Part shown: positions 1-46,916 of the stretch, piece after piece
Numbering within the stretch: the stretch's first letter is position 1
How the letters are laid out: every line of letters starts with the position of its first letter
Source: Clostridia bacterium
GTDB taxonomy: Bacteria > Bacillota > Clostridia > Oscillospirales > CAG-382
Direction: 5' to 3'
DNA: 46,916 nucleotides
Assembly: GCA_900757905.1 (NCBI GenBank)
Contig: CAAEPN010000130.1
Location: 1-46,916 of the forward strand
Notes under the pieces: generated by a model
Told to the model about the DNA's origin: nothing
Databases searched by the model: none
Seen by the model: only the letters and a program-made list of their open reading frames with translations
Made by a program: the position numbers and the translations under genes

Positions 1-28
1 AAAGAAAACGGGCGACCAATGGTCGCCC
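1..28 (-). terminator. possible intrinsic terminator (tentative)
   Basis: 8-bp GC stem gggcgacc/ggtcgccc (10-28) with a 3-nt loop. The A-rich run at 1-9 on the + strand becomes a U-run after the hairpin on the - strand. It lies ~125 nt beyond the esterase stop, so the assignment is uncertain. Confidence 0.3.
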
Positions 29-151
29 CTACAGTTTTTAAAACGTATTTTATACCGTACACGAACAACAGCCGCCCGTCAGCGGTCGCCCTTGCGGTTT
101 GTAAGCCGCATTCATGTCGTGCAGGAACGGCTGCGCCCGCTTTTTCTGCAC

Positions 152-1156
152 TTATTCTTCCCTTTTCAACTTCCGGATAAAACCGGCAAGCTTACGCGAA
201 ACGCGCACAGAGGCGTTGACGTTGGGATGTCCCACCGCGCCGACCTCGTTTTTCTTTCCGTAGATATCGTCCACCGGCAGGAAATACAATTTCCCGTCAT
301 CCTGTCTGCGGTCGTCGATGAGCTTTTGTAATATGTTCTTAAAATTTGCATTCATCATGCCGTACATCCAAAGGATGACGGCATTCGGATAGGCATGCCG
401 AACCTTGTCCAGTAACTTTGTGCCCTCACAGTACATGATTTCCTCCGTCGTGCCGCCCGGAACATCGTTCGTACCGCAGTTTAAGATCATGACATCCGGC
501 TGCCACAAGGAATGGTCATAGCCGGTCTTGCCCCATGTGCCCATATCGAACATTTCTTCAAAACGCACGCCGACCTGTTCGCCGCAGCTGTGCCAGACGC
601 CCTGTCCGCTCATGCATACCGTGCGGATCTCTGCGTCAAGACTTTTTGCGGTAAGATAGGCATAGGTCTTGGTGCTGTCCTGCTCGTAGGTGGCATATTC
701 GTTTTTGTCGGCCGGCGCCATGTCGCCAAAGCCTGCGGTAATCGAATCGCCCAAAAATTCGAGCTTAAACGGCTTTTCGGCAGGCGGCGGCAAGAATTCC
801 GGCGCTTTGCCGTAAACACGTGCTTTTTGGAAAACAAGCGGCACAGCGCCCTCGGAAATGCGAAGCACCTTGACCGTGTGGACAGCGTCCCGGTCAAAAT
901 CGACAAGGAGCTTATCGGCAAGGCCGTATACGCCGTACCGCGCTTCGCGTTTATCGGCAAACACCTTGACATATACCGGTGCAGCACCGGCATATTCGGC
1001 AAAATGGATCTCGGCACGACTGCCGCAGAACGAAAATTCGATACCGCTGTTGCTCCATGGAAGAAGTATCCCATCGTTCGTTTCACTGCGTCCGAGAACG
1101 CGGAAATGCTCCGATTCGGCAAAGCCGCTTTCTTGATAATTTGAATAAAATAGCAT
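152..1156 (-). CDS. SGNH/GDSL hydrolase, carbohydrate-esterase family 2-like acetyl esterase
   Basis: 334-aa ORF. Motifs: LGDSITAGFG (block I Ser), NCGTNDV (block III), VGHPN (block V His), plus a ~120-aa N-terminal beta-sandwich-like extension typical of CE2. GAGGA RBS lies 6 nt before the ATG at 1156. Confidence 0.8.
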   Translation of the reverse strand: MLFYSNYQESGFAESEHFRVLGRSETNDGILLPWSNSGIEFSFCGSRAEIHFAEYAGAAPVYVKVFADKREARYGVYGLADKLLVDFDRDAVHTVKVLRISEGAVPLVFQKARVYGKAPEFLPPPAEKPFKLEFLGDSITAGFGDMAPADKNEYATYEQDSTKTYAYLTAKSLDAEIRTVCMSGQGVWHSCGEQVGVRFEEMFDMGTWGKTGYDHSLWQPDVMILNCGTNDVPGGTTEEIMYCEGTKLLDKVRHAYPNAVILWMYGMMNANFKNILQKLIDDRRQDDGKLYFLPVDDIYGKKNEVGAVGHPNVNASVRVSRKLAGFIRKLKREE

Positions 1157-1191
1157 AACAGTTCCTCACAGCGTTGTTTTTTATAAGTATA

Positions 1192-2643
1192 TCACTTTTT
1201 GTCAGCCGCTGTCAATAGCTGTTTTTCTGTTTTGGCGCTTTCTGATGCCCGTTCGAGCCGCTTTAAAATCACCTCGGCGCAAATGAAGTGAACGGCCGAC
1301 GTGAGAAGCCATGACAGCGGAAAGGAAACGAAAATGCACGCAAGTGTCTGATGCTTCGGGAACACCGCAAGAAGCCACACCACACGGAAAACGCACGAGC
1401 CGGCAAGCGACACACATGCCGCCGTCACCGCGCGTCCGAGTCCCTGCATGGTTCCTGACCCTACCTCCATAAACGCAAGAAAAATATACGGCACAAGCAT
1501 ATAAAATGTGCGTATTTCCGCCGCGTCATACGCCATGCGCTCGACTGAACCGAGCGCCGCCCTATGGATTCCGTATAGAGAAAACAACGGCGCACGGGCA
1601 AGGATCAGCAAGCTGCCAAAGAGGATCGCCGCACCCGCACCGATAAGATAGCAGCACCGGCGCACACTTCTTACACGTTTATAATTCTGCGCACCGGCGT
1701 TCTGCCCCACAAAGCACACTGCCGCCTGTCCCACCGCATTCACCGCAATGTTCGCAAAGCCTTCGATACCGGTTGCGGCCGAAACGCCCTTGACGACCGG
1801 CGCAAACGCGGCGTCAGACGGCGCGGTCAGCGTGTTTACCGTGATGACCGACGACTGAATGAGCATATGCGATACCGAAAACAGCATGCTTTGAACGCCG
1901 GCCGGGAGACCGATGTGCAAGATCTTCAGAAACGGCGTTTTTCGAATGCCTATTTGTGAAAGCTTTAGCTGAAACAGCTCGCTTTTCATGAGCTTACGCA
2001 CAAAAAGCAAGGCGCACAGCGCATTGGAAAGCACGGTCGCCGCCGCCACACCGTCTACCGACCGGCCGCACACAAGCACGAAAAACAGGTTCAATACCAC
2101 ATTCACCGCGCCGCCGAGCGTCAAAATCTTCATCGGCGTTTTGGTATCGCCCGACGCATGAAGTAACGACGAGGAAAAGTTGACTACCGACACAAACGGT
2201 ACGCCGACAAAGTACAGCCGCGTATAAAGTAATGCCAACTCATACAGCTTTCCGCTGTTTCCCATAAAGCGAAGCACGCTGCCGCTTAGTATAAAGCCCG
2301 CCGCGCCGCACAGAACGCCGAAAAGCACGCTCATGCCGAGCGCTGTATTTAAGGTTTCGGATACCGCCTTTTTATTTCCGGCTCCAAGCGAACGCGCCAT
2401 CACCACCTTTGCGCCGACGCTGCACCCGATAAAGACATTGATGATAAGATTGATAAACGAGGACGTCGTACCGACCGCGCCCACTGCGTCCGGCTCGCCG
2501 GAAAGGCCGACCACAACGGTATCGGCCATATTGAACGCCACCTGTAACAGGTTTGCGGCAATAAGCGGCAGGCAAAAACGTAGTATCTGCGGAAAAAGCG
2601 CGCCTTGGAGCATGGAAGCCTGCGCTTTATGTGATTTGTTCAT
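1192..2643 (-). CDS. MATE family efflux transporter
   Basis: 483-aa polytopic membrane ORF with the duplicated MatE-type repeat pattern. Tightly packed downstream of the 2656-4653 gene (12-nt gap). Confidence 0.85.
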   Translation of the reverse strand: MNKSHKAQASMLQGALFPQILRFCLPLIAANLLQVAFNMADTVVVGLSGEPDAVGAVGTTSSFINLIINVFIGCSVGAKVVMARSLGAGNKKAVSETLNTALGMSVLFGVLCGAAGFILSGSVLRFMGNSGKLYELALLYTRLYFVGVPFVSVVNFSSSLLHASGDTKTPMKILTLGGAVNVVLNLFFVLVCGRSVDGVAAATVLSNALCALLFVRKLMKSELFQLKLSQIGIRKTPFLKILHIGLPAGVQSMLFSVSHMLIQSSVITVNTLTAPSDAAFAPVVKGVSAATGIEGFANIAVNAVGQAAVCFVGQNAGAQNYKRVRSVRRCCYLIGAGAAILFGSLLILARAPLFSLYGIHRAALGSVERMAYDAAEIRTFYMLVPYIFLAFMEVGSGTMQGLGRAVTAACVSLAGSCVFRVVWLLAVFPKHQTLACIFVSFPLSWLLTSAVHFICAEVILKRLERASESAKTEKQLLTAADKK

Positions 2644-2655
2644 GTTCGCTTTGCC

Positions 2656-4653
2656 TCACTTTTCAAAGGTGCGGATACACTTATCTTCGTCAGACGGACT
2701 CTCGGCAAGGGCATTGTAGAACTTGATGAAATAGTATAGCAAGCCGTCCTGCTCGTTGGCGTAATCGTCGTAAAACTCGCATTTCACGCCGTTGACCGAA
2801 AACGGATAGAGATAGGTACATGACGCACTTCCGTCCTCACGGTAGAGAGAAAGCATATTGCGTGCGCTTTCATAGGCGCGCGTTTTGTACGCCTTGTCTC
2901 CGCTCACGGCGGCATAGTGCAGAAAGGCGTTGGAGGTATGTACTGATGCCGAATGCGGAAACGTATCGCCATACATGCGCCGCTTGCCGAACCAATAACC
3001 GTCCCAGTGCCGGATGGCTTGATCGTGCAAGAAATGCGACGGTTGGCTGCCGTTGAAGCGTTCGAGGATTTTTATATGCTTGCCGGCGTCGTCAAGCAGA
3101 CGTTTGTCCTCCGTGAGCATATAGAGCTGACTTAAAATGGTTACGGCCGGCGCAACGATGGTCTGCTCGTATTTGACCTCGTGTTCGGGATAATTCGTGC
3201 TGTTTTTCATAATGGTCTCGGCGTGCTTTTTGTACATTTCGGTAAGCGCGTCGGCCTTATCGTCCAAGCCGGCCTTACGCAATGCCGTCACGCTCTCATA
3301 CACCGAAAGGCCGTTGGGATAGAACTTTTCGCCGCCGATAGAATAGTACACCGAAAGTAACTTGAACATCTTCTCAAGATACGCCTTGTCGCCGGTCAAG
3401 TTGTACATTTCAAGCACTAACACCGACATCCACGGGGCGTTGTACAGCCGCTTGAACTCGGTGTGCTTGCCGACGTTGTTATACACCTCGCCGGTCTCTT
3501 CATCGTAAAACTCGCGCGTAACAAATCTATAGTACTTCATGAATTTTTCGTAGACTTCGTCGTCCTTTACCCATTGCAGATACTTTGCCACCAAAAGTCC
3601 CATAACAAGCCGCTCACGCGACGCGTTGAAATCGGTGAACACATAGTCGAATACCTGACATTTCTCCTCGTTGTCATAGATGAGAAACGCGCCGTCTAAC
3701 ATATCGCCCTCTTCATGGAACTGCTGCTTGTCGATGATAAAATGAACGCGGCGTCGAATCAGCTCCTTTAACGGCAGCTGTACGAAAAAGCGCGTTATTG
3801 TCTCGTTTTCTCCCACACGTACCGTAAATAAGTGGTCGCCCAAACGCTCCGGCGAAAGCGACACCTGCGTTTTTCCGTCTTTAACGCAGACCGGAATATT
3901 TTTTCCGTCAAGAAAAATCGAAGCATTCGGATGGTTGACGGTAAACGCTATCTTTTCATTCGAAAAAACGGTGAAATTTTCCGAATCGATCAAAATGAGG
4001 TCCTGTCTTTTTTCAAGCTCTTCGCGGAAATGACCGTCCTTATACCAAAACATTTCCCACGAAAGCTTTATTTTTTCACCGGGTCTTAAGCGAAACGGCG
4101 TCGGGTGCAGAATAAAATCGCCGCGGTCGTCGCTGCCAAGATTGCCGAGACGGTTTACCACGTGTAATATCCGGTCAATGCTGTACGAATCAAGGCTTCC
4201 CTCGGTAAGCACAAGGCCGAGTCCGAAATCGCAAAGACCCATTTTGACCGCGTTTATGTAGGAGGTATTCCGGCCGCACCAGATGTTTGTGTTGCACCGC
4301 TCAGTCATGCAGACTTTCGCGTTGGCATAGCTGTCGCGAAAGGGTGCATAAATGCCAAAATCGCCGCGATTGCAGAAAACATCGCCTTCCAAGCGGTTTT
4401 CAAGCGTATAGGTCTCGCGGTAGGTATCGCCGCAAAGCGCACGCTCCGCCGTAATGCGTAGATAGTAGGTTTCATACACGGTATTTATGCCGTTTTCGGT
4501 CGGCGTGACCGACACAACTTTTGCATTTTTCACCGTGCCCCACGTATTGTTTACACCAAGCCAGTTCATGGCATAAGGGTCGGCAGCGTTTACCATGGAT
4601 TCCACACCGCCGTTTTGTAAATTATAGCGGATTTCAAATAAATTTTCGAACAT
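2656..4653 (-). CDS. hypothetical protein, possibly an (alpha/alpha)6-barrel glycoside hydrolase/lyase-like enzyme
   Basis: Long ORF. I place the start at ATG 4653 (MFENLFEIRY...) because GGAGGAAAGAAGA precedes it; the track ORF begins 57 nt further upstream without an RBS. The helical, aromatic-rich C-terminal half (HWDGYWFGK, GDTFPHSASVHT) and the neighbouring CE2 and AraC genes suggest carbohydrate metabolism. The family was not recognised. Confidence 0.6.
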   Translation of the reverse strand: MFENLFEIRYNLQNGGVESMVNAADPYAMNWLGVNNTWGTVKNAKVVSVTPTENGINTVYETYYLRITAERALCGDTYRETYTLENRLEGDVFCNRGDFGIYAPFRDSYANAKVCMTERCNTNIWCGRNTSYINAVKMGLCDFGLGLVLTEGSLDSYSIDRILHVVNRLGNLGSDDRGDFILHPTPFRLRPGEKIKLSWEMFWYKDGHFREELEKRQDLILIDSENFTVFSNEKIAFTVNHPNASIFLDGKNIPVCVKDGKTQVSLSPERLGDHLFTVRVGENETITRFFVQLPLKELIRRRVHFIIDKQQFHEEGDMLDGAFLIYDNEEKCQVFDYVFTDFNASRERLVMGLLVAKYLQWVKDDEVYEKFMKYYRFVTREFYDEETGEVYNNVGKHTEFKRLYNAPWMSVLVLEMYNLTGDKAYLEKMFKLLSVYYSIGGEKFYPNGLSVYESVTALRKAGLDDKADALTEMYKKHAETIMKNSTNYPEHEVKYEQTIVAPAVTILSQLYMLTEDKRLLDDAGKHIKILERFNGSQPSHFLHDQAIRHWDGYWFGKRRMYGDTFPHSASVHTSNAFLHYAAVSGDKAYKTRAYESARNMLSLYREDGSASCTYLYPFSVNGVKCEFYDDYANEQDGLLYYFIKFYNALAESPSDEDKCIRTFEK

Positions 4654-4761
4654 TCTTCTTTCCTCCGTGTTTTTTGTTTGCCGCCTTTCATTATACGTCA
4701 TCTGCGGCAAATTACCATAGACATTTCGATTCGTTTATTTGCACTTTTCGAAATACTTTGC

Positions 4762-4790
4762 TTGACAGCCATCTTCTTTCGTGCTATACT
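4762..4790 (+). promoter_or_regulatory. sigma-A type promoter of the AraC-family gene
   Basis: TTGACA (4762-4767), 17-bp spacer, TATACT (4785-4790), 19 nt upstream of the ATG at 4809. Confidence 0.6.
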
Positions 4791-4808
4791 TATTTGTGAG
4801 GTGAGCGT

Positions 4809-5651
4809 ATGGGCTTTTGCAGAACAATAACCTTTTCCGAGCTGTATACGCTCGATTTTGAAATCACGGATTTATTTGCCATGCGTCAGAAATGGCGTGC
4901 CGGAACAGAATTTTGCATGGAGCATCCGCGCCGCGCAAACGGGCTTATCCTTCTTTGCGGCGCAACCGGGAAATATACCGGAAATAGCGGTTCTTTCTTT
5001 GCGCCGACCGGAAGCGTGGTCTGTCTGCCTGAAGAGAGCGAATACTCGGTCTTAAACCTTTCGGACGGCAAAGAACCTGACTATCCGGACGCCTATCTCA
5101 TCGAATTTCGTGCGTTTTCACAAAAGATTCCGCTGACCTTCGACGATTCGCCTTTTCTCATCAAAAATGCAAACTTTGTCCTACTTCGTGAGCTTGCCGA
5201 AAAAACGGTGCTTGCCTGCGAAGCGCCGGTAAAATCGCCCTGCACCGTGCGTGCCGAAATCTATGAAATGCTCTCCTTGCTCTGCGAAAGCTCCTTGGAG
5301 GTCGGAAACAAGCGTTTTTCGCCCATCATGCCGGGAATCGAATACTTGCGCAAAAATCCGCAAAGCTCGCTTTCGGTGGAGAAGCTTGCAAAAATGTGCC
5401 ACGTCAGCAGTGCCAATTTTCGCAAGCTGTTCAAGGAATACTCCGGGAAAAGTCCGGCAAGCTACCGTATTGACCGAAAGCTTGACCTTGCCAAAAGAAT
5501 GCTTGAAAGCGAAAAGGTTTCCTTTACTTATATTGCCGAAACGCTCGGCTTTGAAAGCGAAGCCTATTTCAGTCGGCTGTTCAAGAAAAAGATCGGCGTT
5601 TCGCCGCGTGTTTACCGCGAAAACCAACGCAAAGGATGTTTATATGAGTGA
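4809..5651 (+). CDS. AraC family transcriptional regulator
   Basis: 280 aa. N-terminal cupin-like sensor half and a C-terminal double HTH (SVEKLAKMCHVSSANFRKLFK...IAETLGFESEAYFSRLFKKKIGVSPRVYR). Divergent from the esterase/hydrolase/MATE operon. Confidence 0.85.
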   Translation: MGFCRTITFSELYTLDFEITDLFAMRQKWRAGTEFCMEHPRRANGLILLCGATGKYTGNSGSFFAPTGSVVCLPEESEYSVLNLSDGKEPDYPDAYLIEFRAFSQKIPLTFDDSPFLIKNANFVLLRELAEKTVLACEAPVKSPCTVRAEIYEMLSLLCESSLEVGNKRFSPIMPGIEYLRKNPQSSLSVEKLAKMCHVSSANFRKLFKEYSGKSPASYRIDRKLDLAKRMLESEKVSFTYIAETLGFESEAYFSRLFKKKIGVSPRVYRENQRKGCLYE

Positions 5652-6327
5652 ACTAAAAATTATCGCGCATATCCGAACCGACTTTCCCGAAAAGTTCGGC
5701 ATACCGCGCCAAAGCGGCCTTATTGCTGACCTTGCCGGACGCATCGTCTTTGAGCCGGAATACCGCAGTGAGGACGCTTTTCGCGGCATCGAGGGCTACG
5801 ACTATCTCTGGCTGTTATGGGCGTTTGAGGGCACAGAGCGCGGACATTGGTCGGCCACCGTCACGCCGCCACGGCTCGGCGGCAAAAAGACCATGGGCGT
5901 TTTCGCCACACGTTCGCCGTTCCGTCCGAATCCGATCGGACTGTCTTCGGTACGGCTTGACCGGTATGAGCTGACCGATGAGGGGCCGGTCTTATATGTT
6001 TCCGGCGCGGACCTGCGCGACAACACGCCGATCTACGACATCAAGCCGTATCTCGCCTACACCGACAGTCATCCCGACGCACGCGAAGGCTTTGCCGGAC
6101 GCGTCAAGGACAATTCGCTTGAGGTGGACTTTCCGCCGGAGCTACTTGCCGTTTTGCCGGAAAACAAGCGAAAAGCAGCGCTTGCCGTGTTAGCCGAAGA
6201 TCCACGTCCTGCCTATCACGACGATGACAGGCGGTATGGCGTTTCCTTTGCCGGATATGACATCCGTTTTCACGTATCGGAACGGGTATTACGGGTCTGT
6301 GAAGTGGTTCCGCTCAAAAGAAAATGA
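5644..6327 (+). CDS. trmO: tRNA (N6-threonylcarbamoyladenosine(37)-N6)-methyltransferase TrmO (YaeB/TsaA family)
   Basis: In-frame ATG at 5644 (MSELKIIAHIRTDFPEKFGIPRQSG...). Motifs: PPRLGGKKTMGVFATRSPFRPNPIGLS and DIKPY. The 5251 start in the track is an artefactual extension overlapping the AraC gene. The start overlaps the AraC stop by 8 nt. Confidence 0.85.
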   Translation: MSELKIIAHIRTDFPEKFGIPRQSGLIADLAGRIVFEPEYRSEDAFRGIEGYDYLWLLWAFEGTERGHWSATVTPPRLGGKKTMGVFATRSPFRPNPIGLSSVRLDRYELTDEGPVLYVSGADLRDNTPIYDIKPYLAYTDSHPDAREGFAGRVKDNSLEVDFPPELLAVLPENKRKAALAVLAEDPRPAYHDDDRRYGVSFAGYDIRFHVSERVLRVCEVVPLKRK

Positions 6328-6417
6328 GTTTCCCGAAGCTGTTTTGTCGGATTCCCGGATTTTCGGCAAGTCAGTGAGGATTTTTTTGCATTTTTGGCTT
6401 TTTTCACAAAAAAAGTA

Positions 6418-6446
6418 TTGACAAAACACTTATTTTGTGATACCAT
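6418..6446 (+). promoter_or_regulatory. sigma-A type promoter with extended -10 driving the 35-codon micro-ORF
   Basis: TTGACA (6418-6423), 17-bp spacer ending in TGa, TACCAT (6441-6446). Confidence 0.6.
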
Positions 6447-6502
6447 ACACTTGTAAGTTATATGGGTATGCAGTAAAAATATATTTTAGGGGGAAATTCA
6501 CA

Positions 6503-6610
6503 ATGAAAAAAGCATACGAAGCTCCGTCTTTAGACATTACGGTATTCACCTCTTCCGATGACATTCTCGTAGGAAGCGACGTCATCATTGATACGGGCGA
6601 CCTCTTCTAA
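6503..6610 (+). CDS. unannotated 35-aa acidic peptide MKKAYEAPSLDITVFTSSDDILVGSDVIIDTGDLF
   Basis: Hand translation of ATG 6503 to TAA 6610. AGGGGG RBS lies 9 nt upstream. Its own promoter is upstream and a strong terminator downstream. The N-terminal motif is shared with the micro-ORF at 32660-32785. Below the ORF-track size cutoff. Confidence 0.65.
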   Translation: MKKAYEAPSLDITVFTSSDDILVGSDVIIDTGDLF

Positions 6611-6641
6611 AAAGTATCTGTCCGCGTCTTTACGTGACCGT

Positions 6642-6675
6642 AACAGCCATCCGTGGGATGGCTGTTTTTCTTTTT
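6642..6675 (+). terminator. intrinsic terminator of the micro-ORF
   Basis: 11-bp stem aacagccatcc/ggatggctgtt with a 3-nt loop, followed by tttttcttttt. Confidence 0.8.
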
Positions 6676-6868
6676 CTGCCCCACCGCCGCCATCCGGACA
6701 GGCGTAAAGATATTTTATCAAATTTCTTCAGTCGCAAGAAAACGTCGAATAAAGTAACATTTTATTAACATATGTTCCGGCACGTTGTATTATAATTGTA
6801 TCAGGGTAAAATGTACTCTATACAACTTTAGCGGCTTTTGTCCGCTCGGAAAAGGAAGGACATTAAAA

Positions 6869-7585
6869 ATGATCAAAGTAACGATTTTTAACGAATTTAT
6901 CCATGAAGTCGAACAGGAAGCCGCAAAGGCCGTCTATCCGAACGGCATGCATATGGCTATCAAGGAATTTCTCGACGCCGACGGCCGCTTTACCGTTCGC
7001 ACCGCAACGCTTCATGAGCCAGAACACGGTCTCACGCAAGAAGTTCTCGACGACACCGATGTGCTTCTTTGGTGGGGCCACTGTGCGCACCATTTGGTGG
7101 ATGACGCTGTTGTTGAGCGCGTTTACGAGCGCGTTTTGCAGGGCATGGGACTTATCGCGTTGCACTCCGGTCACTTCTCCAAGATATTCAAGAAATTAAA
7201 CGGCACCGGCTGCAACTTAAAATGGCGCGAAAGCGGCGACAAGGAACGCATTTGGATTACGGCGCCCTCTCATCCGATCGCTGCCGGTCTTCCCGAATAT
7301 TTCGAGCTTCCGCACGAAGAGACCTATGGCGAGCATTTCGACATTGCAAAGCCCGATGAAGTGGTCTTTACCAGCTGGTTTACCGGCGGCGAGGTCTTCC
7401 GCAGCGGTGTGACCTTTACGCGCGGCAACGGACGCATCTTCTACTTCCGTCCGGGTCACGAGACCTTCCCGACCTACTATGACAAGAATGTTCAGCGCGT
7501 TATCGAAAACGCGATCGTTTGGGCAGCTGAGCCGAGAGGCGTTTTCCAGACCTACGGCTTCTACAATGCGCCCGAAAGCAAATAA
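6869..7585 (+). CDS. ThuA domain-containing protein (trehalose-utilisation ThuA family)
   Basis: ATG 6869 preceded by AAAGGAAGG. Motifs: [50 protein letters not shown]. The track start at 6785 is an upstream TTG extension. Confidence 0.8.
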
Positions 7586-7587
7586 GC

Positions 7588-8007
7588 ATGGTTTACGCGA
7601 TTATTGACGCACAAAGCGATATCGAAGAAATGATTACCGTCGCGCACGCCGAAAAGCCTTGCGGTCTTGCCGCATGGTTTATTGATGAGGTGCGCGACAC
7701 GGCTGACATGTATTTGAGCGACGACAAGGATTTTGAGGAGATCGAGAGATCCTTGTCGGTGCTTTCGGTTTTGGCTGAGGACGAATCTTCGGATACAGAT
7801 GACCTAAACGGCATGACTATCGAGGCCGGTGATATCTCCGTCAGCGTGATCGGCACGTTTTATACCTATGAGGATATGAAAAAAGCGCTTGGCGAATTCT
7901 TATCCGAAAAGCCGAAATACAAGAAGATCGTCATTCCCGACAACCCGTACGAAAGCGAAAAAGTAATCGATTCGCTCAATTCCGCGCTCATCCGCAGCGG
8001 TATTTAG
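7588..8007 (+). CDS. hypothetical acidic protein (139 aa)
   Basis: ORF starts 2 nt after the thuA-like stop with only a weak RBS, so translational coupling is likely. No recognisable motif. Confidence 0.5.
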   Translation: MVYAIIDAQSDIEEMITVAHAEKPCGLAAWFIDEVRDTADMYLSDDKDFEEIERSLSVLSVLAEDESSDTDDLNGMTIEAGDISVSVIGTFYTYEDMKKALGEFLSEKPKYKKIVIPDNPYESEKVIDSLNSALIRSGI

Positions 8008-8020
8008 AGGTGCGCACGAA

Positions 8021-9223
8021 ATGATAAGTATGCGAAAATTCCGCACACCGGACGCCGTTATCGCCGGCGCAGGCTTTTCCGGCATGACGCTTGCACGCGC
8101 TCTTGCCGAAAAAGGCGTGAAAGTACTCGTTTTGGAAAAACGGAGCCACATCGCCGGCAACGCTTACGACGAAAAGGACGAACAGACCGGTCTTACGGTC
8201 CACCGCTACGGTCCGCACATTTTTCATACGCGCGACAAGGCGGTCTTTAATTTTCTGTCCCGTTTTACCGATTGGAACGGCTATGAGCATAAGGTGCTTG
8301 CCAACATCTACGGGAAATTTATGCCGGTGCCCTTTAATTTGGATTCGCTGTATCTTGCCTTTCCGGAAACGAAAGCCAAGGCTTTGGAACAAAAGCTGTT
8401 GGCACGGTACGGCGAGAATACGAACGTATCCATTTTGGAGCTGTTAAAAACCGACGACAGCGCTCTTCATGAGCTTGGCTCTTATATCTATCGCAACATT
8501 TTTGAAACCTACACGGTCAAGCAATGGGACAAGAAGCCGGAGGATATCGATCCGGCCACCACAGCGCGCGTTCCGATTCGTCTTTCGCGCGACGACCGTT
8601 ATTTCACCGACCCGTATCAGGGCTTGCCGACAGACGGCTATACGCCGCTCTTTCGCCGCATGGCCGACCACGAAAATATTGAGATCCACACAAAAACCGA
8701 CGCGTTAAGCCTTATGCGGCTTTCGGAATCCGACAAAAAGCTGTATTTTGACGGGCAGCCATTTTGCGGCGTATTCGTTTACACGGGTGTGCCGGACGCT
8801 TTGCTTGACCGGCGCTGCGGTGCGCTTCCCTATCGGTCGCTCGATTTTTCGTTTGAAGTACAGAACACCGAATTTTTCCAACCCTGCGGCACAGTCAATT
8901 ATACGGTAGATAAGGACTACACGCGCATTACCGAATTCAAGCACATGACGCTTGAAAAATCACCGCGAACCGTAATTTTGAAGGAATACTCCAAAAACTG
9001 CGATTTTGCGCGCGGCGATATTCCCTACTACCCGATTCTTTCGCCGGAAAGTACGGCATTGTTTGAAAAATATACTGCCGCACTTGCTGCATATAAAAAT
9101 CTGTACCTTATCGGACGGCTTGCCGAATACCGCTATTACAACATGGACGCGGCGGTTTCGCGCGCGCTTGCGGCGGCCGACGAGATTCTTGCCGCGCATT
9201 TTGCCTGCGGCGCTTCGGTTTGA
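8021..9223 (+). CDS. glf: UDP-galactopyranose mutase
   Basis: N-terminal FAD fold VIAGAGFSGMTLARALAEKG, HRYGPHIFHT, ~400 aa length and a C-terminal YRYYNMD motif typical of Glf. AGAGGTG RBS. Confidence 0.85.
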   Translation: MISMRKFRTPDAVIAGAGFSGMTLARALAEKGVKVLVLEKRSHIAGNAYDEKDEQTGLTVHRYGPHIFHTRDKAVFNFLSRFTDWNGYEHKVLANIYGKFMPVPFNLDSLYLAFPETKAKALEQKLLARYGENTNVSILELLKTDDSALHELGSYIYRNIFETYTVKQWDKKPEDIDPATTARVPIRLSRDDRYFTDPYQGLPTDGYTPLFRRMADHENIEIHTKTDALSLMRLSESDKKLYFDGQPFCGVFVYTGVPDALLDRRCGALPYRSLDFSFEVQNTEFFQPCGTVNYTVDKDYTRITEFKHMTLEKSPRTVILKEYSKNCDFARGDIPYYPILSPESTALFEKYTAALAAYKNLYLIGRLAEYRYYNMDAAVSRALAAADEILAAHFACGASV

Positions 9224-9252
9224 CCTTAATGAACTGACATTCAAGAAAGGGA

Positions 9253-10284
9253 TTGATTTTTTTGCCGAACGGACAAAAAATAATAACCTTTGCCATTCCC
9301 TGCTACAACTCGGCAGACTATATGGATAAATGCGTGGAATCGCTGCTTCATGCCGGCGACGACACGGAAATCATTTTGATTGACGACGGCTCGACCGACC
9401 GCACGCCGGAAATTGCCGACGCTTACGCCGAAAAATATCCCGAAAAGATCCGCGTGATTCATCAGGAAAACGGCGGTCACGGCGAGGGCGTCAACCAAGG
9501 ACTTCGACACGCGTCGGGTCTGTTCTACAAGGTAGTCGATTCGGACGACCGGTTAGACCCGGCAGCGCTTGAAAAGCTGCTCTGCCGCATGCGTGAGCAT
9601 ATCGCCGAAAACAAGATGGTGGATATGTATGTCTGCAACTATGTTTACGACCATTGGGACGGTTCGGAACGCAAGGTCATGCGCTACAACAACGTGTTTC
9701 CCGAAGAAAAGATTGTCACATGGGACGATACGCGCCGCTTTTTAGTCACTCAATATCTCATGATGCATTCGGTCATCTACCGGACGGAATTCTTGCGCGG
9801 CTGCGGCATTACGCTGCCCAAGCACACGTTTTATGTAGACAATTTATATATGTATCAGCCGTTTCCGTATGTGAAGAGCCTATACTATATGAATCTCGAC
9901 TTATATCTGTACTTTATCGGGCGTGCCGACCAATCGGTCACCGAGCAGAATGTCATCAAGCGCATTGACCAACAGCTTCGCGTGACGCGCCTTATGCTCG
10001 ACTGTCACGATCTGAACAAGGTGGAAAAGCAAAGCAAGCGCTTATATTCGTACATGATTCACGAAATGGCGCTTATGGTATGCATTTCCTCGATTTTTCT
10101 ATACAAATCGGGTACAGAAGAAAATTTCCAAAAAGCAAAAGACCTTTGGGCGTACATAAAAGCGAAAGACATACGCACCTACCGGAAATTACGCTACACC
10201 ACCATGTGCGCGCTCATGCTCCTTGGACGGCACTTTTCAGTAACAGTCTACTCGGTCGCACGGAAAGTGTTTCGTTTTAATTAG
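9253..10284 (+). CDS. family 2 glycosyltransferase
   Basis: TTG start. Motifs: ITFAIPCYNSADYMDKCVESLL, ILIDDGSTDRT, VVDSDD (DxD). Directly downstream of glf. Confidence 0.8.
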   Translation: MIFLPNGQKIITFAIPCYNSADYMDKCVESLLHAGDDTEIILIDDGSTDRTPEIADAYAEKYPEKIRVIHQENGGHGEGVNQGLRHASGLFYKVVDSDDRLDPAALEKLLCRMREHIAENKMVDMYVCNYVYDHWDGSERKVMRYNNVFPEEKIVTWDDTRRFLVTQYLMMHSVIYRTEFLRGCGITLPKHTFYVDNLYMYQPFPYVKSLYYMNLDLYLYFIGRADQSVTEQNVIKRIDQQLRVTRLMLDCHDLNKVEKQSKRLYSYMIHEMALMVCISSIFLYKSGTEENFQKAKDLWAYIKAKDIRTYRKLRYTTMCALMLLGRHFSVTVYSVARKVFRFN

Positions 10285-10292
10285 TGTTTTTG

Positions 10293-10325
10293 CGGTGTGA
10301 AGAAAGCTGTCTTCACACCGTTTTT
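10293..10325 (+). terminator. intrinsic terminator after the GT2 gene
   Basis: 10-bp stem cggtgtgaag/cttcacaccg, 8-nt loop, then ttttt. Confidence 0.8.
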
Positions 10326-10336
10326 GCAGTCTATGC

Positions 10337-10365
10337 TTGACAATATTTTGAAATTTGTGTATAAT
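10337..10365 (+). promoter_or_regulatory. sigma-A type promoter of the permease gene
   Basis: TTGACA (10337-10342), 17 bp, TATAAT (10360-10365). Confidence 0.7.
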
Positions 10366-10408
10366 AGCTCACACATGAATACTGATACCGACAAGAAGGA
10401 TTCGTCTT

Positions 10409-11551
10409 ATGTTCAAACGCACTCCGGCAAAAAAATCGCTTGCAGAGCTCACCTTATTTTTCCGAAAAAACACCGTTATGGTCATCGCGCTTCTTGCGGC
10501 GCTTATCACCATGTTTATCGTGCCGCCGGATAAAACGTATGCGTCCTACTTCGATTACAAAACGCTTGCCTGTCTGTTTTGTGTGCTTGCAACGGTATGT
10601 GCATTAAAGAATATCCGTTTTTTCTATCTGCTTGCGCGCAAGATCGTCCGTTTGGCCGGGAATGCAAGGGCGGGTGTGTTGGCGCTTGTCTATATCACCT
10701 TTATCGGGTCTATGCTCATTGCAAACGATATGGCTTTACTTACGTTTTTGCCGCTTGGCTACTACACGCTAAGCACCTGCGGCAAACAAAAATACATGGC
10801 GTTCACCTTTATTATGCAAAACATTGCCGCCAATCTCGGCGGAATGCTGACCCCGTTCGGAAATCCGCAGAATCTGTATCTTTACACGAAATTTGACATA
10901 CCAAACCTCGAATTTCTTCGTATCATGGCGCCGCCGTTTACGTTCTCGGTTTTGCTGATAACGCTGTGCTGCATTCTTTTTGTCAAGCCGGAAAAGCTTG
11001 AATGGGAGGAAGAGAGCGTCCTGTTAAGCGCACCGCGAACCGTGTTGTACCTTGCGCTTTTTGCACTGTCAATTGCCATCGTATTTCGCGGAATTCCCTA
11101 TCTCATCGGACTTATCTTAATTCCTGCCGTACTTTTCCTTGCCGACCGCAAGGCACTTAAAATGGTAGACTACCCCTTGCTTTTAACCTTTGTATTCTTC
11201 TTTATTTTTGCAGGAAATATGGCGCGTATTGAGGCTGTCCGAGCATTCTTTTCTTGGTTTTTAAACAAAAATACGCTGATTTTCAGTGCGCTTTCCTGTC
11301 AGTGTATCAGCAATGTTCCGTCGGCAATTCTGCTTTCTCAGTTTACCGAAAACTATGCCGATCTTCTTGTGGGCGTCAACATCGGCGGTGTAGGAACACT
11401 GATCGCGTCGCTGGCCAGCCTTATCACGTTTCGGGAATATGTGGCGCACAATCCGCATAAGGCCGGAAAATACGTCGCCGAATTTTCCGTTTTTAACTTT
11501 ACTTTTTTGTTCCTTTTAATCGGATTTATGCTGCTTTTGAAAATCGGATAA
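10409..11551 (+). CDS. anion permease of the ArsB/NhaD (YbiR/citrate-transporter-like) superfamily
   Basis: 380-aa polytopic ORF with the FGNPQNLYLY motif characteristic of this superfamily. AAGAAGGA RBS. Confidence 0.65.
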   Translation: MFKRTPAKKSLAELTLFFRKNTVMVIALLAALITMFIVPPDKTYASYFDYKTLACLFCVLATVCALKNIRFFYLLARKIVRLAGNARAGVLALVYITFIGSMLIANDMALLTFLPLGYYTLSTCGKQKYMAFTFIMQNIAANLGGMLTPFGNPQNLYLYTKFDIPNLEFLRIMAPPFTFSVLLITLCCILFVKPEKLEWEEESVLLSAPRTVLYLALFALSIAIVFRGIPYLIGLILIPAVLFLADRKALKMVDYPLLLTFVFFFIFAGNMARIEAVRAFFSWFLNKNTLIFSALSCQCISNVPSAILLSQFTENYADLLVGVNIGGVGTLIASLASLITFREYVAHNPHKAGKYVAEFSVFNFTFLFLLIGFMLLLKIG

Positions 11552-11556
11552 GCTCT

Positions 11557-11594
11557 AAAAAGCGCTGTGTCTTTTTTAAGACACAGCGCTTTTG
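11557..11594. terminator. bidirectional intrinsic terminator
   Basis: 13-bp stem agcgctgtgtctt/aagacacagcgct with loop tttt, flanked by an A-run and a T-run. Sits between the convergent permease and murE-fusion genes. Confidence 0.85.
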
Positions 11595-11607
11595 TACAGT
11601 AAAATAA

Positions 11608-13974
11608 CTAACCTTTAGCCGAAATGGTCGTACCGATCTTTCCTTTTGTAATAAAATAGGAGATCAGATTATAGCGCACGCTTCCGTTGACGATAGCCAC
11701 TTCGGAAACGCCGTTTTGCACAGAGTTAATGCAGTTTCTTAGTTTCGGCATCATGCCGCCGTCGATAAAGCCGTTTTCGATAAGATCCTTTGCCTTATCC
11801 ACCGAAAGCGTGTTGACAAGCGTATCGGCATTGTTGACGTCGAGCAAGATTCCGTCCACGTCGGTCAAAAACATGAGCGTATCGGCGTTAAGCGCTTCGG
11901 CAACGGCAAATGCCGCGTCATCGGCGTTGACATTGAGCGTTTCGCCCTTATCCGATGAAGAAACGGGCGAAACCACCGGCAGAAAGCCGTTTTCCAATAA
12001 CAGCTCCAATATCTTCGGTTCGACCTTGTCTACTTTTCCGACATAGCCGATATCGCCCTCCGGAATGGTCTTGCGCACGGCCGTAATAAGATTTCCGTCC
12101 TTGCCGGAAAGACCGCAGGCATTCAGATTTTCATCTTTGAGTCCCTGCACAATGGCCTTATTGACCTTGCCGGAAAGTATTTCCTCGACAATGCCGATAG
12201 CGTCTTTTCCGGTTACGCGATAGCCGCCCTTGAATTCCGGCACAATGCCGTTTTTCTTCAAGGCCGCCGAAATGGCTTTGCCGCCGCCATGCACAAGCAC
12301 GACCTTTGCGCCCACCATTTTGAGCATTTCGATATCTTCGTAGAGATTTTTTAACGCACTTTCGCTTTCCATAATGCTGCCGCCAAGCTTGATGAGAACC
12401 GTCTTGCCAAACAGCTTGCGGAAAGCCGGAAGTACGCTTTGGAAGCCGCTGATCTTTTCCGACGCGTCGATCTTGTGCTCCACGTCGTACTCTTTTAAGT
12501 ATTTTTTCGTATATTCCACATCGGTTTCGCAGGGCACATATTTTGTACCGCGCTTTTGTCTGGTTTCGTTGCCTTTGCCGGTCACAAGAACAACCGTTTC
12601 ACGTCCGGCCGACAAAATCGCCTTGCGGATGGCCTCGCCTCTGTCCGGTTCGATCTCATAGGCGCAGCCTTGGGAAGCCACATGCTCGGCAATCTGCTTG
12701 CATATCTGCATAAGCGGCTCTTCGCCGGGATCTTCCTCAGTGATGTAGACATAGTCGGAATATTTTCCGGCAAGCTCGCCAAGATCCTTTCTTCGCTGAA
12801 ACGCCTTGCCGCCCGGACAGCCGAACACCGTGACAATGCGTCTGCCGGGAAATTCCTTGGTTACCGAATCGTATAAGCACTCAAAGCTGAGCTTGTTGTG
12901 GGCGTAATCGACAATCGTCACAATTTTATTGTCGCTGTTGGTATAGCTTTCCATGCGTCCGGAGGAACGCGCTTTCATAAGTCCCACATACACAAAGTGC
13001 TTCGGAATGCCGAGTAACAGACACACGCTGATTGCGGCAAGCGCGTTCTGTACGTTGAAAAGGCCGGGAATGGTGAGCGTAAACTCTTCGGAATACTCCG
13101 GCGTGCGGACATGAAAGACCGTATCGTTGCCGGATTTTCGGATATTGTAGGCGTATACATCGGCTTTTTCATCGGTTGTCGAGAAGGTTATCACCTTTTC
13201 GCAGACACTCGCCGCTTGAAGCACCTCGTCACGGCGCAGCGTATCAAGGCTCACACAAGCGCGCTTGCAATGGGAGAACAGCTTCATTTTCGAAGCAAAA
13301 TAGTCGTCAAAATCCGGATGCTCCACCGCGCTGATGTGATCCTCGCCGATGTTTAAGTACACGCCGATATCAAAGCCGACGCCATACACGCGGTCATATT
13401 TGAGCGCTTGGGAGGATACCTCCATAACAAGATACGGAATTTTCGCGTTTACGGCATTGGAAAAGTGTTTATACAGCTCTCCTGCTTCGGGCGTTGTAAG
13501 GTGCGACTCAAATTTTTCCGTGCCGTCATAGGTATCAATAGAAGAAATATAGGCGCAGGACGGCTTTTTCTCACTTTTCAGATATTCGTCAAGTATGTAT
13601 TTGATAAAATAAGTCGTGGTGGATTTTCCCTTTGTGCCGGTAATACCGATAAGGTCGATGTTCTTCCACACGCTGTCGTAAAAATAGTCGAATACGACCG
13701 CCATAGCGCGGCGAATATCGCTTACCAGAATACAGTCTGCGTCTACGGCATATTCGGTTTCCGAAAGGTAGCAAAACGCGCCGTGTGAGAGCGCTTCGCT
13801 TAAGTATTCCTCTTTAAAGTGAGCGCCTTTGCAGATAAAAAGCGTATTTTTTCCGGCTTCCTTGGAATTGTAGGTAACATTTTCCACGGCGGCGGACGGT
13901 TCCGCAAGATTCAGCTTTTCAATAAGACTGTTTTTACAAAGAAGCGTTACATAGTCGTTTAACGTATGTTTCAT
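11608..13974 (-). CDS. murE: fusion protein: Lys-type UDP-MurNAc-L-Ala-D-Glu--L-amino-acid ligase (MurE) fused to an acetylglutamate kinase-like (ArgB/AAK) domain
   Basis: 788 aa. Residues 1-~495 resemble streptococcal/enterococcal-type MurE: GITGTKGKSTT, LTTPE, MEVSSQA, LNIGEDHISAVEHPDFDDYFASKMKLF, and TEEDPGEE in place of the DAP-type DNPR. Residues ~500-788 form a complete amino-acid-kinase fold: GKTVLIKLGG, VLVHGGG, GGYRVT, LNVNADDAA, GGMMPK. There is one uninterrupted frame and no Met between LMQ (~aa 430) and the kinase N-terminus. Confidence 0.75.
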   Translation of the reverse strand: MKHTLNDYVTLLCKNSLIEKLNLAEPSAAVENVTYNSKEAGKNTLFICKGAHFKEEYLSEALSHGAFCYLSETEYAVDADCILVSDIRRAMAVVFDYFYDSVWKNIDLIGITGTKGKSTTTYFIKYILDEYLKSEKKPSCAYISSIDTYDGTEKFESHLTTPEAGELYKHFSNAVNAKIPYLVMEVSSQALKYDRVYGVGFDIGVYLNIGEDHISAVEHPDFDDYFASKMKLFSHCKRACVSLDTLRRDEVLQAASVCEKVITFSTTDEKADVYAYNIRKSGNDTVFHVRTPEYSEEFTLTIPGLFNVQNALAAISVCLLLGIPKHFVYVGLMKARSSGRMESYTNSDNKIVTIVDYAHNKLSFECLYDSVTKEFPGRRIVTVFGCPGGKAFQRRKDLGELAGKYSDYVYITEEDPGEEPLMQICKQIAEHVASQGCAYEIEPDRGEAIRKAILSAGRETVVLVTGKGNETRQKRGTKYVPCETDVEYTKKYLKEYDVEHKIDASEKISGFQSVLPAFRKLFGKTVLIKLGGSIMESESALKNLYEDIEMLKMVGAKVVLVHGGGKAISAALKKNGIVPEFKGGYRVTGKDAIGIVEEILSGKVNKAIVQGLKDENLNACGLSGKDGNLITAVRKTIPEGDIGYVGKVDKVEPKILELLLENGFLPVVSPVSSSDKGETLNVNADDAAFAVAEALNADTLMFLTDVDGILLDVNNADTLVNTLSVDKAKDLIENGFIDGGMMPKLRNCINSVQNGVSEVAIVNGSVRYNLISYFITKGKIGTTISAKG

Positions 13975-13992
13975 GATTCAAAACTCCGGTTT

Positions 13993-14721
13993 TTATTTTT
14001 GGAAATCGAATTCCGGCTTGAGTTTGCCGCCGCAAAGGCGAATGCATTTTTCGCAGAGCACATCGAGCGCGTCGAGATAAAAGCGGTCGAGCGCATGGTA
14101 GTTTTTAAAGCAGGACAGCTCGGTACACGCAAGAATTGCCGCTTCGCAGCCGTTTTTCTTCAAATACGTATCGATCTCGCCGAAATCGTCAATACTGCCC
14201 TTTTCGCCGGCCTTTATCTGGTCATAGATGATCTTCATAACCAATTTTTGCGTTCTTTCGTCCGGCGTCACACATTCAAGGCCGAGCTTTTCGCACTCTA
14301 TTTTATAGATTCCGGCATAGACTGTTCCGTCGGTGGCAAGAAGTCCCACTTTCTTTACAGAGGTATCCCTCTCCCGCACACGTTTTACCGCTTCGCGCAC
14401 CATGTGGATAATGGGAATGCTCACCTGCGCCTGCAATTCGTCGTAAAAATAGTGCGAAGTGTTGCAGGGAACGGCGATATAGTCCGCGCCGCAGCGTTCA
14501 AGCAGTTTTGCGTCCTCCGCAAGCAGTGAAAAGACCTTTTCGGTCTTTCCGGAGCGGATCGCCGCGGTGCGGTCAGGCATGGCGGCATGACTTAGGATGA
14601 TCATATCGATATGCTCTTGGTCACACCGTGCGTCGGTCATGGAAATGATCTTCTGATACATAAGTTCGGTTGCCTGCGGTCCCATGCCGCCGATAACGCC
14701 GAGTTTTCCCAATGCGCACAC
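13993..14721 (-). CDS. aspartate racemase (Asp/Glu/hydantoin racemase family)
   Basis: Motifs GVIGGMGPQAT and AVPCNTSH..., ACTELS (two catalytic Cys motifs). The true start is probably TTG at 14712, 8 nt after AAGGAG; the GTG at 14721 overlaps that RBS. Confidence 0.8.
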   Translation of the reverse strand: MCALGKLGVIGGMGPQATELMYQKIISMTDARCDQEHIDMIILSHAAMPDRTAAIRSGKTEKVFSLLAEDAKLLERCGADYIAVPCNTSHYFYDELQAQVSIPIIHMVREAVKRVRERDTSVKKVGLLATDGTVYAGIYKIECEKLGLECVTPDERTQKLVMKIIYDQIKAGEKGSIDDFGEIDTYLKKNGCEAAILACTELSCFKNYHALDRFYLDALDVLCEKCIRLCGGKLKPEFDFQK

Positions 14722-14724
14722 TCC

Positions 14725-15933
14725 TTATCTTCCCAAATACTTCTTGAACTTTACAAAATGGCCGAGCTGTGAGCGGATAAGCCGGAAAATGCGTTCCGGA
14801 TTATTGTCGCCCTTCATCCAAAGCGGATTGACATACTTGCCTTCCTTAATTAAGCGCTGCATACGCGCCTTGTAGGCCGGAGCATATTTGAAAGCAATCT
14901 CCTTGGGAACGACCATCCAAAGGTATTCGTTCTGCGCAATATCCTCCGGAATTTCATTTCCGTACACGTAATCCTCGACAAACAGCTTTGCCACGTTATG
15001 CCCCGAACCGGTCACATAGAAATTGCTTCTTCCCTGACGGGTATTGATCTCAAACGCACGGTATCTTCCGTCGCGCTTGTCAAGCTTGATATCGAAATTG
15101 GAAAAGCCGGTAAAATGGATGCTTTCGAGAAGCGTTTTGAACTTTTCCATAAGGTCTTTTTCATATTCGGTAATAATGACCGCGTGATTGCCGATTCCAT
15201 ACGGCGTATGCTCCTCCAAAAGAACATGTCCGAGGCACATCATCTTAACCTTGCCGTTACGGTCGGAATAGCTGGTAAGCACGCGCATATACGTGTCGTC
15301 ACCCGGCAGATAGTCTTGGATGATCATATGATCGCTGTAACCGGCTTCATAGACCTTTTTCACGGTCTCGGCAAGCTCAGCGCGCGTTTTTAATTTAAAG
15401 ACCTTCTTCTGGCCGTCAAATTTGTGCTTATAATATTCCACCTGATTGGCCGGCTTTAAAATATACGGCGAATCGAACGGGACTTCGAGATTCGTATAGT
15501 TTTCTGCCGTGCAGATATAGGTTTTGGGATAATCGATGCCGTGCTCCTTGCAAAGCTCATAGAATTTTTCCTTATCCATGAGATTTTCAAGAAAATCATA
15601 ATCGGCATACGGGCAAATGACGTTGGGTGGGAATTTGTCCCTATTCACGGCAAGGCACTTGACATAGTTGTCGCCGCAGCCGATAGCAAGAATCTTTTTA
15701 TCGGCATGCTCTGCGGCATACTTGCCAAGGACATCCAACAGCACTTCAGGCGTGTCCAAATTCTTTATTTCCGTAAAATCGACAAGCTTGCTCTTGTAGC
15801 AGGTGCCCATGAGCGCCTTGCCGAAAACGCGCGATTTCATCTTATATTCTTCATAAAATGCGCGTGCGACGCTGTATACGTTGATATCGTTTCCGAATAA
15901 AACCGGAATAAAATCCTTTTGCGTAAATTCCAT
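14725..15933 (-). CDS. ATP-grasp carboxylate-amine ligase, D-aspartate ligase (Asl)-like
   Basis: 402 aa. Motifs recalled from the enterococcal/lactococcal D-Asp ligase family: FIPVLFGNDINVY, GCGDNY, ICPYADYDF, FYELC, LKPANQVE, IIQDYLPGDD.YMRVL, GFSNFDIK.D.RDG.Y.AFEINTRQGRS. Immediately followed by an Asp racemase, as in asl-racD operons. Confidence 0.65.
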   Translation of the reverse strand: MEFTQKDFIPVLFGNDINVYSVARAFYEEYKMKSRVFGKALMGTCYKSKLVDFTEIKNLDTPEVLLDVLGKYAAEHADKKILAIGCGDNYVKCLAVNRDKFPPNVICPYADYDFLENLMDKEKFYELCKEHGIDYPKTYICTAENYTNLEVPFDSPYILKPANQVEYYKHKFDGQKKVFKLKTRAELAETVKKVYEAGYSDHMIIQDYLPGDDTYMRVLTSYSDRNGKVKMMCLGHVLLEEHTPYGIGNHAVIITEYEKDLMEKFKTLLESIHFTGFSNFDIKLDKRDGRYRAFEINTRQGRSNFYVTGSGHNVAKLFVEDYVYGNEIPEDIAQNEYLWMVVPKEIAFKYAPAYKARMQRLIKEGKYVNPLWMKGDNNPERIFRLIRSQLGHFVKFKKYLGR

Positions 15934-16002
15934 GACGGAAAACCGCCTTTCTTTTTTAACTTAAAAATACGCCTTGCAGCTTACCCTGTTCATGATAAGA
16001 TT

Positions 16003-16031
16003 ATTATAGTCTTTTGAAAGCAAAAATGCAA
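16003..16031 (-). promoter_or_regulatory. sigma-A type promoter of the asl-like/racemase/murE-fusion operon
   Basis: On the minus strand: TTGCAT (16031-16026), 17 bp, TATAAT (16008-16003). Confidence 0.7.
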
Positions 16032-16060
16032 GCGTATGCCCAATTGGTAACACATAATTA

Positions 16061-16103
16061 ACAAAAGGCGCTGTGAAGAAGCACAATGCTTTTCCACAGC
16101 GCC
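16061..16103 (-). terminator. intrinsic terminator after alr
   Basis: 9-bp stem ggcgctgtg/cacagcgcc (16067-16075 / 16095-16103), followed on the minus strand by ttttgt. Separates alr from the downstream operon. Confidence 0.65.
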
Positions 16104-16119
16104 CAAAGACTCTTAAGTT

Positions 16120-17286
16120 TCAAACTTTTCGTTCTTCATTTTCCGTTTCCAATTCACGATACACGCGCGGCACGCGAGCCGAAACCGCACACAATATCTC
16201 ATACGGAATGGTGTCCGCCCACGAGGCCACCTCTTCGGCCGATAAAAACGCCTCTGCGTCCGAACCGAATAATACCGCGTCGTCGCCAACCGCGGCCTCC
16301 GGGATGTCGGTCACATCCACCATAGCCATGTCCATGCAAATACGCCCCACAAGCGGCGCTTTTTTGCCGTGGCATAACACATATCCCTTTCCCGAAAGGC
16401 AGCGCTTGTAGCCGTCGGCATAGCCCGCGCCGATGACGGCGATACGCCGGTCGGAATCCGCTGTATAGGTGCAGCCGTAGCTGACGCTTTCGCCCTTTTT
16501 CAGGGCATGCACATTGATAACGCGCGTCTTAAAGGTCATAGCCGGCTTGCAGGCCGCGTCAAGGTTTCCGCAGCCGTAAAGCGTCACACCCATGCGCACC
16601 GCATCGAGGTGCATGTGCGGAAAATTCACGATTCCGGCGCTGTTGCAGATGTGGCGATAGGTCGGCTGAATGCCGAGCGCACGCAGCTTTTCGACCGTAT
16701 CGGTAAAACGCGCATACTGCATTTCGGTAAAATCCGCGCCGTCCGGTTCATCCGCAACGGCAAAATGCGAGAAAATGCCCTCACACACAAGGTTATCGTG
16801 GCTTCGGATAAGCGAAGCTGCCCGGACAAGCTCCGCGTCTAACGGTTGTTCCGGCGCGCTTTTTGCGGCAAAGCCGGTGCGGTTCATGCCGGTATCGAGC
16901 TTGATATGGATCTTTACGGTTCTGCCGTCCGCCGCCTGCAAGATTTTTTCCAAGTGCGCCACGGTATCGACCGCAAGCGAAATGCCGTTTTCGACGGCCT
17001 CCGGCAAAAATTCGTCCAATACAAAGCCGAGCACTAAAATCATGCCGTTTATGCCGCCTGTGCGAAGCTCGAGCGCTTCGTCAATATTGGACACGGTAAA
17101 AAGCTTACAGCCGACGCTTTCAAGCTTTTTGGCAACCGCAAGAGCGCCGTGACCGTAGGCGTCCGCCTTGACGACTGCCGCCACCTCGGCCGGTCTGCAC
17201 AAATCCGCCGTATGGCGGTAATTCGCGGCGATTGCCTCCAAATCGATGACGGCACGCGTTTTTTTGACGTCTGTATGATTAAGCAT
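16120..17286 (-). CDS. alr: alanine racemase
   Basis: 388 aa. PLP-lysine motif AVVKADAYGHG and C-terminal SYG..Y motifs. Conserved position after a ydcC-like lipoprotein gene. Confidence 0.9.
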   Translation of the reverse strand: MLNHTDVKKTRAVIDLEAIAANYRHTADLCRPAEVAAVVKADAYGHGALAVAKKLESVGCKLFTVSNIDEALELRTGGINGMILVLGFVLDEFLPEAVENGISLAVDTVAHLEKILQAADGRTVKIHIKLDTGMNRTGFAAKSAPEQPLDAELVRAASLIRSHDNLVCEGIFSHFAVADEPDGADFTEMQYARFTDTVEKLRALGIQPTYRHICNSAGIVNFPHMHLDAVRMGVTLYGCGNLDAACKPAMTFKTRVINVHALKKGESVSYGCTYTADSDRRIAVIGAGYADGYKRCLSGKGYVLCHGKKAPLVGRICMDMAMVDVTDIPEAAVGDDAVLFGSDAEAFLSAEEVASWADTIPYEILCAVSARVPRVYRELETENEERKV

Positions 17287-17317
17287 GGATTTCCTCTTTT
17301 CGTTTTGCTTGCGGAAA

Positions 17318-17941
17318 CTACATTTCGGTTCCCTTAAATTTCTTCATTTTGACCTCTGCCGCGCTTCCATCGTATTCGGCGCATATATCGAGCGGCGTTC
17401 CGGTCACGCTGTCATAAACGAGAATATACCGGACGTCGCCGCACAGAAATTCCGTTTGATACGCCTCGATCTCCCCAAGTCCCTCGACCGCATAGACCTC
17501 TTCACAGGGAACGAACGCGCTCCCGGGCGTTTTCTCGACAGCCGCCGCAACGCTGTCGGCGAACAACGACAGCATAAGATCCAGCTTATCGAGCGAATGC
17601 TTCGGCAATTCCGCCTTGATACCGGAATAGGACAGGCTGATGATATCCGCACGGTCATCTGCACCCATTTCAGCACTGACGCCGGTAAACGGGTCGGGCG
17701 AAGTGATGTCGATCCGGACGGTATCCGAGCGCGTCACATGAGCTGTTCCGGCCACCGATTCGCCGTCCTTTTCAAAGACAAACTCAATTTCGGCGGCATA
17801 GGGTGAAAACAGCGTTGTACATAAATTTTTTTTGCCGGTCGCGTCGGTACAGCCGACAGTCGGCAACAGCAAAAAAAGCATAAGCGCCGCGCATACACCG
17901 CGCACAAAGGAAGTTTTACGCCGGAGCGTCATGGTTTTCAA
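17318..17941 (-). CDS. lipoprotein, YdcC/LolA-like (hypothetical)
   Basis: Signal peptide with lipobox-like LPTVGC. ~200 aa. Located between nnr and alr, as ydcC is in Bacillus. Confidence 0.6.
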   Translation of the reverse strand: MKTMTLRRKTSFVRGVCAALMLFLLLPTVGCTDATGKKNLCTTLFSPYAAEIEFVFEKDGESVAGTAHVTRSDTVRIDITSPDPFTGVSAEMGADDRADIISLSYSGIKAELPKHSLDKLDLMLSLFADSVAAAVEKTPGSAFVPCEEVYAVEGLGEIEAYQTEFLCGDVRYILVYDSVTGTPLDICAEYDGSAAEVKMKKFKGTEM

Positions 17942-17961
17942 AGCAATTCCCCCAAATTAAA

Positions 17962-19479
17962 TTAGGGAAGCAGTTTTGCGACCTCCAAGGCGAGCTGCGA
18001 CGGCAAATAGCCGTATTCGGAATAGGCTTCCTTCAGGTTATCCGCCGCCTTTCCGTGCAAGTACACACCGCACACGGCCGCGTCAAAGGCCGAGATCTGC
18101 GGATTTGCCGCAAGACCGGCAATAAGGCCGGCAAGCACATCGCCGCTTCCGCCCTTGGCAAGGCCGGGATTGCCGGTCGTATTGACGGCAAATCGGCCGT
18201 CCGGCGACGCAGTGATTGTACCGGCGCCCTTTAACACCAGAACGCAGCGGTATCTTTCGGCGAACTCCACGGCGTATTTGATACGGTTATCGTTGACATC
18301 CGTCACATCAAGACCGGTCATTCGTGCAAATTCTCCGGGATGCGGCGTGAGAATCGGCGTTTTTTTTGCTTCCCTTAACATATCTATGAAAGGAACAAGC
18401 AGATTTATGCCGTCGGCGTCCAAAACAAATCGGGTATTTGCAGTCGTTAACGCAGATTTCAGAAAATCCGCCTTCGCAGCGCCCTGCCCCCAACCGCAGC
18501 CGATAAGCACCGCGCTGTATTTCGCAAGTGACGCGCCGAAAGCACTGATCTTTGCCTTGTCCTGCCAATCGAGCGGCGCATAAATGGGTTCGGGATAGGT
18601 ATGGCGCACACAGTCGATGACCGATTTTTCCGAAGCGAGCGTCACAAGTCCCGTTCCGGCCCGTAGCGCAGCACCCACGGAAAGCACGGCGGCTCCCGTC
18701 ATATTCTCACTGCCGCATAGGCAGGCAAGCTTCCCGAAATCGCCTTTATTGGAAATTTCAGGTCGCGGCGGAAGCGCATCGGCGACGAATTCGTCATCCG
18801 GAACGAAGCCAGGATTTTCATTGCGGTAAGATTCGAGAACCTCTTGCGGAACGCCGATATCGAGCACTTCGATCTTGCCGCAGAAAAAGCGTGCCGGGTA
18901 GGACAGCATACCGATCTTATGCGCAGTCACGGTAAGAGTGGTATCGGCAGCGAATGCGATACCGCCGATGCTGCCGTCGGCGCTTCTGACGCCACTGGGA
19001 ACATCGATCGCGATACGGAACGCACCGGTAAGATTAGCCGTGTCAAGGCATTTATAGAGGAAACTGTCGGGTTCGATGACGCCGCGGAAGCCGATACCGA
19101 ACACAGCGTCAAAAATAATCGTGGAAAACGGCAGTTTCTTTAAGGCGATCTTAGGGTCGTTTATGACCTTGCCGCCCTCGTTTATATAGGCTTTATAGCA
19201 GGTAAGCGCCGGCTCTGCGGTCGGTTCGCCGCCAAGGACGCTTACGCAGATGACGTTGCGGCCATCCTTGCGCAAAAGTCTTGCAAGCTCATAGCCGTCT
19301 CCGGCGTTATTGCCCTTGCCGCACAAGACGGTAACGGAATCATAGGAGCGAAGTCTGTCACGCACGGCAAAGAAAATACTTGCAGCCGCTGTTTGCATGA
19401 GTGCAAGCGACGACACTCCTCTGTGATCAAACAGAAACTGTTCTGCCTTTTGCATGGTTTGCGGTGTGTAAGTTTTCAT
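17962..19479 (-). CDS. nnr: bifunctional NAD(P)H-hydrate repair enzyme (epimerase/ADP-dependent dehydratase)
   Basis: N-terminal YjeF_N motif GKGNNAGDGY and C-terminal carbohydrate-kinase motif GGSGDVLAG. 505 aa. Confidence 0.85.
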   Translation of the reverse strand: MKTYTPQTMQKAEQFLFDHRGVSSLALMQTAAASIFFAVRDRLRSYDSVTVLCGKGNNAGDGYELARLLRKDGRNVICVSVLGGEPTAEPALTCYKAYINEGGKVINDPKIALKKLPFSTIIFDAVFGIGFRGVIEPDSFLYKCLDTANLTGAFRIAIDVPSGVRSADGSIGGIAFAADTTLTVTAHKIGMLSYPARFFCGKIEVLDIGVPQEVLESYRNENPGFVPDDEFVADALPPRPEISNKGDFGKLACLCGSENMTGAAVLSVGAALRAGTGLVTLASEKSVIDCVRHTYPEPIYAPLDWQDKAKISAFGASLAKYSAVLIGCGWGQGAAKADFLKSALTTANTRFVLDADGINLLVPFIDMLREAKKTPILTPHPGEFARMTGLDVTDVNDNRIKYAVEFAERYRCVLVLKGAGTITASPDGRFAVNTTGNPGLAKGGSGDVLAGLIAGLAANPQISAFDAAVCGVYLHGKAADNLKEAYSEYGYLPSQLALEVAKLLP

Positions 19480-19572
19480 ACAGACTACTCCTTTATCGTT
19501 TAATAGGGATTTAACTGTGAGCGTTTTTTAGGTGTGCGGACTACTGTGCCGCTTTATCGCTCTATCTTATTT

Positions 19573-19601
19573 ATTATAGTACTTTTTACTCTTTTTTTCA
19601 A
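19573..19601 (-). promoter_or_regulatory. sigma-A type promoter of nnr-lipoprotein-alr
   Basis: Minus strand: TTGAAA (19601-19596), 17 bp, TATAAT (19578-19573). Confidence 0.65.
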
Positions 19602-19634
19602 GTACCCAAACGCGATTTTTCCGCATTTTTTTTG

Positions 19635-19674
19635 CAAAAAAGCACAGAACCGAATGAAGCACTCGGTTCTGTGC
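19635..19674 (-). terminator. intrinsic terminator after brnQ
   Basis: 12-bp stem gcacagaaccga/tcggttctgtgc with a 9-nt loop. On the minus strand it is followed by a T-run (A-run 19635-19641 on +). Confidence 0.85.
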
Positions 19675-19689
19675 AAGAGCATTCGGCGA

Positions 19690-21066
19690 TTATGCTTTGG
19701 CTTTTTTTGCGTCCGTGACAAACATGACGATAAGACCGACAACAAGGCCGACAAAAGCCGGAAGCAGCCAACCCACGCCATATTCATAAAGCGGGAAGAC
19801 CTTGTTTAACACCGGCTCAAAGCTTTCGAAACGGATCGCCGTTTTGATAAAGGCCGGCAGCGCTTTGATAAAATCAAAGATTGCTTCAAAAAGTGTAAAA
19901 CCGGTCACAAAGCCGTACACATAGCGGTTATGATGAAAGAGGTTGCCGAAAATACCAAGCAAGATAAGGGTAATGGCAAGCGGATACAAGAACATCAAAA
20001 CCGGAATGGAATATGCGATGATCGAGGACAGTCCAAAGTTGGCAATGATAAAGGAAACCACGCTGAAAATGATCGCCCAGACCTTATATCCGAACGATTT
20101 CGGGAACAGCTGGCAGAAGGTTTCCGCACAGCTTGTAACAAGACCGATAGCCGTTTTTAAGCAGGCAAATGTGAAAATACCGGCCAATACAAACGTGCCG
20201 ATCTTTCCGAAATAGTGGTCGGAGATCAAAGCAAACACCTCGCCGCCGTTCGCACAAAGTGCAAAGCTGCCGCGGCTCTGTGCACCGACAATCACTAAGC
20301 ACACATAAATGACCGCCATGATAAGGCAACTGAAAATACCGGCTTTGACCGTGCTTTTTGCGACCGCTTTCGGCTCGGATACGCCGAAATCACGGATAGC
20401 CGTGACCACAACAATGCCAAAAGCAAGGCTGGCAAGCGCGTCCATGGTATTGTAACCCTCAAGGAAGCCGGACATAAAGGCTTTGGAAGCATAATTTCCG
20501 GAAGGCTCGACCGCGCTTATCGTACCCATGGGATCGACAAAGGCGGCAATCACAAGCACGCCTAAGAATACAAGGAAAATCGGCGTGAGTATCTTTCCGA
20601 CCCAAGTAACGATCTTTCCGGGAAACAGGGAAAAGGCAAGCACAAGTCCAAAGAAAATGAGCGAGAAAATAAGCAAAGCAGCCGACTGCGTTTTTTCCGT
20701 CACACCGAGCAGCTGCTTGACGCCCGTATCAAACGGCGTTGCCGCACATCGCGGAATGGCAAAAAGAGGACCGATAGTAAGATACAGCGCACAGGTAAAG
20801 AACACCTTGTAAGCGCCGCCGACCTTGCCGGATAATTCGATAAGCCCTTCGCTGCGGCTGATACCGATAGCCACAACGCCAAGAAGCGGTAAGCTTACGG
20901 CCGTAATCAGCAAGCCAATGGTCGCCGGAAGGATATTTTTTCCGGCGTACTGTCCGACTATCGGCGGAAACAGCAGATTTCCTGCGCCGAAAAATAATCC
21001 GAACAGCATGACCGCTATGGAGGATAGTTCTCTTTTGTTAAGTTTTTCTTTCAAGGTGTAGCACAT
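19690..21066 (-). CDS. brnQ: branched-chain amino acid transport system II carrier protein
   Basis: 458 aa, 12 TM. N-terminal signature MLFGLFFGAGNLLFPP. Confidence 0.85.
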   Translation of the reverse strand: MCYTLKEKLNKRELSSIAVMLFGLFFGAGNLLFPPIVGQYAGKNILPATIGLLITAVSLPLLGVVAIGISRSEGLIELSGKVGGAYKVFFTCALYLTIGPLFAIPRCAATPFDTGVKQLLGVTEKTQSAALLIFSLIFFGLVLAFSLFPGKIVTWVGKILTPIFLVFLGVLVIAAFVDPMGTISAVEPSGNYASKAFMSGFLEGYNTMDALASLAFGIVVVTAIRDFGVSEPKAVAKSTVKAGIFSCLIMAVIYVCLVIVGAQSRGSFALCANGGEVFALISDHYFGKIGTFVLAGIFTFACLKTAIGLVTSCAETFCQLFPKSFGYKVWAIIFSVVSFIIANFGLSSIIAYSIPVLMFLYPLAITLILLGIFGNLFHHNRYVYGFVTGFTLFEAIFDFIKALPAFIKTAIRFESFEPVLNKVFPLYEYGVGWLLPAFVGLVVGLIVMFVTDAKKAKA

Positions 21067-21338
21067 CCCCTGTACAAAGTTTAATATTATTTTTAACAGT
21101 ATAGTATAGTTTTTGGGTAAAATGCAATAGATAGGCTCTGTAGTTTACACAAAGTTAACATTTTTCAAGGAATATTCGCATTTTTTCTGCCTTGCCACAT
21201 CAAAAAAGCATATTTCTATATCAAATCGGCATATATCCAAAATTCGGCCGCATATTACCACGATATGTTAAAAAATACCAAAAAATGACTCGATTTTTTG
21301 TGAAAAACAGAAAAAAGCGAAAAATATCAAAAAAAAGC

Positions 21339-21367
21339 TTTACAAACGAACCGCTTTGTGCTATACT
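21339..21367 (+). promoter_or_regulatory. sigma-A type promoter of pyrR-pyrP
   Basis: TTTACA (21339-21344), 17 bp, TATACT (21362-21367), preceded by an A-tract-rich block (21290-21338). Confidence 0.65.
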
Positions 21368-21371
21368 GTCC

Positions 21372-21463
21372 CACAGCAAAGATCCTTTAATTCGGTACGG
21401 GATACCGGCAAGGTTCATAAAATGTATCATTATGCCTATTTTCGCGCATAAGTGCTGATTTGT
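21372..21463 (+). promoter_or_regulatory. pyr leader with a putative PyrR binding loop
   Basis: GAUCCUUUAA-[CGGUA CGGGA UACCG]-GCAAGG resembles, from memory, the CCUUUAA...AAGG-flanked hairpin of PyrR binding loops. Located between the promoter and the attenuator terminator. Confidence 0.5.
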
Positions 21464-21492
21464 GCCTGTCGGTCTGTCCGACAGGCTTTTTT
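21464..21492 (+). terminator. pyr attenuator terminator
   Basis: 9-bp stem gcctgtcgg/ccgacaggc, loop tctgt, then tttttt. Lies 42 nt upstream of the pyrR ATG. Confidence 0.85.
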
Positions 21493-21533
21493 GTGCCTGA
21501 TCTACCGATCATTTAAGAAAGGAGCGGAAAACC

Positions 21534-22082
21534 ATGGCGGAACAGACAGTCATTATGGATGAAAACGCGGTAGGCCGAACACTTTCGCGGCTTGCGCATG
21601 AGATCATTGAAACCAATCCCGAAGAAAAGACGGTCTGTCTTGTGGGAATCAAACGCCGCGGTGTGCCGCTTGCCAAAATGCTTGCCGAAAAGATAACGTC
21701 GTTTTCCGATATAAAAGTTTTCCTCGGTGAGTTAGACATCACGCTTTACCGGGACGATCTTCACGAAAAAGCCGACCAGCCGCGGCTCATCAAGGCTGAC
21801 CTCGGTTTCGCCGTCAAGGGCAAGACCATCGTGCTTGTGGACGACGTCATCTACACCGGCCGCACGGCGCGCGCCGCCATTGACGCGCTGATCGCCGCCG
21901 GACGTCCCTCCAAAATCAAGCTTTGCGTACTGATCGACCGCGGTCACAGAGAACTGCCCATACGCGGCGACTATGTCGGCAAAAACGTACCGACCTCTCA
22001 CCGTGAACAGATATGTGTGAAAGTACCGGAATACGACGGCATTTCCGAAGTGACTATCGTCAAGCACGACGAAAACGAATAA
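21534..22082 (+). CDS. pyrR: bifunctional pyr operon regulator / uracil phosphoribosyltransferase PyrR
   Basis: 182 aa. PRTase motif VLVDDVIYTGRTARAA and the typical N-terminus MDENAVGRTLSRLAHEI. AAGGAG RBS. Confidence 0.9.
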   Translation: MAEQTVIMDENAVGRTLSRLAHEIIETNPEEKTVCLVGIKRRGVPLAKMLAEKITSFSDIKVFLGELDITLYRDDLHEKADQPRLIKADLGFAVKGKTIVLVDDVIYTGRTARAAIDALIAAGRPSKIKLCVLIDRGHRELPIRGDYVGKNVPTSHREQICVKVPEYDGISEVTIVKHDENE

Positions 22083-22154
22083 CACAGCAAAGCAGCTCAA
22101 TTCGATATTTTCCGGTTCCGACCGGCGAATAAATAAATCAGGAGGCTTTTACTC

Positions 22155-23585
22155 ATGAGTAAAAACAAAACCAACATCGGTACCGAAGGCATTTATGACG
22201 CAAGGGTCTTAGGCGTTCCGAAAATGCTTATTCTCGGTTTCCAACACATGTTCGCCATGTTCGGCGCCACCGTTCTTGTTCCGCTTCTTACCGGACTGGA
22301 CATTGCCACCACCCTTCTTATGGCCGGTCTCGGCACGCTCTTTTTCCACCTTGTAACCAAGGGCAAGGTTCCGGCCTTCTTAGGCTCGTCCTTCGCTTTC
22401 TTAGGCGGTTACGGCGCTATCGCTCCGCTTGCCGGCGCAAACGGCATGACGCAGAAAGAGCTTCTTCCCTACGCCTGCATCGGCGTGGCGGTTGCCGGTC
22501 TTATTTACTTAGTTGTTGCCGCTCTCATTAAGGCCGTCGGCGTATCCAAGGTCATGCGCTTCTTCCCGCCGGTGGTAACGGGTCCTATCATCATCGCCAT
22601 CGGTCTTAGCCTTTGCGGCAGCGCAAAATCCAACTGCGACGCAAACTGGGTACTCGCTCTTGCCGCTCTTGCCATTGTTATTATCTTCAACATCTGGGGT
22701 AAAGGCATGGCAAAGATCATTCCGATCCTCTTAGGCGTTCTCGGTTCTTGCGCCGTTGCCGCCATTCTTGCCGTTGCCTGCGGTCAGACCATTACCGCCG
22801 CAGACGGTGCGGAATACATCGCCATGTTCGGCAACGAAAGCTTCAAGCTGTTCTCGGTTTCGGCTCTTGAAAACGTAAAATCGGCCGCATGGTTCGGTCT
22901 CCCGGTTCACTGGGAACAGACCGTGTTCGGCGGAGTCGATTGGTCAAACGGCGCTCTGATCGTAAGCTCGATCATCGCTATCGCTCCGATCGCACTTGCT
23001 ACCATGATGGAGCACATCGGCGATATTTCCGCCATTTCCTCCACCACCAAGCAGAACTTCATCGAAGATCCGGGCTTGCACCGCACGCTCATTGGCGACG
23101 GCTTTGCCACCACCTTTGCTTCCCTCTTCGGCGGTCCTGCCAACACGACCTACGGCGAAAACACCGGCGTTTTGGCCCTCAGCAAGGTCTACGACCCGAG
23201 AGTTATCCGCATTGCGGCTGTCTTTGCCATCATTCTTTCCTTCTCGCCGAAATTTGCCGCTGTCGTTGAGCTTATCCCGACGGCCGTCATCGGCGGCGTT
23301 TCCTTCATCCTTTACGGTATGATCTCCGCTATCGGTATCCGCAACCTCATCGAAAACCAGATCGACTTTTCCAAGAGCCGCAACCTCATCATCACGGCTG
23401 TCATCTTGGTCTGCGCGCTCAGCGGCGTAGTCATTCCGATCAATGCAACCGCAAAGATCACCTCCCTTGCCGTTGCTTCGATTGTCGGTATCGTTCTCAA
23501 CATCATCTTCCCGAGCTGCGATTATGTTGAAAAGACCGAAAAAGGCGGCGACGAGGTTCCGAAAGGAAACACCTACAACGTTTAA
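22155..23585 (+). CDS. pyrP: uracil permease (NCS2 family)
   Basis: 476-aa polytopic ORF. NCS2 motifs GFQHMFAMFGATVLVP and YGENTGVLALS. Directly downstream of pyrR. Confidence 0.8.
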   Translation: MSKNKTNIGTEGIYDARVLGVPKMLILGFQHMFAMFGATVLVPLLTGLDIATTLLMAGLGTLFFHLVTKGKVPAFLGSSFAFLGGYGAIAPLAGANGMTQKELLPYACIGVAVAGLIYLVVAALIKAVGVSKVMRFFPPVVTGPIIIAIGLSLCGSAKSNCDANWVLALAALAIVIIFNIWGKGMAKIIPILLGVLGSCAVAAILAVACGQTITAADGAEYIAMFGNESFKLFSVSALENVKSAAWFGLPVHWEQTVFGGVDWSNGALIVSSIIAIAPIALATMMEHIGDISAISSTTKQNFIEDPGLHRTLIGDGFATTFASLFGGPANTTYGENTGVLALSKVYDPRVIRIAAVFAIILSFSPKFAAVVELIPTAVIGGVSFILYGMISAIGIRNLIENQIDFSKSRNLIITAVILVCALSGVVIPINATAKITSLAVASIVGIVLNIIFPSCDYVEKTEKGGDEVPKGNTYNV

Positions 23586-23611
23586 GCGTCTGTTATAAAA
23601 ACATAATTTTT

Positions 23612-23654
23612 CACCGCACTCTGCAAAATTTTGTTTGCCGGGTGCGGTGTTTTT
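23612..23654 (+). terminator. probable terminator after pyrP
   Basis: 8-bp stem caccgcac/gtgcggtg with a long 22-nt loop, then ttttt. Confidence 0.45.
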
Positions 23655-23668
23655 CTTTGCTTCGGCAC

Positions 23669-23697
23669 TTGCAATTGATAAAGAACTGTGCTATAAT
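23669..23697 (+). promoter_or_regulatory. sigma-A type promoter
   Basis: TTGCAA (23669-23674), 17 bp, TATAAT (23692-23697). Confidence 0.65.
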
Positions 23698-23730
23698 AGA
23701 TATCCTACATAAAATGAGAGGAGGAGCGTC

Positions 23731-25878
23731 ATGGCCAAAAATACATTTGCCTACTTACAGAACACCGCCTTTTTAGGCGGAATCGGAACAGGCTGCTTAA
23801 AGCTGTACGCCGACGGCGGCACGCAGTTTGCCGGTCTTTCCAAAAGCTCCTCCAAGAAAGCGCACCCGGGCGAACACACAGACCCCGTTTCCTTTGCCAT
23901 ATGCGTCAGATCCTCGGACGACCGCATAAACGGCAGCGTTTTGAAAAATCCCGAAGCGGATTCCGACACCGACGCGCTTTCCCTTCCCCATGCGCCGCTT
24001 TTGCATATCGAGCGTGATTTTCCGTTCACCTCGGTTTCCTACGGCACATCCTCCTATGGAATCGCCGTGACGCTTCACGCGTTCAATCCCCTTATTCCGC
24101 ACAATTCCATCGATTCCGGCATTCCGGCCGCTTTCTTCGAAGCGGAGATCACAAACACAAGCGATGCGGCTCTTACCGTTTCCTTTGCCGCCCTGTTAAA
24201 ATCTTTCTTTTTAGCCGGGACCGGCTCGCCATGCTATGATAAGCAAAGCGGCGCTTTTTACACGCTGCTTTCCGAAACTTCGCCAAGCGTAGCGGCACGG
24301 CGGCGCGGCAGCATTTGCCTTGCTTCGGATTCCGCCGATTTCACCTATGAGATTTCGGAGGACGCTAAAGATTCCGAGTTTTTCGAACGGTTCGTGCAAA
24401 AAGGCGGTTTTTTAAGCGATACGACAGCAATCGGCGTCAAAAAGAATATTTCCGCGATTCTCGCCTTTCATCTGCACCTTGAACCGGGACAGACCGAAAA
24501 GCGCCGTTTTACCGTGGCTTGGAGCTTTCCGTATTGTGCCGAAAGTCCGGCCAAAAGCGGTGAGAAGAATTACTATTGCCACTATTTTTCAAATCTTTCC
24601 GACTGCGTTTCCTATACCTTTACGCACTTTGACCGACTGCGGCGTGAAAGCGCTTTAACAAGGGAGCTTGCCGGAAAGGATACCTGTCTGCCCGAAGCCT
24701 TAAAGCCGCTTATGCGCGCTTCCCTTGCCGCTGTGAAGGATCCGGCCGTGCGGCGCGATGCCGCCGGTATTCTTAAAGGAATTTCCGAAGAAAACGAAAA
24801 CACGCTTCTTCCGGTATCCTTTGCGTTTGAATATCTGTTTCCGGGCATCACAACGCAAACGAGCGTTTTGACCTTAAAGAATCTCATGACCGCAAAAGGG
24901 CGCGTATCCGGCACGGAATTCCTGCCGTCAGCCTTTGACACCGATCTGAACGCGGCGCAGATCACAGCGCGTTTTCGGTTGATCATGCGGTTATTCTACG
25001 CCTACCGCACCTGTTCGGAGCTGCGTTTCTACACCGAAACCTGGGTGGACATCTCGCTCATGGCGGACTTACTCACCGAAAGCGCCGAGCGCCTGTTAGC
25101 TGGGGAAGAAGCCCTTTCCGACGCAGACCGGATCTACGACGCGCTGCTTCCGGCTTTGGGCGCCATGGCCGAAATGGCGGATCTGTTACGCGACAAGAAG
25201 CGCAAGCTTTACTATATCGGCAAATCCGACGAGCTGAAGCGGCGCTTTGCCGAAAAAGCGGCGCTTCGAATCGAGCATGCACCGCTTCGGGTGCTGTCCT
25301 CGGCATATGCGGCTAAAAAAATGTGCTCGTTTGCGCTTTACACGCAAGACGAGCTGCAACGTGCGGCCGAAAAGTTGGAAACGCTGCCGTTCGACACACT
25401 GCCGCCCGACTTTTTCGCTTGCGCTATGCTTGCCGAGCTTAAGAAAAAAGAGTTATGCGAAAAGCTTTCGCTTGCTTTTGCAAAGCACAGCTTTTTCTGC
25501 AAAAAAGATCTGTACGCGAGCGCGGTGCAGGTTTGTGCGCTGATACCGGCGTTTTCCGGCTTTGATTACGATAAAAACGCCGCTCTTATCGCCTTTTCGC
25601 CGGAGGAATCGCTCATGAAGGACGGCGTTTTTGCCGGCTTTGTCAGCTTTGACGGCGCCTATGGCCGCGTGGAGTTAGGTGCGGATTACATAGAGTTAAT
25701 CCTGTATTCCGGCGAAGTCAAGGTCAAAAGGGCCATTTCACCGCACCGAACCTATCGGGTGATGTTTGCCGGACGGTATCGCGACTGCGACATCGATAAC
25801 CGGAATGTTACGTTAGACAGCACATTATCGGTCACCAAAGAAAAAAAGCTCACGCTGCTTATCGATTTGACAAAATAA
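23731..25878 (+). CDS. hypothetical protein with a GH116 (GBA2-type) N-terminal-domain-like start
   Basis: 715 aa. [17 protein letters not shown] near the N-terminus resembles the GGIGTG motif of the GH116 N-domain. The rest was not recognised. GAGGAGGAG RBS. Confidence 0.45.
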
Positions 25879-25906
25879 ATCATTCTTCATTAAAGAGAGG
25901 CTTTCC

Positions 25907-26998
25907 ATGGCAAACGAAAACATAAACGAGAATCCGAATCTTTTAAGGCGTTCTTATTATAATTATGAGCTTCCGCCGGAGTTAATTGCCCAAACGCCGG
26001 CCGAAAAGCGCGATATGTCGCGCCTTTTGGTGCTTGACAAAAATACCGGCGCAATCGAACACCGGCATTTTCACGACATTGTCGATTATTTAAAGCCCGG
26101 CGACGCTTTGGTGCTCAACGACTCCAAGGTCATTCCGGCGCGTCTGTTCGGCAAACGGTACACCAAGAATCCCGACGGCAGCGAAGCAACAGAACCATCC
26201 GGCAGCAATATCGAAGTGCTTTTATTAAAGCGTTTGGACGATAAAACATGGGAGACTATTGTCCATCCCGGCAAGAAAATGCAGGTAGGCACGCGCGTCT
26301 TTTTTGACAAAAAGCTGACCGGCACGGTCACAAAAATTCTCGACGACGGCAACCGCGTCATCGAATTTGACTACACCGGCGAATTTTTCGCCTTGCTCGA
26401 CGAGATCGGCGAAATGCCGCTGCCGCCGTATATCACCAGCCGCGAAAGCGAAAAAGGCCGCTATCAGACGGTCTACGCCAAGCACGAAGGGTCGAGCGCC
26501 GCACCGACGGCGGGACTGCATTTCACGAAAGAGCTGCTGAAGCAGATTGAAGATATGGGCGTAGAGGTGCTTTACGTAACCCTGCACGTCGGACTCGGAA
26601 CCTTCCGTCCGGTCAAAGAGGATATCATTACGGAACACAAAATGCACAGCGAATATTACACGGTAAGCGAGGACACCGCGCGCCGCTTTAACGAGGTCCG
26701 GAAGAACGGCGGGCGAATCTTCTCGGTCGGGACGACCTCGTGCCGAACACTGGAAAGCGCGACAGATGAACACGGCATTTTGCACGCCGGAAGCGCCAAC
26801 ACGGAAATTTTTATCTATCCCGGTTACAAATTCAAGGCTATCGATTGCCTGATCACCAACTTCCACCTGCCCGAAAGCACGCTCATTATGCTTGTTTCGG
26901 CTCTGGCCGGCAGAGAACGCATTTTGGAGGCTTATCGCGTGGCTGTGGAGCAAAAGTATCATTTCTTCTCATTTGGTGATGCAATGCTGATTCTTTAA
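25907..26998 (+). CDS. queA: tRNA preQ1(34) S-adenosylmethionine ribosyltransferase-isomerase
   Basis: 363 aa. Motifs: [70 protein letters not shown]. Confidence 0.9.
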
Positions 26999-27018
26999 CT
27001 CAACAAACACAAACAAAA

Positions 27019-27049
27019 GCAAAGCGCGATGTTTTACATCGCGCTTTGC
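27019..27049. terminator. bidirectional terminator between queA and the DMT gene
   Basis: 13-bp stem gcaaagcgcgatg/catcgcgctttgc, loop tttta, flanked by A-rich and T-rich runs. Confidence 0.85.
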
Positions 27050-27051
27050 TT

Positions 27052-27915
27052 TTACAATCTTAGCAACACCACCGCCGCAAGTCCGCAAACCAACGCCGCA
27101 CACTGTCCGCGGCTTAATTTTTCGCTGAACAGCACGCGTCCGCACACAAGCGCCGCAAGCACGCTTCCTGCGGAAATGACCGGATACATGACCGACGCAT
27201 ACTCGCTTCCCGACAGAAAAAGCGTACAGAAATTGGCGGCTGCATTTGAAATTCCTGCAAAACCGGCAAAGCCGATTCCGCTGTGCTTTCGACCGCCCTC
27301 TTTCAGCCTTTTTGCCAAATACGCCGTGCCAAACAGAATCGTGCAAAATCCGCTTGCATACAGGACAAATTCGCCGAGATACAAACCCGGATAGGCGCTT
27401 TGATGTATTTTCTGCACCACCGAGCAAAAGCCGTTTGAAACAAACGTGAGAAGCACATAAAACAACCATTTGCCGCGGTTTTCGGACTTCTCTATAGAAG
27501 AAGTTCGAATTTCTGACCCCAAATTCGTCAAAACAACCGACAGTGCAAAAAATACAAAACCGCAATACTGGAACGCCGTCGGCGTTTCACCTGCGAATAT
27601 CACGCCGTACAAAAGCGGAAGAATTACGGAAAACGAGACCAACATTCCGGTAAGCGACATCGGCCCAAGGCACAGCGCCCGGCAGCCTGCCTGCATGGAG
27701 AGCGCAAGAAAAGCGCCGTATAGCACGCCGTAGGCCGCTGTCGGTACGTGAAAGTGAAAATTCGGTACAGCAAAAACTGCAAACAGCAAAAAGGCGGCAA
27801 GCGATTTGACAGCGTTGAAAAACAGCACGTCCTCCGACCTTTTTCGGTAGTATTTCACTGCCGCCGATTGCGAAACACCGAAAAAAACGGCAAGCAAATA
27901 AAAGATCGCGTTCAT
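27052..27915 (-). CDS. EamA/DMT-family membrane transporter
   Basis: 10-TM-like ORF. Start set at ATG 27915 (MNAIFYLL...), which overlaps the upstream gene's TGA as ATGA (27912-27915). Confidence 0.7.
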   Translation of the reverse strand: MNAIFYLLAVFFGVSQSAAVKYYRKRSEDVLFFNAVKSLAAFLLFAVFAVPNFHFHVPTAAYGVLYGAFLALSMQAGCRALCLGPMSLTGMLVSFSVILPLLYGVIFAGETPTAFQYCGFVFFALSVVLTNLGSEIRTSSIEKSENRGKWLFYVLLTFVSNGFCSVVQKIHQSAYPGLYLGEFVLYASGFCTILFGTAYLAKRLKEGGRKHSGIGFAGFAGISNAAANFCTLFLSGSEYASVMYPVISAGSVLAALVCGRVLFSEKLSRGQCAALVCGLAAVVLLRL

Positions 27916-29324
27916 ACGATATCCCCTGTTTCGCTCTTCGACCAACCGCTCATACGGAAATCTCCTTGCGCGTCAAAGACCTTGCGCAAAAGCTCCGCTG
28001 TTTTAACAAGGTGAAGCGCCGGATTCCGGTCACGCACGTCGTCATCCTGAAAACAGCCGCGTGCGGTTTTGGCAACATACGGCATGCCGCTTGACAGCGT
28101 GTGCCATGTCGTATGCAGAATACCGTCAAGACCGTGATTTTTTACCGTTTCAAGACAAGCGTTCGTTTGGTCGATTCCTCTATCCCACGGACAGAGAAAA
28201 ACGCGAAAGCCGCTGTTTTTCAAATACAGCGCTGTTTCGACCGGAGCACGGCGTGCGTCATACTGCCAATCGGCAAGGATCACGCTCTTATCGAGCCTTG
28301 ACAGCATATAGGTAGCCTTTTCTTGGGACGGACAAGCTGCCGTATAGGCGTTTCCCGTTTCGTTTTTTAAGGTTTTCGGCAAGAACATATCCGCCCACAA
28401 TATCGCAGTTCGGCCGTCCCGGGCAAGGTCTTGTGCGGTCATATTGATGTGTTCGCAGATTTTATCCATGGCGCTTTGTGAAAAATCAAAACCATAAATT
28501 TCATCACAGCCGATGTGGAAATAATCGCCTTTTCCGCAGAGCGCGGCAAGCTCGCCGCGCATTTTTCTTTGCAGTCCGGTCACCTCCGGCGTACCGATGC
28601 TCCACGTCCAGCCGGTCTCGTCGAACAGATATGCATACTGCGGCGCACGATTCAGCACGACATGCTTTCCGTGCATAACGCGCCCCGAAGAGGCGTGTCC
28701 CAGATGATTGAGCATGGGAATGACCTGCAAGCCGAGGTCGTCGGCCTCTTTTATGATAGCTCTTAAATCTTTCGCCGCATAGGCGTGCGGCCACGAAAGC
28801 GCGTCAAGGCATTCGTAGCGAAACATGCCCCAGAATTCGAGAAGAACATGGGTATAGCGAAGTGCCGCGCAAAACCGGATAAAGCGCCGAAGCTCCCACA
28901 GCTCAGTTTCCGGAAAAACGCAGAAATGTACTAAACGCTGTGCTATCTGCGTTTTTTCGCCATACTCGCAGGCATCGAAAAGCAGGCGGCTTTCGCCGTT
29001 CATGCGTTCGATGCGTATGCGGTCAATGAGCGTCATAAAGCCGCAGATAAGGCTATTTTGACTGTCTGCGACAATGCTCGCGCCGCTTGCGGTGATGTTT
29101 ACGCGATAGCTTTCGCCGCCAAGCGGCAAAAAGGGAGCTTTTCCGATACAAAAGGTGAAAGAATCAGTCGGAAGCAGCTCGATTTTGGAAAGTTTATAAG
29201 AAAAACCATTCCAAAAGTCTGCAAAGACTGCTTTGCAAAGCGACCGGTGCACCACGGCACGGACTTTGTTTTCAACCGGGTAAACGCCAGGCTTTTTTAC
29301 CAGGTTCTGAACATCAAAAAACAT
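27912..29324 (-). CDS. putative glycoside hydrolase (GH20 catalytic-domain-like TIM barrel)
   Basis: The FHIGCDE motif resembles H-x-GGDE of GH20. Neighbours are a divergent AraC gene and DMT transporters. The start is uncertain: ATG 29324 (MFFDVQNL) is chosen, and the track ORF extends to 29423. Confidence 0.45.
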   Translation of the reverse strand: MFFDVQNLVKKPGVYPVENKVRAVVHRSLCKAVFADFWNGFSYKLSKIELLPTDSFTFCIGKAPFLPLGGESYRVNITASGASIVADSQNSLICGFMTLIDRIRIERMNGESRLLFDACEYGEKTQIAQRLVHFCVFPETELWELRRFIRFCAALRYTHVLLEFWGMFRYECLDALSWPHAYAAKDLRAIIKEADDLGLQVIPMLNHLGHASSGRVMHGKHVVLNRAPQYAYLFDETGWTWSIGTPEVTGLQRKMRGELAALCGKGDYFHIGCDEIYGFDFSQSAMDKICEHINMTAQDLARDGRTAILWADMFLPKTLKNETGNAYTAACPSQEKATYMLSRLDKSVILADWQYDARRAPVETALYLKNSGFRVFLCPWDRGIDQTNACLETVKNHGLDGILHTTWHTLSSGMPYVAKTARGCFQDDDVRDRNPALHLVKTAELLRKVFDAQGDFRMSGWSKSETGDIV

Positions 29325-29444
29325 AAAATACGCCGCCTTTTTGTTTGATAGACCTATTTTACCGCAATGCAAGCGGATTTGTAACAGACTTTTCATCCAA
29401 ACAGGTGGATTTTTCAGCCGCAATTTTATATACTGAAGGCGGTG

Positions 29445-30185
29445 ATGATAATGATTTTTTTATTCGACGAGCTTTGCTTTCAGATTTTGTCCGTCGGCCA
29501 TTTCAAACACGAAAGCGGACTGTTTCAAATAAAAAAGCGGCCTTTTGCGGCGCTTAGCCTGCGCATTTGCGGCACAGCGCGCTTTGAGCTTGACGGGCAG
29601 AAATTTGTTTCAATGCCGGGCGATGTGCTGTTTATTCCGAGCGATATGGATTATACCGTGGATTATTCCGTCAGTGAAAGCATTGTTTTGCACCTTACCG
29701 ACTGCAACTACACGCACGCAGAAAATCTGTCGTTTCACGCCGAAGTCTTTTTACGGAAAAGATTTGAGCAGCTTTTGGAAGCATGGCGCAAAAATCAAAG
29801 CGTGTTCCGCCTGAAAGCCGAAGTCTATTCCCTGCTTTGCGACATGTCCACGCTTGCAAAGCCGCGTTCGGACGCGCACTTAAACGACTGTCTTGCCTAT
29901 TTGGAGGAGCATTTTTGCAGTGCATCCCTCCGCCTGAACGATCTTTGTCATGCCGGCAGCTTCAGCGAATCCTCGCTCCGGCGCGCCTTTTATCAAAGCT
30001 TCGGCGTTTCGCCAAAGCAATATATCTTAGAAAAACGTTTGCGCTTTGCGGCCTCTCTCCTTACCGAAGAGCGCATGTCGGTCAAGGAAGCGGCATTTGC
30101 CGCCGGTTTTACCGACGAAAAATACTTCTCACGCTGTATGAAGAAAAAATACGGCGTGCCGCCGTCCGCTTTCGGAAAAATGTAA
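29445..30185 (+). CDS. AraC family transcriptional regulator
   Basis: C-terminal double HTH (LNDLCHAGSFSESSLRRAFYQSFGVSPKQY...AAFAAGFTDEKYFSRCMKKKYGVPPSAF). GAAGG lies 6 nt before ATG 29445; the track starts at GTG 29442. Confidence 0.85.
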   Translation: MIMIFLFDELCFQILSVGHFKHESGLFQIKKRPFAALSLRICGTARFELDGQKFVSMPGDVLFIPSDMDYTVDYSVSESIVLHLTDCNYTHAENLSFHAEVFLRKRFEQLLEAWRKNQSVFRLKAEVYSLLCDMSTLAKPRSDAHLNDCLAYLEEHFCSASLRLNDLCHAGSFSESSLRRAFYQSFGVSPKQYILEKRLRFAASLLTEERMSVKEAAFAAGFTDEKYFSRCMKKKYGVPPSAFGKM

Positions 30186-30308
30186 TGCAAAAAGACGGAA
30201 TAATACAATTATTTGCCTGTATTCTCCATGTTTTTTACCTTGTTTTTCGGTTCAAGCTATGCTATACTATGTAAGAAAAACAAGTAATACAGCTTTGAGG
30301 AAAACAAC

Positions 30309-31202
30309 ATGGGATATTTATTTTTAGCGATCTCGCTTTTGTGCGGCGCAACGAAAGGATATTGCGGCAAAAAGACCAGCGGCCATACCGAGCGTACCTC
30401 CGACGCAATCTGCGCGAACCTTTTACGCATGCTTTTATGCATTGTCATCGGCTTTTTTGTCGTGCTGTTTTCGGGAAATATCCCGGCGCTTAATGTAAAC
30501 GCAAAGGTGCTTGCCATTTGCTTCTTTTCGGGACTTTCCACATCGCTCATGGCGGTAAGCTGGCTGCTCTCGGTCAAAAAGGGCGCGTATATGTTGGTCG
30601 ATGTATTCGGAATGCTCGGCTTTACGGTACCGATCGTGGGAAGCGTCCTCTGCTTTAGTGAAAATGTCAAACCGACGCAGGTCTTTGCCATGGTCTTGCT
30701 TGTCGGCGCCACATTGGTTTTATGCTCTTACAACAATTCTATCAAAACAAAGCTCTCGCTGTCGGTCTTTTTCATACTTCTTTTGCTCTGCCTTTCCAAC
30801 GGCGGCATCGATTTTTCGCAAAAGCTGTTCACCGTTTATGCCGATAATGTCCCGACGTCGGTCTTTAATTTCTACACCTATATTTTTGCGTTTGTCATTC
30901 TTTTGATCTGTCTGCCGTTTTTCAAGCCGAAAAATGAAAAGTTCGATAGATCAGCTTATGAAGTGCTGAAACCGATCTTCGGCTACATCAGTGTGATGGC
31001 ACTCTGTCTGTTTTTGCACAGTTTTACCAAAACGCTTGCAGCGCATTACCTGCCAAGCGCCGTGCTTTATCCGCTCGCCAACGGCTGTGCGCTTATGCTT
31101 TCGACGGTCATGTCGGCACTGTTTTTCAAGGAAAAGCTGACGGCGAAGTGCCTTGTCGGCGTGGGACTTGCTTTCTTAGGTATTTTGGCGGTCAATCTTT
31201 AA
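30309..31202 (+). CDS. EamA/DMT-like membrane transporter
   Basis: 297-aa, ~10-TM ORF with the same architecture as 27052-27915. Downstream of the AraC gene. Confidence 0.6.
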   Translation: MGYLFLAISLLCGATKGYCGKKTSGHTERTSDAICANLLRMLLCIVIGFFVVLFSGNIPALNVNAKVLAICFFSGLSTSLMAVSWLLSVKKGAYMLVDVFGMLGFTVPIVGSVLCFSENVKPTQVFAMVLLVGATLVLCSYNNSIKTKLSLSVFFILLLLCLSNGGIDFSQKLFTVYADNVPTSVFNFYTYIFAFVILLICLPFFKPKNEKFDRSAYEVLKPIFGYISVMALCLFLHSFTKTLAAHYLPSAVLYPLANGCALMLSTVMSALFFKEKLTAKCLVGVGLAFLGILAVNL

Positions 31203-31230
31203 ACCGCAGCAAAAAAGTACCTTTTAAACC

Positions 31231-31259
31231 TTGACAGACCCTATGAAACGTGATAAAAT
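31231..31259 (+). promoter_or_regulatory. sigma-A type promoter (extended -10) of asnA
   Basis: TTGACA (31231-31236), 17-bp spacer ending in TGa, TAAAAT (31254-31259). Confidence 0.65.
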
Positions 31260-31314
31260 AATTTTATCATTTCTCATAGGCACAGCGTTTTCTCTGTGTC
31301 AGAAGGACGTTTTC

Positions 31315-32322
31315 ATGAACAAAATCCAGATTCCCGAAGGCTACGCGCCCGTACTCGACGAATACGATACCCAACGCGCTATCGCCTACATCAAGCAGAC
31401 CTTTCAGAACGAATTTGCCGCGGCTCTTAACTTAAAGCGCGTTTCCGCGCCCCTCTTTGTCACAGAGGACAGCGGCTTGAACGATAACTTGAACGGCTAC
31501 GAACGCCCGGTAAGCTTTGACGTTCCGGCTATCGGCACCGAAGCGCAGGTCGTGCATTCGCTTGCCAAATGGAAGCGCTTGGCGCTCAAAAAGTACAATT
31601 TTTCGGTGGGCAACGGGCTGTATACCGATATGAACGCGATCCGCCGCGACGAGGAACTGGACAACATCCATTCGATCTATGTCGATCAATGGGACTGGGA
31701 AAAAATCATCACGCGTGAGAACCGCAACCTCGACTATCTGAAGCTCATCGTCAAAACTATCGTGGACACGATATGCCGCGTAAAAGACCGCTTATACGTA
31801 CATTTTCCGCAGTTGCGCACTACACTTTCAAACGAGGTCGCTTTCATTACCTCCGGAGAGCTTGAGGACCTGTACCCCACCCTTACGCCGCATGAACGCG
31901 AAAACGCGTTTGTAAAGCAGCACAAGACCGCCTGCATTATGCAGATCGGCGGCGCGCTCAAAAACGGCAAGCCGCACGACGGCCGCGCGCCCGACTACGA
32001 CGATTGGGCGCTCAACTGCGATATTCTGTTCTGGAACGAGGTTTTGGAGCGTGCCTTTGAGGTTTCCTCCATGGGAATACGCGTGGACGCGGAATCGCTT
32101 GCACGCCAGTTAAAGCTTGCCGGATGCGAAGAGCGCAGCAAGCTGCCGTTCCATAAAATGCTGCTTGCAGACGAATTGCCGCTGACAATTGGCGGCGGTA
32201 TCGGCCAATCGCGGTTGTGTATGCTCATGATGGGCTGTGCGCACATCGGCGAAGTGCAGTCGAGCATTTGGGACGAACAGACGGTCAAGGCATGTGAAGA
32301 ACACGGAATTCCGCTGCTATAA
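31315..32322 (+). CDS. asnA: aspartate--ammonia ligase
   Basis: ATG 31315 after AGAAGGA. Motifs: MNKIQIPEGY, RVSAPLFV, NDNLNG.ERPVSF, VVHSLAKWKR, NAIRRDEELDNIHSIYVDQWDWEK. 335 aa. The track start at 31231 is an upstream extension. Confidence 0.9.
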   Translation: MNKIQIPEGYAPVLDEYDTQRAIAYIKQTFQNEFAAALNLKRVSAPLFVTEDSGLNDNLNGYERPVSFDVPAIGTEAQVVHSLAKWKRLALKKYNFSVGNGLYTDMNAIRRDEELDNIHSIYVDQWDWEKIITRENRNLDYLKLIVKTIVDTICRVKDRLYVHFPQLRTTLSNEVAFITSGELEDLYPTLTPHERENAFVKQHKTACIMQIGGALKNGKPHDGRAPDYDDWALNCDILFWNEVLERAFEVSSMGIRVDAESLARQLKLAGCEERSKLPFHKMLLADELPLTIGGGIGQSRLCMLMMGCAHIGEVQSSIWDEQTVKACEEHGIPLL

Positions 32323-32335
32323 TACGGATACGAAA

Positions 32336-32366
32336 AAGGCAGATACAGAAAATCTGTATCTGCCTT
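32336..32366. terminator. left bracket hairpin of repeat copy 1
   Basis: aaggcagatacag-aaaat-ctgtatctgcctt (13-bp stem) preceded by aaaaa. It is the reverse complement of the hairpin at 32560-32590. Confidence 0.7.
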
Positions 32367-32560
32367 CAGACTGTTGCAAAAGTCTATAAGGTTTTTCGGG
32401 CGAAACCCGATTTCAATTAAAATCTGAAAAATCCGGGGACATGCGCCACGGATTTTTCACCGATAGATTCGCGAGTGTCAAAAAGCGAAGTTTTTTGGCA
32501 TGAGGCGCGAGCACACGAATCTGTTTCCGTGTCGTAAAACAAAGTTTTGCAACACGCTCA
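32367..32560 (-). repeat. structured ~193-nt intergenic repeat, copy 1 (inverted relative to copies 2 and 3)
   Basis: The reverse complement aligns end to end with 43282-43474 and 45479-45670. It contains the same internal hairpins: a 13-bp cgtgt(c/t)gcaaaac stem and a 10-bp gaaaaatccg/cggatttttc stem. Confidence 0.9.
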
Positions 32561-32594
32561 AGGCAGATACAGATTTTCTGTATCTGCTTTTTTT
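32560..32594. terminator. right bracket hairpin of repeat copy 1 (terminator for asnA-direction transcripts)
   Basis: aaggcagatacag-atttt-ctgtatctgcttt followed by tttt. Confidence 0.7.
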
Positions 32595-32597
32595 GCG

Positions 32598-32636
32598 CAA
32601 AAATGACCGGCCCTCCGCAAAGCGGAAAGCCGGCCG
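32598..32636 (-). terminator. probable terminator of the 971-aa gene/micro-ORF operon
   Basis: On the minus strand, ccggc...gccgg encloses an inner tccgc/gcgga hairpin, followed by tcattttt. Homologous to the terminator at 35986-36026. Confidence 0.5.
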
Positions 32637-32659
32637 AAAAGGAGAGAAACGCAGTCTAT

Positions 32660-32785
32660 TTATTCAACAGGATCTTCTTCTGCTTCATCATCTGCATATT
32701 GATCGATCATGTTCACATTCATGCTGTTCATGAGAATATCCTCAATGACTTCAAGCGCAAGCTTTGGTGACATATACTTTTTCAT
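32660..32785 (-). CDS. unannotated 41-aa acidic peptide MKKYMSPKLALEVIEDILMNSMNVNMIDQYADDEAEEDPVE
   Basis: Hand translation of the minus strand. AAGAGGTG RBS. The ATG lies 15 nt after the stop of the 971-aa gene. The N-terminus is paralogous to the 6503-6610 peptide. Below the ORF-track cutoff. Confidence 0.6.
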   Translation of the reverse strand: MKKYMSPKLALEVIEDILMNSMNVNMIDQYADDEAEEDPVE

Positions 32786-32800
32786 AATCACACCTCTTTT

Positions 32801-35716
32801 TTAATTGCCGGACGTATCTTCGCAAATACTAAGAATATTTTTAATATAGTCATTGTCCTGATATCCGGAGGATTCGGAGATCTTTTTCGCCGCTTCATAA
32901 ATGCTTTCCTTGCGTACAGCACTGTAATAGGTCACACCGCCGCATGTCACATAGGAGCGCAAATGGAGCGTTTCGGTAAGCGTGGCTTTTCTCTCCGGTA
33001 CGTTAATGACAACTGCGTTGAAAGAAGCCGTTTCGCCGTCGCCCGTGTCAACAATGTTTGCCGCAGAAACGCTTGCATGGGCACAATATTTCGTATTGTT
33101 TACCTTTTCATTTGTCAAAACAAGATTTTCGTCCAAGCCGCCGAACTGTTCAACAAAATGCTTATCGCGCGTTGCAAGGAAGCCGATCTCATCCGCATTT
33201 GTATAGGCGGCAAGGTTGAGATTGGTCTTGAAGCGAATGCCGGGTGTGCCGGAAACGCGCACGGAGACGGAATCGTCAAAGGCAAGGCCAACGGTTTCGC
33301 CTACCTGCCAAGTCTTGCCGGCGATGTCGGCAATGCTTACGGTCTCACCGGCCGCATAGGTCGTTGTGCCGTTTTTCCACGTGAGGACGTCCGCACCGTT
33401 GAAATTGGTCGGGAAGGTGTAGGTTTCGTCAGACGCAATTTCATAAGCACGGTTGTCGCCGTTGGAATCGATAAGCCAAAGTGCGTTGTCGGGCTTTACA
33501 TAGACGGCGAGAGAACGGGCATAGTACTCTCTTGAAGCCGTGTCAGCAATCGACAAACCGAAACGAGACAACTCCACAGTTTGCTTGCTATCTTTTGTAA
33601 TATATTCGTCAAGGAACGTGGGAAGTGTATGAATGGTTTGGTATCCGCTCTTAGGTGCAAGCGTAGAGTTGTCTCCCACCGCCAACCCATACCGGATGTA
33701 GTGATTCCATGTAGGTGTAAAACTCGTACCAATTGTTCTTCCTTCAATATTGGCATTCCATGTAGCAGGAGTAGCAGCTGTCTGAACGCCGTAATTCGGT
33801 AAATTATCAGATTCATTACAAATTGAAGCTAAAATAGAAACCTGACCGCTCATGGTTTTACCGTTCGTATATTTCCACGAATCGCCGTTTCGTTCAAATT
33901 CATAGAATTTAACACCAGCATTTCCGGATATAGGTTGAACAGCATAATAACCAGCTTTTACTTTGATCGTATCACTTGCATTTTTTACAAAACTGATATC
34001 TGCAATATTGGTAAAGCCGATATCGTCGGAGAAATTATCAAACCAAACGAGCTGACCGTAGGTTTCGTCGTATTCAGCCGGAATAGCTGCAATCTTTACC
34101 GGATAAATCGTTTTAGCAGCAATAGTAGATTTTGCAATTTCACTGCCAGCCGTCCAAAGCGTAGCACCGTCTGTCCATGCAGTGACAGTTTCACCATTGA
34201 AAACTGTCGGGAATGTGTATGTATCACCGGAAATTACCGCAAAGGTACGATCTGCGCCGGTTGAATCAGAAGCAAGCCAAAGGGCATTTGTAGGCTGAAT
34301 ATACACTTTAAAGTTATCGTAATATATTCTGTTGCTATCTGAAATTACGTAGCGCAAATCAACGGATTTTACTTGTGTATTTGTACCTCCTACATCTGAT
34401 TGAGATACAGCACTGGTTGTCCATATACCAGCGTTATTTTTGTTCATTTTACTCCAAAAAGAAGTGCTCTCGTTGAGCATTGCAAAACCATATCCAGTGG
34501 TCTGATCATTCTCAAATGCATAATCTGCAAACCACGTTAATTTACCTTCAACATTTGTACCGTCCGGATATGTCCATACGCTGCTATCATCTTTTTTAAC
34601 AATAGCTTTTGCGAAACTTGCACTGTCTTTTGAAACGCTTGAAACGACATTATTGCCAACAACATTTGCAGAACCAGTTATTACAAGATTCTTAACCGGC
34701 GAATTTGCTTCAAATTCGTTGGTTAATACTTTTGACGTTTCATTGTTAAAGCCTGTGTAGAATAATAACTGACCGTAAGTCGTGTCATAAGCTTCAGGCA
34801 TTTCTTCGTATGCTATCGGGAAGTAGGTTTTTCCTGCAAGGTCTGCCGCCGTATAGGAAACACCGGCTTCATACATATTTGTTCCGTCTGTCCAAATCTT
34901 TACATTAGTATTGTTAAAAGAATTCGGAAAAATATAAGTTTCACCGGAAGCAGGCGTTAAAGTACGGTTGCTTCCTTCCGTGTCGGAAGTAAGCCAAAGC
35001 GCGTTATCTGGCTGAACATAAACTTTAAGATTATCAAAGTAAAGCGTGTCCACATTACCCGCGTCGGAATGACCGATTTCAATTTTCGTAACACCATTTG
35101 TTCGATTGATATTCTTAAATTGGTTTGCATCAATCGTTTTATAATCCAATAAAGATTTGGTGGTAAGCCACTGCTTGGCTGTTTTGATTGTCAGTCCGTA
35201 AAGATCATCACCGGTTGCAAGACTTGGGGCAAATCTTAAAAACAGATAGTCCTTAGTAACTTCATCCACATCAAAATAATAGTCCGCAAAGAAATAAAAT
35301 TGACCGGTAACCACCGTACCGTCTGAATACTTCCATACTTCACCATTGCTTGATGTGACTCCGGTACCAACATAACTACCATTGCCAAACGCACCGCCTT
35401 TGGCAATAGTTGCCGTTCTGCCGTCTACCGTAGCAGAGCCTCCGCCGATGGCCTTAAGACCTTTAACAGGAGATTCTTCTTCAATCTCATTTGCTAACGA
35501 GTTTTCCGTGTTGAAACCACTGTAAAACAGTAATTGCCCATAGGTATCATCATACGTCGCAATGGTTTCTTCGTCGCTCAAAGCCGCATTATCGGCTTTT
35601 TCCACGATCTCTTCTGCGGCTTCAGGCACTTCGAATTCAAACGCCGCGACCGGCAGCATTTGAACAAGCATGCACAAAGCCAAAACTAAGACAAATAAAC
35701 GCTGTGTTTTTTTCAT
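32801..35716 (-). CDS. large secreted modular repeat protein (function unknown)
   Basis: 971 aa. Signal peptide MKKTQRLFVLVLALCMLVQMLPVAA|FEFE. Three ~250-aa modules each begin with Y-D-x-T-Y-G-Q-L-(L/V)-(F/W)-(Y/F) and end with Y-(V/I)-Q/K-P-x-N-A-L-W-L...ETYTFP...W.DG...AG...IAGKT. A C-terminal ~170-aa domain (FDDSVSVR.SG.PGIRFKT...ADEIGFLATRD) is shared with the downstream paralog. No LPXTG, SLH, dockerin or choline-binding motif was seen. Confidence 0.85.
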   Translation of the reverse strand: MKKTQRLFVLVLALCMLVQMLPVAAFEFEVPEAAEEIVEKADNAALSDEETIATYDDTYGQLLFYSGFNTENSLANEIEEESPVKGLKAIGGGSATVDGRTATIAKGGAFGNGSYVGTGVTSSNGEVWKYSDGTVVTGQFYFFADYYFDVDEVTKDYLFLRFAPSLATGDDLYGLTIKTAKQWLTTKSLLDYKTIDANQFKNINRTNGVTKIEIGHSDAGNVDTLYFDNLKVYVQPDNALWLTSDTEGSNRTLTPASGETYIFPNSFNNTNVKIWTDGTNMYEAGVSYTAADLAGKTYFPIAYEEMPEAYDTTYGQLLFYTGFNNETSKVLTNEFEANSPVKNLVITGSANVVGNNVVSSVSKDSASFAKAIVKKDDSSVWTYPDGTNVEGKLTWFADYAFENDQTTGYGFAMLNESTSFWSKMNKNNAGIWTTSAVSQSDVGGTNTQVKSVDLRYVISDSNRIYYDNFKVYIQPTNALWLASDSTGADRTFAVISGDTYTFPTVFNGETVTAWTDGATLWTAGSEIAKSTIAAKTIYPVKIAAIPAEYDETYGQLVWFDNFSDDIGFTNIADISFVKNASDTIKVKAGYYAVQPISGNAGVKFYEFERNGDSWKYTNGKTMSGQVSILASICNESDNLPNYGVQTAATPATWNANIEGRTIGTSFTPTWNHYIRYGLAVGDNSTLAPKSGYQTIHTLPTFLDEYITKDSKQTVELSRFGLSIADTASREYYARSLAVYVKPDNALWLIDSNGDNRAYEIASDETYTFPTNFNGADVLTWKNGTTTYAAGETVSIADIAGKTWQVGETVGLAFDDSVSVRVSGTPGIRFKTNLNLAAYTNADEIGFLATRDKHFVEQFGGLDENLVLTNEKVNNTKYCAHASVSAANIVDTGDGETASFNAVVINVPERKATLTETLHLRSYVTCGGVTYYSAVRKESIYEAAKKISESSGYQDNDYIKNILSICEDTSGN

Positions 35717-35756
35717 GCTGATTTACAACTCCTTTTATTAATTTTTCAGCTGTTTT

Positions 35757-35785
35757 AATTATACAACACGTCTATTTATTTGTAA
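35757..35785 (-). promoter_or_regulatory. consensus sigma-A promoter of the 971-aa gene
   Basis: Minus strand: TTTACA (35785-35780), 17 bp, TATAAT (35762-35757). AAAAGGAG RBS before ATG 35716. Confidence 0.7.
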
Positions 35786-35985
35786 ATGTAAAAATACGAC
35801 ATCTCGCCATTTTTATTGAACTTTCTCGACATCTTTTGAGAGATCGGCTGTCTGTTCAGGCTACTCTAAAAAGCTCCCTGTTCAAAAACAAAATTTTGTG
35901 TAAAGCAGGGATAACTTTTAACCAAATATTAGCTAAAACAGCTAAATCTGCGATTTCGGATAAAGAAGCCGGCACCTCAAAAACG

Positions 35986-36026
35986 GATAAAAAAAACCGG
36001 CCGTCCGATTTCTCGGAAAGCCGGTT
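35986..36026 (-). terminator. intrinsic terminator of the disrupted paralog
   Basis: Minus strand: aaaccggc-18 nt-gccggttt followed by a T-run (A-run 35985-35995 on +). Confidence 0.7.
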
Positions 36027-36054
36027 TAAAAGGAGAGAATATGAATACGCTAAA

Positions 36055-38695
36055 TCAGTTATTTTCGCAGGTGTCGATGATCTGCTGGATATACTCGTTA
36101 TCTTCGTAGCCGGTAAGCTTCTTAGCGGCACTATAGATACTTTCCTTGCGAACAGCGCTATAGTAAGTTGCGTTGCCGATCGTCACATAAGAACGCAAGT
36201 GCAGCATTTCCGTAAGCGTTTCTTTTTGCATCGGAACGCCGACTACCAGTGCATTGAAAGCGGCAACTCCATCCTCTTCGATAATGTACTTCTGAATATC
36301 GTCTTTTGCAATTCTTACGATAACGCAGGATTTTCCGTTCTGTGCAGCTTCATTATCTAAGACAAAGTTTTCATCCTTGCCCTCAAACTGTGCGTTGAAC
36401 AGCGTATCACGCGTTGCCAAGAAACCGATCTCATCGGCATTAACGCGCGAAGCGAGGTCGATCTTCGTCTTAAAGCGGATACCGGTCACGCCGGAGGTAC
36501 GCACGGAAACGGAATCGTCAAAGTCGATATCCACCGTCTGGCTGACCTGCCAGGTCTTACCGGCAACATCGGCGATGTTTACGGTCTCACCGGCTTTGTA
36601 ATAGTCCGAACCGTCCGCAAGCGTCCAGGTATAGACCTTTGCGCCGTTAAAGGTGGTCGGGAACGTATAGGTTTCGCCGGAAGCGACGCTGTAGGTACGG
36701 TTTTCGCCCTCGGAGTCAACTAACCAAAGTGCGTTGGACGGCTGGATATAGACGGCGATAGCACGGCAATATTCAGTACGCCAGTCATTGGACAATATAC
36801 CGATATTGGTAAAATCTGCCAAGGAAAGCGGTACGGATCGAACCATACCCCATTTTTTGGCGGCAAGCGTACTTTTCACAAGATTCCAAGTTGTGTAGTA
36901 TGCGCCCCAGCCGTTAGGATCTGTTTTAGAATCATACGAATACGGCGCTCCGACGGTAAATCTATTCGGCAAGCTGTCGTAATCGACGTAAAGCTCGGCA
37001 TAAATGCTGATCTTACCGGTCATGGCCTTGCCGTCGGTATAGACCCAGTTTGCTCCGTCGGAGGGGGTTACTTCGATACCGACTACGTTCGGACTAAGCT
37101 TGGATTGACCGCATCTTAACGTTGTAAAGCCGCCAAAATCCCGCTTTTCGGCAAGGGTAAAGTCAGCAAGCTTGATATCGGCAATATTTGTAAAGCCGGT
37201 CTTGCCGGAGAAGTTATCGAAATAGATAAGCTGGCCGTAGGTCTCGTCATAAGAAACCGGTGCAGCCTGAATGGAGATCGGATAAAGCGTCTTTCCGGCA
37301 ATATCTGCCTTTGCGGCGCTTTCACCGGTTGCCCATACCTTGCTGCCGTCCGTCCAGTATGAAACGTTCTTGCCGACAATCTCGGACGGGATCGCATAGG
37401 TATCGTCCTCGAGTTTCACAGCACACGGTCGCTTCCGGCCGCATCCGAGGTGAGCCAGAACGAATCGTCCGGTAAGAAGTAAACGCCGATGGCACGTGCA
37501 TAAGCGCCGGATTGGTTGTTATTGTTGAACGTACCAAAACGGGTATCGGTGCTCAAAAGAGCAAGGCTGTCAAAGTAGAGCTTGGTATAGGTATTTGCCT
37601 TTGCGGTCTTGGTCTGCCACGGCGTAATGACGCCGCCGCCCCAACCGGACCAGTTCCCGGCATTCGAGGTACGCTTGGAAACGACCGACCAATAAGCCTT
37701 ATCGCTATTCTGGCTGTAAATTTCGGCATAGAATGTCACTTTACCGGAAAGCAGCGAACGGTTTTCGTCAAGAAAACGGAAGCTGTCATCGCCGTCGGCA
37801 TATTCGACTTCGAAACCGTAGGTGGTAACTCTGTCGCTGACGTTACCGCTCTTAACCGCATAGTAACCTGCGTAAGTGGACGGATCCGGCATCGTCGAAG
37901 CGATCTTGATATTGGTAAGATTTTCAAAATCGTTGTCGGAGGCGAAGTTTTCAAAATAAACAAGCTGACCGTAGGTCTTGTCATACTCGGCAGGACGCGC
38001 GGCACTCTTGTAGGCGTTGCAGTAGACTCTTACATTATCAATATAGTACACTTCGCCGTTGCAATTCTTATGCAGCACATACTGCGTATAAGCCTTGAGG
38101 GATTCCTCCGTCAGGTTATTGCCCGGAAGCTGGAAGGTTTCCTTATAGGTATACCATGCGCCGGTTCCTTTGACATACGAGCCACCATTCCAAGGTTCGG
38201 GGCGGACGATTTGCCGTCGTAACAAACGCCGATAAAGTGCGTCCAAAAGCCCGAAGCCGTGCTTTCCTCCGGAACGTAGATATCGACAAGTACGGTATAA
38301 TCGCCGGGAGTGGAAAGGTTATCGGTAAAGTCTACCTGATAGCCGCCGTGCGCGCTGGTTTGCGTGACCTTTAACGCCTTGCCTGTCTTTTCGCTGTCCG
38401 GGTTTTCGACAAGCTCCAGCGAAGACGAATAGCTGCCGGCCGTATAAGCGCCGGCTGCATAGGTCGCGGTAGAAGCGTCGGTCTCGTCAAAATTATTGTA
38501 CCAGACAAGTTTTCCCAAGGTCTCATCTTCTGTGGGAATATCGATATCGGCAGCAAGTGCGGTTTTATCCGGAACTGCTTCGATAAGCTCCGCAGCCGTT
38601 TCGGGTGTTTCAAATTCGAACGCGCTTACCGTGAGCGGTTGGATCAAAAGACACAAAACGAGAAGCAAAACCAATGCGTGATGTGATTTTCTCAT
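36055..38695 (-). pseudogene. paralog of the 971-aa secreted repeat protein, split into three ORFs by two 1-nt deletions
   Basis: Track ORFs 38111-38746, 37416-38246 and 36055-37419 are consecutive pieces of one gene. They carry a signal peptide (MRKSHHALVLLLVLCLLIQPLTVSA|FEFE), the same TYGQL modules and the same C-terminal domain. The span from ATG 38695 to the stop is 2641 nt, which is 881 codons minus 2 nt. Confidence 0.75.
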
Positions 38696-38734
38696 AAAAA
38701 ACACAACTCCTTTTCTATATTTTTTAGTAATTTT

Positions 38735-38763
38735 ATTATACCGCATCCAGTTTTATTTGTAAA
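38735..38763 (-). promoter_or_regulatory. consensus sigma-A promoter of the disrupted paralog
   Basis: Minus strand: TTTACA (38763-38758), 17 bp, TATAAT (38740-38735). AAAAGGAG RBS before ATG 38695. Confidence 0.7.
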
Positions 38764-38826
38764 ATAATGACAAGTATACTTAATTTCTGATTATTTCCGA
38801 CATCTTTTCTTAGACTTTTCCTGCAT

Positions 38827-38893
38827 TTTACATTTAACCTCGATTTAACATACATCCCCTTTTAGATTTTACATAGCGCCGTTATTCTTAACA
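38827..38893 (+). promoter_or_regulatory. possible Pho-box-like TT(T/A)ACA direct repeats
   Basis: TTTACA 38827, TTAACC 38834, TTAACA 38845, TTTACA 38868 and TTAACA 38888, spaced at ~10-11-bp multiples upstream of the Na/Pi transporter and PhoPR-like operon. The background is AT-rich, so chance cannot be excluded. Confidence 0.3.
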
Positions 38894-38952
38894 TTGTAAA
38901 ATAACGTAGACTGTGTCGAATTTTGTAAGAAACGGTCAAATCGGAGGAAATT

Positions 38953-40710
38953 ATGGATATTTTTTCGGTTATCACACTATTCGGAGGCCTTGCGCTGTTT
39001 TTATTCGGAATGACGATCATGGGGGACAGCCTTGAAAAGCAGGGCGGCGGCAAGTTAAAAGGCGTACTTGAACGTCTGACCTCCAACAAATTCGGCGGCG
39101 TGCTTCTCGGCGCCGGTGTGACGGCAATCATTCAAAGCTCTTCGGCCACCACCGTCATGGTTGTCGGATTTGTCAATTCGGGGCTTATGAAGCTCTCGCA
39201 ATCGATCGGCGTTATCATGGGTGCCAACATCGGAACAACGGTCACGGCTTGGCTTATCAGCCTTACCGGCATCGAGAGCGACAATATTGTCATGCGCTTT
39301 CTGAAGCCCTCCAGCTTCTCTTTTGTTTTAGCGCTTATCGGTATTATCCTCTATATGTTCTGCGGCAACTCCGGCAAAAAAGACATCGGTTCGGCGCTTC
39401 TTGGCTTTACCATTTTAATTGTCGGCATGGACTACATGTCGGACGCGGTCAAACCGCTTGCCGATGTACCCGAATTCCAGCGCATTCTTCTGCTCTTTAC
39501 CAACCCGGTACTCGGTGTTCTCACTGGCGCGCTGCTCACCGGTATTATTCAAAGCTCGTCCGCGTCGGTCGGTATTTTACAGGCGCTGTCCGTAACCGGC
39601 GGTGTACGCTATTCCAACGCAATTCCGATTATTTTAGGACAGAACATCGGTACGTGCGTAACGGCGCTTCTTTCCTCGGTCGGCACGAACAAGAACGCAA
39701 AACGCGCGGCCGTGGTACATTTAAGTTTCAATATTATCGGCTCAGCCATCTTCTTGATTCTCTTTTACACGGCAAACGCATTTATCGGCTTCCCGTTCTT
39801 TAACGATTCGATCAACAAAGTCGGCATTGCGGTCGTACATACCTCTTTCAACATTTTTTCAACGCTTCTTTTACTTCCCTTCACCAAGCAGCTTGAAAAG
39901 CTTGCCTGCTTTATTGTCCGCGATGAAAAGAGCGACAGCAAGCCGGAGGAAAAGAAGCTGCCGCTTGACGAGCGTTTATTCGAAGTGCCGGCCTTTGCTC
40001 TTACGCGCGCAAAAAGCGTTACCGACAGTATGGCGCTTCTTGCGGAAAACAGTCTTGTCGCGTCGCTCGGCCTTTTGGAAAAATACGACGAGGGCACGGC
40101 AAAGCAAATCAAGACCGATGAAGAACAGGTCGATTCCTATGAGGACATGTTAGGCACCTATCTTGTCAAGCTCAGCCAAGAGAGCTTAAGCAAGGCGGAC
40201 AGCCACGGCATTTCCCTGCTTTTACACAGCATCGGCGATTTTGAGCGTATCAGCGACCACGCGGTCAATCTCTGCGAGGTAGCAAACGAGATCTACAGCA
40301 AAAAAGTTGCCTTTTCTCCGGACGCGGTCAAAGAGATTGAAACCATGAAGCAGGCGCTGACCGAGATACTGAATCTTACGGTCGGCGCGTTCCAGAAGAA
40401 CGACCTTGAAGCCGCAAAATCGGTCGAGCCGCTCGAACAGGTAGTAGACGCACTCGGCGAATCCATGAAAACCAACCACATCAAGCGTTTACAGGAAAAT
40501 CGCTGCACCATCGAAACCGGCTTTGTGTATTCCGATCTCATCACCAACTGCGAGCGTGTGGCGGATCATTGCTCCAACATTGCCGTCAGCATGCTTCGCA
40601 TTGACGACGACAGTCTGAACGCGCATGAATATCTTGCCGAAGTCAAAAGCCACGGTAACGAGCTTTTTGAAACAAAATACCGCGAATATGCGAAAAAATA
40701 TCACGTATAA
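38953..40710 (+). CDS. Na/Pi cotransporter family protein with C-terminal PhoU-like repeats
   Basis: 585 aa. Duplicated IIQSSSA(T/S) motifs (AIIQSSSATTVMVVGFVNSG and GIIQSSSASVGILQAL). Helical C-terminal PhoU-like half. GGAGGA RBS. Confidence 0.85.
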   Translation: MDIFSVITLFGGLALFLFGMTIMGDSLEKQGGGKLKGVLERLTSNKFGGVLLGAGVTAIIQSSSATTVMVVGFVNSGLMKLSQSIGVIMGANIGTTVTAWLISLTGIESDNIVMRFLKPSSFSFVLALIGIILYMFCGNSGKKDIGSALLGFTILIVGMDYMSDAVKPLADVPEFQRILLLFTNPVLGVLTGALLTGIIQSSSASVGILQALSVTGGVRYSNAIPIILGQNIGTCVTALLSSVGTNKNAKRAAVVHLSFNIIGSAIFLILFYTANAFIGFPFFNDSINKVGIAVVHTSFNIFSTLLLLPFTKQLEKLACFIVRDEKSDSKPEEKKLPLDERLFEVPAFALTRAKSVTDSMALLAENSLVASLGLLEKYDEGTAKQIKTDEEQVDSYEDMLGTYLVKLSQESLSKADSHGISLLLHSIGDFERISDHAVNLCEVANEIYSKKVAFSPDAVKEIETMKQALTEILNLTVGAFQKNDLEAAKSVEPLEQVVDALGESMKTNHIKRLQENRCTIETGFVYSDLITNCERVADHCSNIAVSMLRIDDDSLNAHEYLAEVKSHGNELFETKYREYAKKYHV

Positions 40711-40805
40711 CCCTTGCAAATCGGCGAAAATCTGATACAATAATAAGGAAAGCAAAATTAGACTGCCGTCTCTTGATCTGCGGCAGAAGTATTGGAGGTT
40801 TTGAT

Positions 40806-41486
40806 ATGCAAAAGATCTATTGCGTAGAAGATGACAGCAGCATACGGGAATTATTGATATATGCCCTTCGCTCAGCCGGCTTCGAAGCGGAAGGCTTTGA
40901 AAACGCCTCGGATTTCACAGCGGCGGTAGCGGTATTCCGTCCGGCCTTAGTATTACTTGACATCATGCTTCCCGACCGCGACGGATTAAAGGTTTTGCGC
41001 GAGTTGCGCAGCCGGAACGAAACCAAAACGCTGCCGGTCATTTTATTAACCGCCAAGGGCAGCCGTATCGACAAGGTCACCGGTCTTGACGGCGGTGCGG
41101 ACGACTACATTACCAAGCCTTTTGACGTTTTGGAATTGATCTCCCGCATCAACGCCGTGCTTCGCCGCACGCAAGCTCCTCCCAAAAGCCAAAAAGAATC
41201 CGTGAAATACAAAGATATCGTCATCAACACCGACAGCCGCACCGTGACGGTCAAGGACGAGGTTATTCCTCTCACATTCAAGGAATTTGAGTTGCTTTAT
41301 TATTTGGTAGCCAACAAGGGCATCGTGCTCACGCGCGACAAACTCATGAACGAGGTCTGGGGCACGGATTTCGAAGGTGAAACGCGCACGGTAGACGTAC
41401 ATATCCGCACGCTCCGGCAGAAACTCGGAGAAGCCGGCACACATATTGCAACCGTCCGCAACGTCGGCTATATGGCGGAGCTTTAA
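40806..41486 (+). CDS. OmpR/PhoB-family response regulator (PhoP-like)
   Basis: ATG 40806 after GGAGG. Receiver domain (VEDD...LLDIMLPDRDG...TAKG) plus winged-helix output (LT.KEFELLYYL....G.VL.R..L...VWG...RTVDVHIR.LR.KL). Confidence 0.85.
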   Translation: MQKIYCVEDDSSIRELLIYALRSAGFEAEGFENASDFTAAVAVFRPALVLLDIMLPDRDGLKVLRELRSRNETKTLPVILLTAKGSRIDKVTGLDGGADDYITKPFDVLELISRINAVLRRTQAPPKSQKESVKYKDIVINTDSRTVTVKDEVIPLTFKEFELLYYLVANKGIVLTRDKLMNEVWGTDFEGETRTVDVHIRTLRQKLGEAGTHIATVRNVGYMAEL

Positions 41487-41526
41487 AGCGCCTTTTTAAA
41501 CAGAAGCCACAGGAGGCGAAAAGCGG

Positions 41527-43236
41527 TTGTTTAAGAAAATTTACAAGAATATGCGATTCGTATCACTGTTTACGCTTATCATTTCGGCGGTTTTGGTGTT
41601 TTCGACCGGATACTACATCTTTAATCTGCGCATTGAAGCCGAGATTCGCGAACAGGCGCTGTTGCTTTCGCAGTTTGTCAACCACTGTTTGGAAAAAAAC
41701 GGCGCTCTTCCGGACGATATGCCGCATTTTACCGACGGGAAAAGCTTAGTGATCCTATCGCCGGACGGCACGGTTTTATACGATGCCGACCCAAGCGGCG
41801 CTATCACAAAGGGGTATGAAAAGCTAACCGAGCGCCCGGAAGTAATCCTTGCAGACGAAAACGGCCGCGGCGAGGATGAAGCCTATATGTCCGGCTTTCT
41901 CGGCAAGGTCTACAGCTATGCAATAACGCTTTCCGACGGCAGCATCCTCCTTGTTTCCTGCGATACGCTCGATATTTTCTCGCTTATGAGTGAATTTTTC
42001 GTGGTCTTGGTCTTTATGTGCTTGCTCATCTATCTGCTGACAGCCGTCATCTCCAAGCGTCTTACCGAAAATATCGTCGCGCCGATCGCAAATACCTCTT
42101 TTGCCGAGATCGACGAGCAGCGTTCGCCCTACGAGGAGTTACAGCCGTTCATTTCGATGATCTCCTATCAGAACCGTGAGATCAAGCATCAGGTCGAACG
42201 CGTCAAGCGGCAGAAACTACGCTTGCAGGCGGTCAGCGAATCCATGAACGAGGGACTTGTCGTTCTCGATCGCGACGGGAATATTCTTTCGCTCAACCGT
42301 GCGGCAGCGCGTGTTCTGAACCTCGCCTCTACCGAAGCGGTCAAAAACACCTCCCTGTTAAAGCTCACCGGGAACGACCCGGATTTTGCGGCAAAGCTTT
42401 CTGCCGCCTATGAAAACAAGCGCGGTTCGTTCTACTATACGACCGATACGCACACCTATGAGCTGTTTTACAGTCCGGTAAACGACGGAACAAACGTCAT
42501 CGGCGTGGTCATTCTGATGTTTGATATGACCGAAAAGATCAAAAACGAACAAATTCGCGCGGAATTTACCGCCAATGTATCGCATGAATTGAAAACGCCG
42601 CTCACCTCCATTCACGGCTACGCCCAGCTCATAACAAGCGGCATAGCGCGCGAAGAGGACAAGCCGCTATTTGCCGAAAAGATTGAGAAAGAAAGCAGCC
42701 GCTTAATTTCGCTGGTTGAAGATATTATCGAGCTTTCCAATCTCGACGAGGGCATTCAGCCTGAAAAAACATCGTTTGCCGTGCAGCCGATGCTTGCAGA
42801 AATTTTAGATACGCTGTCGCTGGCCGCCGAAAAGAAAAACGTGTCATTCACGCTCACCGGCGACGATTTCGAAATACTTGCCGGGAAAAGCCAGATTCAC
42901 GAGCTGCTTTACAATCTGCTTGACAATGCTGTCAAATACAATAAGGATGGCGGAAAAGTGGACGTATCTGTGGAAAAAAGCGGTAAAGTCCGCATTGCCG
43001 ACACCGGCATCGGAATTCCGGATGAAATGCGCGAGCGTATTTTCGAACGCTTTTTCCGCGTGGACAAGAGCCACTCCAAGAAAGTCAACGGCACGGGACT
43101 GGGACTTTCCATCGTAAAGCACATTGCCATGAACAACAATCTGTCGCTTGAGGTGGCAAGTAAGCTCGGCGAGGGCAGCACATTTACAGTCGGCTTTGAG
43201 AATTGCCTTGTAAAGAACAACCGGCATGGACATTAA
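41527..43236 (+). CDS. sensor histidine kinase (PhoR-like)
   Basis: 569 aa. Two N-terminal TM segments, a PAS-like region, H-box FTANVSHELKTPLTSIHGY, and N/G boxes (LLDNAVKYN, DTGIGIP, GTGLGLSIV). TTG start after AGGAGG. Confidence 0.85.
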   Translation: MFKKIYKNMRFVSLFTLIISAVLVFSTGYYIFNLRIEAEIREQALLLSQFVNHCLEKNGALPDDMPHFTDGKSLVILSPDGTVLYDADPSGAITKGYEKLTERPEVILADENGRGEDEAYMSGFLGKVYSYAITLSDGSILLVSCDTLDIFSLMSEFFVVLVFMCLLIYLLTAVISKRLTENIVAPIANTSFAEIDEQRSPYEELQPFISMISYQNREIKHQVERVKRQKLRLQAVSESMNEGLVVLDRDGNILSLNRAAARVLNLASTEAVKNTSLLKLTGNDPDFAAKLSAAYENKRGSFYYTTDTHTYELFYSPVNDGTNVIGVVILMFDMTEKIKNEQIRAEFTANVSHELKTPLTSIHGYAQLITSGIAREEDKPLFAEKIEKESSRLISLVEDIIELSNLDEGIQPEKTSFAVQPMLAEILDTLSLAAEKKNVSFTLTGDDFEILAGKSQIHELLYNLLDNAVKYNKDGGKVDVSVEKSGKVRIADTGIGIPDEMRERIFERFFRVDKSHSKKVNGTGLGLSIVKHIAMNNNLSLEVASKLGEGSTFTVGFENCLVKNNRHGH

Positions 43237-43252
43237 GATTTTGCACAAAAGA

Positions 43253-43281
43253 AAGGGCAACCAACTTAAATTGGTTGCCTT
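43253..43281. terminator. left bracket hairpin of repeat copy 2
   Basis: ggcaaccaa-cttaaa-ttggttgcc preceded by aaaagaaa. This acts as a terminator for minus-strand transcripts. Confidence 0.65.
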
Positions 43282-43474
43282 AAGCGTGTCGCAAAACTTC
43301 GTTTTGCGACACGAAAACAGATTCGTGCGCTCGCGCCTCATGCCAAAAAGCTCCGCTTTTCGATACTCGCGAATCTATCGGAGAAAAATCCGTGGCGCAT
43401 GTCCCCGGATTTTTCAGATTTTTTATTGATATCGGGCTTCGCACGAAAAGCTTTATGGACTTTTACAACAGTCT
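43282..43474 (+). repeat. structured ~193-nt intergenic repeat, copy 2
   Basis: Aligns over its full length with copies 1 (reverse complement) and 3. Internal hairpins at 43285-43313 (13-bp stem) and 43383-43415 (10-bp stem, followed by agatttttt). Confidence 0.9.
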
Positions 43475-43506
43475 AAGGGCAGCCAATTTGAATTGGCTGC
43501 CCTTTT
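43475..43506. terminator. right bracket hairpin of repeat copy 2
   Basis: gggcagccaa-tttgaa-ttggctgccc followed by tttt. Near-inverted copy of the left bracket, with 4 substitutions. Confidence 0.65.
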
Positions 43507-43543
43507 GATTTGCATATATTCACTATTTTTCCGCTTACTGCTT

Positions 43544-43903
43544 TTATTCATCCGTCAATTCCCGATCGATCCATGCCATGAGCAAATTTACGATTTTTTG
43601 CTGTCGCACCGCGTCAAGCGCTACGCCTTTTGGCACGCGATACCACTTTTCAAGACAGCCGCGGCAACAGCATGCACAGGCATGCTGAGCAACAAAAACA
43701 GGATGTCCGCGCATGGGCGTCTGCTTACCGTCATTCGGCGGAAACGCCGGTGCAAGGCGCGTGCTCACAAAATCGGCGGCATGCCGGCAGATCACGTCCC
43801 TGCCCTTTTCCTTCACATAGGCTTTTTCTTTTTCAGACAGATGAAATTTACGCCGGAAATCCGATTTTTCAAGCCGCGCAAAGGTTTCTTCGTACCCGGC
43901 CAC
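43544..43903 (-). CDS. DUF4186 domain-containing protein
   Basis: 119 aa. VFVAQHACACCCRGCLEKWYRVPKG resembles the conserved CCRGCLEKWH core that I associate with DUF4186. 2-nt gap from the upstream MATE gene. Confidence 0.6.
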   Translation of the reverse strand: MAGYEETFARLEKSDFRRKFHLSEKEKAYVKEKGRDVICRHAADFVSTRLAPAFPPNDGKQTPMRGHPVFVAQHACACCCRGCLEKWYRVPKGVALDAVRQQKIVNLLMAWIDRELTDE

Positions 43904-43905
43904 GG

Positions 43906-45324
43906 TTATTCCGCTTCCGGTACGGCCAACTCAGCAGACGTGCCGGAGGTTTCCACAACGCAGTCCTTGGCAAGGTCGGCACGCTTATAATAGAAAAACG
44001 TGAGAATGCTGCAAACCGCCCAGCCGGCCGGATATCCGAGTGCGATCGGAATCGGCTGGTTGACGATATAGTGCGACATGATATACAGGTATATCTGCCG
44101 GAATACCACGAACGAAAACAGCATGATGAACATGGGCATGCGGCTGTTTCCCGCGCCGCGCAATGCGCCGGTATAGATCTGATTGACGCAGCAAAGCAGA
44201 TAAAACGGCAGAATATACCGCAAAAACGCGGTTCCGTACACGACGACCGTGTCTTTGGAGTTAAAGAAAGACACCATCCCGGGTGCAAAAATTACAAGCG
44301 GCAGCATGATGACAAACGTTGAGAGAAGTGCCATGCCGAAGGCATAGTTGACGCCTTTTTTGGCACGCTTCACATCACGAAGACCGAGATTCTGCCCGAC
44401 AAACGTCGTGCAGGCAATGGCAAGCGACTGCATGGGAAGCAGCACAAACTGATCAATTTTGGAATAGGCCGTCCAACCGGACATACAGTCTGCGCCGAAC
44501 ACATTGATATACGACTGCACGAAAACGTTGGAAAAACAGGTAATGGCCGTCTGGATCGCTGCCGGAATTCCGATTTTTAATATCTTGCCGAGCATTTCCC
44601 AATCGATACGCAAATCGCGGAAACGAAGCACCACACAGGTATCGCTTTTCCACAACGACAGCAGGACGAGCACGGCCGACGCGGCTTCGGCAATCACCGT
44701 CGCATAGGCAACGCCCTCCACGCCCATGTTAAATACAAGTACGAACACGAGGTCAAGCACAGTATTGACAAGCGCCGAAACGACAAGAAAATAGAACGGG
44801 CGCTTGGAATCGCCGACCGCGCGCAGAATACCCGAACCGATGTTATAGATCATAAGTCCTAACATACCGGCAAAATAGATGGTAAGATAAGCCGTCGATT
44901 CCGGAACGACCTCCTCCGGCGTTTTCATGAAGTCAAGCATAGTTGGAATCAAAAGAATGCCAGCAACCGACAGCACAACACCCAATATCAGCGTCATAAC
45001 AATTGCGGTATGCACGGTATCATGCACCTTATCAAAGCGCCTTGCGCCATAATACTGTGAAATGACGACGCCTGCGCCGGTCGAAAGGCCAAGAAAGAAG
45101 CCGATGAGCATATTGATGATAGGCCCTACCGTGCCGACTGCCGAAAAGGCTTCGTTGCTGACATAGTTACCGACCACCCACGCGTCGACCGTATTATAAA
45201 GCTGTTGAAAAATATTTCCGGCAAGAAGCGGCAGCGAAAACCAAACAAGATGTGCGGCGATACTGCCCTTTGTCATATCCGAGCCGGGATAAAAGCGTGA
45301 AAATCTGCTTTTAAGTGAGACCAT
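43906..45324 (-). CDS. MATE family efflux transporter
   Basis: 472-aa polytopic ORF with MatE repeats (SLPLLAGNIFQQLYNTVDAWVVG...). Confidence 0.85.
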   Translation of the reverse strand: MVSLKSRFSRFYPGSDMTKGSIAAHLVWFSLPLLAGNIFQQLYNTVDAWVVGNYVSNEAFSAVGTVGPIINMLIGFFLGLSTGAGVVISQYYGARRFDKVHDTVHTAIVMTLILGVVLSVAGILLIPTMLDFMKTPEEVVPESTAYLTIYFAGMLGLMIYNIGSGILRAVGDSKRPFYFLVVSALVNTVLDLVFVLVFNMGVEGVAYATVIAEAASAVLVLLSLWKSDTCVVLRFRDLRIDWEMLGKILKIGIPAAIQTAITCFSNVFVQSYINVFGADCMSGWTAYSKIDQFVLLPMQSLAIACTTFVGQNLGLRDVKRAKKGVNYAFGMALLSTFVIMLPLVIFAPGMVSFFNSKDTVVVYGTAFLRYILPFYLLCCVNQIYTGALRGAGNSRMPMFIMLFSFVVFRQIYLYIMSHYIVNQPIPIALGYPAGWAVCSILTFFYYKRADLAKDCVVETSGTSAELAVPEAE

Positions 45325-45374
45325 TTTCTGTTCCTATCTGAAAAATAAAGGTGATTTTTAGCTTGTTAATGTAT

Positions 45375-45403
45375 ATTGTAACACAAACCAAAGGAAATAG
45401 CAA
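45375..45403 (-). promoter_or_regulatory. sigma-A type promoter of the MATE/DUF4186 operon
   Basis: Minus strand: TTGCTA (45403-45398), 17 bp, TACAAT (45380-45375). Confidence 0.6.
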
Positions 45404-45437
45404 GTGACGATTTGCACAAAAAAGCCATAAAAGAAAA

Positions 45438-45476
45438 ACCGTATCTTCCTACGGCAAAAACCATAGAAGATACGGT
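45438..45476 (-). terminator. terminator hairpin adjoining repeat copy 3
   Basis: 11-bp stem accgtatcttc/gaagatacggt with a 17-nt loop, followed on the minus strand by ttttctttt. Terminates the isomerase transcript after it has crossed the repeat. Confidence 0.6.
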
Positions 45477-45478
45477 CT

Positions 45479-45670
45479 GAGCGTGTCGCAAAACTACGTT
45501 TTACGACACGGAAACAGATTCGTGCGCTCGCGCCTCATGCCAAAAAGCTTCGCTTTTCGACACTCGCGAATCTATCGGTGAAAAATCCGTGGCACATGTC
45601 CCCGGATTTTTCAGATTTTTATTGGAATCGGGCTTTGCCCAAAAAGTCTATAAGACTTTCGCAACGGTCT
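45479..45670 (+). repeat. structured ~193-nt intergenic repeat, copy 3
   Basis: Full-length alignment with copies 1 and 2. It lies between the isomerase stop (45687) and its terminator. ACGGTCT occurs both just left of the element and at its right end. Confidence 0.9.
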
Positions 45671-45686
45671 ATTTACTTTTTAAGCA

Positions 45687-46661
45687 TTAAGCCCAGAACA
45701 TTCCGCCGGGCTTGGGTTCGGAAATAATGATGCGGCGAAGGAATGCAATCGCCTTTTCAAGGCCTTCCTTGCTGCTCATGAAGCTATCCTCATGTTCGAT
45801 ACTCATAACATGGTTATAGCCGGTAAGCTGAAGCATGGAGATCATATCCTTCCACTTCTTCTCATCCGTACCGTAGCCGAGCGCACGGAACACCCACGAG
45901 CGGTGGATCTCATCGCTGTAATGCTTGGTATCGAGAACGCCGTTGATTTCGGTATTGCGGCGGTTGACGCAGGTATCCTTTGCATGGAAATGGAACATAG
46001 CGCCGTTTTCGCCGATGTAGCGAATGGCTTCTACCGGGTCGATACCCTGCCAAATGAGGTGGGACGGATCGAAGTTTGCGCCGAGGCACGGGCCGACGGC
46101 ATTACGGAGCTTCATAAGGGTTTCGGGATTATAGACGCAGAAGCCGGGGTGCATTTCGAAAGCGATCTTATTAACGCCGTACTTTGCGGCATATTCGGAT
46201 TCTTTCTGCCAATACGGGATGAGCACGTCGTTCCACTGGTAATCGAGGATATGGAGAAAATCCTCCGGCCACGGGCAAGTAACCCAGTTCGGAGTCTTAT
46301 CTTCAGGCGAGCCGCCGGGGCAGCCGGAAAAAGTAATGACCATCGGAATTTCGAGTTCGTTTGCGAGAACGCAGGTACGTTCGAAATCTTCATGGAATTT
46401 TGCAGCGACCTCTTTATCGGGATGGACGGCGTTGCCATGGGTAGAAAGTGCAGAAATTTCGATATCGTACTTTTTAAAGAGATCCTTGAATGCCTTTAAT
46501 TTGCTCTTATCGGCGAGAAGCTCCTCGCGGTTGCAATGGCCTTGTCCGGGAAATCCGCCGGTACCGATCTCAACGGCTTCGACGCCGAGGCCCTTGACGT
46601 ATGCAAGCATATCTTCGAGGGAGCGGTCATAAAGCGGAACGGTGACTAATCCTACTTTCAT
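45687..46661 (-). CDS. sugar phosphate isomerase/epimerase (xylose-isomerase-like TIM barrel)
   Basis: ATG 46661 after AAAGGAAG (MKVGLVTVPLYDRSLEDML...). Motifs of the AP-endonuclease-2/TIM family: VEIGTGG, IAFEMHPG, NFDPSH, HFHAKD, SIEHED. The track ORF extends 240 nt upstream across a terminator. Confidence 0.8.
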   Translation of the reverse strand: MKVGLVTVPLYDRSLEDMLAYVKGLGVEAVEIGTGGFPGQGHCNREELLADKSKLKAFKDLFKKYDIEISALSTHGNAVHPDKEVAAKFHEDFERTCVLANELEIPMVITFSGCPGGSPEDKTPNWVTCPWPEDFLHILDYQWNDVLIPYWQKESEYAAKYGVNKIAFEMHPGFCVYNPETLMKLRNAVGPCLGANFDPSHLIWQGIDPVEAIRYIGENGAMFHFHAKDTCVNRRNTEINGVLDTKHYSDEIHRSWVFRALGYGTDEKKWKDMISMLQLTGYNHVMSIEHEDSFMSSKEGLEKAIAFLRRIIISEPKPGGMFWA

Positions 46662-46741
46662 GGGAATAACTTCCTTTCGTATTTTTTGGATAGAATTACT
46701 TCTACGGTTATTATACAATAAGTAAGCGGAAATTTCAAGTA

Positions 46742-46783
46742 CTTTTTCAGGGATTTTCGATTTTTCGAAAATCCCTGAAAAAG
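46742..46783. terminator. bidirectional terminator (19-bp perfect palindrome)
   Basis: ctttttcagggattttcga-tttt-tcgaaaatccctgaaaaag. Confidence 0.8.
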
Positions 46784-46785
46784 GA

Positions 46786-46916
46786 TCTAATTGGATTGTA
46801 CGAACCTCCATTGCCGCGAGCGGATTCGAGGTTTGCAAAACCTCGGAACTCCCTGCAAGGGAGGACGGGTTTATTCTTTTTGCTTCTGCAAAAAGAACCA
46901 AAAAGCAGCCGGGACT
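46786..46916 (+). other. unassigned structured region, truncated by the window edge
   Basis: Two hairpins capped by GCAA (GNRA) loops on the + strand: gaggttt-GCAA-aacctc and ctccct-GCAA-gggag. An upstream aacctc segment can pair alternatively with gaggtt. There is also a 10-bp AT-rich hairpin ttctttttgc-ttct-gcaaaaagaa. Confidence 0.3.

Follow-up and report, generated by a model that had tools for sequence, protein, structure and literature searches.

Several bifunctional proteins combine a Mur ligase with a second enzyme, namely MurE–MurF (PRK11929; PDB 8f5d), MurF–Alr (PRK11930), and MurC–Ddl. In each of them the partner is another peptidoglycan enzyme, which acts on the same precursor. 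The murE::argB gene described here resembles these cases in that a Mur ligase and a second enzyme form one polypeptide encoded in a wall-synthesis cluster, and its MurE half matches the 8f5d structure; however, the partner belongs to ornithine/arginine biosynthesis, ArgB being an enzyme of the ornithine pathway. The MurE–MurF model itself was rejected for this protein (257.8 bits versus 1023), and the MurE half alone matches it.

Amino-acid-kinase (AAK) domains are likewise found fused to other catalytic domains, in NAGS (ArgA), bifunctional NAGS/K, and yeast NAGK–DUF619. In NAGS-type proteins the partner is a C-terminal acetyltransferase, whereas here it is an N-terminal Mur ligase. The AAK domain of ArgA is catalytically inactive and is kept for regulation and oligomerization (PMC3236213, PMC3329491, PMC10464499). 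A third relevant system is the aslA–racD operon for D-Asp cross-bridges, with precedents in Lactococcus lactis and in the Aslfm system of Enterococcus faecium (PMC4155827). There as here, an ATP-grasp gene adjoins an Asp-type racemase gene and MurE is of a non-DAP type, a likeness drawn from gene context; the differences are that murE lies inside the operon in the fusion clade and that Orn may take the place of Lys as the acceptor.

The fusion gene and its distribution

The gene occupies positions 11608..13974 on the minus strand of the window, the whole stretch of 46,916 nucleotides analyzed from a Clostridia bacterium, and encodes 788 amino acids followed by a stop codon. Its ORF starts with ATG and contains no internal stop when the junction DNA is read. 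Three Pfam domains are found in the protein: Mur_ligase_M (residues 111–317, 130 bits), Mur_ligase_C (339–468, 90 bits), and AA_kinase (524–763, 159 bits). Both halves exceed the curated NCBIfam cut-offs, for murE (TIGR01085, 296.8 bits for a cut-off of 257.3) and for argB (TIGR00761, 239.8 bits for a cut-off of 151.3). An earlier note on this DNA had described an in-frame joining of MurE with a complete ArgB-like kinase, and the Pfam and NCBIfam matches, the lack of a stop, and the apparently competent active sites of both halves confirm it. All the motifs that it quoted are present (GTKGKST, EDHIS..EHPDFDDYF, TEEDPGEE, GKTVLIKLGG, VHGGG, GYRVT, NVNADDAA, and GGMMPK).

The identical 788-aa protein occurs on at least nine metagenome contigs, and the five that were inspected come from different samples and assemblers. 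When relatives were searched, the same three-domain architecture was found in 188 further 90%-identity clusters of 770–830 aa, which include the isolates Lawsonibacter sp. LCP25S3_F5 and _G6 and Pseudoflavonifractor phocaeensis; the protein in the window shares 50–93% identity with the cluster members compared. The sequence around the junction is conserved, and no conserved internal start codon is present at the murE/argB junction of the fusions. Together, these observations refute the reading that two separate genes were joined artificially, through assembly, a frameshift, or gene calling; nothing was found in its favor, and we consider its probability negligible. The two halves have evolved at similar rates (mean identity 63% for MurE and 57% for the kinase), and purifying selection acts on each (dN/dS 0.09 and 0.15, respectively). 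The murE::argB fusion is real, old, and conserved in a clade of Oscillospiraceae.

The sole label of the protein in databases is 'acetylglutamate kinase'. The earlier note knew of no described MurE–AAK fusion, and no paper on one was found in the literature searched; its sense of novelty holds for that literature but not for the architecture, which is widespread and automatically annotated under that label. The fusion is therefore undescribed rather than unseen.

Active sites and junction of the two halves

The MurE module (residues 1–499; 12478..13974, minus strand) is composed of N-terminal, ATP-binding middle, and C-terminal domains and a tail helix (485–499). In Foldseek comparisons it reaches TM scores of 0.82–0.88 with the MurE structures of M. 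tuberculosis, S. aureus, T. maritima, and E. coli. With the enzymes of S. aureus (4c12/4c13) and T. maritima (4bub), it has in common the three-domain fold, the P-loop, the Mg ligands, and GKGxE (TM 0.86–0.88). In the ATP P-loop GTKGKST, located by MurE alignments (residues 113–119; 13618..13638, minus strand), G113, T114, K115, G116, and K117 are invariant and S118 is conserved in at least 90% of the sequences in an 84-sequence alignment, while all seven residues are invariant in an alignment of 15 sequences. The same 84 sequences have E185, H213, G466-K467-G468, and E470 without exception, and the carbamoyl-Lys K229 in at least 90% of cases. The roles of the Mg-binding Glu and His, the carbamoylated Lys, and the GKGxE motif are presumably those of the E. 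coli and S. aureus enzymes, from which we assigned them. In its sequence and predicted fold, the MurE half looks like a complete and catalytically competent ligase.

At the position occupied by DNPR in MurE enzymes that add meso-DAP, the protein has TEEDPGEE (residues 412–419; 12718..12741, minus strand), which gives an acidic, arginine-free pocket. T412, E413, E414, D415, G417, E418, and E419 are invariant, and only residue 416 (P in the window) is variable. In a motif table of 80 loci, DNPR is absent from the fusion MurE and EDPG stands in its place. Because DNPR is missing and the EEDPGEE pocket is acidic, the fusion MurE is not of the DAP type, in agreement with the earlier note. The loss of the DNPR arginine and the acidic pocket are shared with other non-DAP MurE enzymes, from which the fusion differs by its 290-residue C-terminal kinase and by having E-E-D-P-G-E-E instead of the DNPA of S. 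aureus. In the latter species, the acidic site favors cationic side chains, and the fidelity of MurE is partly set by substrate pools (PMC3829189). The assignment to a streptococcal/enterococcal L-Lys type in the earlier note is not supported: the L-Lys equivalog NF010628 gives 333.4 bits, below its cut-off of 536, which is no better than the DAP-labelled models (347.5 bits versus 715). The protein falls short of both kinds of curated cut-off, and the NCBIfam models do not separate Lys-type from other types for this MurE. The E-D-P form of the motif is found in the window and in the MurE of Olsenella and Collinsella, versus DDP in Arcanobacterium and DNP in S. aureus, a correlation that comprises about two labelled genera per side.

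The catalytic core of the ArgB/NAGK half (residues 524–788, 265 aa; 11611..12405, minus strand) matches Pfam AA_kinase over its full length (1–234 of 234). For comparison with its TIGR00761 score, the bona fide ArgB of Collinsella reaches 254.6 bits. The kinase half aligns with the T. maritima NAGK 2bty at 232 bits and 43% identity (TM 0.93, rmsd 1.9 Å); LysZ models give 141 bits, below their cut-off of 223. In T. maritima numbering, K27, G30, H60–G63, R84, T86, N178, N180, A181, D182, T201, D202, G233, M234, P236, and K237 are invariant in all 189 fusions, and G29 is present in 188 of them, in a count from which the filter removed no sequence. In the E. coli enzyme, the residues for catalysis and NAG/ATP binding are K8, G11, G44, R66, N158, D162, and K217 (PMC3236213); the equivalents examined in the fusions (K27, G30, H60–G63, R84, N178, D182, and K237) are among the invariant positions. 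Such invariance indicates that kinase catalysis is under selection in the clade of the window.

The arginine site presents a different picture. Like the NAGKs of T. maritima (2bty) and P. aeruginosa (2buf), the fusion has an N-terminal extension helix in addition to the catalytic and NAG-binding residues; unlike these hexameric enzymes, it has a 500-residue MurE in front of this helix, lies outside an arg operon, and does not conserve the arginine signature or Tyr15. The helix (residues 502–521; 12412..12471, minus strand) is predicted as such and was aligned to 2bty, 2buf, and 2jj4. It corresponds to residues 10–26 of 2bty, and its homologue in hexameric arginine-sensitive NAGKs is the interlacing N-helix. 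The aromatic residue that contacts arginine there (T. maritima Tyr15; PMC3236213) is Ala in the window; this column holds A, I, or V in 178 of the 189 fusions, with no aromatic residue among the 186 of 189 listed. Similarly, the arginine-site signature E-L-F-(T/S)-x-x-G-x-G-T (PMC3236213) is replaced by a degraded YFITKGKIGT (residues 773–782; 11629..11658, minus strand). The E of the signature (E266) is retained in only 27 of the 189 fusions, and its first G (G272) is absent from the 180 of 189 whose residue is listed. The comparators that keep the signature are the stand-alone ArgB of Collinsella and all solved NAGKs with an N-helix. Judged from these alignments, the arginine-inhibition signature is lost in the fusions while the catalytic residues are kept, a systematic loss that one would not expect of an ordinary ArgB of the arginine-sensitive class in control of its pathway. 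We predict that the kinase half is active and arginine-blind.

An AlphaFold2 model of the whole protein (pLDDT 88.9, pTM 0.74) contains no confident interface between the MurE and AAK domains. The only segment with a pLDDT below 50 is a flexible hinge of about 8 aa (residues 503–510; 12445..12468, minus strand). The linker of about 25 aa proposed earlier has to be abandoned, since residues 469–499 are the MurE C-terminal tail, which is common to unfused relatives, and residues 502–521 form the NAGK N-helix, leaving only the hinge at about 503–510 and no spacer.

Gene neighborhood and kinase-less relatives

Directly upstream of the fusion gene, at a distance of 18 nt, lies a gene for an Asp/Glu-family racemase (13993..14721, minus strand). 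This is probably a RacD-like aspartate racemase (PF01177, 136.7 bits; TIGR00035 asp_race, 218 versus 93), although it also passes the CuyB cysteate-racemase model (213.8 versus 190). It is preceded, 3 nt further upstream, by a gene for a 402-aa ATP-grasp ligase (14725..15933, minus strand), which has no Pfam or PDB match and gives weak HMM matches only, of the ATP-grasp and Ddl types; its homologues are named merely 'ATP-grasp domain-containing protein'. By gene context only, this enzyme is a candidate D-aspartate ligase (AslA/Aslfm-like). Another 186 nt upstream is a gene for alanine racemase (16120..17286, minus strand; Ala_racemase_N and Ala_racemase_C; TIGR00492, 333.5 bits for a cut-off of 168), which is possibly the first gene of the wall-precursor cluster. 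In the Lawsonibacter loci, an alanine racemase is also found upstream, as a divergent paralogue.

The ATP-grasp, racemase, and murE::argB genes have the same orientation, and the fusion gene is the last of the module. This order is found in most of the fused loci examined (L005 and L035 being exceptions) and in many unfused ones; more than 20 loci retain the ATP-grasp and racemase genes as a pair, and in locus L018 MurE and the ATP-grasp protein form a fusion of their own. The earlier suggestion of a D-Asp-bridged wall gains strong contextual support from this conserved module. No other arg gene is present anywhere in the 47-kb window, nor up to 10 kb away from the fusion in five further fused loci with annotated neighboring genes. 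In the unfused relatives sampled, argB is never adjacent to murE, which implies that the fusion needed a relocation and did not arise by simple read-through.

Approximately 45 clusters of 650–720 aa, including P. capillosus WP_204899313.1 and a P. phocaeensis strain, have a MurE followed by a relic tail made up of the N-helix, the first beta-alpha-beta unit, and the C-lobe. None of the five catalytic motifs remains in these tails. The inactive AAK domain of ArgA is a parallel; however, unlike the pseudo-kinases of the arginine pathway, the relic tails have lost the whole NAG-binding lobe and have no arginine signature. Most relic forms are nested within the clade of intact fusions, as are the lineages that have lost the kinase (L045; L008, L015, and L017), and in the last three an adjacent second MurE has DNPR. 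Since nested lineages lack the kinase or hold a dead relic, this type of MurE can work without kinase activity; moreover, MurE orthologues with no fusion partner at all are frequent and presumably work, and both relic-bearing and unfused lineages retain the MurE, ATP-grasp, and racemase module. The relic tails are nevertheless under purifying selection (dN/dS 0.14 versus 0.085 for MurE) and are predicted to be compact and confidently folded (pLDDT 82–93 in most blocks), which suggests that the protein benefits from its tail. As truncated, dead versions persist in sister lineages, the kinase half apparently serves a purpose beyond catalysis as well. A role as an arginine sensor is unlikely, because the signature is missing from intact and relic forms alike.

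A possible link to ornithine supply and other proposed roles of the fusion

The reading that we prefer, with a probability of roughly 35–45%, is that of a bifunctional enzyme linking the making of wall precursors to a deregulated synthesis of ornithine, in bacteria with an L-Orn–D-Asp (A4beta) wall. The fusion gene would be the last of a side-chain operon, (alr)–ATP-grasp ligase–Asp racemase–murE::argB. MurE would add a cationic diamino acid, L-ornithine or L-lysine, and the ATP-grasp enzyme would then attach D-Asp made by the racemase to the side-chain amine, producing an A4-type wall. The kinase would be the controlling step of ornithine synthesis, freed from arginine feedback, and its production with MurE as one polypeptide would fix the ratio of the two at 1:1. 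In this way, the synthesis of wall precursors would always be accompanied by production of ornithine for position 3, even with arginine in ample supply. Ornithine itself is released by an enzyme other than ArgB; this makes substrate channelling implausible, and any coupling would act through expression and regulation only. Two other genera bear on this proposal. In Collinsella, which has the same MurE type as the fusion, the gene order is argC-argJ-argB-argD-x-asnB-like-murE, and for its relative Olsenella uli an A4beta L-Orn–D-Asp wall is documented (PMC3035265). No peptidoglycan chemotype was found for the fusion clade in the literature searched. The possible link to ornithine supply raised in the earlier note thus has support of an indirect kind, from the lost arginine signature, the Collinsella argCJBD cluster, the wall of O. 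uli, and the EDP motif.

A more prosaic possibility, to which we give somewhat less credit, is a neutral or convenient fusion of housekeeping genes, in which MurE adds L-lysine (for an A4alpha L-Lys–D-Asp wall) and the kinase is an ordinary ArgB with no functional link to the other half. The flexible hinge without a confident interface, the lack of nearby arg genes, and the repeated loss or decay of the kinase inside the clade speak for it; in addition, L-Lys–D-Asp is the commoner of the D-Asp-bridged chemotypes (PMC4155827), and the NCBIfam models do not tell Lys-type MurE from the others here. It accounts poorly, however, for the strict conservation of both halves and retention of the fusion in 189 sequences, for the relocation that its origin needed, for the systematic loss of the feedback signature, for the independent arg–murE linkage in Collinsella, and for dead relics that are predicted to fold and remain under purifying selection. 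The relics speak for another possibility, in which the kinase domain is mainly a non-catalytic module for oligomerization, stability, or allosteric control of MurE, with NAGK activity as an ancestral bonus retained in some lineages. The N-helix of NAGK links dimers into hexamers (PMC10464499), and the inactive AAK domain of classical NAGS is comparable. Nonetheless, we judge this to be unlikely as the main role: the catalytic residues are invariant in all 189 fusions of the window's clade, the missing arginine signature speaks against a sensor, unfused MurE orthologues are common, and the predicted structure has no confident contact between the halves.

The earlier note had also raised the possibility that the kinase activates a carboxylate on the stem peptide. 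In its fullest form, this would mean phosphorylation of a UDP-MurNAc-peptide instead of free N-acetylglutamate, for example at a position-3 glutamate or a different carboxylate-bearing residue attached by MurE, with ornithine then built in place as in the LysW/LysZ carrier route. By reasoning from chemistry, the idea has some appeal, as NAGK acts on the gamma-carboxylate of an N-acylated glutamate, a gamma-D-Glu-L-Glu stem resembles LysW-gamma-Glu-Glu, and the fusion physically attaches the kinase to MurE. However, the kinase half scores as a classical ArgB (239.8 versus 151.3) and stays below the cut-off of the LysZ models (141 versus 223), the acidic MurE pocket would repel a glutamate side chain (PMC3829189), and sister lineages keep the MurE/ATP-grasp/racemase module with a dead kinase remnant or with no kinase; we regard this route as highly improbable.

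More generally, the fusion hints at common gut bacteria whose wall is based on ornithine or lysine and bridged by D-aspartate. If the coupling of deregulated ornithine synthesis to wall-precursor synthesis is true, the arginine-blind ornithine branch would reveal an L-Orn–D-Asp wall in abundant gut Oscillospiraceae.

The murE::argB fusion and its family

The gene murE::argB (11608-13974, minus strand) is a single open reading frame of 788 residues that starts with ATG and has zero internal stops; its junction DNA, read directly, is in frame. The domain scan suggested in an earlier note found the Pfam domains Mur_ligase_M (residues 111-317), Mur_ligase_C (residues 339-468), and full-length AA_kinase (residues 524-763). 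The product also exceeds the curated NCBIfam cut-offs of both the murE subfamily model TIGR01085 (296.8 vs. 257.3) and the argB model TIGR00761 (239.8 vs. 151.3), which bears out the in-frame fusion of MurE and ArgB that had been read from the DNA. In addition, at least nine contigs encode an identical protein; five were inspected, each from a different metagenome sample, and one or more of these samples are labeled human gut. An assembly or gene-calling artifact is ruled out.

The nearest solved structures are, for the C-terminal half, the N-acetylglutamate kinase (NAGK) of Thermotoga maritima (2bty; 232 bits, 43% identity) and, for the N-terminal half, MurE of Mycobacterium thermoresistibile, T. 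maritima, and M. tuberculosis; no solved entry among the structure matches spans both halves. The AlphaFold2 model of the fusion, built with 84 homologs, is confident (mean pLDDT 88.9), with TM scores of 0.82-0.88 between its MurE half and MurE structures and of 0.93 (rmsd 1.9 Å) between its kinase half and 2bty. Between Mur_ligase_C and AA_kinase lie 55 residues, initially described as a linker of ~25 residues, that are no true spacer: residues 469-499 (ETRQKRGxxYxxCxxDVEYTKKYLKEYD) make up the MurE C-terminal tail, also found in unfused relatives, and residues 502-521, helical in the AlphaFold2 prediction, match the N-terminal helix of hexameric NAGKs (T. maritima, P. aeruginosa, Synechococcus, Arabidopsis). 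Since pLDDT falls below 50 only at residues 503-510 and pTM is 0.74, the two enzymes appear, in the model, to be tethered rather than rigidly docked. A possible internal start, a GTG after a purine-rich stretch, was rejected: other fusions have ATA, AAA, ATT, or GTA instead, and thus there is no conserved start codon at the junction site examined.

In a protein search, the 120 best matches all had the same three domains (~780-820 aa, 54-93% identity), and a second search, seeded by a relative, brought in a Lawsonibacter/Pseudoflavonifractor branch. The architecture, which the earlier note had proposed to look for in relatives, was found in 188 collected clusters of 770-830 aa, every one with the kinase motifs; in the alignment, the Lawsonibacter-type fusions of 779-791 aa are likewise intact, with NCNADDAA and GGM[AV]PK. 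After clustering at 50%, the best 150 of 32,143 matches hold only one full-length fusion representative and some shorter forms, and the fusion thus forms one clade. The intact form, in which MurE is followed by a complete kinase, is recorded from Clostridia bacterium, Oscillospiraceae bacterium 44-34, Lawsonibacter sp. (among them the isolates LCP25S3_G6, GCA_052116825.1, and LCP25S3_F5), and Pseudoflavonifractor phocaeensis (WP_235372252.1).

Databases name the intact form "acetylglutamate kinase" and a form with a shortened, catalytically dead kinase tail (the relic form) "UDP-N-acetylmuramyl-tripeptide synthetase," a mismatch that gives an essential wall enzyme the wrong name and would lead metabolic reconstructions astray. 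Full-text literature searches returned no paper tying MurE, or any Mur ligase, to acetylglutamate kinase or the amino-acid-kinase family, in agreement with the earlier note, which knew of no described fusion of this kind. The fusion is therefore a real, conserved protein, undescribed in the searchable literature and inconsistently annotated. Both enzyme families are well known, and their combination is new; in the literature searched, no earlier fusion of a Mur ligase with an enzyme of amino-acid biosynthesis was found.

Predicted substrates and regulation of the two halves

In the kinase half, the lysines that bind ATP and N-acetylglutamate, the glycine loops, and the Arg, Asn, and Asp of the active site (residue roles from PMC3236213) are invariant in the window protein and the 188 other fusions. 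In T. maritima numbering, K27, G30, H60-G63, R84, T86, N178, N180, A181, D182, T201, D202, G233, M234, P236, and K237 are found in 189/189, and G29 in 188/189. The signature of the arginine-inhibition site of NAGK is E-L-F-(T/S)-x-x-G-x-G-T together with an N-helix aromatic residue, which in T. maritima is Tyr15 (PMC3236213). Its Glu is retained in only 27 of the 189 fusions, its first Gly is absent from all 180 in which that residue is listed, and the Tyr15 position is Ala, Ile, or Val in 178; the window protein reads YFITKGKIGT and has Ala where T. maritima has Tyr15. This signature is kept in the stand-alone Collinsella ArgB and in all solved N-helix NAGKs, a comparison set without stand-alone ArgB from Oscillospiraceae. 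Judged by these residues, the window kinase appears catalytically intact yet arginine-blind, and it is quite likely that both halves are, as predicted, active enzymes in this organism. Such a natural arginine-insensitive NAGK, if the prediction holds, could be of use in arginine or ornithine production strains.

In the MurE half, the position of the DAP-type motif DNPR is occupied by E-D-P-G, inside an invariant acidic T-E-E-D-x-G-E-E. In Staphylococcus aureus MurE (DNPA), an acidic pocket prefers cationic side chains, and L-Orn is accepted ~400-fold less well than L-Lys, with fidelity leaning on a high lysine pool (PMC3829189). By analogy with this precedent, and because an acidic motif replaces DNPR, the window enzyme should take L-Lys or L-Orn and not DAP. 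Its initial assignment to the streptococcal/enterococcal L-Lys type was not supported, as it falls below the cut-offs of all curated Lys-type and DAP-type MurE equivalog models.

The hints of ornithine are weak and consistent. The same MurE subfamily is present in Olsenella and Collinsella, and in both genera the motif reads E-D-P, as in the window, compared with D-D-P in Arcanobacterium and D-N-P in S. aureus. The wall of Olsenella uli is of the A4beta L-Orn-D-Asp type (PMC3035265), and a review of gut peptidoglycan lists A4beta for "Eubacterium," with a reference to the reclassification of E. aerofaciens as Collinsella. In Collinsella aerofaciens 95F (L063:1958-11461), argC-argJ-argB-argD are followed by a 148-aa ORF, an asnB-type glutamine amidotransferase gene, and a murE of the window's non-DAP subfamily, an arrangement kept in ~10 Collinsella loci. 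The amidotransferase resembles AsnH of L. lactis, which amidates D-Asp bridges. Four ornithine-making genes immediately upstream of murE are an association independent of the fusion.

Some relatives with an unfused murE have two MurE enzymes each: a second, canonical DAP-type MurE (DNPR, GKGHE) adjoins the non-DAP murE at L008:11718-13208, L015:12032-13501, and L017:~12200-13580 (minus strand). The paired enzymes may parallel the case of Lysinibacillus sphaericus, whose vegetative wall is of the Lys-D-Asp type and whose spore cortex contains DAP. Two other loci, L025 and L028, contain a different second MurE paralog with the motif MGDPGDEDP.

The surrounding peptidoglycan module

The fusion gene is preceded, on the same minus strand, by an Asp/Glu-family racemase gene (13993-14721, 18 nt upstream), a gene for a 402-aa ATP-grasp ligase (14725-15933, 3 nt upstream of the racemase), and, after a 186-nt gap, an alanine racemase gene (16120-17286). 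The ATP-grasp-racemase-MurE order is found in fused loci L001-L004 of the genome scan and in four more fused loci spread over diverse branches, as well as in many unfused relatives (Clostridium aminobutyricum, Anaerovoracaceae, Lawsonibacter faecis, Pseudoflavonifractor); it is absent upstream in L005 and L035. The racemase exceeds the cut-off of TIGR00035 (218 vs. 93) and also that of the CuyB cysteate racemase model (213.8 vs. 190), and its automatic naming could fall either way; gene context favors aspartate over cysteate. The ATP-grasp protein has only generic ATP-grasp matches, no Pfam family or solved relative, and 120 homologs all named only "ATP-grasp domain-containing protein." In the lactococcal and enterococcal aslA-racD operon, an ATP-grasp ligase puts racemase-made D-Asp on the position-3 side-chain amine (PMC4155827). 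The window module follows the same logic, with a ligase gene beside a racemase gene, and its ATP-grasp protein is by this analogy a candidate D-Asp ligase.

A 911-aa ORF in an uncultured Oscillospiraceae MAG (L018:255-2990) joins a MurE of the same non-DAP type to an ATP-grasp ligase, 34% identical to that of the window, with a Lys-rich linker in between; it is a second Rosetta-stone link, here between MurE and a putative D-Asp ligase. In Lawsonibacter spp. (L086:6697-7764, L004:~6722-7729), a divergent 355-aa Alr-fold racemase (26% identity to the window Alr; TIGR00492 score of 135.5, below the cut-off of 168) is encoded upstream of the ATP-grasp gene and may act on a substrate other than alanine.

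No arg genes lie beside the fusion in the window or within the 10-kb flanks of five other fused loci with annotated neighbors; proC-proB-proA, ~3.5 kb downstream of a Lawsonibacter fusion, was judged unrelated. A promoter and terminator scan of 11300-17600 gave no more sites than shuffled sequence. Just downstream, on the opposite strand, are genes for a UDP-galactopyranose mutase (Glf) and a family-2 glycosyltransferase (8021-10284, plus strand), a pair syntenic in other contigs of the species, and further off one for a MatE/MurJ-like flippase (1192-2643, minus strand); these are probably cell-wall polysaccharide genes. On one contig with an identical fusion, an SLH-domain M13 peptidase gene (L083:3524-5863) stands in place of the downstream CitMHS transporter, a strain-level difference in the 3' flank of the operon. 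An AsnA-type aspartate-ammonia ligase is encoded ~17 kb from the operon (31231-32322, plus strand), and no AsnB/AsnH-type amidotransferase, which would amidate a D-Asp bridge, was seen in the window. Four large minus-strand ORFs have no Pfam match at E ≤ 1e-5: 2656-4710 (684 aa), 32801-35716 (971 aa), 36055-37419 (454 aa), and 17318-17941 (207 aa), the last without an NCBIfam match as well.

Probable decay of the kinase and proposed meaning of the fusion

Some 45 clusters of 650-720 aa have the relic form, MurE followed by a tail of 165-215 residues. Examples are P. capillosus WP_204899313.1, P. phocaeensis strain 69_Shaedler_sukc20 (L019:10001-11983), and the homologs P0122, P0123, P0124, P0146, and P0391-P0436. 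The tail retains the N-helix, the first beta-alpha-beta unit, and the C-lobe; the N-acetylglutamate-binding lobe is deleted, none of the five catalytic motifs remains, and Pfam matches at most the last third of AA_kinase. In a neighbor-joining tree of MurE halves, most relics nest in intact Lawsonibacter-type fusions (P0122, P0123, and P0146 fall elsewhere), and the fully unfused L045, as well as L008, L011, L015, and L017, also nest in the fusion clade. This nesting points to secondary decay and loss. With its intact, relic, and lost states, the kinase is a clear case in nature of an enzyme domain becoming a pseudoenzyme module.

The relic tail is not junk: it is under purifying selection (dN/dS of 0.14 vs. 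0.085 for MurE, in one sequence pair) and has a compact predicted fold (AlphaFold2 pLDDT of 82-93 in most blocks). Both halves are also constrained in the window's own branch, with dN/dS of 0.09 for MurE and 0.15 for the kinase, in a pair where dS is near saturation, and mean identities of 63 and 57%, respectively. In some lineages, therefore, this MurE can do without kinase activity, and the tail is nonetheless retained, which supports a second, non-catalytic role for the kinase-derived tail. A role as arginine sensor is unlikely, as the relic tail lacks the arginine signature.

The best single explanation is that the fusion ties an arginine-independent supply of ornithine to an L-Orn-D-Asp wall: an arginine-insensitive NAGK made as part of MurE would let ornithine synthesis run whenever wall precursors are made. 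We give this explanation a probability of only about 0.45, because arg genes are not nearby, substrate channeling between the halves is not plausible, no chemotype was found for the clade in the literature searched, and the correlations that separate Orn from Lys are thin. There are two main rivals. A neutral fusion in an organism with an L-Lys wall is less likely than this explanation, and a mainly structural kinase half is less likely still, with retained relic tails on one side and, on the other, active-site residues invariant in all intact fusions. The earlier suggestion that the kinase activates a carboxylate of the stem peptide, and so acts on the wall precursor itself, is very improbable: the persistence of MurE without an active kinase argues strongly against it.

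Oscillospiraceae, bacteria common in the human gut, have a peptidoglycan chemotype that is for the most part uncharacterized (PMC11382707); in the literature searched, none was found for Flavonifractor, Lawsonibacter, or Pseudoflavonifractor. The locus predicts a non-DAP, D-Asp-bridged wall. Such a wall would alter which host receptors sense its fragments (NOD1 vs. NOD2), as well as which lysins and antibiotics act on it. Isolates are available in which the wall chemotype of these abundant gut bacteria can now be tested directly. More generally, MurE fidelity depends on substrate pools (PMC3829189). To judge from the fusion, a cell may be able to link provision of its position-3 amino acid permanently to the making of precursors and to release it from end-product feedback.

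Follow-up and report, generated by a model that had tools for sequence, protein, structure and literature searches.

A ~192-bp non-coding element of gut Clostridia, probably a MITE-type transposon that integrates at the palindromes of intrinsic terminators

IS1630 of Mycoplasma fermentans, a member of the IS30 family, inserts at stem-loop targets of variable sequence and duplicates the whole repeat, 19-26 bp (PMC2853133, PMC3317919). ISMhom-1 of M. hominis, also of the IS30 family, similarly uses inverted-repeat targets that are duplicated on insertion (PMC7648426). The duplications made by these two elements are 16-26 bp long, with examples of 16, 23, 25 and 26 bp (PMC2853133, PMC3317919, PMC7648426). 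IS1272 of staphylococci, from the IS1182 family, recognizes a stem-loop target by its structure; these targets are 22-30 bp, vary in sequence and are often just downstream of genes (PMC5678879). As an alternative to replacement of the stem-loop by IS1272, Wan et al. described a pathway b, in which attack at the feet of a cruciform duplicates the whole stem-loop (PMC5678879). A miniature element that duplicates terminators is absent from a 2024 review of prokaryotic MITEs (PMC10969869) and from the open-access literature that we searched.

The element described here resembles bacterial MITEs such as Correia, RUP, BOX/SPRITE and MITEAba12 in that it is small, non-coding, multi-copy and intergenic, with inverted-repeat ends, stable folds and insertion polymorphism. 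However, the target duplications of other bacterial MITEs are about 2-10 bp and defined by sequence, whereas this element duplicates whole terminators. Three copies of ~193 nt each, 90-95% identical by a repeat finder and a three-way alignment, lie in the window (the whole stretch of DNA analysed, 46,916 nt). Their features are as follows.

32336-32366, no strand: duplication on the asnA side of copy 1, aaggcagatacagaaaatctgtatctgcctt, a terminator palindrome
32367-32559, minus strand: copy 1 of the element, 193 nt, reverse relative to asnA; nhmmer E = 2e-64
32560-32589, no strand: second terminator hairpin of copy 1, followed by a T-tract
43254-43281, no strand: left duplication of copy 2, agggcaaccaacttaaattggttgcctt, downstream of the PhoR-like kinase gene; a minus-strand terminator-like site
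43282-43475, plus strand: copy 2 of the element, 194 nt; from repeat finder, alignment, folding and covariation
43282-43313: left inverted repeat and hairpin 1 of copy 2
43318-43382: conserved core of copy 2
43383-43415: hairpin 2 of copy 2
43432-43446: GC hairpin of copy 2
~43459-43475: right inverted repeat of copy 2
43476-43504, no strand: right duplication of copy 2, agggcagccaatttgaattggctgccctt, followed by a T-tract; a plus-strand terminator-like site
45438-45476, minus strand: hairpin and T-tract adjoining copy 3 on its left, which terminate the AP_endonuc_2 gene on the minus strand
45479-45671, plus strand: copy 3 of the element, 193 nt; from repeat finder, alignment and nhmmer

The original prediction, made from the letters of the window, was of three ~193-nt copies identical at roughly nine in ten positions, and at more in the first ~135 nt. 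The repeat finder and the alignment bear this out. The repeat finder reports inverted arms at 32368-32560 and 45478-45670 (193 nt, 90% complementary) and at 32419-32565 and 43276-43422 (147 nt, 93%), and a direct pair at 43283-43423 and 45480-45620 (141 nt, 95%). In the three-way alignment the copies are similar from end to end, being nearly identical up to ~135 nt and more variable in the right third. Across the family the length is about 191-197 nt (~192 bp). The termini are GAGCGTGTCGCAAAAC...CTTTTGCAACAGTCTG, an imperfect inverted repeat of ~16 bp; (T)GAGCGTGTCGCAAAAC and (T)CAGACTGTTGCAAAAG match at 11-13 of 16-17 positions, in agreement with the imperfect inverted-repeat ends first proposed, and are found in nearly all full copies, and the outermost 3-4 nt vary among copies.

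Three hairpins had been described as kept in every window copy. All are present, but hairpin 1 (cgtgtcgcaaaac-N3-gttttgcgacacg) is perfect only in copy 2, with a C.A mismatch in copies 1 and 3, and the short GC hairpin (tcgggc-ttc-gcccga) is damaged in copy 2. Hairpin 2 is gaaaaatccg-N13-cggatttttc, followed by AGATTTTT. The predicted folds of the window copies are far more stable than those of shuffled sequences (z = -7.2 to -9.2). Open reading frames within the element run to only 9-20 codons before a stop and are broken by indels between copies, on which grounds a short conserved ORF was rejected, and no Pfam-bearing ORF overlaps the element. A scan of the whole window with Rfam 15 gave 0 matches at the gathering threshold and nothing credible at E <= 10, where the best sub-threshold match was FsrA (23.6 bits against a threshold of 80). 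No Infernal hit thus arose to take away the novelty of the element, which had been put forward as matching no named family.

The window is ordinary chromosomal DNA, with genes for AsnA, a phosphate transporter, a PhoB/PhoR-like pair, MATE, DUF4186, AP_endonuc_2, racemases and a Mur ligase. Called genes and Pfam place the copies where they had been reported, behind asnA, the PhoR-like kinase gene (PAS/HisKA/HATPase) and the sugar isomerase gene (AP_endonuc_2, xylose-isomerase-like). Copy 3 sits 15 nt past the stop codon of the minus-strand AP_endonuc_2 gene (45687-45689), ahead of that gene's terminator. The positioning in gene 3' regions extends to the family as a whole: the great majority of copies follow the 3' end of a gene, mostly between convergent genes or genes in tandem, and their orientation to the neighbouring genes is not fixed.

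Near copy 1, a small acidic ORF of ~41 codons (about 32660-32785, minus strand) lies between the asnA terminator and a giant gene, and is called as a gene of 42 and 37 aa in L058 (1169-1297) and L059 (3576-3689), respectively. It is this ORF, not the 971-aa gene, that is convergent with asnA at the copy 1 site, and it has a terminator of its own at 32605-32635. There are two paralogous giant genes (32801-38746, minus strand), one of 971 aa, which have no Pfam match and share segments that are 72-76% identical (repeat families D1, D3 and D4). L058, where the giant-gene block spans 1313-7136, has the second of them as one gene of 872 aa; in the window it is split into three ORFs, at 36055-37419, 37416-38246 and 38111-38746.

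The family extends well beyond this contig. A search with a 20-mer from the core found 47 metagenome loci, 43 of them with the element, mostly in human-gut assemblies. Matches in the freshwater loci L027, L035, L037 and L041 were dismissed as chance, since there the 20-mer falls within a conserved coding gene that is otherwise unlike the element. A search with the hairpin 2 pattern found one MAG, labelled uncultured Eubacteriales; this pattern demanded CAGA after hairpin 2, which many copies do not have, and the spread across species is therefore underestimated. By profile search there are ~50 instances across 44 loci beyond the window (the 43 metagenome loci and the one MAG), in unrelated gene neighbourhoods. 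Many copies are cut by contig ends, as expected of a dispersed repeat. The host belongs to an uncultured lineage of Clostridia from the human gut; the closest named relative of a flanking protein is from a Ruminococcaceae MAG (67% identity).

Of 25 independent loci with both flanks, 15 have a direct repeat of 23-33 bp immediately next to the two ends of the element, with a score that 0 of 300 shuffles of the flanks equal; L018, with a flanking direct repeat of 19 bp, is a 16th case. The flanking duplication is absent from the other 10 of the 25. The repeats are stable palindromes (-10 to -24 kcal/mol), of a different sequence at every locus, that span the stem from foot to foot plus about 2 nt per side, usually with A-rich DNA before the left repeat and T-rich DNA after the right one. 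Palindromes flanked in this way are the signature of a bidirectional intrinsic terminator. The target of integration is set by shape and not by sequence: the element goes to the GC-rich palindromes of intrinsic terminators that follow genes. Scores for direct repeats exceed those for inverted repeats in 14 of 16 flank pairs, and the loop has the same orientation in both repeats at L017, L044, L045, L014, L013, L026 and L032; the repeats are therefore duplications rather than parts of one long stem. The long-stem (inverted duplication) reading was rejected, since the loops are mostly direct and an empty site has a single hairpin.

Copies 1 and 2 of the three in the window are flanked by direct repeats. 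The duplication around copy 1 falls within the span of the original prediction (32336-32594) and went unremarked there. A 30-31-bp terminator hairpin, aaggcagatacag-N3-ctgtatctgcctt, stands on each side of copy 1, and for this reason the repeat finder also reports a 49-nt inverted repeat around it (32333-32381 and 32545-32593). The segments at 32336-32366 and 32560-32589 form a repeat of 31 bp with 4 mismatches (0 of 300 shuffles as good), and their loops are reverse complementary (aaa at 32347-32349, ttt at 32571-32573), an outcome not expected of simple gap repair. Around copy 2 the hairpins are agggcaaccaa...ttggttgcctt on one side and agggcagccaa...ttggctgccctt on the other, forming a flanking repeat of 27 bp with 4 mismatches (again, 0 of 300 shuffles as good), and between its left and right repeats there is a compensated change in the stem, from A-T to G-C. 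The bracketing hairpins match within a copy and differ between the two copies, and the structured divergence within each pair suggests template switching or selection that keeps both hairpins. Copy 3 has no matching hairpin on the side away from the AP_endonuc_2 terminator and no significant flanking repeat. Copy 3 is one of the ten loci without a duplication, which also include L056 and L001, likewise with one hairpin only, and L006 and L025, with two unrelated hairpins. L013 and L034 have the left flank in common but not the right.

The motif TTTGCRCAAAA occurs in the 47-kb window only at 32591-32602, 43240-43250 and 45411-45421 (0.44 occurrences expected). All three sites are just outside the left-side hairpins of the window copies, on the side of the GAGCGTG end, and the motif resembles the GCAAAA core of the element's own ends. 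It is also present at the empty site of L058 and is therefore part of the target. As a feature of the family it was rejected, being present in 0 of 47 other distinct left flanks.

Related strains show the sites with and without the element. In L058, whose kinase is 98% identical to that of the window, the asnA stop codon is followed by AAAAAA-ggcaggtacaggtttactgtatctgcc-TTTTTTT, with one hairpin and no element. The sequence downstream is the same as in the window and the flanks are collinear, the occupied site reading hairpin-element-hairpin where L058 has the single hairpin; the comparison with sister strains suggested at the outset did, then, turn up an empty site. In L056, a 96% relative, the element is at the same asnA hairpin in the orientation opposite to that of window copy 1. 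In this relative a 6.2-kb block is deleted with its endpoint exactly at the right terminus of the element (L056 7272/7273), which is joined directly to the promoter region of the phosphate transporter. The window, L058 and a 76% relative all have the 6.2 kb missing from L056, with the two giant genes, and its loss looks like a transposon-adjacent deletion. In relatives with 76% kinase identity the element lies behind the same kinase gene inside a different, nearly perfect 28-30-bp hairpin duplication, which implies independent insertions at the orthologous terminator. Lastly, L062 has a full copy beside the MATE/kinase terminator and L063-L066 are without the element, the MATE protein being identical in all of them; the difference between L062 (2076-2271) and L063 is a replacement, not a clean insertion.

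Where L062 has its full copy, L063 has a 22-nt stretch, GAGCGCGTCGCATTTTAGAGTC, at 1915-1936 (the same in L064-L066). The first 12 nt of this stretch match the left end of the element at 11 of 12 positions, in the orientation opposite to the L062 copy, and the stretch may be the footprint of an earlier copy. Several reduced or diverged forms also occur. Hairpin 1 stands alone (agcgtgccgcaaaac-ttc-gttttacggcacg) behind genes at L038 4826-4857, where it adjoins a terminator, and at L002 1984-2017; both are of the GTGCCGC variant. These solo copies are REP-like in look and could be minimal two-ended units or remnants. A copy at L036 2545-2661 is truncated after ~85 nt and preceded by a degenerate palindrome like hairpin 1, and is possibly an insertion into the hairpin of another copy. 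There is an internally deleted copy of ~60 nt at L042 4256-4281 and half a hairpin at L013 5829-5848. At L007 2343-2440 a terminator hairpin is immediately followed by sequence distantly related to the core (cacagattcatgcactcgcgtttcatgtcgg...ctctcagaatctc); the neighbourhood holds no transposase, and this sequence may represent an older or different subfamily. The partial matches at L036, L038, L042, L013 and L007 were considered as insertion-sequence ends and rejected, as they are truncated, solo-hairpin or distant copies.

The element is mobile and non-coding, it lands on terminator palindromes, and the whole palindrome mostly ends up on both sides of it. It has the small size, lack of coding capacity, terminal inverted repeats, dispersed copies, target-site duplication and empty sites by which MITEs are recognized. 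The suggestion that it is MITE-like is thus upheld, by its ends, the absence of an ORF, the ~50 instances, the target duplications, the empty sister site and the adjacent deletion. We conclude that the family is probably a non-autonomous, MITE-type transposon that integrates in a structure-directed manner at the feet of intrinsic-terminator palindromes behind genes.

We postulate that a transposase acting in trans would join the two ends of the element to different strands, one at each foot of the palindrome, which is probably extruded as a cruciform when attacked. Repair of the two single-stranded gaps would then copy the whole hairpin. By analogy, the enzyme would most likely be of the DDE type, from an IS30-like or IS1182-like family. 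The ten loci without a duplication could reflect asymmetric attack, later deletion, local re-insertion into a duplicated target, or recombination between copies. After such an insertion either flanking gene would still read into a hairpin; the inner hairpin would be stripped of most of its T-tract, and therefore transcription probably runs on through the element, as a 3' extension, as far as the outer hairpin.

The closest parallels to this behaviour are IS1630 and ISMhom-1, which likewise target and duplicate variable palindromes behind or between genes, the duplications of our element ranging from 19 to 33 bp. This likeness is one of insertion behaviour. IS1630 and ISMhom-1 are autonomous elements of 1.2-1.4 kb from Mollicutes, with a transposase gene and 27-bp inverted repeats, whereas the element is ~192 bp, non-coding and from gut Clostridia. 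With IS1272, as described, it shares a stem-loop target read by structure and terminal inverted repeats of about 16 bp. However, IS1272 is autonomous, with a transposase of 548 aa, and it replaces the stem-loop without duplicating it, whereas the element is non-coding and mostly duplicates its target, with 10 of 25 loci lacking the duplication. Replacement of the IS1272 type does not describe most copies, and only the 10 non-duplicated loci would fit replacement or one-sided outcomes. A link to the IS30 or IS1182 family is thus one of functional analogy and not of membership. The ends may also resemble ISL3-type inverted repeats; an ISL3-type origin was rejected because the 8-bp duplications of the ISL3 family do not fit. 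The ~192-bp family is previously undescribed, and the hairpin-duplicating mode itself is known for IS1630 and ISMhom-1 and has been modelled for IS1272.

We searched for an autonomous partner in several ways. There is no transposase gene in the window, as first stated; Pfam found only housekeeping genes among 20 window ORFs. A full-length autonomous element sharing the termini had been suggested as something to look for, but the window, ~520 kb of related loci, and the plasmids, phages and viral contigs searched yielded none. A blast search with the ends alone across all loci gave remnants only, and an all-against-all comparison of ORFs found no multi-copy ORF and no transposase domain in the ~520 kb. 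Searches of plasmids and phages with the element and each end by blastn, including at E <= 10, gave only chance matches of 19-31 nt, and viral contigs scanned with the core 20-mer and a degenerate hairpin 1 pattern gave 0 matches. Since neither a partner nor a transposase was found, the enzyme family and its chemistry are ones that we infer only.

The interior of the element is its most conserved part, which is unlike a typical MITE: a core of ~100 nt is near-invariant, and the outermost 3-4 nt and the right third vary. This core comprises stem 2, an AAAAGC/GCTTTT hairpin, and hairpin 2, whose 13-nt loop is fixed. It has 0.6-1.6% private changes per site per copy, a rate that leaves out the 20-mer, against 3.8-4.6% in the spacer and right part. 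The 20-mer is invariant by construction, because it was used for fishing copies; L062, a copy found without it, has one change within it. Orthologous copies from different samples differ at 2 of 340 core sites and 29 of 565 sites elsewhere (~9-fold), in pairs that are not fully independent, and this difference suggests a constraint beyond transposition. In the hairpins of 28 distinct copies, 13 pairs are changed on both sides, compared with 4.7 +/- 1.3 in shuffles (0 of 500) and far lower values in slid controls. Most of these double substitutions fall in hairpins 1 and 2, and they go back to very few independent events. The core also holds a promoter-like TTGACA/TCGACA-18-AAAAAT, plus a hairpin followed by a T-run. 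The core may be conserved because transposition needs it in cis, through gene conversion, or because it has a function for the host. It is conceivable, although we hold the idea only tentatively, that selection keeps the near-invariant core and that structure-guided transposition spreads a functional RNA or DNA module to many gene ends.

The same observations bear on a different account of the family, in which it is primarily a functional structured RNA or protein-binding DNA module of 3' UTRs (possible roles being those of terminator, insulator, sRNA precursor or RNA-stability element), its spread being secondary and its core kept by host selection. The pairing kept through double substitutions in hairpins 1 and 2, the slow change of the core, both in private changes and between orthologous copies, the T-run after hairpin 2 and the promoter-like site all speak for it. 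Against it, both orientations to adjacent genes occur, even at one site, and presence or absence varies among near-identical strains. The wobble evidence for a functional strand is contradictory, with C.A in hairpin 1 and T.G in stem 2 favouring different strands in different helices. Moreover, Rfam has no match, conservation is lowest downstream of the promoter-like site, and template switching also makes compensated changes in palindromes with no need for selection. We consider this account unlikely. A mobile structured RNA module, as originally suggested, is conceivable in that the hairpins covary and the core is unusually conserved, but the orientation to neighbouring genes is not fixed.

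Covariation of the hairpins, which suggests folding as a single strand, together with the REP-unit-like solo copies of hairpin 1 behind genes (L038 and L002), could also point to an element that moves as single-stranded DNA in the manner of REP/REPIN-RAYT or IS200/IS605 (PATE) elements, by a hairpin-recognising HUH/Y1 transposase. The element does resemble REPs and REPINs in being an extragenic palindrome behind genes. However, REP and IS200/IS605 families have neither target duplications nor terminal inverted repeats, and REPs lack a structured body of ~190 bp; here there are 15-16 loci with duplications of 19-33 bp, an empty site with one hairpin, and a complex interior within ~192 bp. No conserved target motif of 4-5 nt lies beside the ends, and the window ORFs and the related loci searched hold no RAYT or TnpA gene. 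This origin is very improbable, and the earlier description of the element as REP-like is not supported. Class C group II introns target intrinsic terminators, and the position of the element right at such terminators recalls them, as would be the case for a remnant or satellite of a terminator-targeting retroelement or the product of some other RNA-mediated insertion. Such a derivation is scarcely credible: Rfam shows no group II intron or retron even at E <= 10, no reverse transcriptase was seen, and inverted-repeat ends with duplication of a full hairpin are not made by retrohoming. A MITE-type transposon directed to the feet of terminator palindromes remains the reading that we prefer.

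The autonomous insertion sequences documented to integrate at terminator palindromes by structure are few and come from mycoplasmas and staphylococci; an abundant miniature element of uncultured gut Clostridia now shows this signature too. Its copies number dozens per genome, or one in about 15 kb of the window, and are polymorphic between near-identical strains. The element breaks metagenome assemblies, doubles terminators and seeds deletions, as in the 6.2-kb loss in L056, and it can lengthen the 3' UTRs of convergent genes into overlapping transcripts. Its shape-defined, variable duplications are a natural data set on the way in which a transposase reads DNA structure over sequence. If the core is indeed a selected module, it could act as a 3'-UTR structure, a terminator insulator, an outward promoter, an sRNA or a protein-binding site, and the enzyme that moves it may be one that reads the feet of cruciforms, so far undescribed for Clostridia. 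With a core so unusually conserved, the family is a candidate for a regulatory module carried by a transposon.

Follow-up and report, generated by a model that had tools for sequence, protein, structure and literature searches.

A gene-less repeat element of gut Clostridia flanked by paired copies of local terminator hairpins

The window analysed here, the whole stretch of 46,916 nucleotides, is contig C130 of a 2.36-Mb draft MAG (G000; 258 contigs) of a clostridial bacterium. It carries a multi-copy element of about 193 bp that encodes no protein, and two of its copies stand between paired hairpins whose sequence is private to each locus. How did one repeat come to be bracketed, at each site, by two copies of a different local hairpin? 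A first-pass annotation, made from the letters alone, described the pairs at copies 1 and 2 with sequences and coordinates that match ours; a third copy, which that annotation does not discuss, has a hairpin on one side only. The features are as follows.

32336-32366, left hairpin of copy 1: aaggcagatacag-aaaat-ctgtatctgcctt, 13-bp arms, preceded by an A-run
32367-32559, plus strand, element copy 1: 193 bp, non-coding, with ends 5'-CAGACTGTTGCAAAAGTC...GTTTTGCAACACGCTC-3'
32560-32590, right hairpin of copy 1: aaggcagatacag-atttt-ctgtatctgcttt, followed by a T-run
32605-32635, minus strand, separate intrinsic terminator of the minus-strand operon (micro-ORF and 971-aa gene), outside the duplication
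43254-43281, hairpin on the element's 3' side at copy 2: agggcaaccaa-cttaaa-ttggttgcctt, directly after the stop of a histidine-kinase gene
43282-43475, minus strand, element copy 2: 194 bp
43476-43503, hairpin on the element's 5' side at copy 2: agggcagccaa-tttgaa-ttggctgccct, followed by T's
45438-45476, single hairpin beside copy 3: arms of 11 bp around a loop of 17 nt, with no duplicate
45479-45671, minus strand, element copy 3

At copy 1 the two hairpins are both copies of the duplicated asnA terminator hairpin, and the right one is the exact reverse complement of the left bar one C-to-T change. A simple terminator scan missed the right hairpin, having counted part of the T-run as stem. 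The hairpins of copy 2 are told apart by a single compensated change in the stem, from an A/T to a G/C pair, and by one unpaired change, and the element was found there in 10/10 conspecific contigs examined. Copy 3 lies at the 5' base of its long-loop hairpin, and 7 bp, AGACCGT, are common to the 5' end of the element and the hairpin base.

The flanks of all assembled copies show that the pairs in the window are no coincidence. A blastn search of the genome with copy 1 gave 113 hits. Of these, 34 span the full length, 64 are truncated at a contig end and 15 are partial and internal; we estimate about 75 copies. With 64 contig ends lying inside it, the element is a main cause of assembly breaks in this MAG. 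Thirty full-length copies had enough flank to be compared, and 22 of them carry the same locus-specific palindrome at both ends (local alignment score of at least 30). These palindromes adjoin the element at 0-3 nt. The duplicated stretch measures 19-37 bp (median 29), always forms a hairpin, differs in sequence from locus to locus and ends exactly at the element borders in 20 of the 22 pairs. Random genome positions with the same spacing reached this score in 5 of 4000 trials, and flanks taken from different copies matched in 0 of 870 pairings. Matching contig ends by hairpin identity added 17 pairs, so that 39 of 66 left ends have a partner.

The sites share a genomic setting rather than a sequence. 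At each of the 27 loci that could be evaluated, a long ORF ends no more than 150 nt away, which places the site at a gene 3' end. Convergent ORFs enclose 18 of these loci, and there an A-run mostly precedes the left hairpin and a T-run follows the right. The insertion targets are intrinsic terminators, often bidirectional, much as the first-pass annotation had supposed. Across copies, the hairpin flanks have no common motif beyond A/T at the hairpin base. The two cut points lie symmetrically on either side of the dyad axis and are usually separated from the G+C-rich stem by 2-3 A·T pairs.

What did these sites look like before the element arrived? The flanks of 20 paired loci were joined into models of the empty site and searched in seven genomes of the same genus. 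An uninterrupted match across the junction was found at seven loci (C58, C34, C118:23376, C5:27363, C119, C13 and C20). At the first six, G010, G012 or G001 has a single hairpin and no element; at C20, the empty site in G001 showed no clear hairpin. One hairpin follows asnA in each of G012, G010 and G001, which, with the copy-1 locus included, makes seven loci with single-hairpin empty sites in sister species. The same picture is seen among conspecific strains. Ten metagenome contigs of this species from the human gut were retrieved by exact match to the AsnA protein, and eight of them hold the element at the copy-1 site; the other two (L061 and L068) fall short by exactly 224 bp (193 + 31) and keep one hairpin.

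Because the empty sites carry one hairpin, the second must have been produced together with the insertion, as had been proposed from the window alone. On this comparison of sequences, the flanking hairpins are a target-site duplication whose size is that of the structure. The alleles with and without the element show an insertion that leaves one complete palindrome on each side, in direct orientation, with a length set by the hairpin and not by a fixed stagger.

Both copies of the hairpin have since been kept as hairpins. Between copies, 25 of 534 stem positions and 17 of 105 loop positions differ. Across the 22 pairs, six compensated double substitutions were observed against 0.33 expected if stem substitutions were placed at random, and none of 20,000 simulations reached six. 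Single stem changes turned a Watson-Crick pair into a wobble eight times and into a mismatch five times. The paired changes that had caught attention at copy 2 are thus real and non-random, and they indicate that each copy is maintained as a folded structure. This upkeep could reflect selection on the hairpins as terminators, or else correction templated inside the palindrome.

We propose, with good though not complete confidence, that the element is a non-autonomous, MITE-like piece of mobile DNA that targets terminator hairpins, duplicates the whole palindrome and is moved by a transposase acting in trans. In this model, a transposase supplied in trans would cut both strands, at the hairpin's two bases, with a two-fold symmetric transpososome attacking both. 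Extrusion of the palindrome as a cruciform, or its folding in single-stranded DNA, would bring the two cut points together; since they would be neighbours in space in a cruciform whatever the length of the arms, a footprint of variable size would be explained. The element ends would then be joined at the cuts, and gap repair would copy the palindrome to both sides. After insertion, the hairpin copies would be kept by terminator selection or templated correction; the short loop of one copy could flip through template switching, making the copies perfectly complementary; and recombination between the long direct repeats, or with other copies of the element, could lead to precise loss of the element or to exchange of its flanks.

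The enzyme was sought by several routes. The IS6-type transposase domain (PF13610) was absent from four carrier genomes, the rve domain of IS30 and IS3 transposases (PF00665) from G000, G001 and G020, the DUF772 and DDE_Tnp_1 domains of IS1182/IS5 and IS4/IS5 transposases (PF05598 and PF01609) and the ISL3 domain (PF01610) from G000 and G001, and the IS256 domain (PF00872) from G000. Candidates met on the way were set aside: the one PF00665 match in G012 belongs to an IS3-type orfA/orfB element that lacks the ends of our element, and an IS256-type fragment on contig C69 of G001 has unrelated ends. Scans with terminal 18-20-mers returned 20 loci in genome contigs, 50 in metagenome contigs and one in viral contigs, all of them short copies, truncated copies or chance matches. 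The search of G000, G001, G012, G020 and these three public contig collections turned up no autonomous element that shares the ends of ours. The absence of a transposase is weak evidence, since MAGs often lose insertion sequences and plasmids. Since these searches found no cognate transposase, the DDE enzyme and the cruciform target are putative.

A genome of the same genus without the element, G005 (L159-L169), holds at least five copies of an insertion sequence with DUF772 and DDE_Tnp_1 domains in a 538-aa open frame. Its ends are unrelated to those of our element, and it was rejected as the cognate.

The make-up of the element itself is uncommon. Its ends form what are at best imperfect terminal inverted repeats (CAGACTGTTGCAAAAGT against GAGCGTGTCGCAAAACT, about 11 of 17 positions), and a family alignment shows an interior (...gaaaaatccggggacatgcgccacggatttttc.ccgatagattcgcgag...ggcatgaggcgcgagcgcacgaatctg...) whose conservation across genera exceeds that of the 5' terminus. 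The core gaaaaatccggggacatgcgccacggatttttc.ccgatagattcgcgag, for example at 32430-32480 of the window, forms a hairpin with compensatory changes across family members. A 3'-terminal hairpin, like the interior better conserved than the termini, covaries as well, appearing as gtgtcg...cgacac, gtgccg...cggcac, gtatcg...cgatac and gcgtcg...cgacgc. A conserved, covarying interior between weak termini is atypical for a plain MITE and would also fit a single-strand, HUH-type mechanism or an RNA function. An Rfam scan of copy 1 at permissive thresholds gave only sub-threshold chance matches, such as plant miRNA precursors, and a known RNA family was rejected as the identity of the element; its core, too, has no match in Rfam.

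These features give some weight to single-stranded DNA transposition by an HUH-type enzyme (IS200/IS605-, IS91- or Helitron-like), or another enzyme that reads structure, acting on hairpins on the lagging-strand template, with the duplication left by repair or replication. The conserved 3'-terminal hairpin, the covarying internal hairpins, the weak terminal repeats and the fact that the targets are themselves hairpins would all suit such a route, as would the lack of any tested DDE family in G000 or G001. HUH elements, however, are not known to make a target duplication and require a short conserved flanking target motif, whereas here a duplication is present and the flanks share nothing beyond A/T at the hairpin base. 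We therefore regard this route as unlikely, although it fares best among the alternatives to a trans-acting transposase that duplicates the palindrome. A fuller version of the transposase reading is conceivable, if on balance improbable: the mobiliser could come from a transposase or integrase family with no earlier link to this behaviour, reading the shape of DNA and cutting where a terminator cruciform is extruded, at its junction, or where a hairpin is folded, and the covarying interior could be a functional single-stranded DNA or RNA module and not filler. The whole would then be a terminator-specific, safe-haven transposon that restores a terminator to either side of itself, with precise and reversible loss, its flanks evolving by quasi-palindrome correction through loop flips and compensated pairs.

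The orientation of the loops bears on a second alternative, in which the insertion itself makes an inverted, fold-back duplication of the hairpin by hairpin-primed synthesis, so that the brackets are reverse complements from the start. The loops are indeed reverse complements at copy 1, at the C87 locus (downstream of a CarD-like gene) and at a third flipped pair, C201/C140. From the inverted loop at copy 1, the first-pass annotation had argued against a simple direct duplication and had raised hairpin-primed duplication as an option. Genome-wide, however, the direct alignment is the better one in 18 of 22 pairs, and several pairs (C119, C209, C248 and C6) share a long, asymmetric loop that does not differ between the two hairpin copies. 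Both of the well-sampled flipped loci also have direct loops in conspecific strains. At copy 1, where strains of the window type have aaaat in the left loop, L066 is a strain with this insertion whose two loops both read atttt, and in L064 the left loop is atttt and the right one, in the same orientation, is tttt, shorter by one base. At C87, L079, L085 and L088 have ggat in both loops, and the left loop is flipped to atcc in seven strains and in G000.

Since the same insertions occur with direct loops in other strains, the inversion arose after insertion. The inverted loop at copy 1 is, on the evidence of these alleles, a secondary flip and a polymorphism within the species, and atttt was probably the ancestral orientation, for which the T-rich loops of sister species at this site are weakly suggestive. 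At C58, the outer arms match the imperfect single hairpin of G012 and the inner arms differ, as inversion at birth would allow; the changed pair at C34, however, consists of one outer and one inner arm. A general rule that inner arms are copied from outer arms, suggested by C58, was rejected on the strength of C34 and of the many identical pairs. Nothing in the data points to hairpin-primed synthesis, and we consider inversion at birth very unlikely.

The flip leaves the left and right hairpin copies as perfect mutual complements. That the two brackets of copy 1 can pair with each other had been noted before, and in the predicted minimum-free-energy fold of a read-through RNA they do so over about 36 bp, enclosing the element. 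Quasi-palindrome template switching is an established process, and it is plausible that the flips arise when the hairpin copies pair in single-stranded DNA and the loop mismatch is then corrected from the template.

That two hairpins pre-existed, or came by local tandem duplication, with the element lodged between them by chance or by a preference for spacers, is highly improbable. Two terminators are frequent between convergent genes, and a second, unrelated terminator does stand beside the duplicated one at copy 1 (32605-32635) and is also found at the G012 and G010 empty sites. Yet the empty sites refute this, for they show a single hairpin, both in sister species (seven loci) and in conspecific strains (copy 1); moreover, the duplications end at the element borders in nearly all pairs, and mismatched flanks never pair. 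Weakest of all, to the point of being barely credible, is a Cas1- or casposase-like attack on both palindrome borders: CRISPR spacer acquisition duplicates a repeat of about 30 bp that is often palindromic, which a 19-37-bp palindromic duplication would resemble, but casposon duplications have a fixed length, and Cas1 (PF01867) is absent from five genomes, all carriers (G000, G001, G012, G176 and G177), and present in G005, which is without the element.

Not every copy follows the rule of paired flanks. Eight of the 30 copies have unrelated flanks, which are usually still hairpins. One and the same hairpin stands to the left of the C83 copy and to the right of the C57 copy. In strain L083 the C87 locus continues, to the right of the element, with a different hairpin and with a HAD-hydrolase gene in place of the usual neighbour, which marks a rearrangement of the genome that broke within the element. 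As judged from such flanks, exchange between copies explains some, at least, of the unpaired cases.

Loss of the element may also occur. By distance in the short flanks, on which the strain relationships were judged, the copy-1 empty alleles nest among filled strains, and the most divergent strains are filled; the empty L061 and the filled L065 have 11 differences. In L061, moreover, the flipped left loop occurs together with the distinctive T of the right copy. The nesting leads us to read these empty alleles as secondary losses, probably through recombination or slippage between the 31-bp repeats; that they are retained ancestral alleles is less probable. Copy 3 is missing from two conspecific contigs (L071 and L078), with the junction inside AGACCGT, and may have been lost at this 7-bp microhomology.

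A separate observation concerns possible repeated use of a site. In G001 (locus L047) the element follows the same gene as at C119:1173-1365 of G000, and the duplicated hairpins are wholly different, which suggests from the sequences that the two insertions were independent strikes on orthologous terminators.

The family was found in 14 of 164 genomes and in 5 of the 15 genera of its taxonomic family, with a patchy distribution even within the genus of G000. Its hairpin-duplicating behaviour extends to at least three genera: a locus of G020 in another genus (L056), after a tRNA gene, has a 25-bp hairpin on both sides, and diverged members in G176 and G177, like both copies in G012, are flanked by duplicated local hairpins. 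Within G000 the identity between copies has a median of 91% and a maximum of 96.9%, so transposition has not been caught in the act. Judged by this divergence, the copies look like an old burst and the element looks inactive in this lineage now. Internally deleted derivatives occur; the internal partial copies in G000 were considered as ends of a longer element and rejected, being deletion derivatives or truncations.

Two further observations touch the margins of the family. In G020, two diverged relatives (L057 on C11 and L055 on C9) are flanked by direct repeats of 75-77 nt, a length well beyond that of a hairpin, that are 96-99% identical, and each may be two elements nested or in tandem. 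A contig binned in a Desulfovibrionaceae MAG (L095, 4571-4765) has an exact 21-nt match to the 5' end of the element, adjoining a stretch of about 125 bp bounded by the inverted motifs CAGGCTGTTCAAAAAGTACC and GGTGCTTTTTCAACAGCCTAT; it may be a distant relative or a mis-binned contig.

Has anything similar been seen before? The closest parallel is IS1630 of Mycoplasma fermentans, a member of the IS30 family, which like our element selects inverted repeats with no fixed sequence as targets and duplicates them. Its target duplications are variable, at 19-26 bp (PMC2853133), and in strain M64 it is flanked by repeats of 16, 23, 25 and 26 bp (PMC3317919). Related behaviour is described for ISMhom-1 of M. 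hominis, whose insertions give rise to site-specific repeats at gene 3' ends and spare the ORFs (PMC7648426). The first-pass annotation had called such a mechanism unusual; it is indeed rare, but IS1630 provides a precedent. The differences are considerable. IS1630 is an autonomous insertion sequence of 1.2-1.4 kb with 27-bp terminal repeats and an rve-domain, IS30-type transposase, of which none was found in the carriers G000, G001 and G020, whereas our element is gene-less and about 193 bp long, makes duplications of up to 37 bp, lives in gut Clostridia and reaches a copy number some 10 times higher.

The IS1272/TnSha1 elements of staphylococci (IS1182 family) likewise target hairpins without a primary-sequence consensus, and many of their targets are confirmed transcription terminators (PMC4923244, PMC5678879). 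There the hairpin is partly deleted without any duplication, which has been read as blunt cutting of the stem (PMC4923244), whereas our element keeps and duplicates the whole hairpin; their DUF772/DDE_Tnp_1 type of transposase is among those missing from G000 and G001. A resemblance to IS26 is seen at the termini, where the first 14 bases of the element, CAGACTGTTGCAAA, match the 14-bp terminal repeat GGCACTGTTGCAAA at 11 of 14 positions in the same register. The IS6 family forms cointegrates and makes 8-bp duplications (see PMC8477213), in contrast to the 19-37 bp found here, and its PF13610 domain is missing from the carriers searched. We treat the resemblance as a lead only and not as family membership. 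An isolated IS6-like motif at C148:5456 was rejected, with nothing around it.

Among bacterial MITEs, Correia, RUP, BOX, ERIC and QMITE are, like our element, small, non-coding, multi-copy, intergenic and structured, with truncated or internally deleted derivatives. In these and others, by contrast, target duplications are either short and of fixed length or missing. No element that duplicates terminator hairpins appears in a 2024 review of prokaryotic MITEs (PMC10969869), and full-text literature searches found no such MITE either.

A target duplication whose size is set by structure is rare, with a literature that is essentially one mycoplasma insertion sequence. With about 75 insertions to a genome, and carriers from at least three genera among the uncultured Clostridia of the human gut, there are many natural replicates of it here. 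By settling behind genes and leaving a hairpin on both sides, the element appears to follow a safe-haven strategy. The insertion also splits a bidirectional terminator, with an A-run and a hairpin on one side and a hairpin and a T-run on the other. Each convergent transcript would then meet first a hairpin without most of its U-tract, and beyond the element the full hairpin and T-run. The 3' UTRs of convergent genes would thus probably extend, in opposite directions, through a highly structured insert of 193 nt. Beyond the element itself, the variation within the species (loop flips, compensated stem changes, precise loss, exchange of flanks) provides a natural record of the evolution of short bacterial palindromes.

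Lastly, the neighbourhood of copy 1 is of interest in its own right. The micro-ORF after the 971-aa gene (41-44 aa; window 32660-32785) is a gene call in 10/10 conspecific contigs (L059-L068). In the region that follows copy 1 on the right and takes in the 971-aa gene, groups of strains differ at 250-350 positions per 1500 nt, against fewer than 100 per 3515 nt between strains in the left flank, which marks a surface-protein locus that is strongly allelic. Between 32800 and 38800 the window contains long diverged direct repeats (70-76% identity, families D1-D6), which show the 971-aa gene and the minus-strand genes further right to be paralogues.
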